DNA of 64,000 nt, taken from Bacteroidota bacterium. GTDB taxonomy: Bacteria > Bacteroidota > Ignavibacteria > UBA10030. Each line of letters starts with the position of its first letter. The stretch's first letter is position 1. The notes below the pieces were generated by a model. That model was not told the origin of the DNA. It made no database searches and saw nothing but the letters and a program-made list of their open reading frames with translations. Positions 1 through 64,000 of this stretch are shown here, in pieces. Position numbers and translations under genes: made by a program. Where the stretch lies: contig JBGFRR010000151.1 in NCBI GenBank assembly GCA_041695045.1, positions 7,245 to 71,244 on the forward strand, written 5' to 3'.

Positions 1-29
1 GGGGAGTTGGCCCCCAACCACCCAAAGAT

Positions 30-1016
30 ATGCGCAAGCTGATATGGACGGTTGACACGCTTTACACCCCCGGCGCACAAACAATTCTAAGGGATGTTTG
101 GGGTAGCTCTCCCACCAATGTTCTTGCCGTCGGATGGATGAGCGGCAGGCATATCGTCTACCGGTACAACGGTACGACTTGGACGGAAGAACCTATTCCA
201 CCTCCGCCCGCGCCAGAGGAGAGACAAACAGTGAGTCCGAATGCAATTCTCGGTTTTTCTCCCAATGACATTTGGATCGTGGGAATCGTAGGCGGGTGGA
301 ATGGTGATACAGCTACGTACGGAACGTATCTTGCACGTTACAACGGCTCTCAATGGCAGAGGTGGCCATCTCCCCCTGGTATGGTAAAATGGCCACCCGG
401 ACTTGGCTTTCAGTCGATTGGTGGAACTTCGACTTCGGATATCTGGGCTGCGGGGATGAACATCATCACTCGTTGGAACGGTATCCAGTGGCAGGAAGCA
501 CAGGTGCCCTTGTATTCCCAAGGCATGCAATTCTCAAGCATTGCCGCACTTGCCCCTAACAACGTGTATATGATGGGATTTCGAAATGACGTTGTACAAC
601 CCCATGATACGACCGCCTACTTCCTATATCACTATGACGGACTTCACTGGACAATCAGCGATTCGGTCGTGATTACTCAGGCAGGTCAATACCAAAAGTT
701 CGGCGGATCTCTGAGAAACGTTGGCCAAACGCTCTTCAGCGCAGGAGACGGTGTGTTTCGCAAGGTAGCGAACACATGGCAACGAATTCTGGATGACCGT
801 GCCATTTTTCGGGTGGCAGGAACGGATGAGCAGAGAGTGCTTGCGATCGGACTTCGCGGAAAGGCATATCATTACAATGGCACTGATTGGCATGAATTTC
901 GAGAACTTGAAAACGCTGATGCAGTGCTTACCGGGATTTGGACCGATGACAACGAGGTATTCATTGTCGGCTTCATTCAAGGAGGTCTCAGAGGCATTAT
1001 CTGGCACGGAAAATAA
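30..1016 (+). CDS. hypothetical beta-propeller-like repeat protein
   Basis: 328-aa ORF with about six recurrences of a VGxxG.I..(Y/W)NG..W blade-like motif. The frame stays open back to position 3, so the true 5' end may lie outside the window. Confidence 0.5.
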   Translation: MRKLIWTVDTLYTPGAQTILRDVWGSSPTNVLAVGWMSGRHIVYRYNGTTWTEEPIPPPPAPEERQTVSPNAILGFSPNDIWIVGIVGGWNGDTATYGTYLARYNGSQWQRWPSPPGMVKWPPGLGFQSIGGTSTSDIWAAGMNIITRWNGIQWQEAQVPLYSQGMQFSSIAALAPNNVYMMGFRNDVVQPHDTTAYFLYHYDGLHWTISDSVVITQAGQYQKFGGSLRNVGQTLFSAGDGVFRKVANTWQRILDDRAIFRVAGTDEQRVLAIGLRGKAYHYNGTDWHEFRELENADAVLTGIWTDDNEVFIVGFIQGGLRGIIWHGK

Positions 1017-1219
1017 ACCTGGAAGGAGGTGACCAGTATGAGAGCATAGAACAACCACGGGCGAAGTGAGGCCCTTCACCCGTGGCACAAATGGCAATAA
1101 AGAGGGTCTTCGCTTGCCTTACCCAATAGGGGATGGGCGCACCTTTTTATTGCCAGTCTAAGATACAAACAGTTTACGCAAACAACAATTACGCACTTAT
1201 GAGAAAGGAGTTTTTTGCG

Positions 1220-4066
1220 ATGAAGACGCGAATTGGCTGTCTGACCGGATTGCTTCTGGCAATCCTCTTTCACCCGGCTTACACGCAGCAGTACTCTGCC
1301 TTTCCGGTGCCGCCTTATCAAAATCTCTACAAATCGTTCAGTTCTAATCTTCTGACTGTGTATTATCAGACGATCTCACTTTCGCCATTCGATCCGAATG
1401 TATATGTTGGAAGGAACGACACGTACACGCCCGACGACTTCAGAAGACGGGAAAGCTTCCGTATGGCCTATCGCTGGGATGTAAGCAGCATTCCCGACTA
1501 TGCACAAATCGATAATGCTACCCTGCGCGTTGACTGGTATTCCCTCTCAAACAAGTCCGGAGCGACGAACGTCAAGTTCTACATCAAGAAATTTCCAGGG
1601 GATAAGTGGGATGCGTTCTCTGAAGCAAAATGGAACGCCGTTAAAGCGGCTGCAAAATACGATTCCGCGGAGGCTCCGTTGAACATCCCTCGCTATGGAA
1701 CGCAAAAGAACTTTTCTGGGACCAGCACATTCTGCACGGATATCAAGAACAGTCTGCCGGGCAATTATTTCTATTTGTCTCTTCAGACTGACGACGACAC
1801 AGTCTGGACCACAGGTTCGGGGACAATTCACCAAGTGGACATCGAGCGAGGACAGGATCGCATCGACCTCGGCATCGAGCTCATTATCAATTACCATATC
1901 CCGAACTACAGCGTAACGGTCAAGAACAATTTCCCTGGTGGTTCAGTGTACATCGATGAAGTACTCCACGCGAATGTTCCATCTGAGGGGGTCACCAACA
2001 GCTGGCTCGGCGGTACAAATCACTCGGTACGCGCTATCGACGGCCAGGTTGTTGATGGATATACATGGAGTTATCGAGAATGGATAAACAAAGATGGTCA
2101 GCCTGTCGCATCCACTCCAAACACAAGCCACTCTTTCCAAGTAACCAAAAATGAGACCTATACCGCCAATTACACACGGCGGTTTGTTGTTTCGGGCACT
2201 TTTACAGTAGCAAGCGGTCAGACGCGGACATTCCTCCCCGGCGACCAGATTTTTTTTCAGCCGGGGGCCAAATTGCTCGTGTATGGACAGCTAGTTGCAA
2301 ACGGAACTTCGAGCCAACGAATTACCTTTACACGTGCAGGCTCAAGTGGCGATTACCAAGGAATTGAGTTCATCGGCTCTAACAACTCTTCCCTCCAATA
2401 CTGCGACATCACATACGCCACCATGCCCGTCAAAGCCACCAACACTAACAATCTCACCATCAGCAACGTCAGCATCGGCAGCTCAAGCTTCTCCAACGGC
2501 GTGGATGATGCCGCGATGGCGTTCTATAATTCTTCTCCCACCATCAGCAACATTACCATCAACGGCCAATCAAACTCCTCGAACGGTGTGCGCTTCGCCC
2601 TAGGTTCATCGGGTCTCATTCAATACAGCACCATCCAGAACCTCGGCGCAGGCAACGGTATTGTGGTACAAGGGAACTCCAGTCCGTTGATTGCTTACAA
2701 CACGATTCAGAACAACTACTACTACGGCATCGTGCTGCCTGCCAACGGAACTGCCATGCCGGAAATCATCGGCAATACGTTTTTCCGCAACGGCGAGATT
2801 ATCAACGGGGCACCTGTCCGGTATGGAGGCATTGCGTTTGATAACTCCCGCGCCAGTGTCCGGGACAATACCTTCCGCTCTAACCACTTCGCCATCCTGT
2901 GCGATAACTACGCATCGCCTGAATCGGGCAACTATAGTTCTCCCTCATGGCAGCCGGGGGCGAACTTCATGACGGAGAACAACTACGGCGTCATCGCGTA
3001 TACCTACAGCACACCCACCTTTGGCCTGTATGATCCTGTCCAAGGCCGCTACTACGGAGCGTGCAATCACATCTATGGCAATGCTGTGCACAACGTCCAC
3101 GCGGGTTCCTCCAGCACGGTCTACGTCCAGGGCAACTGGTGGGGGTCGAGTCCGCCAGACCCGGCAAAGTTCTACGCCTACGGGGGAGCCTGGATCAACT
3201 ATGAGCCCTGGCTCACCACTCCGACCATAGACTGCCAGGGAGGGGGCTTTCGGATCAGCGCACGGTTAGAGAACGCCGGTGGGCATACGGCCGAGAGAGC
3301 GACCGAGCTGCTCTTGCAGGCCCGGCTTGCACGGGTCAAGAGGCAGTATGCGCTTGCCAGGGCGCTGTATCAAGCCGTTGCCGCTCAGGCTGTTGAACAA
3401 GCCGACCGTGAGCGCGGACTGGTGGGGTTGTTCGATCTGTTTCGAGATTCAAACGATCACTCGTTGATCGGAGATGTGGAGCAATACCGCTCGGCGTCCG
3501 GCAGCATGAGTGCCATCGCCTCGGAGCTGTTAATGAGCATGTATACGGCAGTGGGACGTTATGCCGATGCACGTGCATTGGCACTTTCCCACAAGGCGAA
3601 AGCCACCGACACTCGTCGGCAGATGTATGCGTTGATCCAGTTAGCTTCGCTTGGAGGGTTTGCGGAATCTGAACGCGCAGTTGCCGGTCAGGCTTTGCGA
3701 GAACTGCGGGAGAAGTTTGGTTCTACGGTTGATGCTGGGTTGCTGGCTGCCTTGGGAACCGGCGATGTCTCGCCGCCACAGGCATCGGCAGGATTGGAAG
3801 AATGGACGGACTTTGCGTTGTCCAACTACCCCAACCCCTTCAATCCATCGACGGTTATCCGCTTTACATTGTCCAAAGCGGGTCATACATCTCTGAAGGT
3901 CTTCGACCTTCTCGGTCGGGAAGTGGCAGCGCTTGTCAACGAGTATCGCGCTGTGGGGTCGCATCAGGTTCTCTTGGATGCCTCGACGCTGCCGAGCGGG
4001 ATGTACTTTTACAGATTAGAATCCGGCGGAAGAGTGATGGTTCAGAAGATGGTGCTGGCGCGATAG
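1220..4066 (+). CDS. secreted parallel beta-helix repeat protein with T9SS (Por) C-terminal sorting domain
   Basis: Start chosen at ATG 1220, which gives the signal peptide MKTRIGCLTGLLLAILFHPAYTQ. The central region has NxxI/GxxV beta-helix repeats. The C-terminus NYPNPFNPSTVIRFTL...GMYFYRLESGG...KMVLAR is a typical T9SS type A tail. Confidence 0.75.
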   Translation: MKTRIGCLTGLLLAILFHPAYTQQYSAFPVPPYQNLYKSFSSNLLTVYYQTISLSPFDPNVYVGRNDTYTPDDFRRRESFRMAYRWDVSSIPDYAQIDNATLRVDWYSLSNKSGATNVKFYIKKFPGDKWDAFSEAKWNAVKAAAKYDSAEAPLNIPRYGTQKNFSGTSTFCTDIKNSLPGNYFYLSLQTDDDTVWTTGSGTIHQVDIERGQDRIDLGIELIINYHIPNYSVTVKNNFPGGSVYIDEVLHANVPSEGVTNSWLGGTNHSVRAIDGQVVDGYTWSYREWINKDGQPVASTPNTSHSFQVTKNETYTANYTRRFVVSGTFTVASGQTRTFLPGDQIFFQPGAKLLVYGQLVANGTSSQRITFTRAGSSGDYQGIEFIGSNNSSLQYCDITYATMPVKATNTNNLTISNVSIGSSSFSNGVDDAAMAFYNSSPTISNITINGQSNSSNGVRFALGSSGLIQYSTIQNLGAGNGIVVQGNSSPLIAYNTIQNNYYYGIVLPANGTAMPEIIGNTFFRNGEIINGAPVRYGGIAFDNSRASVRDNTFRSNHFAILCDNYASPESGNYSSPSWQPGANFMTENNYGVIAYTYSTPTFGLYDPVQGRYYGACNHIYGNAVHNVHAGSSSTVYVQGNWWGSSPPDPAKFYAYGGAWINYEPWLTTPTIDCQGGGFRISARLENAGGHTAERATELLLQARLARVKRQYALARALYQAVAAQAVEQADRERGLVGLFDLFRDSNDHSLIGDVEQYRSASGSMSAIASELLMSMYTAVGRYADARALALSHKAKATDTRRQMYALIQLASLGGFAESERAVAGQALRELREKFGSTVDAGLLAALGTGDVSPPQASAGLEEWTDFALSNYPNPFNPSTVIRFTLSKAGHTSLKVFDLLGREVAALVNEYRAVGSHQVLLDASTLPSGMYFYRLESGGRVMVQKMVLAR

Positions 4067-4092
4067 CTTCTCACTGGCATTTAGCACTTGTT

Positions 4093-4162
4093 GGTCGGGA
4101 GTTGAACTCCCGACCACAATGTGAAGACCAACGGGAAGAGGACGGCTCTGGAGAGCCGTCCT
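4093..4162. terminator. two GC-rich hairpins between convergent genes (U-tract-less, possibly bidirectional terminators)
   Basis: Hairpin 1: ggtcgggag (4093-4101) pairs with ctcccgacc (4107-4115). Hairpin 2: aggacggctc (4139-4148) pairs with gagccgtcct (4153-4162). Neither is followed by a T-run. Confidence 0.4.
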
Positions 4163-4171
4163 ACAATTCGA

Positions 4172-6337
4172 CTACTGCGAGGTTTTCCCTCCACGAATCT
4201 CCTTCACCAATCGCTCTGCGTTGTAGATGCTTCTCAAAGCCTCGAGGATTCCAGCCGAGTGGACGGAAACCGCTCGTTCGACCTCGCTGCTGTAGAGCAC
4301 ATCGTTCGGCAGGCTCTCGATGTTGCCGTCGAAGATCAATCCAACGACCTCGAGGTTCTTGTTCACGACCGGACTGCCGGAGTTGCCGCCGATGACGTCG
4401 TTGGTGGAGACGAAGTTGAACGGCGTGCTCATGGTGAACGTCGGCGGCGGGGTCTGCCATCGATCGGGAAGCCACCACGGTTCCTTCTTGCCAAAGGAAT
4501 AGAACCGGTCGTACATCCCGTAGAACGTCGTCACGGGCGGAGCGACTGTGCCGTTGTAGGGATAGCCTTTGACAACGCCGTCTGCCATGCGGAGCGTGAA
4601 TGTTGCGTCGGGTGGGATGCTCGTGCCGTACACATCGTAGAGAGCTCTGCCGAGCATCTGCACGCGGGCGGCTTCGCGTGATTCCACGTCAGAGACCCGG
4701 CGGCGCACGTCCGTTGCCTGCGCATCGGTCTTCACGATGAACGCGATGAACGGGTCCGTGGAGGCCAGAATAGCATCCGGCCCGGCTTCGACGAGCCACG
4801 TAGCAGTCTCTTTATTCGTGAGGATCGTGCTGCCAAGCAGTTCGGCAGCGACCGCGGAGACAGGGCGATTGCCAACGAGTGCGTTGAAGTGCTCGTTGCG
4901 TCCGGCAAACGCGTCGCGCATCCAGGTGAGGTGGAACTCGAGCAACGTTCGCTCAAGCTCAACATCGACCTGAGCGGAGACGAGGCGGTCTTTTGTCTGT
5001 TCCAGTGCGTTCCCGCGGTAGCGCTGGTCGCGTTCGTTTTCTGGTCGGCGCATTTGCTTCGCATACTCGACGATGTCGAATGCAATGCCGAACAGCGACG
5101 ACCGCCCAATGCGCCGGAAGGTGAAGGCGTTGTTCTCGGCAAACAGCGCAGCTTTTTCGGTTTGCAGTCGTTCAATCTCCTCCCACAACGCGACGTATTG
5201 TCGCTGGAGTTGCGGCTTTGTTGCGACGGACGACCGGAACGTGCGCTCGAAGTCGCGCTTCTTCGCCAGCGTGATCGGATCGCGCAAGCCCTTCAGCCGT
5301 CCCTCATACAGCTTGTGTCCGTTCGAATAGCTGAAGAGTTGGGTCTGGTACTGCAGCTTTTTGTCCGGATGTTTGGCCAGATAGTCCGAGAAGATGCGGA
5401 CGAGGTTATCTAACGCACGGAAGAGGAACGGGTACTGATAGTCGCGCATGAATTCCAGCTGTGCAACGGTGAGCAGGCGGTTCGTTCGGCCGGGATTGCC
5501 GAGCACGAACACCGCTTCGTCTTCTGCGGCGCCGGCAGCGCTCCACGGGAAGTAGGTGCTCGTTGTCAGCGGCTTCCCGTCTTCGCCGTAGACGCGGTAG
5601 AACGTAACGTCGAGAGCGTAGCGGGGATAGGTGAAGTTATCCGGGTCGCCGCCGAAGTAGCCCAACTCCTGTTCGGGAGCGAACACCAAGCGTACGTCGG
5701 TGTACCGCTTGTAACCGTAGAGCGAGTAGCGGCCGCCGTTGTAGAAGGTGATGACGTTGCAGATGAGGCCGGTTTTCTCCGCGTAGCGTTTCTCGATTTC
5801 AGCGATAGCATTCTGCCGCATGCGTACACGCTCCTCGTCCGTTTTGCCCTGCTCGAACGCGCGGACCACCTCATCCGTAACGTCTTCAATGAGCACGAGT
5901 TGGTCGGCGTAGTAGTTGGGGATCTTGCGCTCGTCTTCGAGCGTCGCGGCATAGAAGCCGTCCTGCGGAAGGTTCTCTCCTTCTCGGTTCACGGCGTCGA
6001 GCGCACCGCGCGCACAGTGATGGTTGGTCATAACGAGGCCGTCGGCGGTGACGAACGATGCGCTGCAGCCGGGGAGGCGGAGCGCTGCGAGCCGCGCTTG
6101 CTCGAACCATTGCGGCGTCGGCCGGAAGCTGTACGTCCGTTCAAAGTAATCCACCGGCGGGTAGTCGAACGTCCACATCTTGCCGGTATCGAACGCACCG
6201 GCCCTGACGGTATCGAGATCGACGGCGCTGTGGACGGCTGGCCTGACAGCCCCGCCAAGGCGGGGCTGTGTCGAGCAACCGGCGAGAAGCAGGACCGTAA
6301 CAAGCGTCCAGATAAGGATCAACAAGCGTTTGTTCAT
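4172..6337 (-). CDS. S46 family dipeptidyl-peptidase (DPP7/DPP11-like serine peptidase)
   Basis: 721 aa with a signal/lipobox-like N-terminus (LLLAGCS). The MWTFDYPP...CSASFVTADGLVMTNHHCA catalytic His region and the C-terminal GGNSGSPV serine motif are typical of family S46. Confidence 0.85.
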   Translation of the reverse strand: MNKRLLILIWTLVTVLLLAGCSTQPRLGGAVRPAVHSAVDLDTVRAGAFDTGKMWTFDYPPVDYFERTYSFRPTPQWFEQARLAALRLPGCSASFVTADGLVMTNHHCARGALDAVNREGENLPQDGFYAATLEDERKIPNYYADQLVLIEDVTDEVVRAFEQGKTDEERVRMRQNAIAEIEKRYAEKTGLICNVITFYNGGRYSLYGYKRYTDVRLVFAPEQELGYFGGDPDNFTYPRYALDVTFYRVYGEDGKPLTTSTYFPWSAAGAAEDEAVFVLGNPGRTNRLLTVAQLEFMRDYQYPFLFRALDNLVRIFSDYLAKHPDKKLQYQTQLFSYSNGHKLYEGRLKGLRDPITLAKKRDFERTFRSSVATKPQLQRQYVALWEEIERLQTEKAALFAENNAFTFRRIGRSSLFGIAFDIVEYAKQMRRPENERDQRYRGNALEQTKDRLVSAQVDVELERTLLEFHLTWMRDAFAGRNEHFNALVGNRPVSAVAAELLGSTILTNKETATWLVEAGPDAILASTDPFIAFIVKTDAQATDVRRRVSDVESREAARVQMLGRALYDVYGTSIPPDATFTLRMADGVVKGYPYNGTVAPPVTTFYGMYDRFYSFGKKEPWWLPDRWQTPPPTFTMSTPFNFVSTNDVIGGNSGSPVVNKNLEVVGLIFDGNIESLPNDVLYSSEVERAVSVHSAGILEALRSIYNAERLVKEIRGGKTSQ

Positions 6338-6450
6338 AGGGACCTCCGGGATTAGCGCTTCGGCATGTAGTGACGATGAAGCTACAGGGAAGCGGAGTTG
6401 AGCGGAATATGGAAGCGGTCAAAAGGTAAGAAGAAGGAAGTGCGGAAGCA

Positions 6451-6480
6451 AAATAAAAAGCCCCACCAAGGCGGGGCTTT
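6451..6480 (-). terminator. rho-independent terminator of the small membrane protein gene
   Basis: aaagcccc (6457-6464) pairs with ggggcttt (6473-6480) around an 8-nt loop. On the minus strand it is followed by TTTTTATTT (complement of 6451-6459). Confidence 0.55.
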
Positions 6481-6507
6481 GACGTCAAAAAACCAAACTT
6501 CGACTGC

Positions 6508-6927
6508 TTACGATGAAGTTGCCGCCTTCGGTTTCATGCCGAAGAGAACGGCAAGAGCGATTCCGAACACGATGAATTCAACCATCCCGTACAAGAACCA
6601 TTGCAGAGCGAGGGAATACGGAATCGGCATAACGGCATAGGTGCCGTACGCGAACGGCGTGTTGATCAGCATGCCCGTGTACAGCCCGTAGCGAACACCC
6701 TCAGCAATGCCCTTCCCCTCGTAGCCCTTGGAGAAGATCAGTGCAAGGAAGAATGCTGCGACGGCCGTCGTAATTATCATCACTCCCATCTTCATTTCCT
6801 CTTCCGGCCGCCATAAGTGCGCCGTGTCCATGTATGCCGACGCCAACAGAATATTATGAATGACGTAATCCATCACGACCGCAAGAACAAACACCACAGC
6901 AGCCCCCACCCAGACTTTCTTGTTCAT
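6508..6927 (-). CDS. small integral membrane protein (DUF1761-like, 4 predicted TM segments)
   Basis: Start taken at the internal MNKKVWVGAAVVFVLAVV. The sequence is hydrophobic throughout, and a terminator lies just downstream. Confidence 0.6.
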   Translation of the reverse strand: MNKKVWVGAAVVFVLAVVMDYVIHNILLASAYMDTAHLWRPEEEMKMGVMIITTAVAAFFLALIFSKGYEGKGIAEGVRYGLYTGMLINTPFAYGTYAVMPIPYSLALQWFLYGMVEFIVFGIALAVLFGMKPKAATSS

Positions 6928-7244
6928 ACATCCTCCTGTAAAGATGTGATGAAGGGATTGAGTGAGATACAGCCGCCGCAATACTACAAAACCCGCCGCT
7001 GATTGTCAAATGAGCAACATCCGGCGGCACATAACGCTCGGAGAATCAACCTCGTTCCAACGGAGACTATGGGAAGAAGCTCGATGGCGAAAATCAAAAT
7101 CGGAATCAAGCGCCATCCCCAGTTGCCTTTCCTCGAACAATTCCGTAACGTCTTTCCCCGTGCCGCCACTTTCCCACCATTTCGGCATGGCCTCAACCCC
7201 GACAAGTGGGGATTGATCCATACAACAATCCACAGGATAACCAC

Positions 7245-8684
7245 ATGAAACATGTTCTTCTTCTCTGTGCCGTTCTGGCCGGTGTCGCGCTCGGGCAGGA
7301 GACCCGCCTGCGGGTCCCACTGTACGGGATCCCGAAAAACGGGACTGAATCGCCCTTCGGCGGGCAGGCCCGCCTGAAGGTTTCGTACGAACGCTTCGTG
7401 CTGCCGAACGGTCTGGACGTCATCTTGCATGTCGACCGCACAACGCCGACGGTAAGTGTGAACCTCTGGTATCATGTCGGCTCGGCGCGCGAGAAGCCGG
7501 GGCGGACGGGCTTCGCGCATTTGTTCGAGCACATTATGTTCGAAGGCTCGGCGAATGTGCCGGAAGGTAAATTCGATGAATGGCTCGAAGCGGCCGGCGG
7601 CGACAACAACGGCTCCACCAACCCCGACCGCACCAACTACTTCGAGAACATTCCTACCAACGCGCTCGAGCTCGCGCTGTTCTTGGAATCCGACCGCATG
7701 GGCTACCTGCTCGATGCGATGTCGCCGGAGAAAGTCGACGGCCAGCGCGATGTGGTGAAGAACGAGCGCCGGCAGTCGTACGAGAACCGGCCGTACGGTA
7801 TGTCGTGGATTGTTTTGAGCGAGAACCTCTATCACAAAGACCACCCGTATCACTGGCCGACGATCGGGTATATGGAAGACCTCTCGGCGGCAAGCTACGA
7901 GGATGTGGTGGAGTTCTACAAGAACTTCTACGGCCCGAACAACGCCAGCCTCGCGATCGCGGGGGACATTGACGTCAAGGAGACGAAACGACTGGTGGAA
8001 AAGTGGTTCAGTGAAATTCCGCGCGGCCGCAGCGTGCCGCCCCTCGATGCACCGGCGGCTCACCTTGCCGAAGAAAAGCGCCTTGTGATGGAAGACCGCG
8101 TTCAACTGCCGCGCATCACCATGGCCTGGCACACGCCGGCTAACCTCACACCGGGCGACGCGGAGTTGGACCTTGCCGCGTCGATTCTCGCGGGGGGGAA
8201 GAACTCGCGCCTCTACAAGCGGTTAGTGTACGAGCTTCAGGTGGCGCAGGATGTTTCGGCGTTTCAGTACTCATCCGCTCTATCATCATCGTTTCGCATT
8301 ATTGCCACTGCGCGCACGGGACACACCCTCGCGGAACTGGAGCGACTCATTCAAGAAGAGATCGACAAACTGAAAGCAGAACCGCCCACTGAACGCGAGC
8401 TCCAGCGTGCTGTCAACCAGTATGAGGCCGGATTCCTCAATCGCCTCGAGCTCATCGGCGGCTTCGGCGGCAAAGCCGATCAGTTGAACGCCTACTACTT
8501 CTACACCGGCAACCCGGATTACTTCAACGAAGACCTCGCCCGCTACAAGGCGGTCGACCCGGAGGATATCCGCGCCGTGGTCAAAACGTATCTCAAAGAC
8601 GATGCACGCGTGGTGTTGAGCGTGGTGCCGCAGGGCAAGAAAGAACTCGCCGCGGCGAACAGTAAGGAGGTGGCGGTGAAATGA
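7245..8684 (+). CDS. M16 family zinc peptidase (pitrilysin/insulinase-like), active subunit
   Basis: Signal peptide MKHVLLLCAVLAGVALGQ. The inverted zinc motif HLFEHIMFEG (HxxEH) is present, with a downstream ENRPYG region. Confidence 0.85.
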   Translation: MKHVLLLCAVLAGVALGQETRLRVPLYGIPKNGTESPFGGQARLKVSYERFVLPNGLDVILHVDRTTPTVSVNLWYHVGSAREKPGRTGFAHLFEHIMFEGSANVPEGKFDEWLEAAGGDNNGSTNPDRTNYFENIPTNALELALFLESDRMGYLLDAMSPEKVDGQRDVVKNERRQSYENRPYGMSWIVLSENLYHKDHPYHWPTIGYMEDLSAASYEDVVEFYKNFYGPNNASLAIAGDIDVKETKRLVEKWFSEIPRGRSVPPLDAPAAHLAEEKRLVMEDRVQLPRITMAWHTPANLTPGDAELDLAASILAGGKNSRLYKRLVYELQVAQDVSAFQYSSALSSSFRIIATARTGHTLAELERLIQEEIDKLKAEPPTERELQRAVNQYEAGFLNRLELIGGFGGKADQLNAYYFYTGNPDYFNEDLARYKAVDPEDIRAVVKTYLKDDARVVLSVVPQGKKELAAANSKEVAVK

Positions 8685-10207
8685 AGACAGAAAGCAGATT
8701 CCTGACCGCAGAGAGCAGAAAGCAGCGTGGGAGAAGGAAGGGGATTCACGCAAGGGCGATCGTCGCGTTAATTGTGTTGGTGGGGATGTTGGTCGGTACG
8801 GCGACAGTGCGTGCGCAGAAGGTAGACCGCAGCAAGCCGCCCGAGTTGGGACCGACACCCACGCTGAAACTTCCGGCCATCCATCGCATGAAACTTTCAA
8901 ACGGCTTGCCGGTGGTGATGATCGAGAAACGCGGTGTGCCGCTCATTCAGATCAATCTTCTGGTACGAACGGGAAGCGCGTACGACCCCGCTGGCAAATC
9001 CGGACTCGCCAACATGACTGCCGATATGATGGACGAAGGCGCCGGCACGATGACGGCGTTGGAGTTAGCAGACGCTATCGACTTTCTCGGCGCAAGCATC
9101 TCAACGTTTGCCGGCCAACACACGAGCGGCGTTTCACTTCACACGCCGGTGAGCAAGCTCGACGAGGCGATTCCGCTCATGGCCGATATCGCGCTCCGGC
9201 CGACATTCCCTGCGGAAGAATTGGAGCGCAAGCGAAAAGAACGGCTGACGTCGTTATTACAATGGCACGATGAGCCGCGCGTTGTTGCCTCCGTCATGCT
9301 CAGCAAAACCCTCTTTGGCGATGAGCATCCTTACGGCAAGCCCACCATCGGTAACGAACTGAGCATACGGTCGTTCACAGTTACGGACTTGAAGAACTTC
9401 CACGCCGCTCATTTTTTGCCAGCCAACGCAACGCTGGTAGTTGTTGGAGAGCTTTCGCCGAAGGACGCGAAGGCAACATTGGAAAGAGTGTTCAGCAAAT
9501 GGCGCGGCAGGGTGGTACAGCAGCCCGCGTGGCCTGCTGTGAAGCAGGTTCAGGAGCGCAAGGTCTATCTCATCGACAAGCCGGGTGCAGCGCAGTCGGA
9601 GATTCGCATCGGCCGCATCGGTGTCCGGCGGACGACGGATGACTACTACGCGCTGCAAGTGATGAATACGATCCTGGGTGGGTCGTTCACCTCGCGGTTG
9701 AATCAGAACCTCCGTGAAACGCACGGCTACTCGTACGGCGCAGGATCGGTTTTCGACATGCGCCCGATGCCGGGGCCCTTCTTCGCCAGCTCAGCCGTGC
9801 ACACCGACGTGACGGACAAAGCGCTCATGGAGTTTATGAAAGAGCTGAACGGCATCCTTCAGCCCGTCTCCGACGAAGAGCTGACGCGTGCGAAGAACTA
9901 CCTCGCACTCGGCTATCCGGAGAGATTTCAATCGGTCGGACGCATCGCGAGCCAGCTGAACGAGCTGGCGACGTACAATCTGCCGGACGATTACTTCAAC
10001 TCCTACATCGGCCGCGTCATGGCGGTGACGAAAGCTGACGTCGAGCGCGTGGCGAAGAAATATCTCGACCCGGAAAAAGTGGCCATCATCATCGTCGGTG
10101 ACCGGAGTGTGATTGAGCAAGGCGTCCGCGCGGTGAACTTAGGAGCGGTAGAGGTGCTGACGGTTGAGGATGTGTTGGGGAAGAAGCCGGTGGTGGAGAC
10201 ACAGTAA
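8681..10207 (+). CDS. M16 family peptidase, non-catalytic partner subunit
   Basis: ATGA overlap with the upstream M16 gene, with AAGGAGG 11 nt upstream. M16 fold motifs are present, but the HxxEH position reads GLANMTADMMDEG. Confidence 0.85.
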   Translation: MKTESRFLTAESRKQRGRRKGIHARAIVALIVLVGMLVGTATVRAQKVDRSKPPELGPTPTLKLPAIHRMKLSNGLPVVMIEKRGVPLIQINLLVRTGSAYDPAGKSGLANMTADMMDEGAGTMTALELADAIDFLGASISTFAGQHTSGVSLHTPVSKLDEAIPLMADIALRPTFPAEELERKRKERLTSLLQWHDEPRVVASVMLSKTLFGDEHPYGKPTIGNELSIRSFTVTDLKNFHAAHFLPANATLVVVGELSPKDAKATLERVFSKWRGRVVQQPAWPAVKQVQERKVYLIDKPGAAQSEIRIGRIGVRRTTDDYYALQVMNTILGGSFTSRLNQNLRETHGYSYGAGSVFDMRPMPGPFFASSAVHTDVTDKALMEFMKELNGILQPVSDEELTRAKNYLALGYPERFQSVGRIASQLNELATYNLPDDYFNSYIGRVMAVTKADVERVAKKYLDPEKVAIIIVGDRSVIEQGVRAVNLGAVEVLTVEDVLGKKPVVETQ

Positions 10208-10251
10208 GGGTTGATTATTCCAGCGTGAAGCAGAAGCATCTCTTGCTCTTT

Positions 10252-10390
10252 CTTCAAGATCCCCTCTGTTCCGAGGGAGTTTGCGCCAAAGGCGCATTAG
10301 CCTATGGCTGAATACTCCCGAGGACAACAGGTGAGCGGGGTGGGGTGTTCGGGAGTGAAACTCCCTCACAACTTCAAGATCCCCTCTGTT
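10252..10390. repeat. 19-nt perfect direct repeat cttcaagatcccctctgtt (10252-10270 and 10372-10390) flanking a 101-nt structured spacer
   Basis: Read directly from the sequence. Only two copies are seen in the window. Confidence 0.6.
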
Positions 10391-10395
10391 TATCC

Positions 10396-10582
10396 TCGTT
10401 CCCACGCTCCGTTTACCCCGTCGCTCTTTGGCGGGGCGTGGGAACGAATTGGCATGAGACTTAGCGTTGCCCCGACGAGTCGGGGGGGACGCAGTTCCGA
10501 CGCGGAGCGTCGGAACGAGTTGAACATTCCGACGCGTCCCGCCATAGAACGGCGGGACATCCCGCTCAAAAGCAAGCGGGAT
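10396..10582. other. array of five consecutive perfect GC-rich hairpins (REP-like cluster or structured RNA)
   Basis: Stems: 10396-10407/10436-10447 (12 bp), 10470-10475/10480-10485 (6 bp), 10494-10503/10507-10516 (10 bp), 10536-10543/10551-10558 (8 bp) and 10559-10566/10575-10582 (8 bp). GTTCC(C/G)AC and GT(C/G)GGAAC motifs recur. Confidence 0.5.
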
Positions 10583-10816
10583 TCAAGAGGCGAACACACA
10601 ACGTGGACCGTCGGAACGAGAGTAACACCCAGATATAATCCTGAATAGAAGAAAAAGCCTCTTTGCGTAACATCAGCGGTCATGAATCCGGGCTTCACCA
10701 CGCCGGATGAAAAAGTGCCTACGTATTCCAAATTTCAAAGATTCACTCTTTTTTCATAGCAGTTACCCGTTCTCTCCATCTCGCTCTGAGGGGCTGTCGG
10801 AGCAACTTGACGCCCC

Positions 10817-10845
10817 TTGACGCTGACACACGGTTTCACTAATAT
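10817..10845 (+). promoter_or_regulatory. sigma70-like promoter (TTGACG, 17-nt spacer, TAATAT)
   Basis: -35 TTGACG at 10817-10822 (a second TTGACG lies at 10807), a 17-nt spacer, and -10 TAATAT at 10840-10845. It points into the decayed GIY-YIG/MNT/HEPN string. Confidence 0.3.
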
Positions 10846-10976
10846 TAGCACTATACCAGACCACCCTACCGGAGGGACGGTATGCCCGAGCACCGTACAC
10901 TGCTGGACGTTCTCACTGACGAGCTTCGTCTACGGAATTTACCCCGTGAGATAATGTTGCCTCTCGAGCTCAACCA

Positions 10977-11105
10977 ATGGAGCTAGATTTTTATGTTTAC
11001 GTGCTTCAATCGGAGAAAGACCGCCAGTTCTACGTAGGATTCAGCCGCGACCTTCGCAAAAGAATCGCTCAGCACCAGGCAGGCGATGAAGAGGGCAGGG
11101 ATTGA
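10977..11105 (+). pseudogene. GIY-YIG nuclease family N-terminal fragment (42 codons)
   Basis: MELDFYVYVLQSEKDRQFYVGFSRDLRKRIAQHQAG matches the YVY..S....YVG...DL..R..QH..G signature. It then stops at TGA 11103-11105, roughly half the usual length. Confidence 0.55.
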
Positions 11106-11372
11106 AAAAGATCTCTCTATTCTCTCAGCCTTTATGGCTCAGTCGCCCGCGGTGAAGCCGATGACGAATCGTACATCGACCTCCTGATCGTCACCGAACG
11201 CCCCCTCAAACGACCAATCCGGCATCAGATTACGGACATCATCTGCGAAGTCAACCTTCAATATGACACGAATTTCAGTTCGCTCGTCGTGGATCGCAAC
11301 CCTTGGGAACACGGTGTCTTCACCATCCTCCCGCTGAAAGAAGAAATTCTCCGTGAGGGCATCGCCCTATGA
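11106..11372 (+). pseudogene. MNT-type nucleotidyltransferase (antitoxin of HEPN-MNT pairs), 5'-truncated
   Basis: The frame opens directly after the GIY-YIG stop with no ATG/GTG/TTG. It encodes LYGSVARGEADDESYIDLLIVTERP...LKEEILREGIAL. The first Asp of the usual SDIDLL motif is replaced by Tyr. The stop overlaps the HEPN ATG (ATGA at 11369-11372). Confidence 0.6.
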
Positions 11373-11725
11373 ACCAAGACCAACCTCGAAGCGATGTCAT
11401 TCGTTATTGGTGGTCAAAAGCTGAAGAAAGCCTCGCATCGGCTCAACGAGAATGTGAAGCCGGTGCGTTTGCTTTTGCAATGAATCGCATCTATTACGCC
11501 GCTTTCTATGCGGTCAGCGCAGCATTACTTGACCGCCAGACATCATTCAAGAAACATTCTGGCGTTCGTGCAGCGTTTCACAGAGAATTCATCAAAAGCG
11601 GAATGCTCGATTCCGATTGGGGCAAGTTCTACGACCAACTGTTCGAAGACCGGCAAGAGGGAGACTATGTCGCCCTTATCGACTTGGTTTGCTGCAGAGG
11701 TGCAAGTCAACAGACAGGAGGGTAA
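11369..11725 (+). CDS. HEPN domain protein (toxin-like partner of MNT)
   Basis: RYWWSKAEESL..A..E.EAGAFAFAMNRIYYAAFYAVSALL...SFKKHSGVRAAFHREF...FYDQLFEDRQEGDY is a typical HEPN signature. The tail after DYVALIDL looks out of frame, and another frame reads FAAEVQVN. Confidence 0.7.
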   Translation: MNQDQPRSDVIRYWWSKAEESLASAQRECEAGAFAFAMNRIYYAAFYAVSAALLDRQTSFKKHSGVRAAFHREFIKSGMLDSDWGKFYDQLFEDRQEGDYVALIDLVCCRGASQQTGG

Positions 11726-11776
11726 CTTCGGAAGGAGTCAGAGAGCGGGCGGGCAGAGCCGGTAATTCACACGTTC

Positions 11777-12046
11777 TTAGGTTGCGTCCATTGCCCGACG
11801 TGCTTCAAATAAGTCGTACGCCACTTGAAGGTTCATCCAAAATTCTGACGAGGTCTTCAACACACGAGACAGAAGAATGGCCGTCTCTGCCGTCATATCA
11901 CGCTTGCCATTGATCAGCGTGTTCACCCGCTGGATCGGCACGCCCATCTTCTTCGCAAGCTCAATCTGGCTCATCCCCATCGGCTTGAGGAACTCATCGA
12001 GCAGTATCTCCCCGGGATGGGTTGGTTTTCGATTCTTCGGAATCAT
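11777..12046 (-). CDS. higA: HigA-family antitoxin (XRE-type HTH)
   Basis: PTHPGEILLDEFLKPMGMSQIELAKKMGVPIQRVNTLINGKRDMTAETAILLSRVL..S.EFWMNLQ is the canonical HigA pattern. Confidence 0.8.
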   Translation of the reverse strand: MIPKNRKPTHPGEILLDEFLKPMGMSQIELAKKMGVPIQRVNTLINGKRDMTAETAILLSRVLKTSSEFWMNLQVAYDLFEARRAMDAT

Positions 12047-12059
12047 AGCTTTCGTCCTT

Positions 12060-12173
12060 TCAGTGATAGTCCGTGATCAATACATCGTTGGCATTGCCGC
12101 CAATCCATCTGAACACAATCCGGTTTTGAATCGACGCCATCATAAATGTCTTCCGTCGTTTTATCCGCAAAGT
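12060..12173 (-). pseudogene. HigB (RelE/ParE superfamily) toxin, C-terminal remnant only
   Basis: The minus-strand translation reads TLRIKRRKTFMMASIQNRIVFRWIGGNANDVLITDYH*. This matches the HigB C-terminus (..RI.FRW..G.A.DV.I.DYH). An in-frame stop at 12174-12176 removes about 55 N-terminal residues. Confidence 0.55.
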
Positions 12174-12433
12174 TCAGAATCACGGACTAATGATAACAAT
12201 TTAACGGCATATGTGTAAATGACGATATTTTTCCCTTTGCGGCGGACATTCTTCACCTGCCCACCCGATCGCGGAGTCTCGACGAGGACTTTACAACCAG
12301 TGTACAACTATCATGCAAACCAACGAACGCATAACAAGCAAAACACCGGCGCTCCCTTTGTTGATAGGGCTCAGTTAAAGCTTGGTAAAGAAATAGTTGT
12401 GGTCGCTCTATTGTTTTTGCCGCCTCGATCCCG

Positions 12434-12781
12434 TTGTTCGGGATCCTGAACAACGGGACTCGTATCTACAGAGACCGATGGGAAATCGAAATCTTTTTCA
12501 AGACGATCAAACAGCATCTGAAGATCAAGACCTTTGTGGGAACCAGCCCGAATGCGGTGAAGATCCAACTCTGGACGGCGTTGATCGCCATCCTCTTGTT
12601 GAAGTATATGAAGATGCTCTCGACCTTTGCACAGTGGTCGCTCTCGAATCTGATCGCACTCCTGCGCTTTAATCTCTTCACCTATCGCGACCTGAAGGAG
12701 TGGCTCAACGATCCGTACGACAACCCCCTCAGCTTGCCTGAGCATATCCAACTCTCTCTTCCGGGTTTAGGACAGCACTGA
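12434..12781 (+). mobile_element. IS4-family DDE transposase, C-terminal fragment
   Basis: IYRDRWEIEIFFKTIKQHLKIKTFVGTSPNAVKIQLWTALIAILLLKY carries the Y-(2)-R-(3)-E-(6)-K signature. The N-terminal approximately 3/4 of the transposase is absent, and no terminal inverted repeats were identified. Confidence 0.65.
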
Positions 12782-13225
12782 TTGCGGATGGGCTATCGCT
12801 CCGAGGGTGACAATATAGCCCTGCGGATCAACTGAGAAACCGATCTCAGAGCTGTAGACTGGAATTCCAGCAAAGGTTTGTTCGTACTCAACGAACCACC
12901 AAGAACCATCGGTATCAGCTTTTTTCAACCGCACGATGTCGGGAGTGGCCTTCAGGACGCTTGAGTAATCCAAGATAAGCCTTTTTGCAACGGCATCAAT
13001 CGTTTGGTATGTCACCTGGGCTTTATCGACTCCATAGTCGCGAATATCATCTCTCAGCCCGAGAATGCGAGTTGCCGTTCCGGTCTTATCATCGATGTGC
13101 GCCTGGAGGGTATGCCCGCGCTTGTTCTTGAACGTAACGACTTGCTGTGCCATCGCAAGTTGAAAAAGGCAGGTGGACAGCAGAAGGAAGCCGATAATTC
13201 GGTGAAAATGTGCAGATGTTTTCAT
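12767..13225 (-). pseudogene. truncated secreted metalloprotease: signal peptide plus FTP/PepSY-like propeptide only
   Basis: Signal peptide MKTSAHFHRIIGFLLLSTCLFQLAMAQ, followed by a propeptide-like segment (WWFVEYEQTFAGIPVYSSEIGFSVDPQGYIV). The ORF ends inside the IS4 fragment, and no catalytic domain follows. Confidence 0.5.
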
Positions 13226-13409
13226 GGTTCGATCCCTTCTCGAAACGTATTTTGTGTTTTTGTGAAATAGCTTGTACTTTCCCAGAAACGTGAAGCCCCT
13301 GGTGTACGCGCTCAGGCGTACATAAGAATTCGTCTCCTCGCAGAGTCTGTTCTTATCCTGAGATATCAGGACCGGGGGCTATTGTTATGCCAAGTCATCT
13401 CATCGCACA

Positions 13410-14007
13410 TCACCTCTTTCGCCAACTTGTGGCTCTTGAGTAGGCTTCCCTGTGTGGAAATGGTGTAACTGTACGAACAGAACCATCTGCCACGTTTACG
13501 ATGAGAATATCCTGTGGAAAATTACTGTACGGATCATTGGGATCGCTTTTCTTGTTTGGGTCTTGTGTGGTGCAAAGGATTCTCTGACCGTCGGGAGACC
13601 ACTCAATTGGCCACTCGAGTGGGTGCATGCTCAAGAGGTAAACGCAATGCCCTGGCCGTCAGGTGATATGACCGGAACATCATCCGACTCCGCTGGATAG
13701 ACGGGTGAAAGCAATCCACTTTCCATCGGACGACCAGATAGGTGAGTGATCAATAAAAAGTGGAGATCGAGAATTCGTGAGCCCGTATCTCTTGGTTCCA
13801 TCGGCATTCATGACTCTGATCGAAGGTAAGTTGCTTGACATCTGAACCATCCTCCTTCATACAGTACAGCTGCCAGGTGCCGCTTTTGTCAGAAACAAAC
13901 AGAATTGGTCCGGCCTCGAAGCGTTCATCGGGACCGGTTGGGCTACAGCTGAGAGAGAAAAGAAAAAGAACGATGACACTCATCGCAACAACTCGGCTCG
14001 TGAACAT
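13410..14007 (-). pseudogene. TolB-like PD40 beta-propeller protein, multiply frameshifted
   Basis: PD40 motifs are spread over three frames: ILFVSDKSGTWQLYCMKEDGSDVKQLT, then ADGTKRYGLT..SPIWSSDGKWIAFT, then IEWSPDGQRILCTT. Confidence 0.6.
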
Positions 14008-14166
14008 CTCACTCCCCTCCTTAGATAATGGCGAATGTCCGCACGCAAAGAACCGAGATTCGATCTCATCGAACGCTCGATCTTGTCAAATGAGAAAGAA
14101 CTTCCGTGTGCGCGCTTGATTCCTCGGTGTTTTTCATTAAATTGGTACACTTTACTGAAGTACAGT

Positions 14167-14268
14167 ATGACCTCACCCTTCTCCATCATGGCTACGCCGA
14201 ACTGTTGCCCGTGCTGTTGCGCAGGCGCGCTGGTGTCATGTTGCCATGAAGGAGCAAGAGTGCGGTAG
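14167..14268 (+). CDS. putative polycysteine leader peptide (MTSPFSIMATPNCCPCCCAGALVSCCHEGARVR)
   Basis: The 33-codon ORF holds 7 Cys codons within 14 consecutive codons (14203-14244). It sits between a promoter-like TTGATT-16-TAAATT (14116-14143) and an intrinsic terminator, immediately upstream of the sulfate assimilation operon. No SD is present. Confidence 0.45.
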   Translation: MTSPFSIMATPNCCPCCCAGALVSCCHEGARVR

Positions 14269-14304
14269 TCAAAGCGAATCCGCAAGCACGCGGACCGATT
14301 CCCG

Positions 14305-14346
14305 AACGCCCTTCGTCAGGCAACATCGACGAAGGGCGTTTTTGTT
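14305..14346 (+). terminator. intrinsic terminator/attenuator upstream of the sulfite reductase gene
   Basis: Perfect 13-bp stem: aacgcccttcgtc (14305-14317) pairs with gacgaagggcgtt (14328-14340) around a 10-nt loop. It is followed by TTTTTGTTG. Confidence 0.6.
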
Positions 14347-14414
14347 GTACGCGGTGGCTTCGGCTCAGCCTGCCGACCACTTGTGGCGCCAGCCCTTTGG
14401 GAAAAGAAAGACGG

Positions 14415-16205
14415 ATGACCAAGGAGATTCCAATGAACATTCTCACAACAGAGCAACTCGAACAGATCGATGATCCCGTCAAGCTTCGGGAAGATCTTCT
14501 GGAAACGCGTGAAGCGATTGACCGCTTCCTCAAGGGGGAGATTTCGGAAGAAGACTTCAAGCGTTTTCGTTTGCACCGGGGCATTTACAGCCAGCGTCAA
14601 AATCAGCGCGGGTATCATATGATTCGTGTGAAGGTCCCGTACGGCCTGCTGATGTCGCGGCAGCTTCGACGGCTTGGTGAAATCGCGCGTGATCTTGCAG
14701 ATGGCGTGGGCCACATTACGACGCGGCAAGACATCCAATTTCACTGGGTCAAGGTGGAGAAGGTCATTGATGTTCTTGAACGGCTTGCAGAGGTTGGCCT
14801 GACAACGCGCGAAGCGTGCGGCAACACGGTTCGCAACATTGTCGGCTCGCCGTTGGCCGGTGTCCTTCCCGACGAGGTGTTCGACATCAGTCCGTACGCT
14901 CACGCGCTCGCGAAGCATCTTCTCCGCAATCCGCTCAATCAGAAACTCCCGCGGAAGTTCAAAATCTCTTTCTCCGGCAGCGCATCCGAATCCGACGGCA
15001 TCATTCCGTGGATTCACGACATTGGGTTCGTTGCAGCCAGACGAGGAGTGAATGGTCGGGGTGAGCTTGGATTTCTGGTCTATGTCGGCGGCGGGTTGGG
15101 TGCGCAGCCTCGGGTGGCGGACCTTCTCGAAGAATTCACACCTGCCGAGCACTTTATGCCGACTGCCGAAGCGATCCTCACGGTCTTTCATCACCACGGC
15201 AATCGTGAGAATCGCTACAAGGCGAGAATGAAGTTTGTCATCTGGAAATTGGGGTTGGATGAATTCCGCCGGCTGGTCTTCGAGGGGCGGCAGAAAATTC
15301 TCGCGTCCGCCCGCACATTTGAATTGCCGGCACCGACCATTGAACCGGGCTATCTCCAAACGGAGAGCGATCCGCTGCAACAATCTGTTGGAACGGGTTC
15401 CGAGTTCGAAGTTTGGAAATCGACAAACGTCGTCTCGCAGAAACAGGCAGGTTACAACGTTGTGTATATCAATCCCACGATCGGCGACTTGACGACGGAT
15501 CAATTCTTTGCGCTGGCAGATATCTCCGAACGGTTCACGAACCGTCGAGTACGGACGACGACAACGCAGGATGTGGTTCTTCGTTGGATCCGAACCAGGG
15601 ATCTCGCCTCCCTCTATGCCGAACTGCGAAAGCACCATCTGCACCAGGCCGGAGCAAACTCACTTGCCAATGTGACCTCCTGCCCCGGGGCCGATACGTG
15701 CAATCTCGGCATCACGCACTCGCGCACCCTCGGCAAAACACTCACCGCACTCTTTCAGGAGAATGCGAACTGGAGTGATGCGCTTACCGATATTCGCATC
15801 AAGATCAGCGGCTGTCCCAATTCGTGCAGTCAACACCACGTGTCGGGCATCGGTTTCTATGGAGGCTCAAAGGCGGTCGAAGGAAAGGAAATCCCCTCCT
15901 ACGTTCTGCTTCTCGGCGGTGGAATGTATTCGGGAAAGCAGACCTTTGGAAATGTGGTGGGGAAGATTCCCGCGCGCCGTGCGTCTGAAGCCGTCTCGAT
16001 CATTCTTCAATCATTCCTTGCTGAGCGCGCGCAGAATGAATCCTTTCTCTCGTACGTGGATCGCGTCGGCATTGGCCATTTCCGCAATCGACTGAAGCCG
16101 ATCCTTGAATTGAAGAAAGAACAGATCACCGACGAGCTGTTCGTCGATCTCGGACAAGCGGCGGGATTCAAGGTAGAGACAGGCATAGGAGAGTGCGCTG
16201 CATGA
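14415..16205 (+). CDS. sir: assimilatory sulfite reductase hemoprotein (ferredoxin-type nitrite/sulfite reductase, siroheme/4Fe-4S)
   Basis: FRLHRGIYSQRQ, ITTRQDIQFHWV, TREACGNTVRN and the C-terminal CPGADTCNLG...SGCPNSCSQHH cluster motif are present. ATG 14415 was chosen (alternatives: TTG 14397, ATG 14433). Confidence 0.85.
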   Translation: MTKEIPMNILTTEQLEQIDDPVKLREDLLETREAIDRFLKGEISEEDFKRFRLHRGIYSQRQNQRGYHMIRVKVPYGLLMSRQLRRLGEIARDLADGVGHITTRQDIQFHWVKVEKVIDVLERLAEVGLTTREACGNTVRNIVGSPLAGVLPDEVFDISPYAHALAKHLLRNPLNQKLPRKFKISFSGSASESDGIIPWIHDIGFVAARRGVNGRGELGFLVYVGGGLGAQPRVADLLEEFTPAEHFMPTAEAILTVFHHHGNRENRYKARMKFVIWKLGLDEFRRLVFEGRQKILASARTFELPAPTIEPGYLQTESDPLQQSVGTGSEFEVWKSTNVVSQKQAGYNVVYINPTIGDLTTDQFFALADISERFTNRRVRTTTTQDVVLRWIRTRDLASLYAELRKHHLHQAGANSLANVTSCPGADTCNLGITHSRTLGKTLTALFQENANWSDALTDIRIKISGCPNSCSQHHVSGIGFYGGSKAVEGKEIPSYVLLLGGGMYSGKQTFGNVVGKIPARRASEAVSIILQSFLAERAQNESFLSYVDRVGIGHFRNRLKPILELKKEQITDELFVDLGQAAGFKVETGIGECAA

Positions 16206-16990
16206 GCACTGATGGATCCGTAACAAGACACCCGGCAGGCATCCCGTCTCCAGAAGATCTGCCTGCTCTCAACGAGCAGTTCTCCACAGCGCACCCACGG
16301 AAGATTCTTCAGTGGGTTGATCAGACATTTCCGCACGATTCGGCAGTGTTGGGGACCGGCTTCGGCGCGGAGGGGGTGGTGTTGATCGATCTTGCAGTCT
16401 CTCTCAACAGATCGATCCCCATCTTCTTCATCGATACCGATATGCTTTTTCCCGAAACCTACCGGCTTCGCACCGAAATTGAGCAGCGCTACGGCATCTC
16501 CATCCAACGGTATGCGTCGGAATTGAGCTTGGAACAGCAGGCGATGGCGTACGGCGATGAGCTATGGAAACGCGACCCCGACGTGTGCTGCGCGCTGCGG
16601 AAAGTCCGACCATTGGAGGACGCGTTGCACGGGCAAAAAGCGTGGATCACCGGCATCCGGAGATCTCAATCCTCGTTCCGACAGTCAGCCAATGTCGCCC
16701 AGTGGGACGATGTCCATCGACTCATCAAAGTGAATCCGCTCGTTCACTGGACGAAAGACCAAGTGTGGGAGTACATTCGCGCTCATCGACTGCCATACAA
16801 CCCCCTCTACGACCGCGGCTACGCGAGCATCGGTTGCACGCACTGTACCTCGCCTGTGCTTGCCGGCGAAGACGAACGCGCCGGACGGTGGAGAGGCTTT
16901 ACCAAGACGGAATGCGGTCTGCACACTCGCGCGCTGGCTGTGAATTTCGCGGATCCTACTCTTGACTCAAATCGAAAGGAGACTCGGTGA
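16202..16990 (+). CDS. cysH: adenylylsulfate (APS)/PAPS reductase, Fe-S type
   Basis: ATGA overlap with the sir stop. Motifs include DTDMLFPETY, the CC pair (DPDVCCALRKVRPL), the CxxC (SIGCTHCTSPV) and KTECGLH. Confidence 0.85.
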   Translation: MSTDGSVTRHPAGIPSPEDLPALNEQFSTAHPRKILQWVDQTFPHDSAVLGTGFGAEGVVLIDLAVSLNRSIPIFFIDTDMLFPETYRLRTEIEQRYGISIQRYASELSLEQQAMAYGDELWKRDPDVCCALRKVRPLEDALHGQKAWITGIRRSQSSFRQSANVAQWDDVHRLIKVNPLVHWTKDQVWEYIRAHRLPYNPLYDRGYASIGCTHCTSPVLAGEDERAGRWRGFTKTECGLHTRALAVNFADPTLDSNRKETR

Positions 16991-17148
16991 TGGATGTGCA
17001 TCTGTTCTTTGAAGCGGCGGTGATCGCTTTACCGGTGGGACTGCTGATTGGGTTGACCTGTATGGGAGGAGGAAGCATCCTCACGCCGCTGCTGATTCTC
17101 TACTTTCACTTGCCGCCATTGGTCGCGCTCGGAACAGGATTGGACTGA
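16990..17148 (+). pseudogene. TSUP (TauE/SafE) family permease, N-terminal 52-codon remnant
   Basis: MDVHLFFEAAVIALPVGLLIGLTCMGGGSILTPLLILYFHLPPLVALGTGLD* overlaps the cysH stop (ATGA). It represents only the first approximately 1.5 TM segments of a family that is normally about 250 aa. Confidence 0.5.
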
Positions 17149-17174
17149 AACTGATCTAACATCACGAGGAAGAT

Positions 17175-19049
17175 ATGGCTCACATTCACACAAACGATCA
17201 TTCAGGATTCACATTGTGGTTTACGGGTCTTTCAGGTGCCGGAAAGTCGATGATCACACAGGTGCTGCTGAAACGTTTGTACGGGCGCGGCATTGTGCGC
17301 ACGGAAGTACTCGACGGAGATGAAGTTCGATTGCACCTGAGCAAGGGACTCGGCTTTTCGAAAGAGGATCGCGACACCAACATCCGCCGAATCGGTTACG
17401 TGGCGAAGCTGCTATCCCGAAACGGTGTGGCGGTTCTTGTCGCCGCCATTTCTCCCTACCGCACCATCCGTGAGGAGGTGAGAAGCCAGCACGAGCGCTT
17501 CGTTGAGGTCTTTGTCACTGCACCGTTGGAGACCCTGATTCAACGCGATGCGAAGGGATTGTATAAGAAGGCGTTCGCCGGGGCCATCACGAACTTCACC
17601 GGCATCTCCGACCCCTACGAACCGCCCGAACGGCCCGAAGTGATTCTTCGCACCGAACGAGAATCGCTTGAGCTGAGTGTGAATAAAGTGCTTCGAGCGC
17701 TCGAATTGTTAGGCTACATAGCCGAGGGGGAGACAAATCTGTCGGAACAGGATGAGGAAGAGCTGTTGCAACAGCTTCAGAGTGCCGGACACAACGTGCG
17801 CGCCCACTCGACCGATGACTGGATTTCTGTGAAGGAACCGAACGAATCTGCAAGCGGAGTAGACGTCCCACCCAACAACAGTATCGAAATCATCACCCCG
17901 CACGGAGGCACGTTGATCTCCCGTTTTCTCCCCGAAGCTGAACGCCGGCGTGCTCTCGACCGATTGGAGCAATTCCCCTCGCTGACGATTGGACGGAGAG
18001 AATGGTCGGACATCGAGCTGATCGCAACCGGCGGATACTCTCCGTTGACCGGCTTTGTGGATCACCGCGAGTACCGCAGCATCATCACCCACGGTCGATT
18101 GAGTTCCGGATTTGCGTGGACGATTCCCATCTTGCTTCTTGTGAATGATGATGAGCGTGATGCGATACGCGGACGCGATGAAGTCCTTCTTCGGGACATT
18201 AACGGCAAGAATCTCGCTCTCCTCCACGTTGAAGGTCTCTTCACCGTTGACAAGGAGGAATTAGCAAACGCCGTCTGGCGTACAACAGACTCAGTCCATC
18301 CGGGAGTGAGTGCGCTGTTCGAGGCAGGGAGCCACGCGCTCGCCGGGGCCGTCGATCTCATCGCTCTTGCTGATAATCATCCCTTCGCTTCGCTGCGACT
18401 CACCCCTGCTCAGACGCGATCCTCTTTCCAGCAGCGAGGATGGAAGACGGTTGCGGCGTTTCAAACAAGAAATCCGATCCACCGCGCACACGAATACATC
18501 CAGAAGATCGCTCTCGAACTCGTGGACGGACTCCTGCTTCATCCCTTAGTTGGAGAGACCAAGGGGGACGACATCCCGGCAGAAATTCGCATCGCCTGCT
18601 ATCAAGTACTGCTTGAAGAATATTTTCCAAAGCATCGGGTTCTCCTTTCTGTGATGCCCGCGGCGATGCGGTATGCAGGACCGAGCGAGGCGATCCATCA
18701 CGCGATCATCCGACAGAACTACGGCTGCTCACATTTCATTGTCGGGCGCGATCACGCCGGCGTCGGATCGTACTATGGAACCTACGATGCACAACGGATC
18801 TTCGACCGTTACACTCGCGAAGAACTGGCCATTGTGCCTCTGAAGTTCGAGCACACATTCTTTTGCAGGCGCTGCGGTGGGATGGCATCCGAGAAAACGT
18901 GCCCGCATCAGAACGACGAACGGCTCATTTTGAGCGGCACGAAGGTGCGCGAATTGTTGCAACTCGGACTCGACTTGCCGGAGGAATATTCGCGCCCTGA
19001 GGTCGTTGCAATCTTGCGCAAAGCATATAACAAACAGCTCGTCTCTTGA
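17175..19049 (+). CDS. bifunctional APS kinase (N-terminal) / sulfate adenylyltransferase (C-terminal), PAPS-synthase-like order
   Basis: The N-terminal part has LWFTGLSGAGKS, LDGDEVR and FSKEDRDTNIRR (CysC). The C-terminal part has QTRNPIHRAHE and HFIVGRDHAG (Sat). Confidence 0.85.
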   Translation: MAHIHTNDHSGFTLWFTGLSGAGKSMITQVLLKRLYGRGIVRTEVLDGDEVRLHLSKGLGFSKEDRDTNIRRIGYVAKLLSRNGVAVLVAAISPYRTIREEVRSQHERFVEVFVTAPLETLIQRDAKGLYKKAFAGAITNFTGISDPYEPPERPEVILRTERESLELSVNKVLRALELLGYIAEGETNLSEQDEEELLQQLQSAGHNVRAHSTDDWISVKEPNESASGVDVPPNNSIEIITPHGGTLISRFLPEAERRRALDRLEQFPSLTIGRREWSDIELIATGGYSPLTGFVDHREYRSIITHGRLSSGFAWTIPILLLVNDDERDAIRGRDEVLLRDINGKNLALLHVEGLFTVDKEELANAVWRTTDSVHPGVSALFEAGSHALAGAVDLIALADNHPFASLRLTPAQTRSSFQQRGWKTVAAFQTRNPIHRAHEYIQKIALELVDGLLLHPLVGETKGDDIPAEIRIACYQVLLEEYFPKHRVLLSVMPAAMRYAGPSEAIHHAIIRQNYGCSHFIVGRDHAGVGSYYGTYDAQRIFDRYTREELAIVPLKFEHTFFCRRCGGMASEKTCPHQNDERLILSGTKVRELLQLGLDLPEEYSRPEVVAILRKAYNKQLVS

Positions 19050-19079
19050 AGCACACGATCATGTGAGAATGGAGAAGAT

Positions 19080-20471
19080 ATGAACACGCTGTATCCTGCC
19101 TTCCTGAAGTTAGAGGGCAAACCTGTGCTCGTTGTGGGCGGAGGAGCAGTTGCCGAGCAGAAGATTACCGGCTTGCTCGAAAGCCGGGCTGATGTGACGG
19201 TCATCGCGCCTGAAGCATCGGCGAGCATTCTTCAACTTGCCGCGCAAGGACGTCTCACACTTCAATCCAGAGCTTTTCAGCCGACGGACACAGCGGGCTT
19301 TCATCTCGTCATCGGCGCAACAGACGATCGTGCCGTCCAACACGCCGTGTTTATGGATGCACAACGACAAGGCATCCCCGTCAATATTGTTGATGTGCCG
19401 GAGCTATGCTCGTTCTACACGGCGTCCATTTTTCGAAAGGGAGATTTGAGCATTGCGGTGTCCACGAATGGAAAGAGTCCGACACTCGGCAAGCTCATCC
19501 GTGATCGCATTCGCGAGCGCTTCGAGCGCGGGTACCCCGAATTGCTTGAACGACTTGGCGCTATTCGCGCCGATGTGCTCGAATTGTTTCCCGACTATGC
19601 ATCGTGCAAAACGTACTTCGAGCAGCTCGTTCAGGCAGAGGTGAAGGTACTGGAGCTTCGGCATAATGATGATGAAGTCGGCCGACGGAAGAATCAAACA
19701 AAGACCGGCAAGGTGTGGCTTGTGGGCGCCGGACCCGGTGATCCGGAGTTGATTTCCGTGAAGGGTCTTCGCATTCTTCGCACTGCCGATGTCGTGATCT
19801 ACGATGCGCTTGTCGGTTCCGACCTTCTTCGGGAAGTTCCATCCTCTGCCGAAAAGCACTTTGTGGGCAAACGCGCCGGTCGGCATTGCGTAAGTCAGAG
19901 TGAAATCAATGCGCTGCTCATCAAGCACGCGCGGGAAGGGAAGATCGTTGTTCGGTTGAAAGGTGGCGATCCCTTCATTTTTGGAAGAGGGGGTGAGGAG
20001 TTGGAGGCACTGAAAGCCGAAGGCATAGAGGTTGAAATCGTTCCGGGTATTACGGCGGGAACAGGGGTTCCGGCTTCCGTGGGAATACCGGTGACGCACC
20101 GGCAAATCTCATCGAGCGTTGCATTCGTCGCCGGACACCGTTGCGCAAGCTCGACGCAGAAACCGATTGATTGGAAGGCGTTGCGGTCTATTGACACAGT
20201 GGTGATCTATATGGGCATCCGCAGCATCCGGTCAGTGACTGATGAAATGTTGGAAGCTGGCTATGATCCTGAACTTCCCGCCGCGGCAATTTTCGGTGGA
20301 ACAATGATAGAGGAAGTCATCGTCACAGACACACTTGCCAATCTTGCCGATGGCATCCGGAACATTACGACAACGTTGCCCGGGCTTATTATTGTGGGAG
20401 AGGTTGTGAGGACATTGAGCAATCGGGAGAAGAACCAACCGGAGGAGGTTGAATATCTTGCGGCACATTAA
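19080..20471 (+). CDS. cysG: siroheme synthase (precorrin-2 dehydrogenase/ferrochelatase plus uroporphyrinogen-III C-methyltransferase)
   Basis: The N-terminal part has the VLVVGGGAVAEQK Rossmann motif. The C-terminal part has VWLVGAGPGDPELISVKG, RLKGGDPFIFGRGGEE and VPGITA. Confidence 0.8.
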   Translation: MNTLYPAFLKLEGKPVLVVGGGAVAEQKITGLLESRADVTVIAPEASASILQLAAQGRLTLQSRAFQPTDTAGFHLVIGATDDRAVQHAVFMDAQRQGIPVNIVDVPELCSFYTASIFRKGDLSIAVSTNGKSPTLGKLIRDRIRERFERGYPELLERLGAIRADVLELFPDYASCKTYFEQLVQAEVKVLELRHNDDEVGRRKNQTKTGKVWLVGAGPGDPELISVKGLRILRTADVVIYDALVGSDLLREVPSSAEKHFVGKRAGRHCVSQSEINALLIKHAREGKIVVRLKGGDPFIFGRGGEELEALKAEGIEVEIVPGITAGTGVPASVGIPVTHRQISSSVAFVAGHRCASSTQKPIDWKALRSIDTVVIYMGIRSIRSVTDEMLEAGYDPELPAAAIFGGTMIEEVIVTDTLANLADGIRNITTTLPGLIIVGEVVRTLSNREKNQPEEVEYLAAH

Positions 20472-20718
20472 ACAGAGCGGAAGCGAGAAGCAGTGCCGCA
20501 TCAACGGATGCGACAAACCCCTTGCGACGGCGGGACTCTGCTGGATGCACTACATGCGCGCTCGACGGAACGGAGACGCACACACGACGCACCGTGTCTA
20601 CCGCAAGCACCACGAATGCCGCTATTGCGGTACGAGGGTGCAATCAGCGTTCTACGCGAACTACAAAGGGATTTGCAAAATTTGTTGGAAGCTTAAGAGG
20701 ATAGGAAAGTTGAGGTGA
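20458..20718 (+). CDS. small double zinc-ribbon protein (hypothetical)
   Basis: CRINGCDKPLATAGLCWMHYMRARRNG followed by ECRYCG...CKICW. There is no ATG; TTG 20458 lies 9 nt after GGAGGAGG (20441-20448), and TTG 20449 is an alternative. The ORF overlaps the cysG 3' end. Confidence 0.4.
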   Translation: MRHIKQSGSEKQCRINGCDKPLATAGLCWMHYMRARRNGDAHTTHRVYRKHHECRYCGTRVQSAFYANYKGICKICWKLKRIGKLR

Positions 20719-20861
20719 GGGAGCGACGCAGTGCTTGAATCGGACCTACTCTTTTGAAATCCGCTCACGTGGGCAAGCCACCCGCCAGAATGCGAAGCGG
20801 GCTGGCAACCAAAAATTGAAATGGTAAAAAAAAGGGCTGTAATCCCTCGGGTATTTATGAA

Positions 20862-21611
20862 ATGATCGATCCGGATATTCTTATTTTTATTCTTTTCGGT
20901 TTTGTTGCCCAAATGATTGACGGCTGCCTCGGTATGGCCTATGGGGTAGCGTCAACTACTTTTCTTCTCAGCCTCGGGGTTCCTCCTGCGGTTGCAAGCG
21001 CCTGTGTTCATACCTCCGAGGTTTTCACCACAGGTGCCTCGGGGATTTCCCACTTCAAGTTCGGCAATGTGAACCGGAATATTTTCTTAAGGCTTCTGAT
21101 CCCGGGAGTAACCGGAGGCGTGACCGGCGCCTATATCCTTACCGAGTTGCCAGGGGACAAAATAAAGCCCTTCATCTCTCTTTATCTATTGATCATGGGC
21201 GTGATGATTCTCATCAATGTCTTCAGAAAAACTAACTTGAAAAAGACGAATATGAGATTAGCCCCATTAGGATTGCTCGGAGGTTTTTTTGATGCCATCG
21301 GAGGAGGCTGGGGATCAATCGTCACGACCACCTTGGTCGCCAACGGCAACCAGCCCCGTTTCGCAATCGGGTCCGTCAATTCGGCGGAATTTTTTGTCAC
21401 CATCACCATATCCATCACCTTTATGTTCACCATCGGGATGTCATTAATGCAACACTGGGAAAAAATTGCCGGCCTCCTCATAGGAGGGATTCTTGCTGCC
21501 CCCTTTGCTGCCTATGTCTGCAAAAGGGCCCCGACACGAATCTTGATGGTGATGGTCGGGCTGCTGATCATCGGTTTAAGCGCCAGAGTCATCTACCGGA
21601 ACTGGTTTTAA
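20862..21611 (+). CDS. TSUP (TauE/SafE) family anion permease
   Basis: 249 aa and hydrophobic throughout, with the duplicated 4-TM repeat pattern (DGCLGMAYGV...; FDAIGGGWGSIV). Confidence 0.8.
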   Translation: MIDPDILIFILFGFVAQMIDGCLGMAYGVASTTFLLSLGVPPAVASACVHTSEVFTTGASGISHFKFGNVNRNIFLRLLIPGVTGGVTGAYILTELPGDKIKPFISLYLLIMGVMILINVFRKTNLKKTNMRLAPLGLLGGFFDAIGGGWGSIVTTTLVANGNQPRFAIGSVNSAEFFVTITISITFMFTIGMSLMQHWEKIAGLLIGGILAAPFAAYVCKRAPTRILMVMVGLLIIGLSARVIYRNWF

Positions 21612-21735
21612 AGAAAATGGGCGATGGGGTTCTCGATCGCCTTCGCAAAGGGAGAACATCTTCCTGCAATACTTAGATACTGTCAAATTGTCTCTCATTC
21701 ATGGTTTCAGCGCCACTACACCGGGGCGCGCACGG

Positions 21736-22623
21736 CTACACCCCATCCTGAACAAAATTGGCGCCGTGTTTCATGCACCACTCGGCACGTGCTAACTCCT
21801 TGCCGAGGTAGGCCGCGTGATCAAGCTGCGATACCCAGCTGTTGCGGATCAAGGTGAGGTAGATGCTGCGGGCGTCGCGACCCTCGATGACATGCAACAG
21901 TTGTTCGTCGTAACCGTAGTGTTCGACCGCCAGCGCATCACCGATGACATGGATCACGAAGTAGCCGGCCTTGTCGAGCGTGATGCGCTTTGGGTCGGTG
22001 GCGGTGGCGATCACGTGTTCGGCCTCTATCTGACCGGCTGGGGCAGGCGCGCGCTTGAATTCGCCCGCCCCGGCTTCGCTGTGCGGGCCGGGGGGCGCGG
22101 GCTGCACCTCGGCTGCCAACTCCTTCGCTCGGGCGTGGATAGCGGCGACGTCCGTGCAGCCGATCATGTCGATTGGTTGCACCTGGTCGCGAAAGGTCCG
22201 CACCTCGGTAGCAGACGTGTTTGGCAGGATCGGGCGCACGCCGGGGGCTTCCGGTATCCTGTGGTTCTCATCGATGCCGTTGGCGAATAGCGCTAACATC
22301 GTCGCGCCGCTCAGATGCCTGGGCGGCTCGCTGCCCGCGCAAATCAGATAACGGATGGCAGGATTCGACACTGTGTTCTTGACGATCTTCTCGATGCCGA
22401 TGTTCTCGGTCTCAAGCTTGCCGACAATGCACAGCCCCTCCGGCGGGTCGTGGCTGACGGCTTCGGCCAAGGCGACACTGCCCAGCGTCGTCACGGCCAC
22501 AGGGGCAGCCGGATCGGTAACGAAATAGGTACCGGGCACATAGGGCCAAGTCTTGCGCTTCGCCTTGGTGCTCGCAAAGGTGCGGCTCAGGAAAAATCCA
22601 AAATCTTCCATCCTGGTTGGCAT
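21736..22623 (-). CDS. MtrA-like corrinoid-binding domain fused to DUF4346
   Basis: KTWPYVPGTYFV...VAVTTLGS...ETENIGIEKIVKNTVSNPAIRYLICAGSEPPRHLSG...FRDQVQPIDMIG matches tetrahydromethanopterin S-methyltransferase subunit A. The C-terminal LDKAGYFVI...HAAYLGKELARAE matches DUF4346. Local GC is very high. Confidence 0.75.
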   Translation of the reverse strand: MPTRMEDFGFFLSRTFASTKAKRKTWPYVPGTYFVTDPAAPVAVTTLGSVALAEAVSHDPPEGLCIVGKLETENIGIEKIVKNTVSNPAIRYLICAGSEPPRHLSGATMLALFANGIDENHRIPEAPGVRPILPNTSATEVRTFRDQVQPIDMIGCTDVAAIHARAKELAAEVQPAPPGPHSEAGAGEFKRAPAPAGQIEAEHVIATATDPKRITLDKAGYFVIHVIGDALAVEHYGYDEQLLHVIEGRDARSIYLTLIRNSWVSQLDHAAYLGKELARAEWCMKHGANFVQDGV

Positions 22624-22715
22624 CAATCATCCTTGTGTTTTGTCGTGAGATCGGATGTGGGAACGAGCATCCCGTCCCGAAGAGCGTTCGGGACGGGACT
22701 CCCTCCCTTTCTCGT

Positions 22716-23377
22716 TCATGGCTTCACTGCCACCAGCGCGACCGCGCCTAAATGGTCCGCATAGCGCTCGAAGATGGCGCGCATTTGAAGTACACGTTTG
22801 CGCGCCGCGGGCGTGCGTTCACGCGGACGACGCGCGCCAACTCGCGCTGCACCTCCTGTTTCAGATCCTCGGCTAGGTTGTCCGGCTTCAGGCAGAGTTC
22901 ATGGATGCCGTAGCGCCCGCCCGCTTTCAACAAGCGCGCCGCCTCCTGCACAATCAGGAGTTTTTGCGCATCCGCCTGCATGGTCAGCATGGCCTCGCCA
23001 TAGACTACCGACGCGCACTCCGGATCCAGCCCGCTGTGCCGGGCGTCTGCCACAATGATGCGCCGTAAAGGGCCATCTAAAACGCGGCGCGTCTCGGCCG
23101 CAGCCGTTTCATCGCGCTCGACGCCCGTGTAACTGCGAGGCCGGTGCTGTAGCACCACCCCGGCCGTGAACCCCAGACCCGGCGCGAATTCAACTACGTC
23201 ATCTTCAGCGGTGATGTTCAACGCCGCCACTAACTTTTCAGTCAGTTCGCGTCCGCCGGGGCGCAGCACCCGCCGGCCCATGCGCGCTAACAGCCAATGG
23301 CCAGGCGCCCTCTCGAGATCAGGGACGATGTGCGCCAGCGAGGCGTGTTCTTCAGGTTGTTCATTCATTATGTTCAA
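22716..23377 (-). pseudogene. class I SAM-dependent methyltransferase with apparent internal deletion/frameshift near the 3' end
   Basis: Motif I (VVEFAPGLGF) and LKAGGRYGIHEL are present. After RVNARP the annotated frame runs into unrelated sequence (stop at 22748). A second frame, ending at 22716, encodes RKRVLQMRAIFERYADHLGAVALVAVKP. Confidence 0.55.
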
Positions 23378-25080
23378 TGCCTCTCAGGATGTCGGTGATG
23401 AATTGGTTTTGGTACGGAAATGATTCCTGCAGGCAGCGGTTGATTGTTGAAGTGCGCTATCGCAATTCGAATCTGCTCGTCCACCCACCGCTCGAACATT
23501 GGGTGCGGAGCAAAACCTTTGCCGTTGTAAACATAGCTCAGTCCTTCGAGCCAGTCCTCCTCTCGTCCGCCGCGAGTTGTTCTGGCAGGGATGACGATTG
23601 CTGTGCCGCCATCTTCCGATGCTCGTTGAACCATTGCTCGGATGTTGTGAATGGCTTTCTCTCGAAGCTCCGGCCAATCCTCGCGCCAGGTAGCAAACTG
23701 AATATCGCGAAAGTGTCGCGCTTTCAGGTGTGCCACTGTCTGCATGTGCGAAGCGATGATGGCGAGGTTGTTTTCCCAGTGCTTGTTTGCCTCTTCATCA
23801 TCTGTGCCGTGGGCGAGGAGAATGATCGTCTCCTTCTTCGGCTCTTTGCTGACTTCGAGTGCACGGTCGAGCAGCGCTTCTGCAAACAACGGGCTTGCTT
23901 CAACGCCACCAAGGGTAAAGAGTGCACAAGAGGTACGGATTCTCTGCGGCGGCTTCCCGTGGTTGCCGTGTCCGTGGCCGGCGTGGCCTAAGCGCTCTTG
24001 TAAACCCAGGACATACTCGGTGACCTCTCTGAAGCTCGATTCGAGCGAAAACACGCGCACGACAACAATGGCTCGGGCGCCGCGTTGCTCCAATTTTCTC
24101 ACTGCCCTCTCCATGAGAAAGGGATCGCCCATTCCAAAGGCCGGTTCGATTATGTATCGCAACTGATGTGAGCCAATGGCATCCATCATTCTCCGATTCC
24201 AGTTATAGTTGGCGCCGTGCGGCATGAACACGACCCCAAGGTTCTCTGGCGTAATAGGCAAATGCGCGTTTGAGCGTTGAGCAAGCCAGAGTGCTACATT
24301 GGGATGCGGCGTAAGATCCTGTCCATCAAACACTCCACCGTACTTTTGAATCAGCGACTTGAGACGTGCGCCAAGGGACATCATACCGTCTGCTTTCCAG
24401 CCAAAGTCAAAAGGAACAACAATGGGCTGAAGCTTTTTCGCTTGTGCAGAGGCAAGAGCGTCTTCGAGAGATTTCCAAGGGGAGGCGCCACGCTGTCTGT
24501 CCTTGAGCGCGACCTCCATATATCCGGCAAAGGGATAGCGATCCTCGATGTACGCACGATAACGCTTCATATCTTCGGAAATCAAAGCTGCTTCTTGATC
24601 GTCTCGTGCTCCCTGCGCAACGAGAATCAACATTTCTTTGGACGGATTTTTGCTCAGTCCCTCTAACCGGTCGGATAAGATTTCCGAGATCAGGTAGGTT
24701 CCTGTGTGCTTTTGGGAAATCGTTATCGACAGGTCGGTGAGAGAAGAGGTCTTGTTCGAGAGAGTCGTTTCAATGTGTTTCCACATTGGATGATGGAGCG
24801 AGAGAAAGAGAGGTAGGACAACCACCCTCTTTGCTCCTGCCGCGTGCACTTGCGAAAGACCTTCTTTAAGAAAGCGCTCCGTTTCTTCGCGGGTTGCGAA
24901 GACAAGAGCGGCATTGAACTGCTTTCGGTACTCTTCGAATGCGTCGCGCAGCTCTTCATTTCCCATAAAACCCCGGTCGGGCGCGACGATGAGGAAACCG
25001 GTTTCGTACGCCTTGTCCGCTGCTACCGTCAGGGCAAATGCGAGCAGTTGGCAGGCAAGAATTTTTCTAAACAATCCCAT
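23374..25080 (-). CDS. secreted protein built from four tandem CbiX/CbiK-like (class II chelatase) half-domains
   Basis: Signal peptide MGLFRKILACQLLAFALTVAA. The four repeats begin FLIVAPDRG, LILVAQGARD, VVFMPHGAN and IILLAHGTDD, and each is followed by a ..VVV(L)P.. strand. Its stop overlaps the methyltransferase start (ATGA). Confidence 0.65.
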   Translation of the reverse strand: MGLFRKILACQLLAFALTVAADKAYETGFLIVAPDRGFMGNEELRDAFEEYRKQFNAALVFATREETERFLKEGLSQVHAAGAKRVVVLPLFLSLHHPMWKHIETTLSNKTSSLTDLSITISQKHTGTYLISEILSDRLEGLSKNPSKEMLILVAQGARDDQEAALISEDMKRYRAYIEDRYPFAGYMEVALKDRQRGASPWKSLEDALASAQAKKLQPIVVPFDFGWKADGMMSLGARLKSLIQKYGGVFDGQDLTPHPNVALWLAQRSNAHLPITPENLGVVFMPHGANYNWNRRMMDAIGSHQLRYIIEPAFGMGDPFLMERAVRKLEQRGARAIVVVRVFSLESSFREVTEYVLGLQERLGHAGHGHGNHGKPPQRIRTSCALFTLGGVEASPLFAEALLDRALEVSKEPKKETIILLAHGTDDEEANKHWENNLAIIASHMQTVAHLKARHFRDIQFATWREDWPELREKAIHNIRAMVQRASEDGGTAIVIPARTTRGGREEDWLEGLSYVYNGKGFAPHPMFERWVDEQIRIAIAHFNNQPLPAGIISVPKPIHHRHPERH

Positions 25081-25096
25081 AGCGCTTCTCCTTCGG

Positions 25097-25681
25097 TCAG
25101 TTCCGTTGTATGTGGCTTCTCACATGCTCAATAACAAGCGATGAAATTAATCCTATGTCGTACGGCCATGCGTAGATGACGACGGTACCGATATCAGGAT
25201 GCTGCTCCTTGAAGCTCTGAATCGAACGGGGGATATCCTTTTCTGAGTGGCTGCCGCCGGGCGTGATCATAATGCTCGTGACGATGATTGTATCAGGTCG
25301 TTCCTTCATCAGCTCGGCTAATGCGCTTTCCACGGTGGGCGCACACATCTCATTGAACGCGAACTGAACGGAACGAAACACTCCTGCCCGTTCAATTTCC
25401 CTCGCTATCTTGACGATGCCTGCCCAGTACTTATCATTCTGTTCATTCCGCGGCCAGTGTGCCATATCCTCTTTGATCTTCCGAGCCTCATCGATATTCT
25501 CGCGACGGAGCTTGAAATATTCGCTCAGCCTTGGAAAATCCGTCGCCACGCTACCATGCCCCACGAGCAGCAAGGACGTGGTCTTTGTACTCTTTGAAGT
25601 TGATACTTGACCCAACGCGCTTGAACACAAAACAAGCGTCATGAGAAACAACGTTACTGCAACGTGTTTGAACGATTTCAT
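25097..25681 (-). CDS. secreted single-domain CbiX-like sirohydrochlorin/cobalt chelatase homologue
   Basis: Start at MKSFKHVAVTLFLMTLVLCSSALGQ (signal peptide). It contains LLLVGHGS and ITPGGSHSEKDIP, both canonical His motifs. Confidence 0.7.
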   Translation of the reverse strand: MKSFKHVAVTLFLMTLVLCSSALGQVSTSKSTKTTSLLLVGHGSVATDFPRLSEYFKLRRENIDEARKIKEDMAHWPRNEQNDKYWAGIVKIAREIERAGVFRSVQFAFNEMCAPTVESALAELMKERPDTIIVTSIMITPGGSHSEKDIPRSIQSFKEQHPDIGTVVIYAWPYDIGLISSLVIEHVRSHIQRN

Positions 25682-25751
25682 TTCAGAGTCCTTTCTCATC
25701 GATGTCGTTGATAGGATAGACGGAATTTCAGCAGTACGAGAATTCTTGTCT

Positions 25752-26270
25752 TCACTGAAGCCTATGAGATCCATCCGGCTGATAAAAATACCGGAACGTG
25801 TAATACCGCGGCGGTACCGTCGGTATGCTGGTTGTTGCATCGTACGGAATCGGATTCGGCGCTCCCTTGTAATAACTCAGAATCTCGAGCTTCGCATACT
25901 TGCCGTCTGCTGTACGGAGAACGATGACGGTTCCTGGATTCGGAATGACCGCGTGCTTCGGCGGCGTGGGTGAAGCACCGGTGTACGTGAACCATCCGCT
26001 GATCGCCCTTCTTGTCAAGCTGTCTGTTACATACCCTGAAACCGGCGCAGTTGAAAGTGCATTGAAGTCTGTTCCCGTCATCACTATTGCCGCTGCACGT
26101 CCGGGTCCGCTCACTCCGCCGTTGATGATGATGGTGGTGGCACGAAACCCAAGATCCCATTTTGTTGTAGCCAAATCGGCATTCGATACAACCGAGCTAT
26201 CGCGTAAGCTGAAGAAGGTGAATCGACCACTCCTGGCAGTATCTGCGGGCAAATCTTTCACCAACGTCAC
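25752..26270 (-). CDS. HmuY-like heme-binding protein (N-terminus in another frame, see findings)
   Basis: RFTFFSLRDSSVV...KWDLGFRATTIIINGGVSGPG...YAKLEILSY resembles the HmuY family. The gene sits directly downstream of a TonB-dependent receptor, as in hmuYR loci. Confidence 0.55.
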   Translation of the reverse strand: MTLVKDLPADTARSGRFTFFSLRDSSVVSNADLATTKWDLGFRATTIIINGGVSGPGRAAAIVMTGTDFNALSTAPVSGYVTDSLTRRAISGWFTYTGASPTPPKHAVIPNPGTVIVLRTADGKYAKLEILSYYKGAPNPIPYDATTSIPTVPPRYYTFRYFYQPDGSHRLQ

Positions 26271-26398
26271 GCGACCTTGCGGTTCGACAGGGTCAGGCTC
26301 GACGATACTTTTTACAGCCAGAGACGATGATCAGTGTTGAGCAGATTGTGAGAATATATAGTCGAATTATAGGAGCCTCCTGAAAAAGTTGTGAATGA

Positions 26399-28738
26399 TT
26401 ATTCCGATGAACTGGAAACATTGATGCGTGCTATCGCATAGAATATTCGTCCCGGGACGGAAGAGAGCCGTTGCGGATCTTTCTTATTGAGAAGATTATC
26501 AACTCCAATCTGAAGCGAGATGAAATTCGTTATCTCTTGTATAACCGAAGCATTCCATAATGCATAACCGGGTGCATACTCAGTGTCGTCATCGAGTACG
26601 CCGTTAAGGTTGCGGTCTGCAAAGCCGTACCTGCCGCGAAGAACGCCCCGAAGGGAGATCGCGGTACCGGTTGCCGGATGCTCGTAGGCAAGCCTCACAA
26701 CGCCGGAATGAGCGGATCGATGAAACAGTCCACCATACTCCGCTTCCTGCACGGGGCGGATTCGGCCGGCGCTTCCCACTTTGAAAATCTCCCCAGCACG
26801 AATGCATTCGAGCGCTTCTTCATCCTTCGCTTCGAGGTACTGATAGCCAAGTGTGAAAGAAAAGCCTTTGATTCCTCGAACGGTCAATTCCGCCTCGATG
26901 CCCTGAGTGAAAATCTTGTTCAGATTAAAGTACGTGTAAACACTCTGACCGTTGGTCTTGAGAGCGACCGGATTGGCTTCGATGAGATCCCGAACGTTGT
27001 TTCTGAAAATGTTGAACGAAGCGAAACCGTCGAAGGGAAGAGTTATCTCTAACCCCGCGTTGTAGGAAATCGAATTTTCGGGGCGAATTGTTTCAAGACT
27101 CTGGGGATCGATCAAGATGGCTCGAATCTGTCCTTGTTCTTGTAGTCTGGCAATCAGTTCCTTGACACCAACTGATCCGAACACAGAATATCCGACACCC
27201 GGATTTGTGAAATCGAGGTACAATTGCTGAAAGGTCGGCGCTTTGAATCCGCTCCCCACTGATGCGCGAACGTGCAGCCACGTGAGCGGCTTCATCAATG
27301 CGGTAGCTTTCGGACTGAGCCGCGCTGCGTAATCACGATGAGCATCGTAGCGAGCGCTTACAATGAAATTGAACGCTGGTGTTGGAATCCATTCGACTTG
27401 AGCATAGGCGATTTTGCTGTCAGCCGCGCGTTTGCCTCCTTGAATTCTATCTGCTTCAAGGTGTTCGGCGATTGCGCCCGCACCGAGCGATACAAGCCAC
27501 CAGTTGGCGATGGGGATATCGGTTTGCGTTTCGGCCTTGTAGTAAGCTTGATCAAAGAGACTTCTGCTGTACACTCCTCCAGCGTGATAATCCAACTCAT
27601 TCTGTGTTTTATAGCTCGTTGCGAAGAGTTTGAGTGTTGTCTTGATGCCGCTCAGAAAACGATGTGAAATGCTGGGAGCGACGTTCCAATCGGTCAGCGT
27701 CGCCCGATTGTTGAGCAGGACTTGTTGATTGTTTTGGAAAACCGACACTTGGCTTTTCTGTTCGCTGTGGTACCATCGAGCGCTCACGGACGCCACGGTC
27801 TGTCCGCCGATGTTGAAATTCATCTTTGGACTCATCGTGTAATCGGTGTACGGTGCAACGGTTGGGCTTATTGTTGCAGGAGTGAGGTCATAACCGGCCG
27901 AGGATTTTCTGTTCACAAAGATCGAGCCGCTGAACCAATTGCCCGCGTGTTCGATTGTTCCGCTCAAGTCGTACGTGTCATAGCGCGCGGCTCTTCCTTC
28001 CAGAGAGCCAGACCACGGCTTACGAGGAACGGCAGTGATGATGTTGATGACGCCGGCGAGCGCTTCACTCCCATACAACGAAGAGATGGGGCCTTTGACA
28101 ATTTCAATGTGCTCCACATTTCCGACACTCACGCGGGAAAGCTCTAATGTTCCAGCTCTTCTGCCAATGAGAGGTTCGCCGTCGATCAGGATGAGCGTGT
28201 AGGCAGGGTCTAATCCTTGCACTTGAACTCCTGTGCCGTGGTCTTGAATCAAGGCCAAGCCTGGTTGTTCAGCAAAAATGGCTCGCAAGTCAGAGCCGCC
28301 GCAGAACCTGATTTCACGTTGCGGAATGACCGACGTTCGAATCGGTACATCTGCCAAATTCTTTTCTGTACGAGTTGCTGTGATGACAACAGGAGAGAAT
28401 TTGATCGTTTCCTCCGACAACACAATTTCGAATGTGTGGACCTCGCCTGCCTTCACTTCTATTTCTTTTGTTATCGTGCGGTAGCCGACGGAGCTAATTA
28501 CCACGGTGTGTTTTCCGGGTGGGACGTTGGTGAGGCGGAACCATCCGGTGTCTGATGTTGCTGTTCCGATTGTTGTTCCTTGAATGACGACGTTCGCTGC
28601 GACGAGCGGCGTTCCTCGTTCAGTCGTAACAGTACCGATAATCGTTCCAGAAAGCGATTGGGAGAGAACAACCGATTGTGTATAGAACACGAGAAGAGAG
28701 AGTGCCAACATACGAAACCCGCAGGCTGCGTTTATCAT
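26399..28738 (-). CDS. TonB-dependent receptor with N-terminal carboxypeptidase-regulatory-like domain (HmuR/BtuB-like)
   Basis: 779 aa. GTIIGTVTT..G.PL..ANVVIQGTTIGT.TSDTGWFRL matches CarbopepD_reg. A plug region (VVITATRTEKNLADVPIRTSVI) and a beta-barrel follow. Confidence 0.85.
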   Translation of the reverse strand: MINAACGFRMLALSLLVFYTQSVVLSQSLSGTIIGTVTTERGTPLVAANVVIQGTTIGTATSDTGWFRLTNVPPGKHTVVISSVGYRTITKEIEVKAGEVHTFEIVLSEETIKFSPVVITATRTEKNLADVPIRTSVIPQREIRFCGGSDLRAIFAEQPGLALIQDHGTGVQVQGLDPAYTLILIDGEPLIGRRAGTLELSRVSVGNVEHIEIVKGPISSLYGSEALAGVINIITAVPRKPWSGSLEGRAARYDTYDLSGTIEHAGNWFSGSIFVNRKSSAGYDLTPATISPTVAPYTDYTMSPKMNFNIGGQTVASVSARWYHSEQKSQVSVFQNNQQVLLNNRATLTDWNVAPSISHRFLSGIKTTLKLFATSYKTQNELDYHAGGVYSRSLFDQAYYKAETQTDIPIANWWLVSLGAGAIAEHLEADRIQGGKRAADSKIAYAQVEWIPTPAFNFIVSARYDAHRDYAARLSPKATALMKPLTWLHVRASVGSGFKAPTFQQLYLDFTNPGVGYSVFGSVGVKELIARLQEQGQIRAILIDPQSLETIRPENSISYNAGLEITLPFDGFASFNIFRNNVRDLIEANPVALKTNGQSVYTYFNLNKIFTQGIEAELTVRGIKGFSFTLGYQYLEAKDEEALECIRAGEIFKVGSAGRIRPVQEAEYGGLFHRSAHSGVVRLAYEHPATGTAISLRGVLRGRYGFADRNLNGVLDDDTEYAPGYALWNASVIQEITNFISLQIGVDNLLNKKDPQRLSSVPGRIFYAIARINVSSSSE

Positions 28739-28770
28739 ATTGCTTCTCCCGGTATTATTTTGTAGCTTGC

Positions 28771-28799
28771 AAAAGCAAAAAGGGCTGGGCTACCTGCCC
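28771..28799 (-). terminator. putative terminator of the phn-like transporter operon
   Basis: The minus strand reads GGGCAGGTAGCCCAGCCC followed by TTTTTGCTTTT. A second 12-bp hairpin lies just upstream on that strand (28817-28855). Confidence 0.4.
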
Positions 28800-28904
28800 G
28801 GTTCTTTTCTGCACCCGGTGTGTCACCCCCTCGCCAAAGGTTTGGGTGACGCACCTTTTTTATTCTTCCCGAACTGCGGTTACAGACTCAGGTCGCGTTC
28901 CAAA

Positions 28905-29699
28905 TCACACAATTTTTTTTCTCAGGTACAAACTCGCACCATCGATGATGATGACGGTGGGAAGCGTTATGAGAATGACCGTCGCGGCCATATCGTACTG
29001 GAACGACCGCATATAATGGAGGAGATAGAACCCAATCCCCCCCGCACCGACGATGCCCAATACCGTTGCCGCGCGCACATTGTACTCAAAAATGTAAAGC
29101 GCATAGCCTAAGAAGTGCGGTGCCACCTGCGGCAACACCCCGTAGCGCCACACGCTCACCCGCGACGCCCCCGTTGACCGCACGGCTTCGACCTGCGATG
29201 TGTCGACTGCTTCAATGGCTTCATAGAATAATTTGCTGACAAAGCCGACGGTGTACATTGCCGTCGCGAGAATGCCGGGAAACGGCCCAAGCCCAACGGC
29301 AGCAACGAACAACAGCGCCCAGACAATAATCGGGATGGTGCGGATGACCGTGAGAAGCGAGCGGAAGGGAATGGTGAGCCACACGGGACTCACGTTGCGC
29401 GCTGCAAGGAAGCTCGGAAGGAACGCAAGGATGAGACCGATGAGCGAGCCGAGGAAAGCGATCTGAACGGTCTCAACGAGCGACTTCCACGCCGGGCCCG
29501 CCGCAGCAGTGTTGGGAGGAAACATTCCCGCCAGGAATTCCGCCATGTTCGACACGCCCATCAACAGTGCGGAAATGCTGAAGCCTGTTCCGCTTGCTGC
29601 CCAGATAAAAAGTACTACTAACACAGCGAGCACCAACAGCTTACGCACGGGGGTAATGGTCCACAATGTCGCCACCTCCGAAGATAGTTTCCAGCGCAT
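28905..29699 (-). CDS. phnE: phosphonate/phosphite-type ABC transporter permease
   Basis: VEAVRSTGASRVSVWRYGVLPQVAPHFLGYALYIFEYNVRAATVLGIVGAGGIGF is the PhnE signature. ATG 29699 was chosen; the ORF stays open to 29756. Confidence 0.8.
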   Translation of the reverse strand: MRWKLSSEVATLWTITPVRKLLVLAVLVVLFIWAASGTGFSISALLMGVSNMAEFLAGMFPPNTAAAGPAWKSLVETVQIAFLGSLIGLILAFLPSFLAARNVSPVWLTIPFRSLLTVIRTIPIIVWALLFVAAVGLGPFPGILATAMYTVGFVSKLFYEAIEAVDTSQVEAVRSTGASRVSVWRYGVLPQVAPHFLGYALYIFEYNVRAATVLGIVGAGGIGFYLLHYMRSFQYDMAATVILITLPTVIIIDGASLYLRKKIV

Positions 29700-30471
29700 G
29701 GTCGTTGAGAGTCGAGGTTGGTCCGTCGAACACAATGCGTCCATGACGAATGCCAATCACACGCGTACAGTATTGACGTACATGGTCAAGGTCGTGGAGC
29801 GAAATGAGCAGTGTGAACTGCAGCTCCTTTTGTAACGTAGCGAGCAGATCAAGAATGCTGTACGACGTACGGTTATCGAGGCTCGCGACCGGTTCGTCCG
29901 CGAGCAGCAGCTCATGCTCTTGCATCAACGCACGGGCAATGGCCACGCGCTGCTTCTGGCCGCTGCTCAACTGCGCCACGCGACGATGCTCAAGACCGCG
30001 CAATCCGACGGCGTCGATGTACCGCAGGGCGCGCTGCCGATCCTCGTTGGGAAAGATGCCAAACAATCCTCTCCATCCTCCCACGCGGCCGAGACTGCCG
30101 ATCAACACGTTTGTTAACACGGGTAGCCGTTGAGCAAGCGAAAACTCTTGAAATACCATCGACACATGCGGATGCGTTGTGTCCCCCAACGATACGGCGC
30201 CGTTCAACCCACGCAGATTGATGGTACGCGTTCCTCGCGCAACAGGTAAGAGACCGTTGATGGTTTTGAGCAGCGTGGATTTGCCGGAGCCGCTCGGACT
30301 GATGAGGGCAACGCGCTCACCGCGATGAAGTTTGAGCGAGACATCGCGAAGCGCATCGGGGTGATTGGGGTAATCCACATACACCCCGTCCAACACAATC
30401 ATTGGAGGTGGGACCGCTTGTTCCAGCGGAATAATCCGCCCCATCGGTTCCATCTTGCCCGATCCACTCAT
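29641..30471 (-). CDS. phnC: phosphonate-type ABC transporter ATP-binding protein
   Basis: Walker A (SPSGSGKST), ABC signature (LSSGQKQRVAIARAL) and Walker B (LLLADEP) are present. ATGA overlap with phnD. Confidence 0.85.
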   Translation of the reverse strand: MSGSGKMEPMGRIIPLEQAVPPPMIVLDGVYVDYPNHPDALRDVSLKLHRGERVALISPSGSGKSTLLKTINGLLPVARGTRTINLRGLNGAVSLGDTTHPHVSMVFQEFSLAQRLPVLTNVLIGSLGRVGGWRGLFGIFPNEDRQRALRYIDAVGLRGLEHRRVAQLSSGQKQRVAIARALMQEHELLLADEPVASLDNRTSYSILDLLATLQKELQFTLLISLHDLDHVRQYCTRVIGIRHGRIVFDGPTSTLNDHALETIFGGGDIVDHYPRA

Positions 30472-31403
30472 GGTCGCTGCGCCGCCTTGTATTGATAACC
30501 GGTGAGCTGCTCAGCCCGGTAGACATGGGATACGTGTTCTTCGTGCGTTACTGGCGCGAAGGCGTCAGCACCGTACAGCTTTTTGAGGAGCGCCTTATCC
30601 TGTTCGCTCGAATAACTCAACAGTGCGGCCTTCAACGTTTCGACAAACTCGCGCGATAGCGAGGGATGAACGACAACGCTGTGTGTGGGGATGGGACCTT
30701 GGCGAGCGACGATCTTCACGCGTGCTCGCTGCGCAGGGGTCAGGTACAATTCATACGCACCTTCCGAGGCGGCGCCCGCATCGACATGGCCCCGCGCGAT
30801 GGCTTGCAGCGTAGCCTCGTATCCACCCGAATACAAAATCTCGCCGAAGAATGACTTCGGGTCAGCCTGTCCATCCTTTAATGAGCCTTCTTCCACGAGC
30901 TTTGCAACGGGGAACAGATAGCCGGAGGAGGAGAGGGGGCTGGAGAATGCGACTTTCTTGCCGCGCAAGTCGGCTAACGTGTTGATATTCGCGTCTGCGC
31001 GAACGTACCAACAACTGTAATAGTATGTTTTGCCGTTACGGACTTCGGCGAGAATGAACCGTGCGCCGGCAACGCGGTTGGCCATCACGCCCGGCCAGCT
31101 CGGGACGAACGCAACCTGCGCGTGGTTAAAGCGCAGCGCTTCGACCGCAGCGGCGAAGTCGTTCGGCACGTAGACCTTTACCGGAATGCCAAGACGCCGC
31201 GAAAGGTCGGCGGCCATCTTTTCCGCATCGGGCAAAAAGGTGCTGATGTCGTTTTGCGGGAGAAAGGCAATCGTCAGCTCCTTCGGTGTTTGACCGAACG
31301 ACCCCGTCGTCGTGAACGCCATCAGCACGAGAACGGCAACGGCCTTGAAGAGCACCGATGATAAGAAATGAACTCGTTGAGATGAAAACGTCTGGTGGAA
31401 CAT
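30468..31403 (-). CDS. phnD: PhnD-family periplasmic substrate-binding protein
   Basis: ATG 31403 lies 7 nt after GGAGGAG. A signal peptide is followed by LTIAFLPQNDIS...AQVAFVPSW...GYLFP...G.VDAGA. Confidence 0.8.
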   Translation of the reverse strand: MFHQTFSSQRVHFLSSVLFKAVAVLVLMAFTTTGSFGQTPKELTIAFLPQNDISTFLPDAEKMAADLSRRLGIPVKVYVPNDFAAAVEALRFNHAQVAFVPSWPGVMANRVAGARFILAEVRNGKTYYYSCWYVRADANINTLADLRGKKVAFSSPLSSSGYLFPVAKLVEEGSLKDGQADPKSFFGEILYSGGYEATLQAIARGHVDAGAASEGAYELYLTPAQRARVKIVARQGPIPTHSVVVHPSLSREFVETLKAALLSYSSEQDKALLKKLYGADAFAPVTHEEHVSHVYRAEQLTGYQYKAAQRP

Positions 31404-31516
31404 CCAACACTCCTCCTTATATGGAAGAAATCTATCTGTGCTATAACGCGGTGTGCTTGTGAAGAACGTCACGCGGCGAACCATGCAAGCCCCACCGCAC
31501 CTGCTGCGTCCGCGAT

Positions 31517-31852
31517 TCACGCGCGGATCATCGTCAAAAGCATCTTCGACGGCACGCGTGCATACAATGCATGAGGCACATTGGCAGGCAGCAGGATGAG
31601 TTGGCCTGCTGCCACCACGTGTTTATCTGTTGCAATGCTGATATCCAGCTCGCCCTCGAGCACCTGCACCAGCGCGTCGTAGGGCGCGGTATGTTCGCTC
31701 AAACTCTCCCCAGTGTCGAAGGCGAACAACGTTACCGTGCCGACGGGTTTGTTCAGCAGCGTACGGCTGACCACCGCGCCCGGCTGAACAACAATCAGCT
31801 CTGCCAACTTATGCGGCCTGCTTGTCAGGTCCGGTGATGTATTACGTTCCAT
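31517..31852 (-). CDS. cupin domain protein
   Basis: GESLSEHTAPYDALVQVLEGELDI....AGQLILLPANVPHAL matches the two cupin motifs. Confidence 0.7.
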   Translation of the reverse strand: MERNTSPDLTSRPHKLAELIVVQPGAVVSRTLLNKPVGTVTLFAFDTGESLSEHTAPYDALVQVLEGELDISIATDKHVVAAGQLILLPANVPHALYARVPSKMLLTMIRA

Positions 31853-32357
31853 GACCACGTTGTGGGGACTCCATTGCGGCTGTGAGGCGGCCACCCCTCA
31901 CCGTGGCGCCGATCACGAGGCCCGCGCTGACGAGCACCAGGTTCTTAATAATGTACTGCCCTTCCAGCGTCGGCGCGAAGGGAATGGACGTGAAGCATGC
32001 CTCTGGGAACAGCACCAGCGGCGTCACCGTGCCGAGCATCTGCAGCCACAGCAGGAAGAGCGTGGCGCGGAGCCAGACGCCGGAGAGCAGGCCGATCCCT
32101 ATCAGCGACTCCCAGGTGGCGAGGATGGGCACCGCTGCCTGAGGGGAGAGCACGCCGAACGAAAGCACGACAATAGTGTTGCCCGCCAGGTGCTCGGCAG
32201 GGCTGAGGCCGGGGAAGAACTTGAGTATCCCGAACCAGAGGAAGATCGCCCCAAGACTCAGACGCAGGAGATAGACGCCATTGGCGGACATCCATCTGGT
32301 GAGATGAGCGTCGAGTCGATCAAACGATTGCCAAACGACATTGCGGGCATCCGTCAT
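31842..32357 (-). CDS. DoxX/DUF417-like membrane protein
   Basis: 171 aa with 4 TM segments. LRLSLGAIFLWFGILKFFP is typical of the family. Confidence 0.6.
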   Translation of the reverse strand: MTDARNVVWQSFDRLDAHLTRWMSANGVYLLRLSLGAIFLWFGILKFFPGLSPAEHLAGNTIVVLSFGVLSPQAAVPILATWESLIGIGLLSGVWLRATLFLLWLQMLGTVTPLVLFPEACFTSIPFAPTLEGQYIIKNLVLVSAGLVIGATVRGGRLTAAMESPQRGHGT

Positions 32358-32525
32358 GAATCCATCCTTTCGAGTTCATTACTCATGGTTTCACCGCAAC
32401 GATGGCAACAGCACTCGGGTGATTTCTGTTTGTTCCGTTATTGTGCGTTCCCTACTCTTCGTTCGCGTTGCGGGAGACGGGACTTCGTCCACTTGAGACC
32501 GAAGTGCGCGCTCTCAGTGCATGTT

Positions 32526-34910
32526 TCAAAACGCGTATTTGGCCCCCACGTGCATCAGCCTCGGGCTGCCCACTTGAATGCCGCGAGTACGATCCACAAT
32601 GTAGGTTTTATCAGCAAGATTTTTCACGGTGATGAAAAACGTTGTCTGCGCGAGCTCGAGGTGATAATTGAGCGCCACGTTCCAAATCGTATAGGCCTGA
32701 AGCTTGCCGCGCTGACCATCGGTCGTGGGCGTTATGGTGTTGGCGAAGTCCGCGAACTGCTCGGAGACGTGCACGCCTTCCAACTGAGCGTCGAATCCGC
32801 CCACGCGATAGCCTGCAGCGGCAGTGAGCAGATGTTTCGGAGTGTAGGGATGACGATTTCCGGCTGCGCTGCCAGCGATCACCGCCCCGCCCACTACTTG
32901 GTGAAAGGGGGTAATCTGCTCGGCATCAGGCAACCAGGTGTAGGCGCCGTTGAAGAAAAGTCCGCTTTCGAGGCTGTAGTGGCCGGACAGTTCCACGCCT
33001 TGGAACAGTGCCTCGCCCTGCGCGAGCGGAGTGGTACCTGCGGCGATTGAACCCACGGCGATCAGGCGTTTGAAATCGTTGCGGAAAAGAGTAACCTGAA
33101 CCAAGCTTCCTTCGGTAGGTTGCATGCGTGCGCCAAGCTCCCAGTTGGTTGATTCCTCTGCATCGACGTCAGTAGCCGTACCAACGAGAGCGATGATGTC
33201 TTCGGTGCGAGGCGGGGCGAAACCGCGATGTACGCCGGCAAAGACCGTAAGGGTCGTGGCAGGGTTCCATGTCGCGCCCAAACTGGGAACCCATTTGCCT
33301 AATTTGTCCGAACCAGCGAGGCCACCTGGAAGCTGGTTGGTGCGCGACGAAACGATGTGCTCATAGCGGAGACCAGGAGTGACGGACCAGTCGCCGAGGA
33401 GGAAGCGATGAACCAGGAAGGCGGAATAGGCTTTGGTTTCGCGCAGATTATCCTCCACCACTGCGCCGGTTCGCGCCGTCGGAGCTACACCATTTATTTG
33501 TTTACGATCCTGGTTTTCAAAATGCGCCTTGACGCCGACTTGGAGCTTACCACTTACCCCAAAAGCCGAATGCAAAAACTTCAGCCGTGGTTCGATGCCC
33601 CAGGTGGTGTACTTGCGCAGCCTGCCCTGGTTCGAGTTGAGAGTGTCCGGGTTAACCTGCCTACCTGCAAGACGGGCATCACGAAACCTAGTGCCGGCCG
33701 CTCCGCCTTGAGCATCGGTGGTCGTGCTCGATTGACGCCACCAGTCGCGGTCGAAATGGGAGTAGTAGAGGTTGGTGGTCAGCAAGGCGTTCTCGCTCAA
33801 CTGCAGATTATGAGTGGCGGAAGTACCATAGCGCTTGATGTCGAAGCGGTCGTTCTTGAATGGATTATAGCGCGGACCGAAGTTGCGGAACTCAGCCTCC
33901 GTGAGCCCGCTATAGGTTACAATAGATTTTTCGGTGAATACATTGGCACGCAACGTAAGTGCTTGGCTTCCGCCCATTCCTACTACCGCCTTGAAGTTCA
34001 AATCGTTCAGCTGCGAATGAGTATTGTCGCGTGCGCCGTCCCCCTGTTTGCGGGTATAGTCCAGCATCATGCGATGACTACCCAGCCGGACCTTGCCGTG
34101 GAAATGGTCGCGCGTGCCGATGGTGACGGAGGCAAAACCGCCGAGCGCATCCGGCGGCGCCGGCGTGATATAGTTGATGATGCCGCCGATCGTTTGCGGC
34201 CCAAACAGGATCTGTCCCGCGCCTTTCAGTAATTCGATGCGCTCGAAGCGGTCGATGGGTGGGTGGAAGTAGCTTGCATTGTCGCCATAAGGCGCGTAGG
34301 CGAGCGGAACGCCGTCTTCGAGCAGCGTAACTTTCGTAGTACGGGTGGGATTGAGGCCGCGAATACTGATATTGGGTCTCAATCCGAAACCCTCTTCATC
34401 GCGCACATTCACCCCCGGAAGCTTGCGTATCGCTTCGTTGACGGTAAACGGGCGGCTGGTTTCTAGCGTGCGCCGACTCAGCACGTTGGCGCTGCCGGGA
34501 ATATTCATGATTACCGCAGGGTGTAAACCCACGATTTCAACGAGGGGCAAATCGACCGGACGCGCTGTGAGCACAACGTCGAGCGATGCGACTTCACCAT
34601 CGCGCACTGTCACGGTGTAGCTTGCTTCAGCATAACCGAGCATGGTGATCTGAACGGTGTAGGTCCCGACAGGAAGATTGGGGATCACAAACCCTCCGGC
34701 CTCATTCGTTGATGTCCCGAAGCGCGTCCCGACAACAACGATGTTGGCGCCGACGAGTGGCTGGTTGGTTTCCTTCGCGAGAACTTGACCGCGCAAGCCC
34801 CCCGTAAGGATTGATTCGGATGGCTGGCTCACCACAGTGGCCACAAAGAGGGCAAGCAATGCCATGCAGGAGAAGAAGCGGGAAATGTGGTTCATCATAA
34901 CATACCTCAA
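32526..34910 (-). CDS. TonB-dependent (siderophore-type) receptor with CarbopepD_reg domain
   Basis: 794 aa with a signal peptide. The plug region reads VEIVG...NVLSRRTLE, and the barrel ends in ...VGAKYAF. Confidence 0.85.
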   Translation of the reverse strand: MRYVMMNHISRFFSCMALLALFVATVVSQPSESILTGGLRGQVLAKETNQPLVGANIVVVGTRFGTSTNEAGGFVIPNLPVGTYTVQITMLGYAEASYTVTVRDGEVASLDVVLTARPVDLPLVEIVGLHPAVIMNIPGSANVLSRRTLETSRPFTVNEAIRKLPGVNVRDEEGFGLRPNISIRGLNPTRTTKVTLLEDGVPLAYAPYGDNASYFHPPIDRFERIELLKGAGQILFGPQTIGGIINYITPAPPDALGGFASVTIGTRDHFHGKVRLGSHRMMLDYTRKQGDGARDNTHSQLNDLNFKAVVGMGGSQALTLRANVFTEKSIVTYSGLTEAEFRNFGPRYNPFKNDRFDIKRYGTSATHNLQLSENALLTTNLYYSHFDRDWWRQSSTTTDAQGGAAGTRFRDARLAGRQVNPDTLNSNQGRLRKYTTWGIEPRLKFLHSAFGVSGKLQVGVKAHFENQDRKQINGVAPTARTGAVVEDNLRETKAYSAFLVHRFLLGDWSVTPGLRYEHIVSSRTNQLPGGLAGSDKLGKWVPSLGATWNPATTLTVFAGVHRGFAPPRTEDIIALVGTATDVDAEESTNWELGARMQPTEGSLVQVTLFRNDFKRLIAVGSIAAGTTPLAQGEALFQGVELSGHYSLESGLFFNGAYTWLPDAEQITPFHQVVGGAVIAGSAAGNRHPYTPKHLLTAAAGYRVGGFDAQLEGVHVSEQFADFANTITPTTDGQRGKLQAYTIWNVALNYHLELAQTTFFITVKNLADKTYIVDRTRGIQVGSPRLMHVGAKYAF

Positions 34911-35039
34911 GAGAAAGTGATGTTGGTGAGAGAAACAGGCCGAGCTTCAAAGACCCATCCCTTTTCTCGTAAAGACCTCAAGAAGAATCTTGTTGAATGG
35001 GATGGGAAGAATTCCCATTATCAGTTTGCCAGCCTGAAG

Positions 35040-35088
35040 ACTAATCCGACTAACTTAGTCCAAGTTCAAAACCGGACTAAGTTAGTCC
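35040..35088. promoter_or_regulatory. paired palindromic operator-like sites GACTAA-N-TTAGTC (x2) plus an extra GACTAA half-site
   Basis: gactaacttagtc (35049-35061) and gactaagttagtc (35076-35088) have centres 27 bp apart. A third half-site lies at 35040-35045. All sit in the divergent region between the TonB receptor and the SDR gene. Confidence 0.45.
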
Positions 35089-35182
35089 GATAAGAGAAAG
35101 ATGTCAAGAGCAAAAGTTGAAAAATGGCTGAAAAAACGCATATTTGAGAACGATTACTATTACTAATTCTGAAGGACGACCT

Positions 35183-35959
35183 ATGGTAGCCAGACAATCA
35201 GTTGCCATCGAATTGCGAGGGCGTGTAGCGCTTGTCACCGGAGGCTCGCGGGGAATTGGGGCTGCTACTGCCGTTCGGTTGGCAGAGGCCGGAGCGAGCA
35301 TCGTCCTCACGTACCAATCCCACCTCACCGCTGCCCGCGGCGTCGCGGATGAGATCGCGCGACTCGATCGTGATTGCCTGATTGTGAAAGCCAACGTAGC
35401 ATCAGAAAAAGATGTGCGTCGAGCAGTTCGCTCGGCGAAGGAACACTTTGGGCGAGTCGACATTCTCGTCAACAACGCGGGCATCTGGAAGCGCGGGCCG
35501 CTTGAACGCATGACGGGTCGAGAATGGGACGAGACAATGGCCGTCAATCTTACGAGCGCGTTTCTTTTCTGTAAAGAAGTCGTTGGCTTGATGAAGAAAC
35601 GCGGCGGCGCGATCATCAACATTGCAAGCACAGCCGGCCAGCGCGGTGAAGCGTTCTACTCACACTACGCTGCATCGAAAGGAGGAATGATCGCTTTCAC
35701 AAAGTCGATAGCTGTTGAGCTTGCCCCGCACAACATCCGCGTCAACGCTGTAGCGCCCGGATGGGTCGACACGGACATGACGGCGTCGGTGATGAAGAAG
35801 CGGAGCACGCGTCGTGAGGTCGAATCTGTCATTCCGCGCGGCGTCATTGCAGCACCGACTGACATTGCCGATGTTGTGCTCTTCCTCGCGTCCGATCTTT
35901 CCCGCCACATCGTCGGCGCAACAGTCAATGTGAACGGCGGAAGCGTGCTGGTTGACTGA
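35183..35959 (+). CDS. SDR family oxidoreductase (3-oxoacyl-ACP reductase FabG-like)
   Basis: VALVTGGSRGIG, NNAG and the catalytic YAASKGG...PG are present. Confidence 0.8.
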   Translation: MVARQSVAIELRGRVALVTGGSRGIGAATAVRLAEAGASIVLTYQSHLTAARGVADEIARLDRDCLIVKANVASEKDVRRAVRSAKEHFGRVDILVNNAGIWKRGPLERMTGREWDETMAVNLTSAFLFCKEVVGLMKKRGGAIINIASTAGQRGEAFYSHYAASKGGMIAFTKSIAVELAPHNIRVNAVAPGWVDTDMTASVMKKRSTRREVESVIPRGVIAAPTDIADVVLFLASDLSRHIVGATVNVNGGSVLVD

Positions 35960-35989
35960 CAGCGGCTCCCGAGAGTCCGCCGTTTTTGC

Positions 35990-36017
35990 TTGACTTCAAG
36001 GCCAAAATCCTTATATT
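35990..36017 (+). promoter_or_regulatory. sigma70-like promoter (TTGACT, 16-nt spacer, TATATT)
   Basis: -35 at 35990-35995 and -10 at 36012-36017. It lies downstream of a bulged hairpin with a T-run (35962-35987) and 53 nt upstream of ATG 36070. Confidence 0.3.
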
Positions 36018-36069
36018 TTTCGCTGTTCGTTTTTTACCACTCTCACCGTCAGAGGACTGAAAGGTTCGA

Positions 36070-37227
36070 ATGCCATCCAGGAAGGCCTCTTTTCTCAGCG
36101 GTAAGAAAATCGATCCCCGCCCCATCAAGAAAAACATCAACGTCGTTGAGCTTGTCGACCGGCACTTCCAGGCGTACAATGCCAGCCGTCTCCGCGAGGC
36201 CTGCCAGCTTCTTACCGATAAGATGCTCGAACCGGATGTCACCATTGGTCTCAGTCTCACCGGCGCTCTCACACCGGCGGGGCTCGGTGGCTCGTGCATT
36301 GTGCCGTTGATGAAAGCTGGGTTCGTCGATTGGATTGTCAGTACCGGCGCTAATCTCTACCACGACACCCATTTTGCTATCGGTCTTTCCCTTCATCGCG
36401 GTTCTCCGTTCATTGACGACCGTATCTTGCGGCGCGAAGAGGTCATCCGCATCTATGATATTCTGTTCGACTATGACGTGCTGTTAGAGACAGACGAGTT
36501 CTATCGGCAGGTGATCAGCCAGCCGGAATTCCAGAAAGCGATGAGCACGGCGGAGTTCCACTATAAGTTAGGGAACTACATCCGCGAACGCGAGCGGGTG
36601 TTGCGGCTTCCCCACAGCAGCATTCTTGCCACGGCGTACGAATGTGCGGTGCCGGTGTATACACCATCTCCCGGTGATAGCTCCATCGGGATGAACGTAG
36701 CGGAGACGGCGCTTTACGGTAACCGTTGTCAATTCGATGTACTGGCTGATGTCAACGAGACGGCGGCCATCGTTTTGGAGGCGAAGCAAACGGGAGGGCG
36801 CAGCGGCGTGTTGATCTTTGGAGGCGGGTCGCCGAAGAATTTCCTCTTACAAACCGAACCGCAGATTCAGGAAGTCCTGAAGATCAAAGAAAAAGGGCAT
36901 GATTTCTTCGTACAGATAACCGATGCACGCCCCGATACCGGCGGGCTTTCCGGAGCAACTCCGTCGGAGGCGGTCAGCTGGGGAAAGATCGACCCGGACG
37001 AACTCCCCAACACCATCGTTGCATATCTTGATTCCACGATTGCCCTACCGATCATGGCGTCGTATGTGCTTGCCAAGCGCAAGCCGCGTAAGCTCAAGCG
37101 ATTGTATGACCGGCGCTGGGCGACGATGGACCGACTGATGGTAGCAGCCGAACGCGCAAAACGGATTGTCGAGAAAGATAAGAAAACCAAGCACGCCAAT
37201 AATGAAGAAAGGACACGAAAGGCATGA
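36070..37227 (+). CDS. deoxyhypusine synthase-like protein (homospermidine synthase-like)
   Basis: [19 protein letters not shown]...[15 protein letters not shown]...[16 protein letters not shown]...GGGSPKNF is typical of the DHS family. Confidence 0.8.
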
Positions 37228-37427
37228 GTCGTCACCAGGAACTGCTGGATCTTGTTGAAACGTTTCGCACGGACTTTGAGAAGTTCTACAACAAAGGAAA
37301 CAAAGCGGCCGGCACGCGCGTCCGGAAGCACATGGCCGTGCTGAAACGGAAGGCGCAAGAAATTCGGAACGAAGTTCAAGAACGGAAAGCCAAAATGAAA
37401 GAAGGAGCGGACGCCGACGGAGCGTAG
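37224..37427 (+). CDS. histone H1-like nucleoid protein (Hc1 family)
   Basis: [34 protein letters not shown] is the Hc1-like signature. ATGA overlap with the DHS-like gene. Confidence 0.65.
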
Positions 37428-37544
37428 CACGCCGCCCCGCTCTCGTCGAACCATCACACTCTCCGGTTCATGCTGCTTGCACGAGGGCAACGACCCTCGT
37501 GTAACGCTCTACCCCCACATTCACGTCGCGTTCAAGGTGCAGTC

Positions 37545-40109
37545 ATGAAGACTCTGGTCTTACTGCTTGCGTCATGTTGGTGTCTCTCGTTCAGCCTCGC
37601 CAATCAACACGAATCGTCAGAAGCACAATCGCTTCGCGTCATTCCTACTCCACAGAACGTGCAAATCCGATCGGGTGCGTACCGTATCACATCGCAAACA
37701 CGCATCGTGCTTGGTGAAGGAACGAAAGCGGACGACGCATGGGCTGCCGAGCATATCGTGAAGGGTGTGGAAGAACTTCGCGGACGCGAACAGAACGTTG
37801 TGAAGGAGAGCGCGCTGCGGAGGATGTCGGCAAACTATGTCTACATCGGCACGCCGAGGTCGGAGTTTGGCGCCGAGCAACTGCGAGCGCGTGGGGGAAG
37901 AATGAGTTCAGCAATGCGCGAGGAAGGATATTTCCTTGACGCGAACACAAACGGCGTCGTGATTCTCGCAGAATCCCCGCGCGGACGCTTCTACGGAGCG
38001 ATGACGCTGCTGCAAATCATCGAGCGTCAACGCAGAAGCGTGTTGGTTCCCGCGGTGAGCGTTCACGATTGGCCTGTACAGAAAATCCGCGGCATCACGG
38101 ACGATATCAGCCGCGGACAAATCTCGACGCTCGACAACTTCAAAAAGATCATCCGCTTCCTCTCCCACTATAAACTGAACACCTATGCACTCTACATGGA
38201 GGATGTTTTCACGTTCCGAAAGCATCCCCCCATCGGGAAAAGCCGCGGCGCCCTTACGGCGGCAGAAGTGAAGGAGCTCGATGCCTACGCGCGCCAACAT
38301 CACGTGGAACTCATCCCCATCTTCCAAACGCTCGGCCACTGGGAGAACATTCTTCTCCTGCCCGAGTATGCTGTGTATGCGGAGTTCCCCGGCGCACACA
38401 CGCTCAACGTTTCCGACGGCCGCACCTACCGCCTGCTGGATGAACTCATCGGCGAGGTCGCGCAGGCGTTCAGTTCCCCCTACGTTCATATCGGCGCGGA
38501 CGAATCGTGGGATGTCGGGAAAGGAGCCAGCATGCAGCGCGTCGCGGCAAGCGATATTGCGACCGTTCATGCAAACCACTACAAGCGTGTCTTCGAAATC
38601 CTCAGGAAATACAGGAAAAAGCCGATGCTGTATGGTGATATGCTCTTAAAGCACCCTGCTGTTATTCCGCAACTCCCTAAGGACGTCATCGTTATGGATT
38701 GGCAGTATCATGCAGCCGAGACCTATGCGAGCGCCGAGACGTTCAAAATGTCGGGCGTGCCGTTTGTGGTTTCTCCGGCTGTCATGAATTTCACCGGGCC
38801 CTTCCCCGATTATCTCAACACGTTTGTTAACGTCCGAGCCTTCAATCGTAGTGGGTATCGTAACGGGTCGCTGGGGGTCCTGACTTCCAACTGGAATGAC
38901 TTCGGCGGCGAGGCGTTGCGCGAGCTGAACTTCTGGGGCTACGCGTGGACGGCAGAGTGCGCGTGGCAGCCCGACCCGCCTCTGGCGGACGGCCGGACGG
39001 AGTTCAACCGGAAATTCTTCTCTGAGTTCTTCGGCGTCAACAATCCCGCCGACGCGATCGCTGTGTATCACCTCCTCTCCCAGCCGTTCAACAGATACAC
39101 CTGGCATGAACTCTGGCGCCACCCGATGTTGCCCCCGCAAAGCGGGGCGTCAAGTATGAACTATCTTGTGCGCGTGGAGAGCATTGAGTCAACGATGCCG
39201 CTGGTGCAATCACTTCTCGCGGAGCTCAAGAAGCAGGCCACGCAGAATCATGACCAGGTTGCGCATCTCGAGTTTATCAGTCGGCTCAATCTGTGGTTTG
39301 CGAAGAAGCTGACGATGGGGAAGCGCGTTCGGACGATGATGAGCAGCAGCACGACGGTCAATCGCGACTCGATTCAGCGAGCAGCCCTTCAGCTGATGAG
39401 CGGCGTCGTTCCGGAGCTTCAATCGCTCAAGGAGGAGTTCGCCCGGCTCTGGAAACAATCTAACCGTGAGGCCGGCCTGGAGCTTCTGTTGCAGCGCTAC
39501 GACCGGCAGGCGGCGTACTGGAACGAAACCATAGAGCAAATTCGAAGAGGCGACGCGCAAATCGATCCGCGTATTCCGAGCGAGTGGATTTACCATGGCC
39601 TGACGAACCCGCGAGCACAAGACACAGCAGCCGCGCAGGTTCCCCGCGCATACTTTCGTTACACGCTTGAGCTTCACGAGCAGCCAAGCGCAGCGATGGT
39701 TCAGCTCATCGGCGATACGCATGCGAGGCTGTGGGTGAATGAGACGGAGGTTGGCGAGGTGGCCGCGCGGCCTTCGCTCTCGCTCATTGTCGAGCATCAG
39801 CGCGTGAAAGCATGGGACGTCAGCCGGTATCTTCGTGCCGGAAAGAACATCGTTGCCGTGGAGGTTGCGAATTACGATGAGCCCGGGTCGGCGGGGTTCA
39901 ATCTCTACGGAGAACTCACGTTTCGTGACGGGACGACGAGGACGCTTCTCTCGGACTCGACGTGGACCGTCTCGCCTCACTTGCAACAAGGGTGGAACGG
40001 ACTTGCCTTTGATGATCGTGGGTGGGAATACGCTGCGGCGAAGCAATTCCCGCTGCCCGTTGTTCGGCCGAACTTCGCTTCCGGGCGCCTATCCTGGATT
40101 GAACGGTAG
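37545..40109 (+). CDS. GH20 beta-N-acetylhexosaminidase with C-terminal beta-sandwich domains
   Basis: Signal peptide MKTLVLLLASCWCLSFSLA. It contains IRGITDDISRGQIST, LNTYALYMED, HIGADE and a W-rich active-site region. Confidence 0.8.
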   Translation: MKTLVLLLASCWCLSFSLANQHESSEAQSLRVIPTPQNVQIRSGAYRITSQTRIVLGEGTKADDAWAAEHIVKGVEELRGREQNVVKESALRRMSANYVYIGTPRSEFGAEQLRARGGRMSSAMREEGYFLDANTNGVVILAESPRGRFYGAMTLLQIIERQRRSVLVPAVSVHDWPVQKIRGITDDISRGQISTLDNFKKIIRFLSHYKLNTYALYMEDVFTFRKHPPIGKSRGALTAAEVKELDAYARQHHVELIPIFQTLGHWENILLLPEYAVYAEFPGAHTLNVSDGRTYRLLDELIGEVAQAFSSPYVHIGADESWDVGKGASMQRVAASDIATVHANHYKRVFEILRKYRKKPMLYGDMLLKHPAVIPQLPKDVIVMDWQYHAAETYASAETFKMSGVPFVVSPAVMNFTGPFPDYLNTFVNVRAFNRSGYRNGSLGVLTSNWNDFGGEALRELNFWGYAWTAECAWQPDPPLADGRTEFNRKFFSEFFGVNNPADAIAVYHLLSQPFNRYTWHELWRHPMLPPQSGASSMNYLVRVESIESTMPLVQSLLAELKKQATQNHDQVAHLEFISRLNLWFAKKLTMGKRVRTMMSSSTTVNRDSIQRAALQLMSGVVPELQSLKEEFARLWKQSNREAGLELLLQRYDRQAAYWNETIEQIRRGDAQIDPRIPSEWIYHGLTNPRAQDTAAAQVPRAYFRYTLELHEQPSAAMVQLIGDTHARLWVNETEVGEVAARPSLSLIVEHQRVKAWDVSRYLRAGKNIVAVEVANYDEPGSAGFNLYGELTFRDGTTRTLLSDSTWTVSPHLQQGWNGLAFDDRGWEYAAAKQFPLPVVRPNFASGRLSWIER

Positions 40110-40277
40110 AGCGGCGGATAGGTCAAAGAAAACAAAAAAGGCGCGAGGCATCGATGAAATACGGAGAGGTAGTTCATTCGAGAGATTTCCACTGTTTTTA
40201 AGCCAGCAAAACGACATTCTTAAAAACGGGAATGGGTGATTGAAGAAATGGCATCGTGCAATGGGAATGCCTAAACT

Positions 40278-40607
40278 ATGCCCATTTTTGGGCAAACACG
40301 GATGGCACGCTACTTGTCCATCGTTGAGATGAAAGGACAACCTGCAGAACGAAGTATGAGACTACGGATCAAGACTGACGAACTCCGCTGCGACCATGAA
40401 TGCCGCTACGACTGCGGGCTGCTGATGGAGGCGCTGCGGCGTGAATCTGAGCTTGGGAAGTTCTATGATGAGATCCTCCGCCGGTGCGACAAGCCGGATG
40501 TTCGCGCATTCATCGCAGAGCTCGCGGAAAAACGACGCGAGCGTATCAACCAGACTGTCGCACAGATCAACCGTCTGTATTCCTCATTTGACCCAGCCGG
40601 CGTGTAG
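40278..40607 (+). CDS. hypothetical protein
   Basis: 109-aa ORF upstream of the oxidoreductase genes. No family was recognised, and an internal start at 40356 is possible. Confidence 0.35.
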   Translation: MPIFGQTRMARYLSIVEMKGQPAERSMRLRIKTDELRCDHECRYDCGLLMEALRRESELGKFYDEILRRCDKPDVRAFIAELAEKRRERINQTVAQINRLYSSFDPAGV

Positions 40608-40628
40608 GCGTGAAGCGACGAACTGTGC

Positions 40629-41795
40629 ATGCCCCGCCACGTTGAACATACCATTCGACTCCGCTCCGGTAACCAGATGATTGCGGAGGGAGCCATCCAG
40701 GCAGGTTGTCGATTCTTTGCCGGCTACCCGATCACCCCCGCCACAGGAATCTTCAAGACGATGGTTGACCAACTTCCCGCGCACAACGGCCTCGCGCTCA
40801 GTGCGCCGGATGAAATCTCCGCCATCGCGTACTGCATCGGTGCATCCATGCGTGGATACAAAGCCATGACGGCAACGTCCGGTCCGGGTTGGGCGCTGAT
40901 GACCGAATCCGTGCAGTATGCGTTGATGACGGAAACGCCGCTTGTTGTCGCGCTCGTGCAGCGACTTGGCCCCAGCACAGGCGGAGCGACGCAAGGTGCA
41001 CAGGGCGATGTGCTGCTTGCGGAATTCTGCACTTCGGGTGGGTACACGATTCCGATCCTGTGTCCCACCAACGCGCGAGATTGTTACGAACTTACGATTC
41101 TTGCCTTCACGTGGTCGGAGCTGTTGCGCACGCCCGTCATCGTGTTGAGCGACAAAGAGGTTGGGATGACAATTGAAAGTGTGAACTACTCAACGTTGCC
41201 GGCAGTAACATCGCAGGAACGGCTCACGAATTTTGCATTCCGGACGCAGGGAGAACACAACAAACACCGGCGGTGGGGGACGTACTCTATCGATGCGAGC
41301 CATGAGGTTCCGGTGTTTGCGCCGGTCGGTGGAGAGCGAAAAGTGACGGCCACTGGTTCTGCCCATGACAAACAGGGGAGGCTCCAGAAGAATTCGACCG
41401 AGACAGTCGAGATGTTACGGCACCTTGAGGATAAGATCCGCTGGCGTGCAGGCGATCTTGCTGTGGTCAATACCGACCTTCAGGCGTCAGCGAACACGCT
41501 GGTTATGAGTTACGGAATCACGAGCCGAGCTGCGCGGGAGGCCGTTGTTGAGGCGCGCCGACAGGGCCGGAAGGTCTCGTCCATGAACATCCTTTCGCTC
41601 TTTCCAGTCCCTGTGAAAATAATAACCAATGCGCTCCAGAAGGTAGAGCGTGTGATCGTTGCGGAAGAGAACCTTAACGGACTCTACCGCTCCGTTCTGG
41701 AACGCTATTGCAATGGCCGGCAGGTCATTGGTGTCAATTCCATAGGTTCGATGATCACGCCGCAAAAAATTCTCGCTGCAATCCTTTTGAAATAA
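40629..41795 (+). CDS. korA: 2-oxoacid:ferredoxin oxidoreductase alpha subunit
   Basis: GNQMIAEGAIQAGCRFFAGYPITPAT...TSGPGWALM is present. It has no N-terminal gamma domain. Confidence 0.8.
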   Translation: MPRHVEHTIRLRSGNQMIAEGAIQAGCRFFAGYPITPATGIFKTMVDQLPAHNGLALSAPDEISAIAYCIGASMRGYKAMTATSGPGWALMTESVQYALMTETPLVVALVQRLGPSTGGATQGAQGDVLLAEFCTSGGYTIPILCPTNARDCYELTILAFTWSELLRTPVIVLSDKEVGMTIESVNYSTLPAVTSQERLTNFAFRTQGEHNKHRRWGTYSIDASHEVPVFAPVGGERKVTATGSAHDKQGRLQKNSTETVEMLRHLEDKIRWRAGDLAVVNTDLQASANTLVMSYGITSRAAREAVVEARRQGRKVSSMNILSLFPVPVKIITNALQKVERVIVAEENLNGLYRSVLERYCNGRQVIGVNSIGSMITPQKILAAILLK

Positions 41796-43177
41796 TGACG
41801 CCGATGGACATCCCGATCAACACAACCGGAATGCCTGCAGCACGCACGTCGTATCTTGTGGACAACCCGCAGTTCCCGTTCTGCAAGGGCTGCAGTCATA
41901 CGATCGTTCTCCGCAGGCTGAGCGAAGCCCTCGTCGCTCTGCAAATTCCGCCGAAGGATGTTGTGCTTGTAACGGACATCGGTTGTATTGGTCTGGCGGA
42001 TGCCCTGTTTGGCGAGGTCCACACCGTCCACACCACACACGGAAGGTCAACGGCATTTGCCACGGGGATTGCATTAGCGGACTCTGTTCTCGCCAACGGA
42101 AGGCTCAAAACGATTGTTTTGATCGGAGACGGCGGAGCGATGATCGGCCTGCTGCATCTTGTCCACGCGGCCATGCTGAATACGGACATCACCGTTCTGA
42201 TCTGCAACAATTTTGTCTATGGGATGACGGGCGGGCAAGGGTCGGGATTGACGCCGGAGCGTTTCAGAACCTCCACGACGCCCGGGGGCAACATCGTTCC
42301 GCCGGCGAACTTGTGTGAGATACTGAAGGACAGCCACGCTCCATTCGTTGCACGAGTTTCAGCTCTTGACCCATCGCTCTCTGCAACGCTTCAGCACGCA
42401 GTGGAATTCAAGGGTTTCGCAGCGGTCGAGATCCTGGAACTCTGTACAGAATATGCCGTACCGATGAATGAGCTGACCGGAAACAAGCTCGTGGAGGTAG
42501 CAGAGCGGAACCAGTGGAGGATGGGAGTGCTGAACGATTCCAACGAGCGTTTGACGTACGCGGAACGTCTCGCTCTGGTGAAACACGCTGAACAGAAAGT
42601 CGAAAAATCTCTCCCGGACACGGTTGTAGTTTCCCGAAAGCCGCACCTGAAAAAACCGGTCAGTATCATTCTTGCCGGGAGCGCGGGAGAACGAGTACAA
42701 TCTGCCGCGACTGCAATCTGCCATGCTGCAATTCTCTCCGGCCTTCACGTTACGCAGAAGAACGATAATCCCGTTACGCAAGGATCGGGCTTCTCCTCCT
42801 CCGAGATCTGGCTCAGTCCAAATCCGATCGGCTACACCGGTATCGGGTGTCCGGGCTTCGTCGTTGTTGTATCTGAGGATGGATTACGAGAGCTCCGTAG
42901 CCACGGGGTGTTCGAGCGGGTTGACGAGACATCGACTATTTACATCGATCAATCGTTGGAGTGGCGTGAGCGTCCTCGGGTGGTGCGCGCAATACCGTTG
43001 CGGAAGACATTCGGGCCTCCGTACGCCGCCATCGGAGCATTGATGTTCGTGGCAACGATCCACAACCTCATCGACAGTCCTACGCTCCAGAGGACGGTCT
43101 ACGCTCGCCTCGGCGATCAGGCAGCAACGCTGCTCTCAAAAGTGCAGGGACTGGAGAAGTCATTCCCAGCCGGTTAG
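41795..43177 (+). CDS. korB: 2-oxoacid:ferredoxin oxidoreductase beta (TPP-binding) subunit with C-terminal gamma-like domain
   Basis: FCKGCSH, DIGCIG and IGDGG...NN.VYGMTGGQ are TPP motifs. SIILAGSAGERVQSAA...GSGFSSSEIWLS is gamma-domain-like. Its ATG overlaps the korA stop (TAATG). Confidence 0.8.
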   Translation: MTPMDIPINTTGMPAARTSYLVDNPQFPFCKGCSHTIVLRRLSEALVALQIPPKDVVLVTDIGCIGLADALFGEVHTVHTTHGRSTAFATGIALADSVLANGRLKTIVLIGDGGAMIGLLHLVHAAMLNTDITVLICNNFVYGMTGGQGSGLTPERFRTSTTPGGNIVPPANLCEILKDSHAPFVARVSALDPSLSATLQHAVEFKGFAAVEILELCTEYAVPMNELTGNKLVEVAERNQWRMGVLNDSNERLTYAERLALVKHAEQKVEKSLPDTVVVSRKPHLKKPVSIILAGSAGERVQSAATAICHAAILSGLHVTQKNDNPVTQGSGFSSSEIWLSPNPIGYTGIGCPGFVVVVSEDGLRELRSHGVFERVDETSTIYIDQSLEWRERPRVVRAIPLRKTFGPPYAAIGALMFVATIHNLIDSPTLQRTVYARLGDQAATLLSKVQGLEKSFPAG

Positions 43178-43400
43178 AAACGCCCATGATCAACTACGAA
43201 ATAGTGATTACGTTGTTCATCCGCCAGACAATCCCGCCTTGATTCACGATTTGTCAACAAAGGTCAATTCAAGCGAAATCTGATCGCCGTTCACCTAGTC
43301 TGTTTTTTTCCTCAATTGAAACTCACCCATCTTTTCTGTATCATCGAACCCACACGCGGAGCGCCCCACAAACCAATCCCGCAACGTGGGACTTACCGGT

Positions 43401-44213
43401 ATGTCTTCTCTTTCATTGCTCTTATTGTTCTGCGGCGGACTCGTTACTGGCACGGTCGGGGCGTTGCTCGGCATCGGCGGCGGACTCTTCCTCGTGCCGT
43501 TTCTCGTGCTCGTCGTCGGCGTCCCGATGCACCAGGCCGTTGCAACGAGTCTCATCGCCGTCATCGCCACCTCGAGTGCAGCCGCAGCGGTGAACGTCGA
43601 GCGCGGTCTGGTGAATGTGCGGTTAGGCATGGTGTTGGAGATTGCCACCGTGTTTGGGGCAATCGTCGGTGCTCTTGTGGCGCACGGTATAGACGAGCGC
43701 CGGCTTTCGAAAATTTTCGCTGTCATCATGCTTGCGGTAGCGCTCCTTATGTGGTACCGGCTCCGCAGACCGGAGCGGGCCGCAGGAATTCAGCCCCGCG
43801 GCCGATTGAGCGGCACATACTTCGACGATGCCGTGAACGCCGTGGTGCCGTACGGTGTGCGCCGTATTCGTGAGACGCTTGGCATCTCGTTGTTCGCCGG
43901 CACGATTTCCGGTCTGCTGGGGGTGGGCGGAGGCATCTTTAAGGTGCCGGCCATGCATCTCATTTCCGGCGTGCCGATGAAGGTGGCTACCGCCACAAGC
44001 AATTTTATGATCGGCGTGACGGCTGCGGCAAGCGCATTTCTCTACTTCGCGCACGGCAATATCAACCCCGTGCTCTCGTCGTCGGCGGTGCTTGGCGTGT
44101 TCCTCGGGTCGATGGCCGGCATCGTACTCGCCAAACGGATTCAAGGCCGGACGATGACAATTCTTTTTATCATCGTGCTCATCGTCGTTTCCATCCAGAT
44201 GTTTACTCGTTAA
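43401..44213 (+). CDS. TSUP (TauE/SafE) family anion permease
   Basis: GALLGIGGGLFLVPFLVLVVGVPMHQAVATSL and the second repeat LLGVGGGIFKVPAM are present. Confidence 0.8.
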   Translation: MSSLSLLLLFCGGLVTGTVGALLGIGGGLFLVPFLVLVVGVPMHQAVATSLIAVIATSSAAAAVNVERGLVNVRLGMVLEIATVFGAIVGALVAHGIDERRLSKIFAVIMLAVALLMWYRLRRPERAAGIQPRGRLSGTYFDDAVNAVVPYGVRRIRETLGISLFAGTISGLLGVGGGIFKVPAMHLISGVPMKVATATSNFMIGVTAAASAFLYFAHGNINPVLSSSAVLGVFLGSMAGIVLAKRIQGRTMTILFIIVLIVVSIQMFTR

Positions 44214-44216
44214 GCC

Positions 44217-44642
44217 ATGACTATGAACAATCCCACGCCGGCCGCAGCCGTTCCATCTCAATCCTACGAACGATGGATCAGCAAAACACTCCGCATCGGC
44301 GTCGGCTTGAGTACCATCCTTATGGTGGGGGGATTGACGATTGCCGCCCTGCAAGACACACCCGTTGCAGTTCCTCTGGTGAACCCCTCGCTCGTAGAGT
44401 TGTTCGCGCGTCTTGTAGCGGGCTCGTTCGGTGCAACGGCCAACGCCGTCGCCTTGATGATGATGTACACAGGCTTGCTTCTCTTGATGCTTACGCCGTT
44501 TATGCGTGTCACTGCAACGACGATTTCCTTCAGCCTGCTGCGCGATTGGAGGTTTGTCTCCGTCTCGCTTCTTGTGCTGGCCATGCTCGTCGGTCAGCTT
44601 GTGCTTTCGCTTGCCACGTCCACCCCGGGGCACACGCCATGA
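44217..44642 (+). CDS. DUF1634 membrane protein (usual partner of TSUP permeases)
   Basis: YERWISKTLRIGVGLSTILMVGG and 3-4 TM segments. It starts 3 nt after the TSUP stop. Confidence 0.7.
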   Translation: MTMNNPTPAAAVPSQSYERWISKTLRIGVGLSTILMVGGLTIAALQDTPVAVPLVNPSLVELFARLVAGSFGATANAVALMMMYTGLLLLMLTPFMRVTATTISFSLLRDWRFVSVSLLVLAMLVGQLVLSLATSTPGHTP

Positions 44643-45175
44643 TCCTTTCCGACAAACGCATCCTTGAAGAGATGAAGCGCGGCTCCATCGTCATCAAGCC
44701 GTTTCACCGGCGCTATCTCGGCTCGAACAGCTACGATGTACACCTCGGCCGTTGGTTGGCAATGTACAATGACGAAATCCTCGACAGCAGGAAACACAAT
44801 ACGGTGCGCTACTTCAAGATTCCGACCGAGGGACTGATTCTCGTCCCGAGCAAACTCTATCTCGGCGTCACGCACGAGTACACGGAGACGCATCGCCATG
44901 TGCCGTTTCTGGAGGGCAAGAGCAGCATCGGACGGTTGGGCATTGATATTCACGCGACGGCAGGAAAGGGGGATGTGGGATTCTGCAACACCTGGACGCT
45001 CGAGATCTCCGTGCGACAACCCGTGCGCATTTATACCGGCATGCCGATCGGGCAGTTGATTTACTTTGAGGTGTCGGGAGAGGTTGCGGTACCGTACTCG
45101 AAGAAGAAGAGCGCAAAATACAACAAACGGAGTATCAAGCCGGTAGAGTCCATGATGTGGAAGAATTTTCAGTAG
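44639..45175 (+). CDS. dcd: dCTP deaminase
   Basis: MILSDKRILEEM..G.I.I.PF....L..NSYDVHLG...LEGKSSIGRLGI..H is present. ATGA overlap with the upstream gene. Confidence 0.85.
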   Translation: MILSDKRILEEMKRGSIVIKPFHRRYLGSNSYDVHLGRWLAMYNDEILDSRKHNTVRYFKIPTEGLILVPSKLYLGVTHEYTETHRHVPFLEGKSSIGRLGIDIHATAGKGDVGFCNTWTLEISVRQPVRIYTGMPIGQLIYFEVSGEVAVPYSKKKSAKYNKRSIKPVESMMWKNFQ

Positions 45176-45205
45176 TGAAGTATAAAGTACCAAGTAGTAA
45201 GACTT

Positions 45206-45344
45206 GCAGGTGTTGAAACAGTCAAAAGCGTTGCCCACAAACCACGCGAAAGACGCTAATATGTTTCTTTTTCGCGTTCGTTCGCGCCTGCCTGCAGCAG
45301 GCAGGTGTTTAGCGGGCAAATGAAGTTGTTTTTTCAACACCTGC
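45206..45344. other. 139-bp element bounded by 13-bp inverted repeats, with nested hairpins
   Basis: gcaggtgttgaaa (45206-45218) pairs with tttcaacacctgc (45332-45344). Inner pairs are acgcgaaa/tttcgcgt, cctgcctgc/gcaggcagg and ttgccc/gggcaa. Confidence 0.35.
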
Positions 45345-45477
45345 TTGTGGTGCCTGTGTACAGACAGCAGAAGGTAGATAAAGGTAGATGGCAGTAATGG
45401 CAATCATTGAGCGAGGCCGTTGTGAGTAGAAATTACAGAGAAAGACCGTTGAGGAATCTCAACACGAACAATGCACT

Positions 45478-46299
45478 ATGACATTTGCACAACTACTCCG
45501 GCGAACTCAAAAGGAAACGCGGTCTCTTCTCTGCATCGGACTCGACACCGACGCCGAATTGCTGCCGCATCATCTGCGCACGCATCCCAACGGTGTGCTC
45601 CACTTCAATCGAGAGATCATCGACGCCACGGCGTCGCTGGTGTGCGCCTACAAGCTGAATTTTGCCTTCTACGAAGCCTTAGGAGAATTCGGCTGGCATG
45701 TGCTGCGTGAGACGCTCGCCTACATTCCAAAACACATCCGCACGATCGGCGATGGCAAACGGGGGGATATTCAGAACACCGGCGAGCACTATGCCCGAGC
45801 GCTCTTCGATGACTTGGGCTTTGATGCCGCCACCGTCAATCCCTACATGGGACATGATGCCATTGAGCCGTTTCTGAAGCGACGGGGTCGTGGTGTCTTT
45901 CTCCTTGCGCTCACGTCGAATCCCGGCTCACACGATTTCCAACGCCTCCCCGTGCGAGGCAAACCGCTGTACGAACGCGTTGTGCAAACAGCGATGAGGT
46001 GGAGTAAAAAAGGAGGCATCGGATTCGTAGCCGGTGCAACGCACCCACGCGAGCTTCAGCGCATACGAACGCTTGCACCCAACGCGCCGCTGCTGATCCC
46101 CGGCGTCGGCACGCAGGGGGGCGACCTGCGGGATGCGGTGCGGTATGGATGCACAGCAAAAGGAGATTTAGCAGTCATCAACGTGAGCCGCAGCGTGCTG
46201 TATGCATCCAGCGGTCTGAACTTTGCCGACGCTGCGCGCGCGGAAGCGACAATGCTGTTCGAACACATCCGGGCACACCAAGAGGAATTTTTCGGCTGA
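45478..46299 (+). CDS. pyrF: orotidine 5'-phosphate decarboxylase (type 2)
   Basis: LCIGLDTD...YKLNFAFYEA...DGKRGDI.NT...TVNPYMG...LTSNPG is present. Confidence 0.85.
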   Translation: MTFAQLLRRTQKETRSLLCIGLDTDAELLPHHLRTHPNGVLHFNREIIDATASLVCAYKLNFAFYEALGEFGWHVLRETLAYIPKHIRTIGDGKRGDIQNTGEHYARALFDDLGFDAATVNPYMGHDAIEPFLKRRGRGVFLLALTSNPGSHDFQRLPVRGKPLYERVVQTAMRWSKKGGIGFVAGATHPRELQRIRTLAPNAPLLIPGVGTQGGDLRDAVRYGCTAKGDLAVINVSRSVLYASSGLNFADAARAEATMLFEHIRAHQEEFFG

Positions 46300-46343
46300 G
46301 GCCGTTCAGCCAGTCACTGTTCTCCTATTCACCTTCTTCTGCC

Positions 46344-47846
46344 ATGAAGCCTCGTTCAAACCGATTGCACGAGCGTTTTCTGCGGCACATCTGGTCGCAG
46401 CAGTACCTGCATCACACCGCGCTCAAGACCACAGACGGTCGTCCGGTGCGTGTGCTCGAGACGGGGACGCTCAACCTCGGCAGCGGGCCGGATTTCCTCA
46501 ACGCAAAAGTCAAGATCGACGGCATCACCTTCGTGGGCGATGTTGAAATTCATCGTGACGCGGCCGAGTGGATCCAGCACCGCCATCAAACCGATCCGGC
46601 CTACAACAAAGTGATACTCCACGTCGTGTTGGAAGGAGACCCCACGCGCTCTCCCACCACAGCACAGAGCGGGCGGTCGATTCCCGTCCTCGTGCTCAAC
46701 GCCTTCCTCTCCGAATCCATCCGCTCGATCTGGAACAAGACAATCCTCGATGAACGAGCGCGTCGGGCGGAACAGATCAAGTGTTTCGGACGGAACGACG
46801 GCGTGGAACCGGAGCTTCTTCGCAAATGGATCGATCACCTCGCGCTGGAACGGTTGGAGCTAAAGTTGCGACGGTTTGAGGAGCGACTCAAGCAGCTCGC
46901 GCAGGAACGCATTCTCTCCACACGAGAACCGTTCCGGCGGTACGGCGTGCGGTTCGAAGGAAAGCCGGAGGATATTCCCCCCGTGCTGAAGGAGCTAACG
47001 CAGAAAGACCTTGCCGACAAGTTGCCGTGGGAACAGATGCTGTACGAAGGCATCATGGAAGCGCTCGGCTACAGTAAGAACCAGGATGCGTTCTGTCGTG
47101 TGGCGGAGAATGCAACGCTCGACCGCATCAGGGAAGTTGAAGCGGAGAAGAACCCGACGATGGTCGAAGCGCTGCTGTTCGGCGTGGCGGGGCTGCTTCC
47201 GAAGATCCGCTCTCTGCGGCATAAAGACTCGCGTGCGTATGCGCGCACGTTGATTCGGACGTGGAATGAGATTCGCACGCGATATCGCGCGGAAGTGCTC
47301 CATGCTGGCGACTGGCATTTCTTCCCGACGCGACCGGTGAATATGCCCACGATACGGCTGGCCGCAGCCGCAGGCATCGTACAGAACATTCTCAACGATG
47401 ACTTCTTCCGCACAACCATTCGCGTCTTCAAGTCCTCCTCCGACGCGGCACGGATGCGCACGGAGCTTCATGCCCTCTTCGCGCTCGACCGCCATCCGTT
47501 CTGGTCCGTGCACTACCATTTCGACGAGCCGACGTCGCGTCCGATACGCCCGCTCGGGTCGACGCGCATCGATGAAATTGTCGTCAATGTGCTGATTCCG
47601 ATTGGCTTGCTCTACGCGAGGGTATTTAAGGACAAGGCGGTGCGGGATGGTGTGCTTCGACTCTACGGGTGGTATGCTGCGGGAAGCGACAACAGCATCA
47701 CACGGCTGATGGAGAAACAGTTGGTGCGGGGACGGATAAAGTTGAGCTCGATGAGCGCGCAGCAAGGCGTGATCCAACTTTACAAGTTCTATTGCACCGA
47801 GGAGCGTTGTGGTGAATGCGAGGTGGGAAAAGTTGTGTTTGGATGA
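46344..47846 (+). CDS. DUF2851 family protein
   Basis: ERFLRHIWSQQYL....LKTTDGRPVRVLETG.LN.GSGPDF..A.V.IDG....GDVEIH...S.W..H.H is typical of DUF2851. Confidence 0.75.
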   Translation: MKPRSNRLHERFLRHIWSQQYLHHTALKTTDGRPVRVLETGTLNLGSGPDFLNAKVKIDGITFVGDVEIHRDAAEWIQHRHQTDPAYNKVILHVVLEGDPTRSPTTAQSGRSIPVLVLNAFLSESIRSIWNKTILDERARRAEQIKCFGRNDGVEPELLRKWIDHLALERLELKLRRFEERLKQLAQERILSTREPFRRYGVRFEGKPEDIPPVLKELTQKDLADKLPWEQMLYEGIMEALGYSKNQDAFCRVAENATLDRIREVEAEKNPTMVEALLFGVAGLLPKIRSLRHKDSRAYARTLIRTWNEIRTRYRAEVLHAGDWHFFPTRPVNMPTIRLAAAAGIVQNILNDDFFRTTIRVFKSSSDAARMRTELHALFALDRHPFWSVHYHFDEPTSRPIRPLGSTRIDEIVVNVLIPIGLLYARVFKDKAVRDGVLRLYGWYAAGSDNSITRLMEKQLVRGRIKLSSMSAQQGVIQLYKFYCTEERCGECEVGKVVFG

Positions 47847-47855
47847 TGCGGCGGG

Positions 47856-48404
47856 TTACTTCCAGACTTCGCTTACCGGAAAGCGCAGTCCTTCCAGAAT
47901 CTTTGAGCGGACTTCCTCATCGCCCGCGAATGTGCCGAACAATTCAAACCCCGTCCGCGTCAACGTGTAGACTTCCACCACGCGCTTGTCCGGATCGGCC
48001 AGCCAGTATTCCTGCACGCCTTCCTGCGCGTAGCGTCGGAACTTGAAGCCGCGGTCGCGGTCTTCCGTCTTGGGCGAAAGCACCTCCACAATCAAGTCCG
48101 GCGCGCCGTTCACGCGTTGCTTCTCGATAATCGATAGCCGTTTCTTCGACACAAAGAGGAGGTCGGGTTGAACGACGGTCTCTTCGTCAAAGTACACATC
48201 GACTGGCGCCCCCCATGCCTTTCCCAGATCGTTGGTAACGATGTGCGTCGAGAGCAATCGTGAAAGATTCATGACGATGGTTTGATGTTCAAGAGACGGC
48301 GCGGGTGTCACGACGAGTTCTCCCTCGAAGATTTCGTAGCGGTTTCGGTCGTCGGGCGTCGACAAGAGATCCTGGTGAGAATATTTGACGGCAATTATGC
48401 TCAT
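47856..48404 (-). CDS. Uma2 family (DUF820) PD-(D/E)xK endonuclease, copy A
   Basis: RYEIFEGELVVTPAP...PDLLFV...NGAPDLIVEVLSP.T...D...K...Y...GV.EYW is present. The start is taken at MSIIAVKY. Confidence 0.75.
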   Translation of the reverse strand: MSIIAVKYSHQDLLSTPDDRNRYEIFEGELVVTPAPSLEHQTIVMNLSRLLSTHIVTNDLGKAWGAPVDVYFDEETVVQPDLLFVSKKRLSIIEKQRVNGAPDLIVEVLSPKTEDRDRGFKFRRYAQEGVQEYWLADPDKRVVEVYTLTRTGFELFGTFAGDEEVRSKILEGLRFPVSEVWK

Positions 48405-48421
48405 GGCAGCACCTGTCCGAT

Positions 48422-48970
48422 TCATCTCCAAACGTCGCTTACCGGAAAGCGCAATCCTTCCAGAATCTTTGAGCGGACTTCCTCATCGTCCGCGAATGTG
48501 CCGAACGATTCAAACCCCGTCCGCGTCAACGTGTAGACTTCCACCACGCGCTTGTCCGGATCGGCCAGCCAGTATTCCTGCACGCCTTCCTGCGCGTAGC
48601 GTCGGAACTTGAAGCCGCGGTCGCGGTCTTCCGTCTTGGGCGAAAGCACCTCCACAATCAAGTCTGGCGCGCCGTTCACTTTTTGCTTGTCGACAATCGT
48701 GAGCCGGTCCCTGGCGACAAAGAGCAGATCGGGCTCTACAACGGTCTCCTCATCAAAGTACACATCGCAGGGAGCGAGAAAAACTTTGCCCCGATCTCCT
48801 TTCCTGACATACTGCGAAATGATGAAATGGAGATTGCCCAGAGCTGTTTGGTGTACAACAGACGGCGCGGGTGTCACGACGAGTTCTCCCTCGAAAATTT
48901 CGTAGCGGTTCCGGTCGTCGGGCGTCGATAAGAGATCCTGGTAAGTATATTTAACGGCAATTGTGCTCAT
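48422..48970 (-). CDS. Uma2 family (DUF820) endonuclease, copy B
   Basis: Same architecture as copy A, 17-nt spacer to copy A, start at MSTIAVKY. Confidence 0.75.
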   Translation of the reverse strand: MSTIAVKYTYQDLLSTPDDRNRYEIFEGELVVTPAPSVVHQTALGNLHFIISQYVRKGDRGKVFLAPCDVYFDEETVVEPDLLFVARDRLTIVDKQKVNGAPDLIVEVLSPKTEDRDRGFKFRRYAQEGVQEYWLADPDKRVVEVYTLTRTGFESFGTFADDEEVRSKILEGLRFPVSDVWR

Positions 48971-48987
48971 GGCAGTACCTGTCCGAT

Positions 48988-49536
48988 TCATCTCCAAACG
49001 TCGCTTACCGGAAAGCGCAATCCTTCCAGAATCTTTGAGCGGACTTCCCCATCGTCCGCGAATGTGCCGAACAATTCAAACCCCGTCCGCGTCAACGTGT
49101 AGACTTCCACCACGCGCTTGTCCGGATCGGCCAGCCAGTATTCCTGCACGCCTTCCTGCGCGTAGCGTCGGAACTTGAAGCCGCGGTCGCGGTCTTCCGT
49201 CTTGGGCGAAAGCACCTCCACAATCAAGTCCGGCGCGCCGTTCACGCGTTGCTTCTCGATAATCGATAGCCGTTTCTTCGACACAAAGAGGAGGTCCGGC
49301 TCAACAACCGTTTCTTCGTCAAAGTACACATCAAACGGAGCAGAAAGGAGTTTCCCTAACTGATGTTGCTTGACATGACTCGCTAGAATGAGCAAGAGGT
49401 TTACAACAGCTGTTTGATGAGCTTCATTCGGTGAAGGCGTCACGATAAGTTCTGCCTCAAAGATCTCGTAACGGTTCCGGTCGTCTGGAGTCGTCAGCAA
49501 ATCCGGATAGATGTATTTCACAGATACTGTTGTCAT
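48988..49536 (-). CDS. Uma2 family (DUF820) endonuclease, copy C
   Basis: Same architecture, start at MTTVSVKY. The longer track ORF (to 49743) overlaps the upstream gene and is unlikely to be real. Confidence 0.75.
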   Translation of the reverse strand: MTTVSVKYIYPDLLTTPDDRNRYEIFEAELIVTPSPNEAHQTAVVNLLLILASHVKQHQLGKLLSAPFDVYFDEETVVEPDLLFVSKKRLSIIEKQRVNGAPDLIVEVLSPKTEDRDRGFKFRRYAQEGVQEYWLADPDKRVVEVYTLTRTGFELFGTFADDGEVRSKILEGLRFPVSDVWR

Positions 49537-49592
49537 CGCTTTCTCTGGTAAAACATAGCGTTTTAGGCTCTGTTTGTCAAGCGCACACCGTG

Positions 49593-50960
49593 TTAGGTTT
49601 TCTGTTGCTTCTTCTTTGCCGCCGGGAAGAGGATGTTGTTGAGGATGAGCCGATAACCGGGGGAGTTCTTGTGAAGCGTTAGGTCGGTGGGAGGCTCGCC
49701 CACAAGATGCGTATAGTCCTCCGGGTCGTGGCCGCCGTACCACGTAAACGTTCCGCGGCCGTAATTGCCATGAAGATATTTGACTTCCTCCGTTCCCTCA
49801 CGCTGAGCGAGAGTCACCACCGTCGGTTTGATGAGGCTTTTGCGGAACGCCGTCGTCTGACCCATGAAGCCCTTGACGATGTTCACGTGGTTCTGCGTGA
49901 GCATGGTCGGTACGGGGTCATACTTTGCAGAGAATTCGAACAGCGTGAAGTAATCCGTGTTCGGGTCGCGCATCGGCGGCGGGTCGCTCGGCGGGATGTC
50001 GATATCAGAGTACTCGTAGCGCAGGGGGTTTCGTTCGAGCGTGAAGTTCTCGAACGCGAGCGTTTTCGAAAAGTCGAGCCTCTGCTGCGCGTTGAGATCC
50101 GGAGGGTCGCCGTCAAACATGACGTCGCAGATGTCCACACCGTCTGCCGCCAGCGCAATGTCGTACGAGTCCGTGGCCGAACACATTGCGAACATGAAAC
50201 CGCCGTTGCCGATGAAGTCTTTGATCCCTCGTGCGACGGCCTTCTTCGCATCGGACACTTTTCTGAACCCCAACCGCCTCGCCTCCGCTTCGTACATCAA
50301 CTGCTGCTCGATGTACCACGGCGCATGGCGATAGTTCGAGTAGAACTTCCCGTACTGGCCGGTGAAATCTTCATGGTGAAGATGCAGCCAATCGAACTCC
50401 GAGAGCTTGCCCCACAGCACCTCTTCATCCCACACTTTCGTGTATGGAACTTCGGCGTACTCGAGCGCGAGCGTTACCGCATCATCCCACGGCTTGAAGG
50501 TGGGCGGAACGTACACGGCGATCTTTGGCGCTTTCTCCAGGCGGACGACGTCCATGTTGTTTGCTTCGCTTTGGATCTCCGCATAGATTACCGCTGCCTC
50601 GGAACCGCTCAGCGGCTCAAATAACACACCGCGGATGCGGCACTCCCGCGCGACCACGTCGCTGTAGTCCGTCATGAATGAGCCGCCACGATAATTGAGC
50701 AGCCAGTCAACTTCCCCGTTCCGCTCCAACACCCAGAACGTCACGCCGTACGCTTTGAGGTGGTCGGTCTGCCGCAGGTCCATGGGAATGAGAAGCTTCG
50801 ACTGAGCGGCAACGAAGCAAGTAGTAAGTACTAAGTAGGAAGTAGTAAGTAGTAAGAAAAAAGTAGGAAAAGTGGCGGAAGAGAGAATGCCCACCATGCG
50901 CTTTATGGGTCCTCGTTGCTTGCGACGTACGACTGGATACTTTCTACTCAGATACTTCAT
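49593..50960 (-). CDS. secreted class I glutamine-amidotransferase-like (DJ-1/ThuA-like) protein, function unknown
   Basis: N-terminal TM/signal segment. GGFMFAMCSATDSYD resembles a nucleophile elbow. Homologues of this conserved FCB protein are often mislabelled asparagine synthetase B. Confidence 0.5.
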   Translation of the reverse strand: MKYLSRKYPVVRRKQRGPIKRMVGILSSATFPTFFLLLTTSYLVLTTCFVAAQSKLLIPMDLRQTDHLKAYGVTFWVLERNGEVDWLLNYRGGSFMTDYSDVVARECRIRGVLFEPLSGSEAAVIYAEIQSEANNMDVVRLEKAPKIAVYVPPTFKPWDDAVTLALEYAEVPYTKVWDEEVLWGKLSEFDWLHLHHEDFTGQYGKFYSNYRHAPWYIEQQLMYEAEARRLGFRKVSDAKKAVARGIKDFIGNGGFMFAMCSATDSYDIALAADGVDICDVMFDGDPPDLNAQQRLDFSKTLAFENFTLERNPLRYEYSDIDIPPSDPPPMRDPNTDYFTLFEFSAKYDPVPTMLTQNHVNIVKGFMGQTTAFRKSLIKPTVVTLAQREGTEEVKYLHGNYGRGTFTWYGGHDPEDYTHLVGEPPTDLTLHKNSPGYRLILNNILFPAAKKKQQKT

Positions 50961-52849
50961 ATCGCATCTCCTCGAAGCATTCGAATCCGCTTCCGCGCTT
51001 CCTCGGTATACAGCGAGTGGGGGTACTCCGTGAGGATGCGTTCATAGGCTTCAATGGCTAATGGAGTGTTGTTAAGGACCGTTTCGTACACCTCGCCGAT
51101 CCGGAACTGTGCCCGGTCGCGAACGATGCTTGTCGGCAGATCATTGGCAATTTTCGTGAACGCCGCTAATGCTTTGTCGGAGTCGTTGAGGATGAGATGG
51201 ATCTCAGCAATCTTCATGAGCGCGTCGTCGTACAGAAGGGCGTAGAAGTATTGCTGTGCGATCGACTCAAACCGCGCTAGCGCTTCGGAGTGTTTCTTCT
51301 GGCGCATCAGCAAATCGGCTTTCGCAAACTCGATAAGAGCGGAAGGAGCCAAGTTTTTGTTTTCGTTAATGAAATACTGCAGCACCAGGGCGTCGTTCGC
51401 GAGGTCGGTGCTCAGATTCGCCGTCAACCCTTGCATGCGATTGAGGGCTTCATCGAAGTTCCCCTCAAAATAATCAAGCTCGGCGAGGCGAAACAGCGCG
51501 CGGTCGCGAAAATCCCCCATCGGCGCCGGCAACAGCTTCTCATACTCCTGCCGCGATCCTGCAAGGTTATTGCGCATCGTATGGACTTCTGCAATCTGCA
51601 TCGTCGCTTCGAAGTGAAGGTTGGGCGTCGTAGCCGACTGCCGTGTGCGCTCGAACGCTGCCAGCGCTCCGTCTAAATCGAACAGTCGCTCACGCCGAAT
51701 CACCCCAATGCGAAATGACGCTTGCGCAGCAAAGTCGGTCCCGGCATAGCGGTCAAGAATATCCTCGTACAGTGCCAGCGCGGCATCGATCGTTGCACGG
51801 GTTTCTGCACCACCCCGCCGTGCGGGGCGTCGGGCGGGGGGCGATATCGTGTCCGCGTGCTGGCTGAGTTCTTCGGTTGCGCGAGCAAGACCGAGCAGGG
51901 CGTAGGGCATGCGGTCGCGGTCGGGATGCTGCTCGATCAACTCTCGAAACGCCACTGCCGCGGCGTCGTAGGCTTGTTCCTGCAGTGCACGCTGCGCAAA
52001 ACTGAACAGCTCTCTCCCGTTCGCTTTCGCCTGCCGGTCGAAGATGCGATACTCCTCGAGTGCCGCACGGAAGTCCTTTCGCTCCATATGAATCCACGCT
52101 AACAGTGTTCGGAGGGCGGGATTGGCCGGATCCTTCGCGACGTGGTCGCGCACAACATCCAGCGCTTGCTTGATGCCTTCCTCACGCGCAGAAAACGATC
52201 CGATCCGTCCTTGCACGTACGCTAACTGGGCCGGATTGGCTTTGAGCAACCGCATGAACTCCTGCGTTGCCAGAGCGTACTGCTGGAAGCTGCTATACAA
52301 CCACGCTAACTCTTCAGCGAACGCGCGCTGGTCTCCCGTCGCGTCTCTTGACCTCTTGTACAGCGCGATCGCCTGATCATACAGACGATGCTCAATCATC
52401 TGGGAAGCAACGAGGCGGTAGACGTTGACATTCCTGGAGTCGGCGGCGATAACGTTGTGCCAGAGCTCATTGGCACGAGCGCTGTCGCCCGATTGATAGT
52501 ACAAACTGCCGAGCATGGCCTGCAGTACCGGGTCGCCGGGATGGCTTTGCATCCTCCGTTCGACAAGCTCAACAGCTTTGTCGTACATCTTCAGGTACGT
52601 GTACGTTCGACGAAGGCCGTCGAAGAAGACATAGTTCTGCGGGTCGGAGCGATGCAGCGACTCGTAGAGCGGAAGCGCGCGTTCCCACTCGCCCGACTGC
52701 TCAAAGCCCTGCGCGAGCCGGAACTGAATGTTGAGGTCGGGCTGCTGCGCTTGCAAGAGCGTGATGCTAAGAAGCAGGAACGCTGGAATGAACCTACGTG
52801 CGCGGCGATGTGTGATGACCAGAAACATGACAATCGTAATATAGAACAT
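50957..52849 (-). CDS. TPR repeat protein
   Basis: Start taken at MFYITIVMFLVITHRR (TM/signal) to avoid overlapping dxr. TPR-like A..Y..(L/A)...P repeats run throughout. ATGA overlap with the downstream gene. Confidence 0.75.
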   Translation of the reverse strand: MFYITIVMFLVITHRRARRFIPAFLLLSITLLQAQQPDLNIQFRLAQGFEQSGEWERALPLYESLHRSDPQNYVFFDGLRRTYTYLKMYDKAVELVERRMQSHPGDPVLQAMLGSLYYQSGDSARANELWHNVIAADSRNVNVYRLVASQMIEHRLYDQAIALYKRSRDATGDQRAFAEELAWLYSSFQQYALATQEFMRLLKANPAQLAYVQGRIGSFSAREEGIKQALDVVRDHVAKDPANPALRTLLAWIHMERKDFRAALEEYRIFDRQAKANGRELFSFAQRALQEQAYDAAAVAFRELIEQHPDRDRMPYALLGLARATEELSQHADTISPPARRPARRGGAETRATIDAALALYEDILDRYAGTDFAAQASFRIGVIRRERLFDLDGALAAFERTRQSATTPNLHFEATMQIAEVHTMRNNLAGSRQEYEKLLPAPMGDFRDRALFRLAELDYFEGNFDEALNRMQGLTANLSTDLANDALVLQYFINENKNLAPSALIEFAKADLLMRQKKHSEALARFESIAQQYFYALLYDDALMKIAEIHLILNDSDKALAAFTKIANDLPTSIVRDRAQFRIGEVYETVLNNTPLAIEAYERILTEYPHSLYTEEARKRIRMLRGDAI

Positions 52850-52930
52850 TAAACAGGAGGCTGCAACCGGGTTTTCGTATATGCTTACCTTGACTTGCCC
52901 CGCAGTTTTGCTTACCTTGACGTTGCATTT

Positions 52931-54085
52931 ATGCCATCGAATGTGAAGCAGATAGCTATCCTCGGCTCGACCGGCTCGATCGGGCAGAGTAGCCTTGAGG
53001 TCATTCGCAACAACCGCGACCGCTTTGTTGTCCGTTACCTCACCGCAAACAAGAACATCGACCTGCTTCGTCGTCAAGCGGAGGAGTTTCGCCCGCGCGG
53101 CGTTGTGGTGTTGGATGTCGCACATGCCACAGGATTGAGCAAATCTCTTGGTAACGGTGTAGAGGTTTTGTTCGGCGAGCGTGGCTTGTTAGAGATCGTC
53201 CGCCGCGACGATGTGGACATTGTCATCAGCTCGCTGGTGGGATTTGCGGGATTACAGCCGACCGTCGAAGCCATCAAGCGCGGCAAAACGATTGCGCTGG
53301 CAAATAAGGAAACGCTGGTGGTTGCCGGCGGGTTGATGAAGCAGCTTCTACGCGAGCATCGGGCGACGTTGGTTCCCGTAGACAGCGAGCACAGCGCTAT
53401 TTTGCAGTGTCTTGCCGGCGAGAATCCGGCAGACATCGCACGGTTGATTCTCACCGCGTCCGGCGGGCCGTTCCTGAACACACCGGCGGAACAATTCTCC
53501 ACCATCAGCGTCCATCAGGCGCTGCGGCACCCGAATTGGAAGATGGGGAAAAAGATCACCATCGATTCTGCCACGCTGATGAACAAAGGCTTAGAAGTAA
53601 TCGAAGCGCACTGGCTGTTCGACCTTCCGCCAGAACGGATCGAAGTCGTCATCCACCCCCAATCGATTATCCACTCGATGGTCGAGTTTATCGACGGGTC
53701 CATCAAAGCGCAGTTGGGATTGCCCGACATGAAACTGCCGATTCAGTACGCATTGACGTATCCAGCCCGCTCGGCAATGAACGGCGCTCGTCTCGACTTT
53801 GCCGCTCTGCAATCGATGACGTTTCTGAAGCCGGACCGCGAGAAATTCCGCTGCCTGCAATTGGCATACGATGCGCTGGAAGCGGGCGGCACCGCGACCG
53901 CCGTACTGAACGCCGCGAACGAAGTGGCCGTGCATGCGTTCCTCAACGGCAGCATTTCCTTCAACCGCATTCCTGACCTGATCGACCGCGCGCTCGCACA
54001 GCACAGCGTCCGCGAGAATGCCGAGCTCGAAGAGATCGTTGAGGTCGACGCGGCAACACGGTCGTTCGTTCAATCCTTGTGTTAG
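52931..54085 (+). CDS. dxr: 1-deoxy-D-xylulose 5-phosphate reductoisomerase
   Basis: IAILGSTGSIG, LANKE, VDSEHSA, SGGPF, HPNW.MG.KITIDSAT..NKGLE.IEA are present. Confidence 0.9.
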   Translation: MPSNVKQIAILGSTGSIGQSSLEVIRNNRDRFVVRYLTANKNIDLLRRQAEEFRPRGVVVLDVAHATGLSKSLGNGVEVLFGERGLLEIVRRDDVDIVISSLVGFAGLQPTVEAIKRGKTIALANKETLVVAGGLMKQLLREHRATLVPVDSEHSAILQCLAGENPADIARLILTASGGPFLNTPAEQFSTISVHQALRHPNWKMGKKITIDSATLMNKGLEVIEAHWLFDLPPERIEVVIHPQSIIHSMVEFIDGSIKAQLGLPDMKLPIQYALTYPARSAMNGARLDFAALQSMTFLKPDREKFRCLQLAYDALEAGGTATAVLNAANEVAVHAFLNGSISFNRIPDLIDRALAQHSVRENAELEEIVEVDAATRSFVQSLC

Positions 54086-54121
54086 TCCAACCATCTTGTC
54101 AACAAGAGGATCACTCATCAT

Positions 54122-55435
54122 ATGGATGTCCTGAGCACAATTTTCTACTTCATCATCACCATCGGTATTCTGGTGTTCATTCACGAATTAGGACACTTTC
54201 TTGCCGCGAAGCTCTTCGGCATGCGCGTAGAACGATTCAGCATAGGGTTTCCACCGCGTGCGTTCGGCAAGAAGGTCGGCGAGACGGACTATTGTATCTC
54301 GTGGATTCCCATCGGCGGATACGTGAAGATTGCCGGCATGATTGACGAGAGCATGGATACCGATTTTCTCGGTAGGCCGCCGGAGCCATGGGAGTTTCGT
54401 GCAAAGCCCCTCTGGCAGCGGATGATTGTCATTTCCGCAGGCGTTGCCATGAATATCCTTCTTGCCGTGGCCATCTTTTGGGGAATTATCTATTATCAGG
54501 GCAAAGAAGTCCGCCCCATGACACCCATCGGCTACGTCGTGCCCGAAAGCCCTGCGGCAATTGCCGGGTTACAGCCGGGTGATACAATTGTTTCCATCAA
54601 CGGCAAACCGGTGCAGTACTGGGAGGATGTCGACCTCCTCATTTATATAGAGACGCTTGGCAACGATCTCACCTTTACCGTTGAGCGGGAGAACGAGCTG
54701 GTGTCGCTCACTCTTCTGCGTGCGCAGCTTCCTGATGCGATGGATGAGCGGTTTGGCATTGCGCCTGCAGGCCTTCATGCCATCATCAAAGGCGTTGAAG
54801 AAGGGAAACCCGCTGCACAGCTTGGACTTCAGCCCGGCGACGTCATTCTGCGGGTCAACAGTGAGGAGATTGATTACTACCGGTTGCCCTCAACCGTGGC
54901 ACAGTTCGCCGGCAAAGAGATCACGTTGCAGTGGGAGCGCAATGGCCGGCTACTTGAAGGACGGGTCATTCCAACCGAGGGAGGACGCATAGGGATAGTG
55001 CTCGACGTTACGTACCGCGGTCCCGTCGAACGCATTACCTATTCATTCTTCGGCGCGTTACCGGCGGGACTGAATGAAGTTCGCGAGATGACGATGCTCA
55101 TCTTCAAGAATATCTATCAGATGATCGTTGGACAAGTCTCGTTCTCCAAGTCCGTTGGCGGCCCGATTCGTATTGCACAATTTGCAACACGCTCTGCCGA
55201 AGTGGGGTTTGTGAGTTTTCTTGGATTTATGGCACTGCTGAGCATCAGTCTCGCGCTCATCAATGTGCTCCCCTTCCCCGCTCTTGATGGCGGACACCTT
55301 GTATTTCTTCTGTATGAAGCGGTTTTCCGGCGCGAGATTCCTCAACGCGTGCGATTAGCCTTGCAGCAAGCGGGTTTCTTCCTCTTGCTTGTGCTTATGG
55401 CTTTCGTTTTGTATAATGATATCGTGCATTTCTAA
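54122..55435 (+). CDS. rseP: RIP metalloprotease RseP (site-2 protease, M50)
   Basis: The HELGHF zinc motif, PDZ segments (GLQPGD twice) and NVLPFPALDGGH are present. Confidence 0.85.
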   Translation: MDVLSTIFYFIITIGILVFIHELGHFLAAKLFGMRVERFSIGFPPRAFGKKVGETDYCISWIPIGGYVKIAGMIDESMDTDFLGRPPEPWEFRAKPLWQRMIVISAGVAMNILLAVAIFWGIIYYQGKEVRPMTPIGYVVPESPAAIAGLQPGDTIVSINGKPVQYWEDVDLLIYIETLGNDLTFTVERENELVSLTLLRAQLPDAMDERFGIAPAGLHAIIKGVEEGKPAAQLGLQPGDVILRVNSEEIDYYRLPSTVAQFAGKEITLQWERNGRLLEGRVIPTEGGRIGIVLDVTYRGPVERITYSFFGALPAGLNEVREMTMLIFKNIYQMIVGQVSFSKSVGGPIRIAQFATRSAEVGFVSFLGFMALLSISLALINVLPFPALDGGHLVFLLYEAVFRREIPQRVRLALQQAGFFLLLVLMAFVLYNDIVHF

Positions 55436-55526
55436 CGACCTGTTGGCGTGACAGTTATCACCAACCGAGAACTTAGCCTCCCGTAGATTGATTCAGACTC
55501 AATCACTTAGGAAGGAGTTTCCCACC

Positions 55527-56642
55527 ATGACCCACAGTATCAGTCCCCTGCGATGGCTCGCGATGCTGACGATACTCGTACTCACAGCATCGACACTCGC
55601 CACTGCTCAACAACAGCCTGAGGTCAAGATCGACATCCGTCTCGGTCAGTTCGACGTCCTTTACCTCGCAGACTTTATTGATGTGACGACGGGGGCGCTC
55701 TCCAGCAATATTCCGAATGCCTCGATTCAGCTGGAGACGGTTCCGCAACAGGCAATGGATATGTACCTCGTCGTGACAGTTTTCATCAAGCTCCGGGGAG
55801 ATCAAAACTTTACGCAGTTCGTGAAATCAACGACGCACAACTTCTTGATGCCGGGGCGGATGACGGTAACATCCCGCGACCTCGCCAGAACCGGAGGCGG
55901 GAACATTCGCGTGAAGAGCACGGATGTCAACAGCGCGATGCAACGACGGTTAGAGGACCATGTGCGGACGCTCCCCACGGCACCGGTAGGAACATACGCG
56001 ATTGAAGTTGAAGCCTACACACCCGAGAACGTCCGGCTTGCCCGTCAGCGCTCCGATGTGGACGTGAGCAGCGCGACGCCGGAAGACGTTTCCGTAACCT
56101 ACGTTGAACCGCAGGACGGAGCTGTGCTGCCAACGTTGTTCCCGACGTTCTCCTGGACGACACAACGGCCCCAGGCTCGCATTTCGATCTACGAGCGACT
56201 TCCCTTCCACCGTTCACCGGAAGATGTAGTAACGGGAGTTCCTCACCTCCAGATGGAAGTACGGGGAACATCGTTTACCTATCCGCCCGATGCAGCCCGC
56301 CGCCTTGAACCCGGGAAAACGTACGTGTGGCTTTTGGAAGTGACCGTGGGGACGAACCGCGGCGCGCAGATTAAGCGCGGTCCGGTCTTTGCATTCCGGA
56401 CACAGGCGCTCGCCGGTGAATGGGCATTCCTTGAGCGATTCCTTACCGGCCTGGGTGGAGAAGCCGCTGGAACATTCGCGACACTTCAAGGAATAGGCTG
56501 GCGACCGACGGGTGAGATTGTTGTGGACGGCCGGACGGCGACCCTGCAACAACTCCAGGTGGTTCTCAACCAGCTTGCTCAACGACAACAGGCGGGTATC
56601 GCTGCTGGAACAGGCAGCACCGTCAAGATTACAGTCCAATAA
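55527..56642 (+). CDS. secreted hypothetical protein with DUF928-like segment
   Basis: AGGAAGGAG lies upstream. Signal peptide MTHSISPLRWLAMLTILVLTASTLATAQ. PTFSWTT...FTYPPDAARRLEPGKTYVWLLEV resembles the DUF928 P.F.W / L..G..Y.W pattern. Confidence 0.5.
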   Translation: MTHSISPLRWLAMLTILVLTASTLATAQQQPEVKIDIRLGQFDVLYLADFIDVTTGALSSNIPNASIQLETVPQQAMDMYLVVTVFIKLRGDQNFTQFVKSTTHNFLMPGRMTVTSRDLARTGGGNIRVKSTDVNSAMQRRLEDHVRTLPTAPVGTYAIEVEAYTPENVRLARQRSDVDVSSATPEDVSVTYVEPQDGAVLPTLFPTFSWTTQRPQARISIYERLPFHRSPEDVVTGVPHLQMEVRGTSFTYPPDAARRLEPGKTYVWLLEVTVGTNRGAQIKRGPVFAFRTQALAGEWAFLERFLTGLGGEAAGTFATLQGIGWRPTGEIVVDGRTATLQQLQVVLNQLAQRQQAGIAAGTGSTVKITVQ

Positions 56643-56680
56643 CGGAAGCTCGATCTTCCTACCTATTGAGGAGCACAACA

Positions 56681-57427
56681 ATGAAAACGAAATTCATTCT
56701 GCTTGCCGTGATTGTTTTGAGCGCGCTCATCGTAAGCCCCGCATGGAAAACACCTCAGGACACAAGAGACATCTATGCCGTCGTCACGAAAGTTGTTCGG
56801 GACGTCTCCAAGAAAACGCCGGCGACTGCATGGCAACAGGCCGTCCCGACAGACATGTTACGCTCGGGACATCAGGTTCGTACGGACGAGAAATCGTTGG
56901 CGCTTATCAGCTTCTCCGACCAAACCAAGTTAGTGGTGCGCGAGAAATCCATCGTCGAAATCAAGGGACAGGTCCAGGGAAGGCAAATTCTCGACCGGAA
57001 CGTTCACACCACAGGCGGAAAAATCAGCTTTGATGTGAAGAAGCAGGAGAAAGAGGCGTTCCGTTTCTCTTCTCCAATTTCGGTGGCGTCCATTCGCGGA
57101 ACCGAGGGATCATACGACTCACGGAGAGATGAGGAACTTGACATCCTCGTCATCAACCGAGGATTGGCGACGCTGACGAGCGTGATTTCCGATGTATTCC
57201 AAGATGTAGGCTCCAACCAGACCGGGATTGCCGACGGGAGAGGGAACGTGAACGTCCGCCAGGCAACCCCTGAGGAACTTACCGACGCTACGACAAAGAT
57301 CCCGAGCGACGAACAAGGTGGCGGGGGCGCCGGCGGAAGCCTGGGCAAAGTGAAGAAGCAGATCCGCATCTTAGGAGAAGATGCCAACGGCAATCCACGC
57401 GTGATTCTGATCGAATGGGAAGAATAA
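56681..57427 (+). CDS. secreted FecR-domain protein
   Basis: GAGGAG lies 7 nt upstream. After a signal peptide comes W..A.....L..G..VRT...S.A.I.F.D.T.L.V...S.V.I, the FecR fold pattern. Confidence 0.65.
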   Translation: MKTKFILLAVIVLSALIVSPAWKTPQDTRDIYAVVTKVVRDVSKKTPATAWQQAVPTDMLRSGHQVRTDEKSLALISFSDQTKLVVREKSIVEIKGQVQGRQILDRNVHTTGGKISFDVKKQEKEAFRFSSPISVASIRGTEGSYDSRRDEELDILVINRGLATLTSVISDVFQDVGSNQTGIADGRGNVNVRQATPEELTDATTKIPSDEQGGGGAGGSLGKVKKQIRILGEDANGNPRVILIEWEE

Positions 57428-57490
57428 GCTGATTCCTACGGAAATTGACCGATCTGTAGGCTTGATTCCAACTTCGAGTTTTTCTACATT

Positions 57491-57529
57491 GGCGGCAGGT
57501 TGTTCAACACCCTGCCGCCTTTTCCTTTT
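57491..57529 (+). terminator. rho-independent terminator after the FecR-domain gene
   Basis: ggcggcagg (57491-57499) pairs with cctgccgcc (57511-57519) around an 11-nt loop. It is followed by TTTTCCTTTT. Confidence 0.6.
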
Positions 57530-57576
57530 CCGTCGTCGTAGAAGCACGGTTCTTCAACTTTCTTCGGGGCCTAACA

Positions 57577-59991
57577 ATGAACTCTTCACACCGTTTGTTC
57601 TTCGTGATCGCCGCCCTGCTCATCACCGGCTCGGCTCTGGCTCAAGTGACTCCCTTGATCACTCGCGTGGACGTGCCGCAAGCAAATGAGAAGCAGCCGC
57701 TCTCCGTGAGTGCCGAACTCACGCGCGGCACGGGTATCGCACGGGTGATGCTCTGGTATCGCTCGTTCGGCCAGAGCGAGTTCACAGAAATGGAAATGCT
57801 GTTAGCGGGCCGCGTTGCAACCGTCACGATTCCCGCCGAAGCCGTTACTCCACCTTCCCTCGATTACTACATTGAAGTACGGCTTGACGACGGCACAACC
57901 GAAACGCATCCAATCCAGAACCCGCAAGCGAATCCCAATCGAGTAACCGTCCGGCAGGTGAACCCCAAAGACCTCGAGGTGCGCCTTCTCAGCCCCGAGC
58001 CGGGGGAAACTGTGCCGATTGAAGAGCTTGGCATTGTCATTTCCCTCTTCTACGCGAGCGACGATGTGGACCTCGCGGGCACAAAAGTTTTTCTGGACGG
58101 CGTCGATGTCACGAGCGAAGCTGTCTTTGCAGAGGATCTTATTCTTTACTCGCCCCAAAACGTCGGCAGGACGTTGAACCTCGGGGCGCACATCCTCCGC
58201 GTAGAATTGTTCGACAAGCAGGGAAGACCGTACCACCGGGTCGAATCCACATTCAACCTTTCCACGCGTACAGCCATCCTTGCTGAGCAACGTCGCTTCC
58301 AGACGCTGATCGATGGGCAGGCGGAGTTCCGGCGTGAGGATATCGGCCCGGCGGGAACAGTAACAAACTTCATCCGCGGCGGTCTGCGCCTGAACGGCTC
58401 GTACGGCTTTCTGAACTTCGGCGCCACAACGCACCTCGACAATCAAGAGGACCCGAAACGTCAACCGCAAAACCGATATCTTCTGACTGGCGAGGCGGGT
58501 CCGTTGCGACTCCAGTTCGGCGATGCGTACCCCCGCTTCCCAAGCTACATCGTCAGCGGAATGCGCGTGCGTGGACTTTCCGCCAACCTCGCCCTCGGCT
58601 TCTTCAACGTTGACGTTGCGTTCGGTGAAACAGACCGCAAGATTGAGGGGACAGCGCTGTACGATACAACATTTACTGATGCCTCCGCAGCCGTTGGGCG
58701 ACCGGTCAACGCCGTCCAGAAACAAGGCCTTACGTACACGGTTTTCACGCCGGGCACGTGGACTCGTAACCTTCTCGTTGTGCGCCCAAGCTTCGGAAAG
58801 GGAGAGAACTTCCAGTTAGGGTTTACTTATCTCAAAGGGAAGGATGACATGGGTTCCATCCGCTATGGAATCCTGCCCAAAGAAAACCTTGTCGTCGGCT
58901 CAGACCTTCTTCTTGCGTTCGACGACCAGCGCTTCAAGTTTGAGTCGCAAGCCTCGGTCGGAATACGCAACACGAACATCACGAGAGGGAGCTTTACGGA
59001 TGCCGACTTCGATTCGCTCCGTGCAAAGGACCCCCAGGCCGCGGACGACATTGAACGAATAGCAAAACTTGCAGAAAACTTCATCACCGTCAATGAGAAC
59101 CTCCTCCCGCTGAATCCGTTCGGCCCCGGCTCGCCCGGCCTCTCCTACGACGCAGCAATCTCGTTAAACTATTTTAACAATTTCATCCGGGCGGCTGTCT
59201 TCCAGCGAGGGGCAGCGTATCTGTCGTTCGGCAACGACTTCCTCCAACCCGATTTCCGCGGCTTCCAGATTTCCGACCGCATCCGGATGTTCAGCAACAG
59301 GGTGTTCGTTAGCCTTTCGTACGAAAACCGGAAAGATAATACCGCCAATAACAAGGTTTCGACCACAACGTTCGATTTCTTGAACACCTCGGTGACAATT
59401 CTTCCAGGGACTGGCTATCCTTCCTTCACGGTTGGGTACGGCACGAACGGCCAGGTGAATGACATCACCGACGCCCGTTTGAAGATCGACAAGAAGACAA
59501 ACCTTCTGTTCCTCGGCATGAATTATGATTTCGAGGCCGCCGCGCGACACGCGTTGAACCTGAGCTTCAGCTCAACCGACCGTAAGGATAACACCATGTA
59601 CAAACGCGACCAGCAAAACCTTAACATACAGGCCTTCCTGAACTCCAACTTCAGCCCCACGCTGCAAACAACCGTGGGATATATGCTGAGCAACAACAAA
59701 TCGCAGAACCAGCTCTTTACCACCGCCCGGACCGATAGTCTCCTCGATGTCACTGAAATCAACTTCATGTCGGTCTCGGCCGGTGTGCAGCTGCGATTAC
59801 TCGAGGAGTCGCTCCGGATCAACATCTCGGCAATTCCGACGTTTGGCGATTTCAACCGAACGGTGGGACGAATTGGCGTGGACTTCCTTGCCTCGCGCAA
59901 TCACAGCTTCGAGCTCCTGTTTGATTACATTCAGAACGCGGGAATGCAGGACGACATGATCGGGAGCATCATCTATCGCTTCAACTTCTAA
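57577..59991 (+). CDS. large outer-membrane beta-barrel protein (hypothetical)
   Basis: Signal peptide MNSSHRLFFVIAALLITGSALAQ. Alternating beta-strand-like sequence ends in a terminal ...IIYRFNF aromatic residue. Confidence 0.6.
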   Translation: MNSSHRLFFVIAALLITGSALAQVTPLITRVDVPQANEKQPLSVSAELTRGTGIARVMLWYRSFGQSEFTEMEMLLAGRVATVTIPAEAVTPPSLDYYIEVRLDDGTTETHPIQNPQANPNRVTVRQVNPKDLEVRLLSPEPGETVPIEELGIVISLFYASDDVDLAGTKVFLDGVDVTSEAVFAEDLILYSPQNVGRTLNLGAHILRVELFDKQGRPYHRVESTFNLSTRTAILAEQRRFQTLIDGQAEFRREDIGPAGTVTNFIRGGLRLNGSYGFLNFGATTHLDNQEDPKRQPQNRYLLTGEAGPLRLQFGDAYPRFPSYIVSGMRVRGLSANLALGFFNVDVAFGETDRKIEGTALYDTTFTDASAAVGRPVNAVQKQGLTYTVFTPGTWTRNLLVVRPSFGKGENFQLGFTYLKGKDDMGSIRYGILPKENLVVGSDLLLAFDDQRFKFESQASVGIRNTNITRGSFTDADFDSLRAKDPQAADDIERIAKLAENFITVNENLLPLNPFGPGSPGLSYDAAISLNYFNNFIRAAVFQRGAAYLSFGNDFLQPDFRGFQISDRIRMFSNRVFVSLSYENRKDNTANNKVSTTTFDFLNTSVTILPGTGYPSFTVGYGTNGQVNDITDARLKIDKKTNLLFLGMNYDFEAAARHALNLSFSSTDRKDNTMYKRDQQNLNIQAFLNSNFSPTLQTTVGYMLSNNKSQNQLFTTARTDSLLDVTEINFMSVSAGVQLRLLEESLRINISAIPTFGDFNRTVGRIGVDFLASRNHSFELLFDYIQNAGMQDDMIGSIIYRFNF

Positions 59992-60002
59992 GAGAATTGC
60001 TA

Positions 60003-62192
60003 ATGGCTTCTCCCACCCAGAAGAAACTCATTGCCCTTCTTACCAAGATCGGAATCGGACTCGGCATCGGCGTTGCGGTCGTGTTGCTGACGCAGGGCCT
60101 GTTCTTCGAGATCCCCTTCCTCAAGAACGTCGAGCACCTCACCACCGATTTCCGTTATCAGAGCCGCTACAACACCCGCGGCGCGGAAATTAAAAACCGC
60201 ATCTACAATCGCGGCGACGTCGTCATCGTCGGCATCGACGACTCCGACTTGAAAGCAATGCCTGAGAAGTTCCCCTTCCCTCGCGATTACTACGCGCGCA
60301 TTACCCACAACCTCAACCGCGCCGGCGCACGCGTCGTGGCATTCGATCTTACCTTTACCTCCCCGAGCGCTGGCGACTCGATCATGCGCGAGGCGCTCCG
60401 GTACTACGACAACGTTATCCTCGGCGTGAACAAGCCCGAAGAAGGCATGGGCGGTCTCTATACTATTCGCTCGACGGATGAAACATTCGGCAACGTGTTT
60501 CACGATGTCAGCAGGCAGGTGGGCATCGTGAACGTGGTCAAAGACCGCGACGATGTCGTCCGACAATACGTCCCCATGTATCTCGTAGGAGAGGACCTTG
60601 TTCCGGCATTCTCGTTTGCTGCACTTGCCCGTTACTATGGCCTGCCTCCAAAGTCAACCGTATGCCTGCAAGGCGACTACTTTGTGCTGAAGGACAGGCT
60701 GATTCCCCGTTTCACCGCTTCCTCGTTCTTGCTCAACTACTACGGCCCTGTGGAAACGTTCCGCTACGTTCCCTTCCAGCAAGTGATCGACGACGAGACG
60801 TTCCAGACGATGGATGAGATGGAAATCGAGGAATCGATTGACTTGTTCAACCTCGAAGAGGCGACGTCGATCTTCAAGGATAAGATCGTCTTGATCGGCT
60901 CGAAGTTGCCGGAGGAGCGCGACTTTCACTCGACACCCATGAAGAACCCCGACGGCACCTTCATTATGCACGGAGTGGAAATTCACGCAACGGCGGTTCA
61001 AAATGTGCTCGACGGCGCGTTCATCATCCCCGCCGACCCCCAAGTCGAAATCTCTCTCATCCTGATCCTTGCGCTGCTCAGCTTCGTGGGACTGCTCGCG
61101 TTCAAACAAATCAAACTCCGGTTTGTGTGGATCATCGAAATTCTTGCCGTCGTGATCGTTGCGGTGTTGGTTTTTGGAGTCTTCGAGTTTTCGCTGCTCG
61201 CTTTTACCAACAGCAATATCTATCTCAACATCGTCAACCCGTCGCTGGCGATTGTGTTAGCGTACGTCGGTACCATCGTCCATCAGTATCTGACCGAGCG
61301 GCAACAGAAGGCGATGATCAAAGGCGTGTTCAGCCACTACATCAGTCCGGCCGTCGTGAACGAATTGATTGCCGACCCGGAGAAGGCCACGTTGGGCGGC
61401 GATAAGCGGGAACTGACCGCGTTCTTCTCCGACATTGCCGGCTTCACCACGATTTCAGAATCCCTCACGCCCGAAGCGCTCGTTCAACTCCTCAACGAAT
61501 ACCTCGACGAGATGACGGAGATCATCATCAAGCACAACGGGACGCTCGACAAATACGAGGGTGACGCGATCATGGCGTTCTGGGGCGCGCCGATTCCGCA
61601 GAAGGACCATGCCTTGCGCGCCTGTCTTGCATCGCTCGAGATGCAAAGGCGGCTTGCGGTGCTGCGGCCGAAGTGGAAGAAGCAGGGCCGCCCGGAAATC
61701 GAAGTGCGCTGCGGCGTCAACACCGGCGTGATGATCGTCGGCAACATGGGAGGGAAGGACCGATTCGACTACACGATCATCGGCGACAGCGTGAACCTCG
61801 CCTCGCGTCTCGAGGGAGCCAACAAGCAATACAATTCGAAGATCATGATCAGCGAGTTCACGTACAAGCATGTGCAGGGGAAGGTGGTCGTCCGCGAGCT
61901 GGATTTGATTCAGGTGAAAGGCAAAACCGAACCCATAAAAGTGTACGAGCTCCTCGGCGCATCCGGCATGCAGATGACGCCCGAGCAGAAGGAAGCGATG
62001 GAGATGTACCACGAAGGCCTGCAGTTGTACCGCCAGCGGAAATGGGACGAGGCGATTGCCTACATGAACCAGGCGTACTCGCTCGACCCGACCTGCCACG
62101 TTGCGCAAATCTACGCACAACGCGCCGCTCTCTATCAACTGAATCCCCCGCCTGAGGAGTGGGACGGCGTGTTCGTGATGACAACGAAATAG
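60003..62192 (+). CDS. CHASE2 sensor / class III adenylate (guanylate) cyclase with C-terminal TPR
   Basis: CHASE2 (VVIVGIDD..L......FP.PRDYYA..T.NL...GARVVAFDL.F), TM segments, and a cyclase domain (ELTAFFSDIAGFT...YEGDAIMAFWGAP...GDSVNLASRLE). Confidence 0.85.
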   Translation: MASPTQKKLIALLTKIGIGLGIGVAVVLLTQGLFFEIPFLKNVEHLTTDFRYQSRYNTRGAEIKNRIYNRGDVVIVGIDDSDLKAMPEKFPFPRDYYARITHNLNRAGARVVAFDLTFTSPSAGDSIMREALRYYDNVILGVNKPEEGMGGLYTIRSTDETFGNVFHDVSRQVGIVNVVKDRDDVVRQYVPMYLVGEDLVPAFSFAALARYYGLPPKSTVCLQGDYFVLKDRLIPRFTASSFLLNYYGPVETFRYVPFQQVIDDETFQTMDEMEIEESIDLFNLEEATSIFKDKIVLIGSKLPEERDFHSTPMKNPDGTFIMHGVEIHATAVQNVLDGAFIIPADPQVEISLILILALLSFVGLLAFKQIKLRFVWIIEILAVVIVAVLVFGVFEFSLLAFTNSNIYLNIVNPSLAIVLAYVGTIVHQYLTERQQKAMIKGVFSHYISPAVVNELIADPEKATLGGDKRELTAFFSDIAGFTTISESLTPEALVQLLNEYLDEMTEIIIKHNGTLDKYEGDAIMAFWGAPIPQKDHALRACLASLEMQRRLAVLRPKWKKQGRPEIEVRCGVNTGVMIVGNMGGKDRFDYTIIGDSVNLASRLEGANKQYNSKIMISEFTYKHVQGKVVVRELDLIQVKGKTEPIKVYELLGASGMQMTPEQKEAMEMYHEGLQLYRQRKWDEAIAYMNQAYSLDPTCHVAQIYAQRAALYQLNPPPEEWDGVFVMTTK

Positions 62193-62382
62193 ACGGTTTG
62201 ATGATCTTGAAGCAAATGCTGTTTGCTTGGGAAAGTCGTGGTGTTCAGGGGGCCTTTTCCTTCGTGCACCGGTCGGGAGTACACCCGTGAGGGTGCACGA
62301 ACGGCTTGCCGCTCTCGTCCGTTCGCCGCTCATCGCGTGGGATTTATTTGTACGCGCACGCTACAATTTGACGTACGATCAG

Positions 62383-63435
62383 ATGCCGCTGCAATTCCAA
62401 CGGCTTTCGGTTGCGAAGCGTTGGAATCTTTTGAAAGCAGGCACAAACCTCCTCCACCGTCGTCTCACGCCTCCCAACCTCCCGCTTCATCTTCACGTCG
62501 AGCTCACCAACTACTGTCCGCTTCGCTGCCCTGTCTGTCCTACCGGAGCGAGGACGCTCACCCGGCCCCCACGCGCGATGGAGGTTGAACTCTTTGAACG
62601 ACTGATGGCCAAGCTCGGGCCCACGCTTCTCACGATGACATTGTGGGGATGGGGAGAGCCTTTACTCCATCCTCGGTTACGCGACATCCTACGGATCGCT
62701 TCGCAATATCCGGTGGCAACGTTTCTTTCAACCAGTAGTCGCAAGCTGTCGGACGAAGCTATTATCGAAGCACTGCTGGAATTTCCGCCCACTCACTTGA
62801 TTGTAGCAGTCGATGGGCTTGACGATGAGACGAATACGCAGTTCCGCGTCGGCGCACAACTCGAACCCATGCTTGCCGGCGTGCGTCGGCTGGCGGACCT
62901 CAAGCGGGCCAGCGGACGCAGCTTTCCCATCCTGCACATGCGCTCGATCGTAATGAGTCACAACCAGCACCAGCTTCCACTTCTACCACCATTTGCCGCA
63001 ATGCACGGATTCGACGTTCTGACGGTGCGCACCCTTTCACTTGTCGACGACCTCGAGCAGACGCACAAGCGTTTTGTTCCTGATTCAGCCGACCTTCGGG
63101 CCTACGACTACGACGAGGGTGAGCGCATCCATCAAAGCGGCTTTGTGTGCACGCAACCGTTCTGGTTTCCGGCGGTCTATGCCGACGGCACCGTTGTGGC
63201 GTGCGAGCAGGATTACAATGCCCAGCGGCCATTCGGTGTGCTGACTGAGGATACACGGTTCAGTGAGATCTGGTCAAGCGCACAGGCTCGCGACGTACGA
63301 AAAGCCATTCGCGACAACCCTGAATCTCTGAGTTTCTGTAGAAGCTGTCCCTTTTCCGATCGCGTGACCGCCCCCTGCTCGGTTCTTCGGTACAGAGTCA
63401 ATCCCTCTCTCCATGAACGCGTTCCTGTCTACTGA
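62383..63435 (+). CDS. radical SAM protein with SPASM-type C-terminal domain
   Basis: ELTNYCPLRCPVCP (CxxxCxxC), GWGEPLLHP, and a C-terminal Cys cluster (FVCTQPFW...VVACEQD...FCRSCPF). The start is uncertain; the ORF stays open to TTG 62227. Confidence 0.75.
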   Translation: MPLQFQRLSVAKRWNLLKAGTNLLHRRLTPPNLPLHLHVELTNYCPLRCPVCPTGARTLTRPPRAMEVELFERLMAKLGPTLLTMTLWGWGEPLLHPRLRDILRIASQYPVATFLSTSSRKLSDEAIIEALLEFPPTHLIVAVDGLDDETNTQFRVGAQLEPMLAGVRRLADLKRASGRSFPILHMRSIVMSHNQHQLPLLPPFAAMHGFDVLTVRTLSLVDDLEQTHKRFVPDSADLRAYDYDEGERIHQSGFVCTQPFWFPAVYADGTVVACEQDYNAQRPFGVLTEDTRFSEIWSSAQARDVRKAIRDNPESLSFCRSCPFSDRVTAPCSVLRYRVNPSLHERVPVY

Positions 63436-63841
63436 CATGCCCCGAATTTCACCGCAGTCCACGGAAATCTGTAATCGCGTTTCTCTCCAGCGTTTCCGAA
63501 CGGTTGACGATCTTCTTGCGTTCATCTCGATCTACGACGACCGAGAACGCGCACACGCTTATCGGAAACTTCTCGCCGCACACCGGGGCTCGATTCGTGG
63601 CGCGATCTGCATGAAGGGAGGAAGCGGCCTGGTGCTGTTTTCCATTGCGATGGCCAGAGTAGGAGCGCGCAAGGTCTATGCAGCGGGCATACGGTCGCAC
63701 TCCCCCGTTTCCTTGCTTCTTGCTCCAATTCTCCCTACTTTTTTGTCAACGATGTCGCTCCCGGAATGGAACGCTACCTTCGCTCCGCATTCGTCCTCAT
63801 TATCCTGCTCGTCGTTCAAACGGTCTTCGTTCCGTTCATGA
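63413..63841 (+). pseudogene. class I (PRMT-like) methyltransferase, N-terminal fragment
   Basis: DDRERAHAYRKLLAAHRGSIRGAICMKGGSGLVLFSIAMARVGARKVYAAG corresponds to motif I/post-I. The similarity is lost after about residue 95, and the ORF runs into the mreD start. Confidence 0.4.
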
Positions 63842-64000
63842 TCCTGAGGGGCGTCGTCCCCGATGTCCTCCTGATCTGGGTCGTCTACATAGCTCTGCGG
63901 CGCGGGCAGGTTGAGGCGACAGTCGTAGGGTTCATCGTCGGCCTGCTGCAGGATGTTACGGCAACGCAGTTTCTCGGCCTCGCTGCGCTCGCCAAGACCA
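63766..64000 (+). CDS. mreD: rod shape-determining protein MreD (3'-partial at window edge)
   Basis: ATG 63766 opens MERYLRSAFVLIILLVVQTVFVPFMILRGVVPDVLLIWVVYIALRRGQVEATVVGFIVGLLQDV..TQFLGLAALAKT, which stays open to the end of the window. Confidence 0.6.
   Translation, partial: MERYLRSAFVLIILLVVQTVFVPFMILRGVVPDVLLIWVVYIALRRGQVEATVVGFIVGLLQDVTATQFLGLAALAKT

What the first reader, a model, noticed from the sequence alone, without database searches (positions are those of the whole stretch)
21736..28738. Unusual tetrapyrrole (heme/corrinoid) acquisition locus
Six co-directional, tightly packed minus-strand genes combine:
- a TonB-dependent receptor;
- an HmuY-like hemophore-type protein;
- two CbiX-like chelatases that both carry signal peptides;
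- a SAM methyltransferase;
- an MtrA-like corrinoid-binding protein fused to DUF4346.

Exported chelatase homologues next to heme receptors have precedent. Porphyromonas gingivalis IhtB is CbiK-like, and Desulfovibrio has a periplasmic, heme-binding CbiK.

I have not seen this combination described: a four-repeat exported chelatase, a canonical single-domain chelatase and an MtrA-like cobamide protein together. It could be a periplasmic metal-extraction (dechelation) or corrinoid-remodelling pathway feeding a cytoplasmic corrinoid protein. The adjacent PhnDCE-type ABC transporter (28905-31403) may or may not belong to it.
Basis: inference. Interest (0 to 1): 0.7.

Follow-up and report, generated by a model that had tools for sequence, protein, structure and literature searches.

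The report
Exported chelatase-like proteins beside haem receptor
The six genes are real, but only four form a conserved unit: an outer-membrane receptor, a haem-catcher-like lipoprotein and two exported chelatase look-alikes that recur beside iron-uptake genes in several phyla, while the methyltransferase is broken and the B12-type protein is probably an unrelated neighbour.

Summary
All six minus-strand genes exist with the predicted domains. The locus is composite.

**Conserved core.** This is TonB-dependent receptor, then HmuY-like lipoprotein, then exported class II chelatase homologue(s).
- The 568-aa protein is a tandem duplication of a two-subdomain chelatase fold.
- Its family has 311 cluster representatives at E<=1e-30 and almost always carries a Sec-type N-terminus.
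- It lies directly after a TonB receptor in 7 of 9 independent neighbourhoods, six of them with HmuY between. FeoB, FTR1, PepSY_TM, hemP or ferritin-like genes are often nearby.
- The small CbiX keeps both catalytic histidines. In Melioribacter it occupies the same slot after receptor and HmuY.

**No corrinoid signal.** There is no cobalamin riboswitch and no B12 gene.

**The other two genes.**
- The methyltransferase carries a 160-nt frameshifting deletion.
- MtrA-DUF4346 keeps its cobalt-ligand histidine, but it is GC3-rich and has unrelated neighbours in other lineages.
- The HmuY gene has a homopolymer frameshift.

**Reading.** The best one is an iron-island haem or porphyrin capture module with periplasmic metal exchange. 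The direction of exchange is unproven. The nearest tested relative, P. gingivalis FetB, inserts metals and did not strip haem. This is a new variant of a known kind. The corrinoid-remodelling idea is unsupported.

The parts
35047..35088 (-). Tandem palindromic operator-like sites (CGACTAACTTAGTCC and GGACTAAGTTAGTCC, 27 nt apart). They lie just downstream of a TTGACA box and upstream of TBDR2. This is the probable start of the co-directional island.
   Evidence: The pattern occurs only here in 64 kb, 2 sites against 0.07 expected. The same tandem pair lies upstream of the receptor-HmuY-CbiX568 module in L014 and upstream of feoA in L016. The L016 promoter is orthologous to the window's. Function is inferred.
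32526..34910 (-). TBDR2, a second TonB-dependent receptor at the head of the island.
   Evidence: Pfam finds CarboxypepD_reg, Plug and barrel. It is 68.5% identical to a Pseudomonadota receptor encoded next to FTR1/hemP and a CbiX568 homologue.
31842..32357 (-). DoxX-family membrane protein.
   Evidence: Pfam DoxX. A DoxX gene lies between the haem receptor and the HmuY-like gene in the iron-regulated hfp operon of F. psychrophilum (PMC9331221). In L006 its homologue sits directly upstream of MtrA-DUF4346. GC3 is 0.77.
31517..31894 (-). Small cupin protein.
   Evidence: Pfam Cupin_2. Role unknown.
28905..31403 (-). PhnD/PhnC/PhnE-type ABC transporter. Membership of the system is uncertain.
   Evidence: PhnE TIGR01097 scores 288 bits (cut-off 217), PhnC 251 (cut-off 266), and the PhnD subfamily TIGR01098 166 (cut-off 112). 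The closest solved binding proteins are PtxB, PhnD and ArrX. Adjacency upstream of TBDR1 is kept in L001 and L013 only.
28775..28864 (-). A 90-nt intergenic element between phnE and TBDR1. It forms two hairpins, the second followed by a U-run on the gene strand.
   Evidence: It is nearly identical in the window, L001 and L013, while the flanking DNA and proteins diverge. A variant follows feoB in L013 and L016. No Rfam family matches.
26399..28738 (-). TBDR1, the TonB-dependent outer-membrane receptor of the core module.
   Evidence: Pfam. All NCBIfam substrate-specific models score below their cut-offs, with haem, CirA and BtuB about equal. The best solved relatives are CirA at 2e-34 and BtuB at 1e-15. 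It is syntenic with HmuY and CbiX568 in six lineages.
25752..26421 (-). HmuY-like lipoprotein gene, interrupted by a frameshift in an A5 run near 26310.
   Evidence: Pfam HmuY 9.4e-14. The lipoprotein signal is in another frame. The intact L001 orthologue reads ...IIVAGCKKSILEPDPVEPQGRV. The best solved relative is 8B6A at 8e-14, which is B. fragilis HmuY-Bf-2 and prefers PPIX (PMC12106395).
25097..25681 (-). CbiXs, an exported small class II chelatase homologue of CfbA/CbiXS type.
   Evidence: Pfam CbiX 2.3e-12. H42 and H145 are invariant and align to the two catalytic His of CfbA. AF2 pLDDT is 88.7 and Foldseek matches CfbA with TM 0.77. The family is narrow, with 21 hits in Ignavibacteria. 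In Melioribacter the order is receptor-HmuY-CbiXs-receptor.
23374..25080 (-). CbiX568, an exported tandem class II chelatase-like protein (2 x 2 subdomains) with a His-rich loop and tail.
   Evidence: AF2 and Foldseek. Internal duplication. Invariant residues are D35-R36-G37-F38, H288-G289, H424-G425, W465-R-E-D-W469, R500 and H526. Family size is, Sec-type N-termini, and synteny.
22722..23377 (-). Class I SAM methyltransferase remnant, distantly DVU_1556-like. Probably a pseudogene.
   Evidence: Pfam Methyltransf_11. NF045667 scores 55 bits against a cut-off of 155. It has a 160-nt deletion between 11-nt repeats relative to L001, and the C-terminal 32 aa are in another frame. GC3 is 0.73.
21736..22626 (-). 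Cytoplasmic MtrA-like cobamide-binding domain fused to DUF4346. Probably not part of the uptake module.
   Evidence: Pfam MtrA 2.3e-39 and DUF4346 3.1e-21. It aligns to solved MtrA at 3e-28 with the His of GSExxxH kept. More than 2700 homologues exist, and those at 65-71% identity have unrelated neighbours. GC3 is 0.77.

Best explanation
The locus is a mosaic.

**Working unit.** This is TBDR1 + HmuY-like surface lipoprotein + two Sec-exported class II chelatase homologues (CbiXs and the tandem CbiX568). It is embedded in a 13-kb co-directional metal-uptake island that starts at a promoter with a tandem operator upstream of TBDR2.

**Proposed mechanism.**
1. The lipoprotein captures a porphyrin-type ligand, most likely haem.
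2. The receptor brings it into the periplasm.
3. The chelatase-like proteins bind it there and exchange its metal. The most likely direction is release of iron.
4. The iron then enters through generic permeases (FeoB or FTR1 type). Relatives encode these beside the module, but this window does not.

**What is shown and what is inferred.**
- Shown: folds, conserved chelatase histidines, export signals, conserved gene order and iron-gene neighbourhoods.
- Inferred: the ligand, the direction of metal transfer and iron-responsive regulation.

**The other two genes.** The methyltransferase (inactivated here) and MtrA-DUF4346 form a separate, compositionally foreign pair. They have landed at the end of the island and are not needed for this model.
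For: **Fold and catalytic residues**
- CbiX568 consists of two class II chelatase units.
- CbiXs is CfbA-like, with both catalytic His invariant.

**Export**
- 152 of 165 full-length CbiX568 relatives have an N-terminal hydrophobic segment, and one has a Tat-like motif. Any ligand is therefore acquired outside the cytoplasm.

**Gene order**
- Receptor-HmuY-CbiX568 occurs in the window, L001 (83% identity), L013 (63%), L014 (59%), Gracilimonas L003 (48%) and L018 (40%).
- Receptor-CbiX568 occurs in a Pseudomonadota MAG (L004), together with TonB/ExbBD, FTR1 and hemP.
- In Ca. Manganitrophus the homologue is near a receptor, PepSY_TM and a ferritin-like gene.
- CbiXs is found as receptor-HmuY-CbiXs in Melioribacter, and in a feoAB cluster in L016.

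**Other context**
- No inner-membrane haem transporter is conserved with the module, which fits periplasmic processing.
- The tandem operator upstream of TBDR2 recurs upstream of the L014 module and of feoA in L016.
- A receptor-DoxX-HmuY operon in F. psychrophilum is iron-regulated and needed for haem use (PMC9331221).
- There is no riboswitch and no B12 gene.
Against: **No biochemistry here**
- FetB/IhtB is the only exported homologue that has been tested. It inserted Co and Mn into porphyrin and showed no reverse activity with haemin (PMC13065792).

**The ligand is not pinned down**
- TBDR1 is not specifically haem-type. All NCBIfam models score below their cut-offs, and CirA is the best solved relative.
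- The HmuY-like protein is closest to a PPIX-preferring homologue, and the P. gingivalis axial His residues are not evidently kept (PMC12106395).

**Weak points in CbiX568 and the regulon**
- The first chelatase unit of CbiX568 lacks the beta1 His (DRG replaces HG), and the second unit lacks the second His.
- No Fur-box-like site was found.
- The operator evidence rests on three sites, one of which is orthologous to the window's.
- No FeoB or FTR1 gene lies in this window.

**This copy may not work**
- The hmuY frameshift may make this particular copy non-functional.

**The sample is small**
- Only nine CbiX568 neighbourhoods could be inspected.
Confidence: 0.45

Rival explanations
1. Forward periplasmic chelation or transmetallation. 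The receptor and HmuY import a metal-free or wrongly metallated porphyrin. The exported chelatases then insert a metal (Fe, Co, Mn or Ni), as FetB does, to salvage a cofactor or to make a metalloporphyrin.
For: - FetB has Co/Mn chelatase activity and no dechelatase activity (PMC13065792).
- The HmuY-like protein is closest to PPIX-preferring HmuY-Bf-2 (PMC12106395).
- CbiXs keeps both catalytic His residues.
- His-rich loop or tail segments, typical of metal-delivering chelatases (own knowledge), occur in CbiX568, in 44-47 of 165 relatives and in one CbiXs relative.
Against: - No conserved inner-membrane porphyrin importer would carry the product inward.
- The neighbours are iron importers (FeoB, FTR1), not cofactor users.
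- The His-rich segments are present in only about a quarter of the family.
Confidence: 0.2
2. The receptor, HmuY-like protein and exported CbiX proteins take up and remodel corrinoids, which then load the cytoplasmic MtrA-DUF4346 cobamide protein with help from the methyltransferase.
For: - MtrA-DUF4346 keeps the cobalt-ligand His.
- CbiX relatives are cobalto- or nickelochelatases.
- TBDR1 has BtuB-level similarity.
- MTase and MtrA sequences are embedded in the same island in the sister genome too, once as an MTase::MtrA fusion relic.
Against: - No cobalamin riboswitch was found at either threshold.
- No Btu or Cob genes occur in the window or in any related locus.
- MtrA-DUF4346 is not syntenic with receptors or CbiX outside this one lineage.
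- The MTase is a pseudogene.
- MTase and MtrA have foreign GC3.
- The MTases near CbiX568 in L018 and near MtrA in L010 are not orthologous to this one.
Confidence: 0.08
3. Not a tetrapyrrole system. The chelatase fold is used here as a periplasmic binding or chaperone protein for a metal ion or a metallophore or siderophore complex delivered by the receptor.
For: - TBDR1's best solved relative is the catecholate receptor CirA.
- His-rich segments are present.
- The class II chelatase fold also matches periplasmic sugar-binding proteins at lower scores.
- Neighbours include PepSY_TM and ferritin-like genes.
- L017 has an ABC transporter and a porin instead of a receptor.
Against: - An HmuY-family gene lies between receptor and CbiX568 in six lineages, and hemP occurs in a seventh.
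- CbiXs keeps the full tetrapyrrole-chelatase His pair and the DIP motif.
Confidence: 0.15
4. In this particular genome the locus is decaying and does nothing. The frameshifted hmuY and the deleted MTase are real lesions in a rearranging island.
For: - Two of the six genes are disrupted.
- The sister genome carries a CbiXs remnant fused to an MTase, and an MTase::MtrA fusion.
- Gene content of the island differs between close relatives.
Against: - TBDR1, CbiXs, CbiX568 and MtrA-DUF4346 are intact full-length ORFs.
- The homopolymer frameshift may be an assembly error.
- The intergenic element upstream of TBDR1 is under strong conservation.
Confidence: 0.15

Closest known systems
Porphyromonas gingivalis Iht system (IhtA receptor, IhtB/FetB CbiK-like protein, IhtCDE ABC transporter)
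   Same: A TonB-dependent receptor gene sits next to an exported class II chelatase homologue, with an ABC transporter alongside. FetB (9b86) is among the fold matches of CbiX568. A reverse-ferrochelatase role has long been proposed for it (PMC12094164).
   Different: - FetB is a single CbiK-type unit and a surface lipoprotein. Here there is a tandem double unit plus a small CbiXS-type protein, both with plain Sec signals.
- The ABC transporter here is PhnCDE-type, not an iron-compound type.
- An HmuY-like gene is present here.
- FetB has been shown to insert Co and Mn and not to strip haem (PMC13065792).
Desulfovibrio vulgaris periplasmic CbiK, CbiK(P) (PDB 2xvx/2xvz)
   Same: It is an exported class II chelatase homologue and is among the fold matches. 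It is reported to bind haem (own knowledge).
   Different: It is a single CbiK unit. I know of no receptor or HmuY context for it. Sequence identity to CbiX568 is 12-14%.
Hmu/Hfp haem uptake operons of Bacteroidota (HmuY-HmuR; F. psychrophilum hfpR-DoxX-hfpY)
   Same: They have a receptor plus an HmuY-family lipoprotein, a DoxX gene in the same island, and iron-regulated haem use (PMC9331221, PMC12094164).
   Different: There is no CobN-like HmuS and no HmuTUV here. Exported CbiX-type proteins take the downstream position instead.
CfbA / CbiXS small sirohydrochlorin chelatases
   Same: CbiXs has the same fold (TM 0.77) and both catalytic histidines.
   Different: CbiXs has a signal peptide and a conserved insertion of about 40 residues forming two helices after the first strand. 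It also sits in an uptake context rather than a biosynthetic one. NCBIfam gives 45 bits against a cut-off of 120.
MtrA, the cobamide subunit of archaeal tetrahydromethanopterin S-methyltransferase
   Same: The MtrA domain matches solved MtrA at 3e-28, and the His ligand is conserved.
   Different: It is bacterial, it has no C-terminal membrane anchor (a DUF4346 domain is there instead), and the window has no other mtr genes. The family is uncharacterised.

Membership tests
Class II (ATP-independent) tetrapyrrole chelatases (CbiX/SirB/CbiK/HemH) | Two Rossmann-like alpha/beta subdomains forming a cleft | tested here: met
   CbiX568 matches SirB with TM 0.75 to the target, and also CbiK, HemH and FetB. 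It is present twice in tandem. CbiXs is a half-unit like CfbA, with TM 0.77.
Class II (ATP-independent) tetrapyrrole chelatases (CbiX/SirB/CbiK/HemH) | Catalytic histidine pair | tested here: inconclusive
   - CbiXs meets it: H42 and H145 are invariant and align to the CfbA His pair.
- CbiX568 is unclear: HG motifs are kept in subdomains 3 and 4 (H288, H424). Subdomain 1 has DRG instead, and the second His position is not conserved in subdomain 3.
Class II (ATP-independent) tetrapyrrole chelatases (CbiX/SirB/CbiK/HemH) | Cytoplasmic biosynthetic enzyme acting on sirohydrochlorin or protoporphyrin | tested here: not met
   Both proteins have Sec-type N-termini and sit in uptake neighbourhoods, not biosynthetic ones. 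Activity is not testable here.
HmuY hemophore-like family | HmuY domain above the Pfam cut-off, lipoprotein signal, gene next to a TonB receptor | tested here: met
   Pfam gives 52 bits against a cut-off of 27. The gene is adjacent to TBDR1. A lipobox is present but out of frame in this assembly.
HmuY hemophore-like family | Haem-iron axial ligands (His/His or Met/Met) | tested here: inconclusive
   There is no His at the position aligned to the HmuY-Pg FSHGP loop. The closest solved relative is HmuY-Bf-2, which binds without iron coordination (PMC12106395).
P. gingivalis Iht system | Receptor + CbiK-like outer-membrane lipoprotein + iron-compound ABC transporter | tested here: not met
   The receptor is present. 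The chelatase homologues are CbiX-type with no lipobox. The ABC transporter is PhnCDE-type.
Hmu operon (hmuYRSTUV) | CobN-like HmuS and HmuTUV downstream of HmuY/HmuR | tested here: not met
   No CobN or Mg-chelatase domain was found in any ORF of the island that was scanned against Pfam.
Cobalamin uptake locus (BtuB-type) | Cobalamin riboswitch and a BtuB equivalog | tested here: not met
   There is no Rfam match at gathering or at E<=1. TonB-B12 scores 115 bits against a cut-off of 600.
MtrA (Mtr complex subunit) | MtrA cobamide-binding domain with His ligand | tested here: met
   Pfam 135 bits. Solved MtrA matches at 3e-28, with GSEPPRH aligned to GSEVQGH.
MtrA (Mtr complex subunit) | C-terminal membrane anchor and the partner genes mtrB-H | tested here: not met
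   The C-terminus is a DUF4346 domain. TIGR01111 scores 124 bits against a cut-off of 249. No mtr genes were found among the window ORFs scanned.
Phosphonate ABC transporter PhnCDE | Equivalog-level matches for all three subunits | tested here: inconclusive
   PhnE scores above its cut-off. PhnC scores 251 against 266, and PhnD equivalog 150 against 261. The PhnD subfamily model scores above its cut-off. The substrate is unknown.

The most novel reading that the evidence does not exclude
The ~560-aa tandem chelatase family, always exported and wired to TonB receptors and HmuY-like lipoproteins, is a true periplasmic haem dechelatase or transmetallase. It would let bacteria of at least five phyla harvest iron from haem, or re-metallate scavenged porphyrins, without an inner-membrane haem transporter or a haem oxygenase. 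The phyla are Bacteroidota/Ignavibacteria, Balneolales, Nitrospirota, Binatota and Pseudomonadota. It would be the long-sought 'reverse ferrochelatase' in a class II fold.
Probability: 0.25. Interest if true: 0.75.

Novelty: new variant of a known kind. Interest (0 to 1): 0.5.

Why it matters
**The open question.** How bacteria take iron out of haem without destroying the ring, especially without oxygen, is still unsettled. A reverse-ferrochelatase role was proposed for IhtB about 25 years ago. The only direct test so far found forward chelation instead (PMC13065792).

**What this work adds.** It defines a widespread, unstudied protein family with:
- a clear fold;
- a fixed cellular location;
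- a repeatable gene context.

Cultured carriers exist (Gracilimonas, Aliifodinibius salipaludis, Rhodohalobacter, and Melioribacter roseus for the small form). That makes the question testable outside oral pathogens.

**A caution.** The eye-catching corrinoid protein is probably a bystander. This is a warning against reading every co-directional neighbour as part of a pathway.

Tried and rejected
**Searches that failed or gave little**
- The genome-contig scan with the single 568-aa protein returned only the already-known sister MAG.
No large neighbourhood census was therefore possible. Synteny rests on 12 exact-protein look-ups and one plasmid hit.
- Literature searches for DUF4346, PterinBD, BtuH+HmuY, and CbiX with TonB receptor and iron limitation found nothing.

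**Regulatory signals looked for and not found**
- Cobalamin or other riboswitch: none at gathering or at E<=1.
- E. coli-type Fur box upstream of the receptor genes: nothing better than 13 of 19.
- The operator pattern hit in L013 lies inside the receptor's signal-peptide coding region, so I discarded it as chance.

**Orthology tests that came back negative**
- The methyltransferase after CbiX568 in L018, and the one beside MtrA in L010, could have been orthologues of the window's. They are not: no similarity in one case, and 24% generic class I similarity in the other.
- CbiXs could have been a free-standing copy of one CbiX568 subdomain. hhalign gives only 25-40% probability, so I rejected this.
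- A conserved small partner downstream of CbiX568 (69, 82, 139 or 184 aa): these ORFs show no mutual similarity and no family match.

Full report
**Observation**

The six minus-strand ORFs are present at the stated coordinates, and each domain call is confirmed above Pfam's cut-offs.
- 26399-28738: TonB-dependent receptor with a CarboxypepD_reg N-domain.
- 25752-26270: HmuY.
- 25097-25840: CbiX. The likely start is M54 at 25681, which exposes a signal peptide.
- 23374-25080: CbiX.
- 22748-23377: class I methyltransferase.
- 21736-22626: MtrA + PterinBD-DUF4346.

NCBIfam adds nothing decisive for the receptor. Haem, CirA and BtuB models all score about 115-132 bits, far below their cut-offs. 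The solved relatives are CirA and then BtuB.

**The two chelatase homologues**

*CbiX568*
- An AF2 model of the 568-aa protein (pLDDT 88.4, pTM 0.87) shows four alpha/beta subdomains.
- Foldseek matches it to SirB, DR2241, HemH, CbiK, periplasmic CbiK of D. vulgaris and P. gingivalis FetB.
- Profile-profile comparison shows the N-half and C-half are duplicates (probability 99.2%, E 1e-19). Subdomain 1 matches 3, and 2 matches 4.
- Family-invariant residues include D35-R36-G37-F38, H288-G289, H424-G425, W465-R-E-D-W469, R500 and H526.
- This member has a His-rich loop (GHAGHGHGNHG) and a His-rich tail.

*CbiXs*
- The small protein models as a CfbA/CbiXS-type half-chelatase (pLDDT 88.7; TM 0.77 to CfbA).
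- Both catalytic histidines are invariant across its family.
- It carries a conserved two-helix insertion.

*Export*
- Of 165 full-length CbiX568 relatives, 152 have an N-terminal hydrophobic stretch and one has a Tat-like motif.
- These are therefore Sec-exported proteins that must meet any ligand outside the cytoplasm.

**Distribution and neighbourhoods**

The CbiX568 family is large. A profile search finds 1280 50%-cluster representatives at E<=1e-3 and 311 at E<=1e-30. Named members come from Ignavibacteriae, Balneolaceae (Gracilimonas, Aliifodinibius, Rhodohalobacter), Nitrospiria, Binatia, Nitrosospira and other Pseudomonadota.

Nine independent neighbourhoods were read.
- Receptor-HmuY-CbiX568 occurs in the window, L001/L002/L012 (83% identity, a Bacteroidota MAG), L013 (63%), L014 (59%), L003 (Gracilimonas, 48%) and L018 (40%).
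- Receptor-CbiX568 occurs in L004 (Pseudomonadota). Upstream there are TonB, ExbB, ExbD, a second receptor, FTR1, hemP and DUF2325.
- In a Ca. Manganitrophus plasmid the homologue is near a receptor, PepSY_TM and a ferritin-like gene.
- In L017 it has an ABC transporter, a porin and DUF2325, with no receptor.

FeoB lies upstream in L001 and L013, and FTR1 follows CbiX568 in L001.

The CbiXs family is narrow, with 21 hits from Ignavibacteria including Melioribacter roseus MROS_1427. In Melioribacter the order is receptor-HmuY-CbiXs-receptor. In L016 the gene sits in a feoAB cluster.

No Btu or Cob gene occurs in any of these loci. There is no cobalamin riboswitch in the window at either threshold.

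**The methyltransferase and MtrA-DUF4346**

*MtrA-DUF4346*
- The MtrA domain aligns to solved MtrA at 3e-28, with the cobalt-ligand histidine kept (GSEPPRH against GSEVQGH). Cobamide binding is therefore plausible.
- The family has more than 2700 homologues. Those at 65-71% identity, which tblastn locates in L008 and L010, have unrelated neighbours. More distant copies sit on small Planococcus plasmids.

*Composition*
- GC3 is 0.77 for MtrA and 0.73 for the methyltransferase, against 0.54-0.59 for TBDR1, HmuY, CbiXs and CbiX568.

*The methyltransferase is damaged*
- Relative to the sister genome it has lost 160 nt between 11-nt direct repeats.
- This shifts the frame and removes the last strands of the fold. 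The C-terminal 32 residues survive in another frame at 22722-22817.

*The sister genome*
- It holds a CbiXs remnant fused to an intact methyltransferase.
- It holds a fusion of methyltransferase residues ~4-112 to MtrA residues 138-295. I read this as the relic of a window-like MTase-MtrA pair.
- It holds an intact MtrA-DUF4346 directly after a DoxX gene, 10 kb downstream.
- MTase-MtrA therefore looks like a two-gene module that is rearranging and decaying inside this lineage's island. It does not look like a conserved part of the uptake system.

*Other methyltransferases*
- Those near CbiX568 in L018 and near MtrA in L010 are not orthologous to the window's.

**The wider island and its control**

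All genes from 34910 down to 21736 are co-directional: TBDR2, DoxX, cupin, PhnD/C/E, TBDR1, HmuY, CbiXs, CbiX568, MTase and MtrA.

*Promoter and operator*
- Upstream of TBDR2 there is a TTGACA box followed by two copies of GGACTAAnTTAGTCC, 27 nt apart.
- The pattern is unique in the window, 2 sites against 0.07 expected.
- The same tandem arrangement precedes the module in L014 and feoA in L016.
- The L016 site is the orthologous promoter, because that locus shares the window's deoxyhypusine synthase and GH20 flank. The independent support is therefore L014.

*Conserved intergenic element*
- Between phnE and TBDR1 a 90-nt element (28775-28864) is almost identical in three genomes whose flanking proteins are 60-85% identical.
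- It folds into two hairpins. The second is terminator-like on the gene strand, and the first is terminator-like on the opposite strand.
- A variant with its apical 18-mer inverted follows feoB in L013 and L016.
- No Rfam family matches it.

*PhnD*
- The PhnD-like binding protein resembles the phosphite, phosphonate and arsenic oxyanion binders PtxB, PhnD and ArrX. Its role in the island is unresolved.

**Mechanism**

What is shown is an outer-membrane receptor, a hemophore-family lipoprotein and exported chelatase-fold proteins, kept together across phyla and placed among iron transporters.

What I infer:
1. A porphyrin-type ligand, most likely haem, is captured.
2. It is imported into the periplasm.
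3. It is handed to the chelatase-like proteins, which exchange its metal.
4. Iron release followed by uptake through FeoB or FTR1-type permeases best explains two facts. No inner-membrane haem transporter is conserved with the module, and ferrous or ferric permeases recur beside it.

The main weakness is experimental precedent.
- FetB/IhtB was long proposed as a reverse ferrochelatase (PMC12094164).
- It has now been shown to insert Co and Mn into porphyrin and not to strip haemin (PMC13065792).
- The HmuY-like protein here is closest to B. fragilis HmuY-Bf-2, which prefers metal-free porphyrin (PMC12106395).

Forward chelation or transmetallation is therefore a serious rival.

**Comparison and verdict**

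- The system works like the P. gingivalis Iht arrangement and the Hmu/Hfp haem operons (PMC9331221), but it is a member of neither. It lacks a CbiK-type lipoprotein, an iron-compound ABC transporter and HmuS/TUV.
- The tandem exported chelatase family appears to be undescribed in the literature I could search.
- I rate it a new variant of a known kind, with moderate interest.

Noticed in passing
window 28775-28864 (minus strand); L001 ~5835-5935; L013 ~6807-6903; variant at L013 1409-1533 and L016 6281-6339: A 90-nt intergenic element is nearly identical in three genomes whose neighbouring proteins are only 60-85% identical. It forms two hairpins joined by an AGAAAAGA-type linker. A variant with the apical 18-mer inverted sits downstream of feoB. 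It matches no Rfam family. It could be a bidirectional terminator, an attenuator or a protein-binding element.
   Followed up: partly
window 35047-35088; L014 4358-4397; L016 3825-3865: A tandem palindrome, GGACTAAnTTAGTCC, overlaps a sigma-70-like promoter upstream of iron-uptake operons. It is a candidate operator for an unknown metal regulator of this lineage. Rfam's weak 'mir-3' hit on both strands here is simply this hairpin.
   Followed up: partly
window 32526-34910 vs L004 2604-4628: TBDR2 is 68.5% identical to a receptor of a Pseudomonadota MAG, but only 45% identical to the receptor at the corresponding position in its own sister genome. This suggests cross-phylum transfer of an iron-uptake receptor. 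The proteobacterial copy also lies near a CbiX568 homologue.
   Followed up: no
window 21736-22626 and relatives P0122-P0240; Planococcus plasmids (L020): MtrA-DUF4346 is a large, very conserved and uncharacterised bacterial family. Members are 60-76% identical across phyla, the cobalt-ligand His is kept, and copies occur on small mobilizable Planococcus plasmids next to an ISL3 transposase. Its function is unknown and deserves its own study.
   Followed up: partly
window 26293-26421 / ~26310 and 22722-22817: There are two lesions in the locus. One is a homopolymer (A5) frameshift that separates the HmuY lipoprotein signal from its domain. The other is a 160-nt microhomology deletion in the methyltransferase. 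The first could be an assembly error.
   Followed up: yes
L001 8863-9921 and 16491-17315: The sister genome carries a CbiXs fragment fused in frame to an intact methyltransferase, and a methyltransferase N-terminus fused to the C-terminal part of MtrA-DUF4346. These are signs of repeated recombination among GC-rich MTase and MtrA copies inside the iron island.
   Followed up: partly
proteins P0376, P0390, P0397: Giant proteins of 1100-1650 aa have four CbiX stretches plus FmdE and cell-surface domains (SLH or Cu_amine_oxidN1 in P0390 and P0397, GLUG in P0376), apparently from Gram-positive bacteria. About 300-aa exported proteins match only the C-half of CbiX568. Extracytoplasmic chelatase-fold proteins seem much more widespread than the literature suggests.
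   Followed up: no
window 14397-21611 (plus strand): An assimilatory sulfate-reduction operon converges on the MtrA gene: sulfite reductase, PAPS reductase, a Sat-CysC fusion, siroheme synthase CysG and TauE. The cytoplasmic siroheme pathway is thus next door. It is on the other strand and compositionally ordinary.
   Followed up: no
window 47856-49743 (minus strand): Three tandem Uma2-family (putative restriction endonuclease) genes lie in a row.
   Followed up: no

Follow-up and report, generated by a model that had tools for sequence, protein, structure and literature searches.

In a 64-kb stretch of a groundwater Bacteroidota-like metagenome-assembled genome (64,000 nt, hereafter the window), three consecutive genes of the Uma2 family are nearly identical in their 3' halves and differ markedly over a short internal segment that starts close to an active-site histidine. 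This raises the question of how such an array arose, and whether the differing segment has been kept diverse by selection on nuclease specificity or has simply been passed over by recombination between the copies.

Layout and assembly of the Uma2 array

The trio was found to consist of head-to-tail open reading frames on the (-) strand, transcribed in the order C, B, A and each encoding 182 aa counted from the ATG. Copy C, the first in the array, occupies positions 48988-49536, copy B 48422-48970 and copy A, the last, 47856-48404, each assigned from its ORF and a Pfam match. Unit alignment of the three copies gave a period of exactly 566 nt with zero indels, and the 17-nt spacers between C and B (48971-48987, (-)) and between B and A (48405-48421, (-)) differed from one another at one of 17 positions. 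The initial annotation had described three co-directional 182-aa paralogues with this period and spacing, which the ORFs and the alignment bore out, and the peptides that it quoted proved correct when the translations were checked. The stop of copy A lies 9 nt away from the stop of a convergent DUF2851 gene. Searches of the 64-kb window by tblastn with all three proteins revealed no further Uma2 copy, and a protein-identity look-up returned no record for copy A. A foreign origin by composition was rejected, the GC content of the array (0.52-0.59) being similar to that of its flanks.

The source is a short-read groundwater metagenome assembly that crosses 241-nt identical repeats, circumstances in which strain variants of a single-copy gene might be stitched into a false tandem array. 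However, contigs from four independent groundwater runs spanned the DUF2851/A, A/B, B/C and C/upstream junctions, with each Uma2-to-Uma2 junction comprising a 3' end, the 17-nt spacer and a 5' start, though contigs this short confirm the junction types and not the full order. All three variable segments were present within one run, and the spacers could not have been created by collapse or chimera. An assembly chimera was rejected on the basis of these independent junction contigs, and we regard an artefactual array as extremely improbable.

The sole promoter-like site in the interval 47500-50000 was a predicted sigma-70-like promoter, TTGACA-17-TATGTT (49552-49580, (-); 10 of 12 matches), positioned 15 nt ahead of the start codon of copy C, in a sequence block that is conserved in a related locus (L082). 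No terminator-like site was found on the array strand, and A, B and C are probably co-transcribed from this one promoter.

Fold, active site and genomic context

All three copies matched the Pfam family Uma2 (PF05685) with E-values of 2e-33 to 5e-36 and scores of 115.6-124.3 bits (cut-off 27) over profile positions 3-171/172; NCBIfam returned nothing for the Uma2 copies or for the DUF2851 protein. Each copy carries the PD-EXX-K variant in which the lysine is shifted to the following helix, together with a conserved histidine, following the active-site assignment of Feder and Bujnicki 2005 (PMC551604). D81 lies within 'PDLLF', E107 within 'EVLS' (the position two residues further on is not a lysine), K121 in the helix spanning residues 120-128 and H40 at the start of helix 38-57, and all four residues were invariant across a 40-sequence alignment. 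Given that this site is kept in every copy, each is most likely an active, metal-dependent nuclease, and specificity may differ between the copies. The literature on the family reports no nuclease activity or substrate for any Uma2 member.

Residues 38-57 formed a single helix in an AF2 model (pLDDT 93.4), in which the variable segment is predicted to be a confidently folded helix with the active-site histidine at its N-terminus. Foldseek comparison of the model with solved family members gave TM-scores of 0.92 to 6okh, 0.84 to 1wdj and 0.78 to 3ot2, in agreement with the restriction-endonuclease-like fold, and sequence comparison gave E-values of 2e-40 to 9y1l and 3e-37 to 6okh. The four solved structures of the family, from Leptospira (6okh), Leptospirillum (9y1l), Thermus (1wdj, TT1808) and Anabaena (3ot2), are close to the array proteins in sequence or fold, but are titled uncharacterised or putative, and no functional study of them was found in the literature under their PDB codes.

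The upstream neighbour encodes a 455-aa protein (p455; 49593-50960, (-)) without a Pfam, NCBIfam or PADLOC match, and the convergent downstream neighbour encodes a DUF2851 protein (PF11013; 46149-47846, (+)); both are syntenic in relatives. The surrounding genes comprise TauE, DUF1634, dcd, pyrF, DUF2851, the 455-aa protein, a TPR protein and dxr. Copies A, B and C matched all four PADLOC models of PDC-S03 (best E-values 1.7e-37 to 1.7e-39), yet the window neighbours and PADLOC placed the array among no other defence genes, and the locus lacks a recognisable defence island. In PADLOC-DB, PDC-S03 is a phage defence candidate only, and a literature search found no paper on it. Neither was there a small adjacent co-directional partner of the kind expected for a type II toxin-antitoxin system, the array consisting of Uma2 genes only, with 17-nt spacers; Uma2 genes have been described as rarely linked to antitoxins (Makarova et al. 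2009, PMC2701414).

Conversion tracts and the age of the variable segment

When the units were aligned at the nucleotide level, identity was far from uniform, and the conserved-variable-conserved mosaic noted in the initial annotation is real. In unit coordinates, A and B were approximately 94% identical over 1-128 (including the spacer), diverged over 129-323 and identical over 324-480, whilst A and C were diverged over 1-257 and identical over 258-498; the final 13 nt of the unit were common to B and C alone. Identical runs extended up to 157, 241 and 157 nt, lengths that none of 100,000 permutations attained (permutation maxima 67-87 nt).

The homogenised 3' block (unit positions 324-566) lies at 48988-49230 in copy C, 48422-48664 in copy B and 47856-48098 in copy A, all on the (-) strand; over its 243 nt, copy C differs from B at two positions and from A at seven, and dS between copies over codons 106-182 was 0-0.06. 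A second tract, covering the spacer and codons 1-37 of copy A (48294-48421, (-)), shares its ~94% identity with copy B (48860-48987) and not with C, with a dS of 0.18 between A and B versus 2.6 or saturation against C. A third tract of copy A (unit positions 258-323; 48099-48164, (-)) matches copy C (49231-49296) at every position and differs from B by 16 nt. At least three local relationships were hence distinguished: A groups with B to the exclusion of C at the 5' end and with C to the exclusion of B at 258-323, and all copies are alike in the 3' half. A tree of the C-terminal half united A, B and C with support of 99/97, which the N-half tree did not.

Gene conversion, proposed from the outset for this locus, is supported by tracts longer than chance, by nearest relatives that differ by segment, by the fall in dS along the gene and by the conflict between the half-gene trees. 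The homogenised protein block is shorter than first described, covering residues 100-182 (83 aa) instead of about 95 aa, and contains only a part of the PD-(D/E)xK core that had been placed within it: E107 and K121 lie inside, but D81 (the aspartate of the PD motif) and the active-site histidine H40 are upstream.

We consider it probable that the three genes are old Uma2 paralogues in a single operon and have been repeatedly patched by gene conversion. One tract would have homogenised codons 103-182 in all three copies, a second would have carried the spacer and codons 1-37 between A and B, and a third codons 81-102 between A and C, the latter two in either direction. Since conversion needs sequence homology, it would begin and end in blocks held alike by purifying selection, and codons 37-66, which encode helix alpha1 and strand beta1, would have been left out, having long diverged. 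Any other Uma2 genes of this genome might also have served as conversion donors.

The variable segment (codons 37-66), which runs from helix alpha1 through a loop to strand beta1, lies at 49339-49428 in copy C, 48773-48862 in copy B and 48207-48296 in copy A, all on the (-) strand. That of copy C was 90% identical at the protein level to P0005, from another organism, and the closest database matches to those of B and A were just 57% and 53% identical, respectively; when homologues were sought again, with copy B as query, no closer counterpart of the B-type helix emerged. Between copies, the segment gave dN values of 0.59-0.75 and dS values from 1.2 to saturation, with dN/dS in the diverged segments between types of approximately 0.45 or lower, the dS values being noisy estimates on 30-36 codons. 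Such values indicate ancient divergence and not rapid diversification, and codons 37-66 displayed neither a dN/dS above 1 nor divergence beyond the family norm.

The residues of this segment had been described as almost completely different, but pairwise identity was 37-40%, with H40, Q41, T42, N46, L47, G61, K62 and A66 kept along with a hydrophobic stripe at positions 50, 51, 54 and 55. This identity is normal, falling in the 5-95% range for family pairs whose flanks are comparable, whereas the C-half identity (0.95-0.97) exceeds the 95th percentile of the family; the unusual feature is the homogenised 3' half and not the variable segment. Variability across the family was similar in columns 139-182 (0.51) and 37-66 (0.50), and the segment is the least conserved portion of the entire subfamily. 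The 'protected hypervariable segment' of the initial annotation is thereby better described as an old divergence of family-normal extent in a poorly conserved region, a pattern expected if conversion simply requires sequence homology.

Within a single helix type, purifying selection was evident, with a dN of 0.045 and a dS of 0.62 between copy C and its orthologue P0005 and three changes, all conservative, at residues 50, 54 and 63. Judged solely by the periodic spacing of conserved and variable positions along the helix, the variable residues would occupy an exposed face of the helix, and none of the three changes appears to fall at an exposed position.

These data also bear on an alternative in which a single gene was triplicated recently and residues 37-66 then diverged fast under positive selection. 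It would fit the single-copy state of the site in relatives and the nearly identical 3' halves, but synonymous sites are near or at saturation in codons 37-66 and, when A and B are compared with C, in codons 1-36 as well, with dN/dS there at about 0.45 or lower. The 90%-identical counterpart of the copy C helix in another organism further indicates that this helix type predates the array. We hold such a triplication to be very unlikely, and the dN/dS values and saturated dS led to the rejection of a recent, positively selected diversification. For the old paralogues of the conversion model, an origin by duplication shortly after their lineage parted from the single-copy relatives is possible.

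Related loci and comparable systems

A single Uma2 gene was present at the syntenic site in six loci, which derive from five related contig sequences (L081, L082, L163, L164, L165 and L168), with both the p455 homologue and the convergent DUF2851 gene flanking it in L081 and L163, and one or both flanks visible only partly in the shorter contigs. In L167, a second Uma2 gene begins 44 nt past the first, giving at least two copies. The N-terminal half of copy C shares approximately 90% nucleotide identity with the single-copy gene of L082, and the 5' half of copy C is the resident, orthologous type. From the promoter to codon 75, dS between C and L082 was 0.04-0.38, compared with 1.49 for the flanking 455-aa neighbour gene, which was utilized as the yardstick of background divergence; the lowest dS among 440 valid 85-codon resamples (500 drawn) was 0.63.

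Exchange between strains was indicated by this contrast and by L168 and L163, the flanks of which are 93-100% identical, whilst codons ~35-124 are only 56-73% identical; the PHI test on 10 genes gave a value reached by none of 2000 permutations. Closely related strains thus exhibit block replacement inside the Uma2 gene and, as the locus recombines between strains as well as between copies, Uma2 genes here would evolve as patchworks of exchangeable blocks.

Pervasive mosaicism within and between genomes, together with a copy number at the site that varies among relatives, is also what selfish recombinogenic nucleases would produce, an idea proposed for the family by Feder and Bujnicki (PMC551604). 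Cleavage by the nucleases near their own locus would then stimulate conversion, duplication and strain exchange, with no host function. We consider this unlikely for the present locus, where the site is stable and syntenic across lineages with a flanking dS of ~1.5, every copy is intact and retains its active-site residues, overall dN/dS (0.1-0.25) indicates purifying selection and no mobile-element genes are adjacent.

Alternatively, helix alpha1 and strand beta1 may constitute a selected specificity cassette, in which selection keeps the helices different as target-recognition or partner-binding surfaces whilst the remainder homogenises, yielding a nuclease repertoire with a possible role in defence. 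Homology-limited conversion and selection against helix homogenisation predict an identical pattern here. The position of the active-site histidine at the helix N-terminus, the constraint on the segment within one helix type, the block replacement between close strains, the sparing of the same segment in eight arrays across unrelated phyla and the match of all copies to PDC-S03 (~1e-39) are in keeping with a cassette. Conversely, divergence is no greater than the family norm, dN/dS between types is below 1, housekeeping genes (pyrF, dcd, dxr, DUF2851) and not a defence island surround the array, the block replaced between L168 and L163 takes in the catalytic core and not the helix alone, PDC-S03 is itself a candidate, and the family literature names no substrate. 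Specificity modules, hetero-oligomers or a defence role for the array are plausible, but selection for a cassette seems to us possible and not probable.

Type I restriction HsdS subunits possess variable target-recognition domains between conserved regions, and these are shuffled by recombination. The Uma2 locus resembles them at the sequence level: conserved blocks that act as crossover sites enclose a long-diverged one, which passes from copy to copy and from strain to strain. The locus differs in its unrelated fold, in the absence of a methyltransferase partner and in that recognition of DNA is proven for the variable domains of HsdS, whereas such a role for the Uma2 helix is putative. By analogy, helix alpha1 and strand beta1 might be an ancient exchangeable specificity module, moved between paralogues and strains via its conserved flanks, and each array might supply a set of nucleases that differ in target or partner, perhaps in the service of defence; we regard this extension as rather doubtful. 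If true, the specificity-module reading would offer a first experimental handle on a very large family that accounts for ~2% of Gloeobacter genes (PMC551604) and for up to 2% of genes in some cyanobacteria. One short segment is singled out as a target for functional work.

Cassettes of Uma2 paralogues were described in 2005 and 2009 (Feder and Bujnicki, PMC551604; Makarova, Wolf and Koonin, PMC2701414), with most of the family residing in 'cassettes of paralogous genes' and up to four consecutive genes in Crocosphaera. The present array agrees with these (Uma2/COG4636/DUF820/TT1808) in Pfam family, fold, the PD-EXX-K motif with its histidine and the co-directional tandem arrangement, but the published cassettes are from a cyanobacterium or Thermus, and the papers include neither a segment-wise conversion mosaic nor the strain-to-strain block replacement seen here. 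Rpn (YhgA-like) nucleases, which occur in tandem arrays alongside Uma2 in Thermosynechococcus (PMC9403480), are likewise array-forming PD-(D/E)XK proteins, though of a different Pfam family and architecture.

The array is thus a real yet fairly ordinary case, and a single case adds little, as cassettes have long been published and the pattern recurs in other arrays. What the locus does provide, with clean statistics, is a view of how Uma2 arrays evolve, with everything overwritten except the old helix segment that starts from the active-site histidine. Similar arrays, which the initial annotation had suggested seeking in related genomes, were found: among the matches listed, 16 of 162 loci carried tandem Uma2 arrays, the metagenome relatives among them being at most 48% identical and used for array statistics alone. 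At least seven other arrays (L021, L051, L071, L073, L088, L129 and L148), including a four-copy array of Cohnella (L071), displayed a like patchwork, and in these seven the helix was the least homogenised part, third-position identity being lowest at positions 37-66.

Array layout and its junctions in independent sequencing runs

The three Uma2 genes, copy C (48988-49536), copy B (48422-48970) and copy A (47856-48404), follow one another in tandem on the minus strand, and the layout first described for them, three co-directional 182-aa copies with 17-nt spacers and a period of exactly 566 nt, was borne out, with indels absent. Lengths were counted from ATG, which was favoured over the upstream TTG of the ORF listing because Uma2 family N-termini align at M-x-x-x-x-VKY. 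All three matched Pfam Uma2 PF05685 at 116-124 bits (cut-off 27), the GC content of the array resembled that of its flanks, and tblastn with the three proteins detected no further copy elsewhere in the 64-kb window. The only sigma-70-like site in 47500-50000 (TTGACA-17-TATGTT; 49580-49552, minus strand) is located 15 nt before the copy C ATG and is kept in a related locus, L082; within the same interval, no promoter-like site preceded B or A and no terminator-like site was found on the array strand. From these sequence signals, A, B and C are likely to form one operon.

The window derives from a groundwater metagenome, and contigs of four independent sequencing runs (X1-X4) were aligned to 47400-50000. 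These spanned the junctions between the convergent DUF2851 gene and A (X2 record 6, 47743-47893; X3 record 14, 47585-47991), A and B (X3 record 15, 47962-48557), B and C (X1 record 3, 48949-49391; X2 record 10, 48867-49209) and C and its upstream sequence (X2 record 12, 49398-49743; X4 record 17, 49325-49593), and run X2 contained all three variable segments (codons 37-66). A chimera of single-copy strain variants is very unlikely, since it would lack the Uma2-to-Uma2 junctions present in the run contigs, each junction being confirmed singly.

Mosaic identity among copies A, B and C

Nucleotide alignment of the units gave overall identities of 84.5% (A-B), 80.2% (A-C) and 80.9% (B-C), the mismatches falling in clusters. 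With each unit numbered from the first base of its spacer, A and B were similar at 1-128 (approximately 94%), identical at 324-480 and diverged at 129-323, whilst A and C were identical at 258-498 and diverged at 1-257, and B and C had the last 13 nt of the unit in common, where A differed. The copies are thus related in no fewer than three ways, depending on the tract. The longest stretches of identity between copies measured 157, 241 and 157 nt; when an equal number of mismatches was placed at random 100,000 times, no placement reached these lengths (permutation maxima 67-87 nt). The mosaic is confirmed and statistically solid. The homogenised block crosses gene junctions, and a repeat (family D2) made up of one gene's 3' half, the spacer and codons 1-37 of the gene that follows occurs twice at 96% identity.

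Across codons 106-182, all pairs had dN of 0.011-0.023 and dS of 0-0.06, compared with dN of 0.59-0.75 and dS of 1.2, 1.7 or not computable (saturated) across codons 37-66; for A or B versus C, codons 1-36 had dN of 0.14-0.18 and dS of 2.6 or saturated. The variable segment is therefore old. Segment trees agreed with this: A, B and C formed a clade in the C-half tree (support 99/97), and fell into an unresolved comb among genes of other organisms in the N-half tree. The long identical runs, differing local relationships and conflicting segment trees support the gene conversion proposed in the initial annotation.

Syntenic relatives, mosaics between strains and other arrays

A single Uma2 gene occupies this site in six related loci (L081, L082, L163, L164, L165 and L168); L163 and L164 encode the same protein, and their identity profiles do not differ. 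Its flanking genes in L081 and L163 are a 455-aa gene homologue on one side and a convergent DUF2851 gene on the other; on the shorter contigs, one or both flanks were seen only in part. In two relatives (L081 2195-2641; L166 558-989), a small ORF (143-148 aa, hydrophobic) with no Pfam match separates Uma2 from DUF2851; the window lacks it. In L167, a second Uma2 gene begins 44 nt after the first (574-714), and its spacer and first 36 codons, but not its helix segment (codons 37-66), match the companion contig L166 (1-170) exactly, so this organism has an array that is mosaic in a similar way. The arrangement comes from one ENA sample, in which two contigs start 25 nt ahead of the ATG at a common repeat boundary, suggesting that assembly was interrupted by the array. 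The three-copy expansion in the window is lineage-specific, and not unique.

Copy C and the lone Uma2 gene of L082 were 86-96% identical over a block that starts about 45 nt before the ATG and ends near codon 75; dS was 0.04 (codons 1-36), 0.38 (codons 1-85) and approximately 2.0 (codons 86-182). For comparison, dS was 1.49 in the flanking 455-aa gene, where 500 resamples of 85 codons, 440 of them valid, went no lower than 0.63. This suggests either recent exchange between lineages or nucleotide-level constraint; the block (L082 655-925) also covers the promoter-like region at 49537-49600. L168 and L163 were 93-100% identical in the flanks and at either end of the gene, but just 56-73% identical at codons 35-124, approximately. 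This central block of about 270 nt (L168 241-510) lies in single-copy syntenic genes of closely related strains. The difference is a block replacement within an otherwise near-identical locus. A PHI test on ten clade genes found 0 of 2000 permutations as extreme.

Among 162 loci drawn from collections of genomes and metagenomes, 16 carried co-directional tandem Uma2 arrays. Third-codon-position identity along the profile revealed the same patchwork in seven of these (L021, L051, L071, L073, L088, L129 and L148): in each, identity was lowest at positions 37-66, and it was high at positions 1-36, 121-156 or both. The clearest case was the four-copy array of Cohnella cellulosilytica (L071 5379-7760), with ends at 90-100% and positions 52-66 at 8-58% in several pairs. 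Feder and Bujnicki (2005; PMC551604), who established the family and its active site and described how erratically it proliferates, had already recorded tandem duplicates, with a run of four genes in Crocosphaera among them, and put forward the idea that Uma2 proteins are selfish, recombinogenic nucleases. The present locus is a further case of this known kind of array.

The helix segment and neighbouring genes

An AlphaFold2 model built from a 40-sequence alignment (pLDDT 93.4) superposed on the Uma2 structures 6okh, 1wdj and 3ot2 (TM 0.92, 0.84 and 0.78), and predicted one long helix at residues 38-57 followed by a strand at 61-65. The active site predicted for the family combines PD-EXX-K with a histidine (PMC551604); the corresponding D81, E107, K121 and H40 showed no variation across the alignment and are retained by all three copies, with H40 opening the variable helix. 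Helix positions 40, 41, 46, 47, 50, 51, 54 and 55 hold conserved residues or conservative hydrophobic substitutions and those between vary, a periodicity consistent with an amphipathic helix whose exposed face is variable. Between copy C and its orthologue P0005, codons 37-66 had dN of 0.045 and dS of 0.62, with three conservative replacements (positions 50, 54 and 63), and the segment is thus constrained within one helix type.

The segment had been considered hypervariable, a description that was not upheld when 180 Uma2 members were aligned to one profile. Family pairs with flanking blocks 70-90% identical had a mean helix segment identity of 42-52% (5-95% range, 27-81%), against which the 37-40% among A, B and C is ordinary, and their pairwise dN and dS gave no sign of positive selection in codons 37-66. 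Their C-terminal segment was 95-97% identical, exceeding the family 95th percentile (72-86%), and columns 139-182 were nearly identical despite subfamily variability equal to that of columns 37-66 (majority frequency 0.51 and 0.50). The anomaly is homogenisation, rather than variability. A protected hypervariable module is not needed to account for the pattern; it is a less likely candidate reading, in that the helix is folded, opens at the active-site histidine, is constrained within type and moves with larger blocks both inside a genome and from one genome to another.

PADLOC lists Uma2 as candidate PDC-S03, matched by A, B and C, a PD-(D/E)XK survey lists the family as a predicted endonuclease only, and literature searches found no functional study of Uma2. 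The main value of the locus is that it marks residues 37-66 as a segment for swapping in experiments.

Upstream of the array, the 455-aa protein (49593-50960, minus strand) has a hydrophobic N-terminus and no Pfam, NCBIfam or PADLOC match, and is syntenic in relatives at 81-89% identity. The start of its gene overlaps the end of a gene for a 722-aa TPR protein by 4 nt, and its 5' part contains about 5-7 copies of a 7-nt tandem repeat, AAGTAGT (50819-50866).
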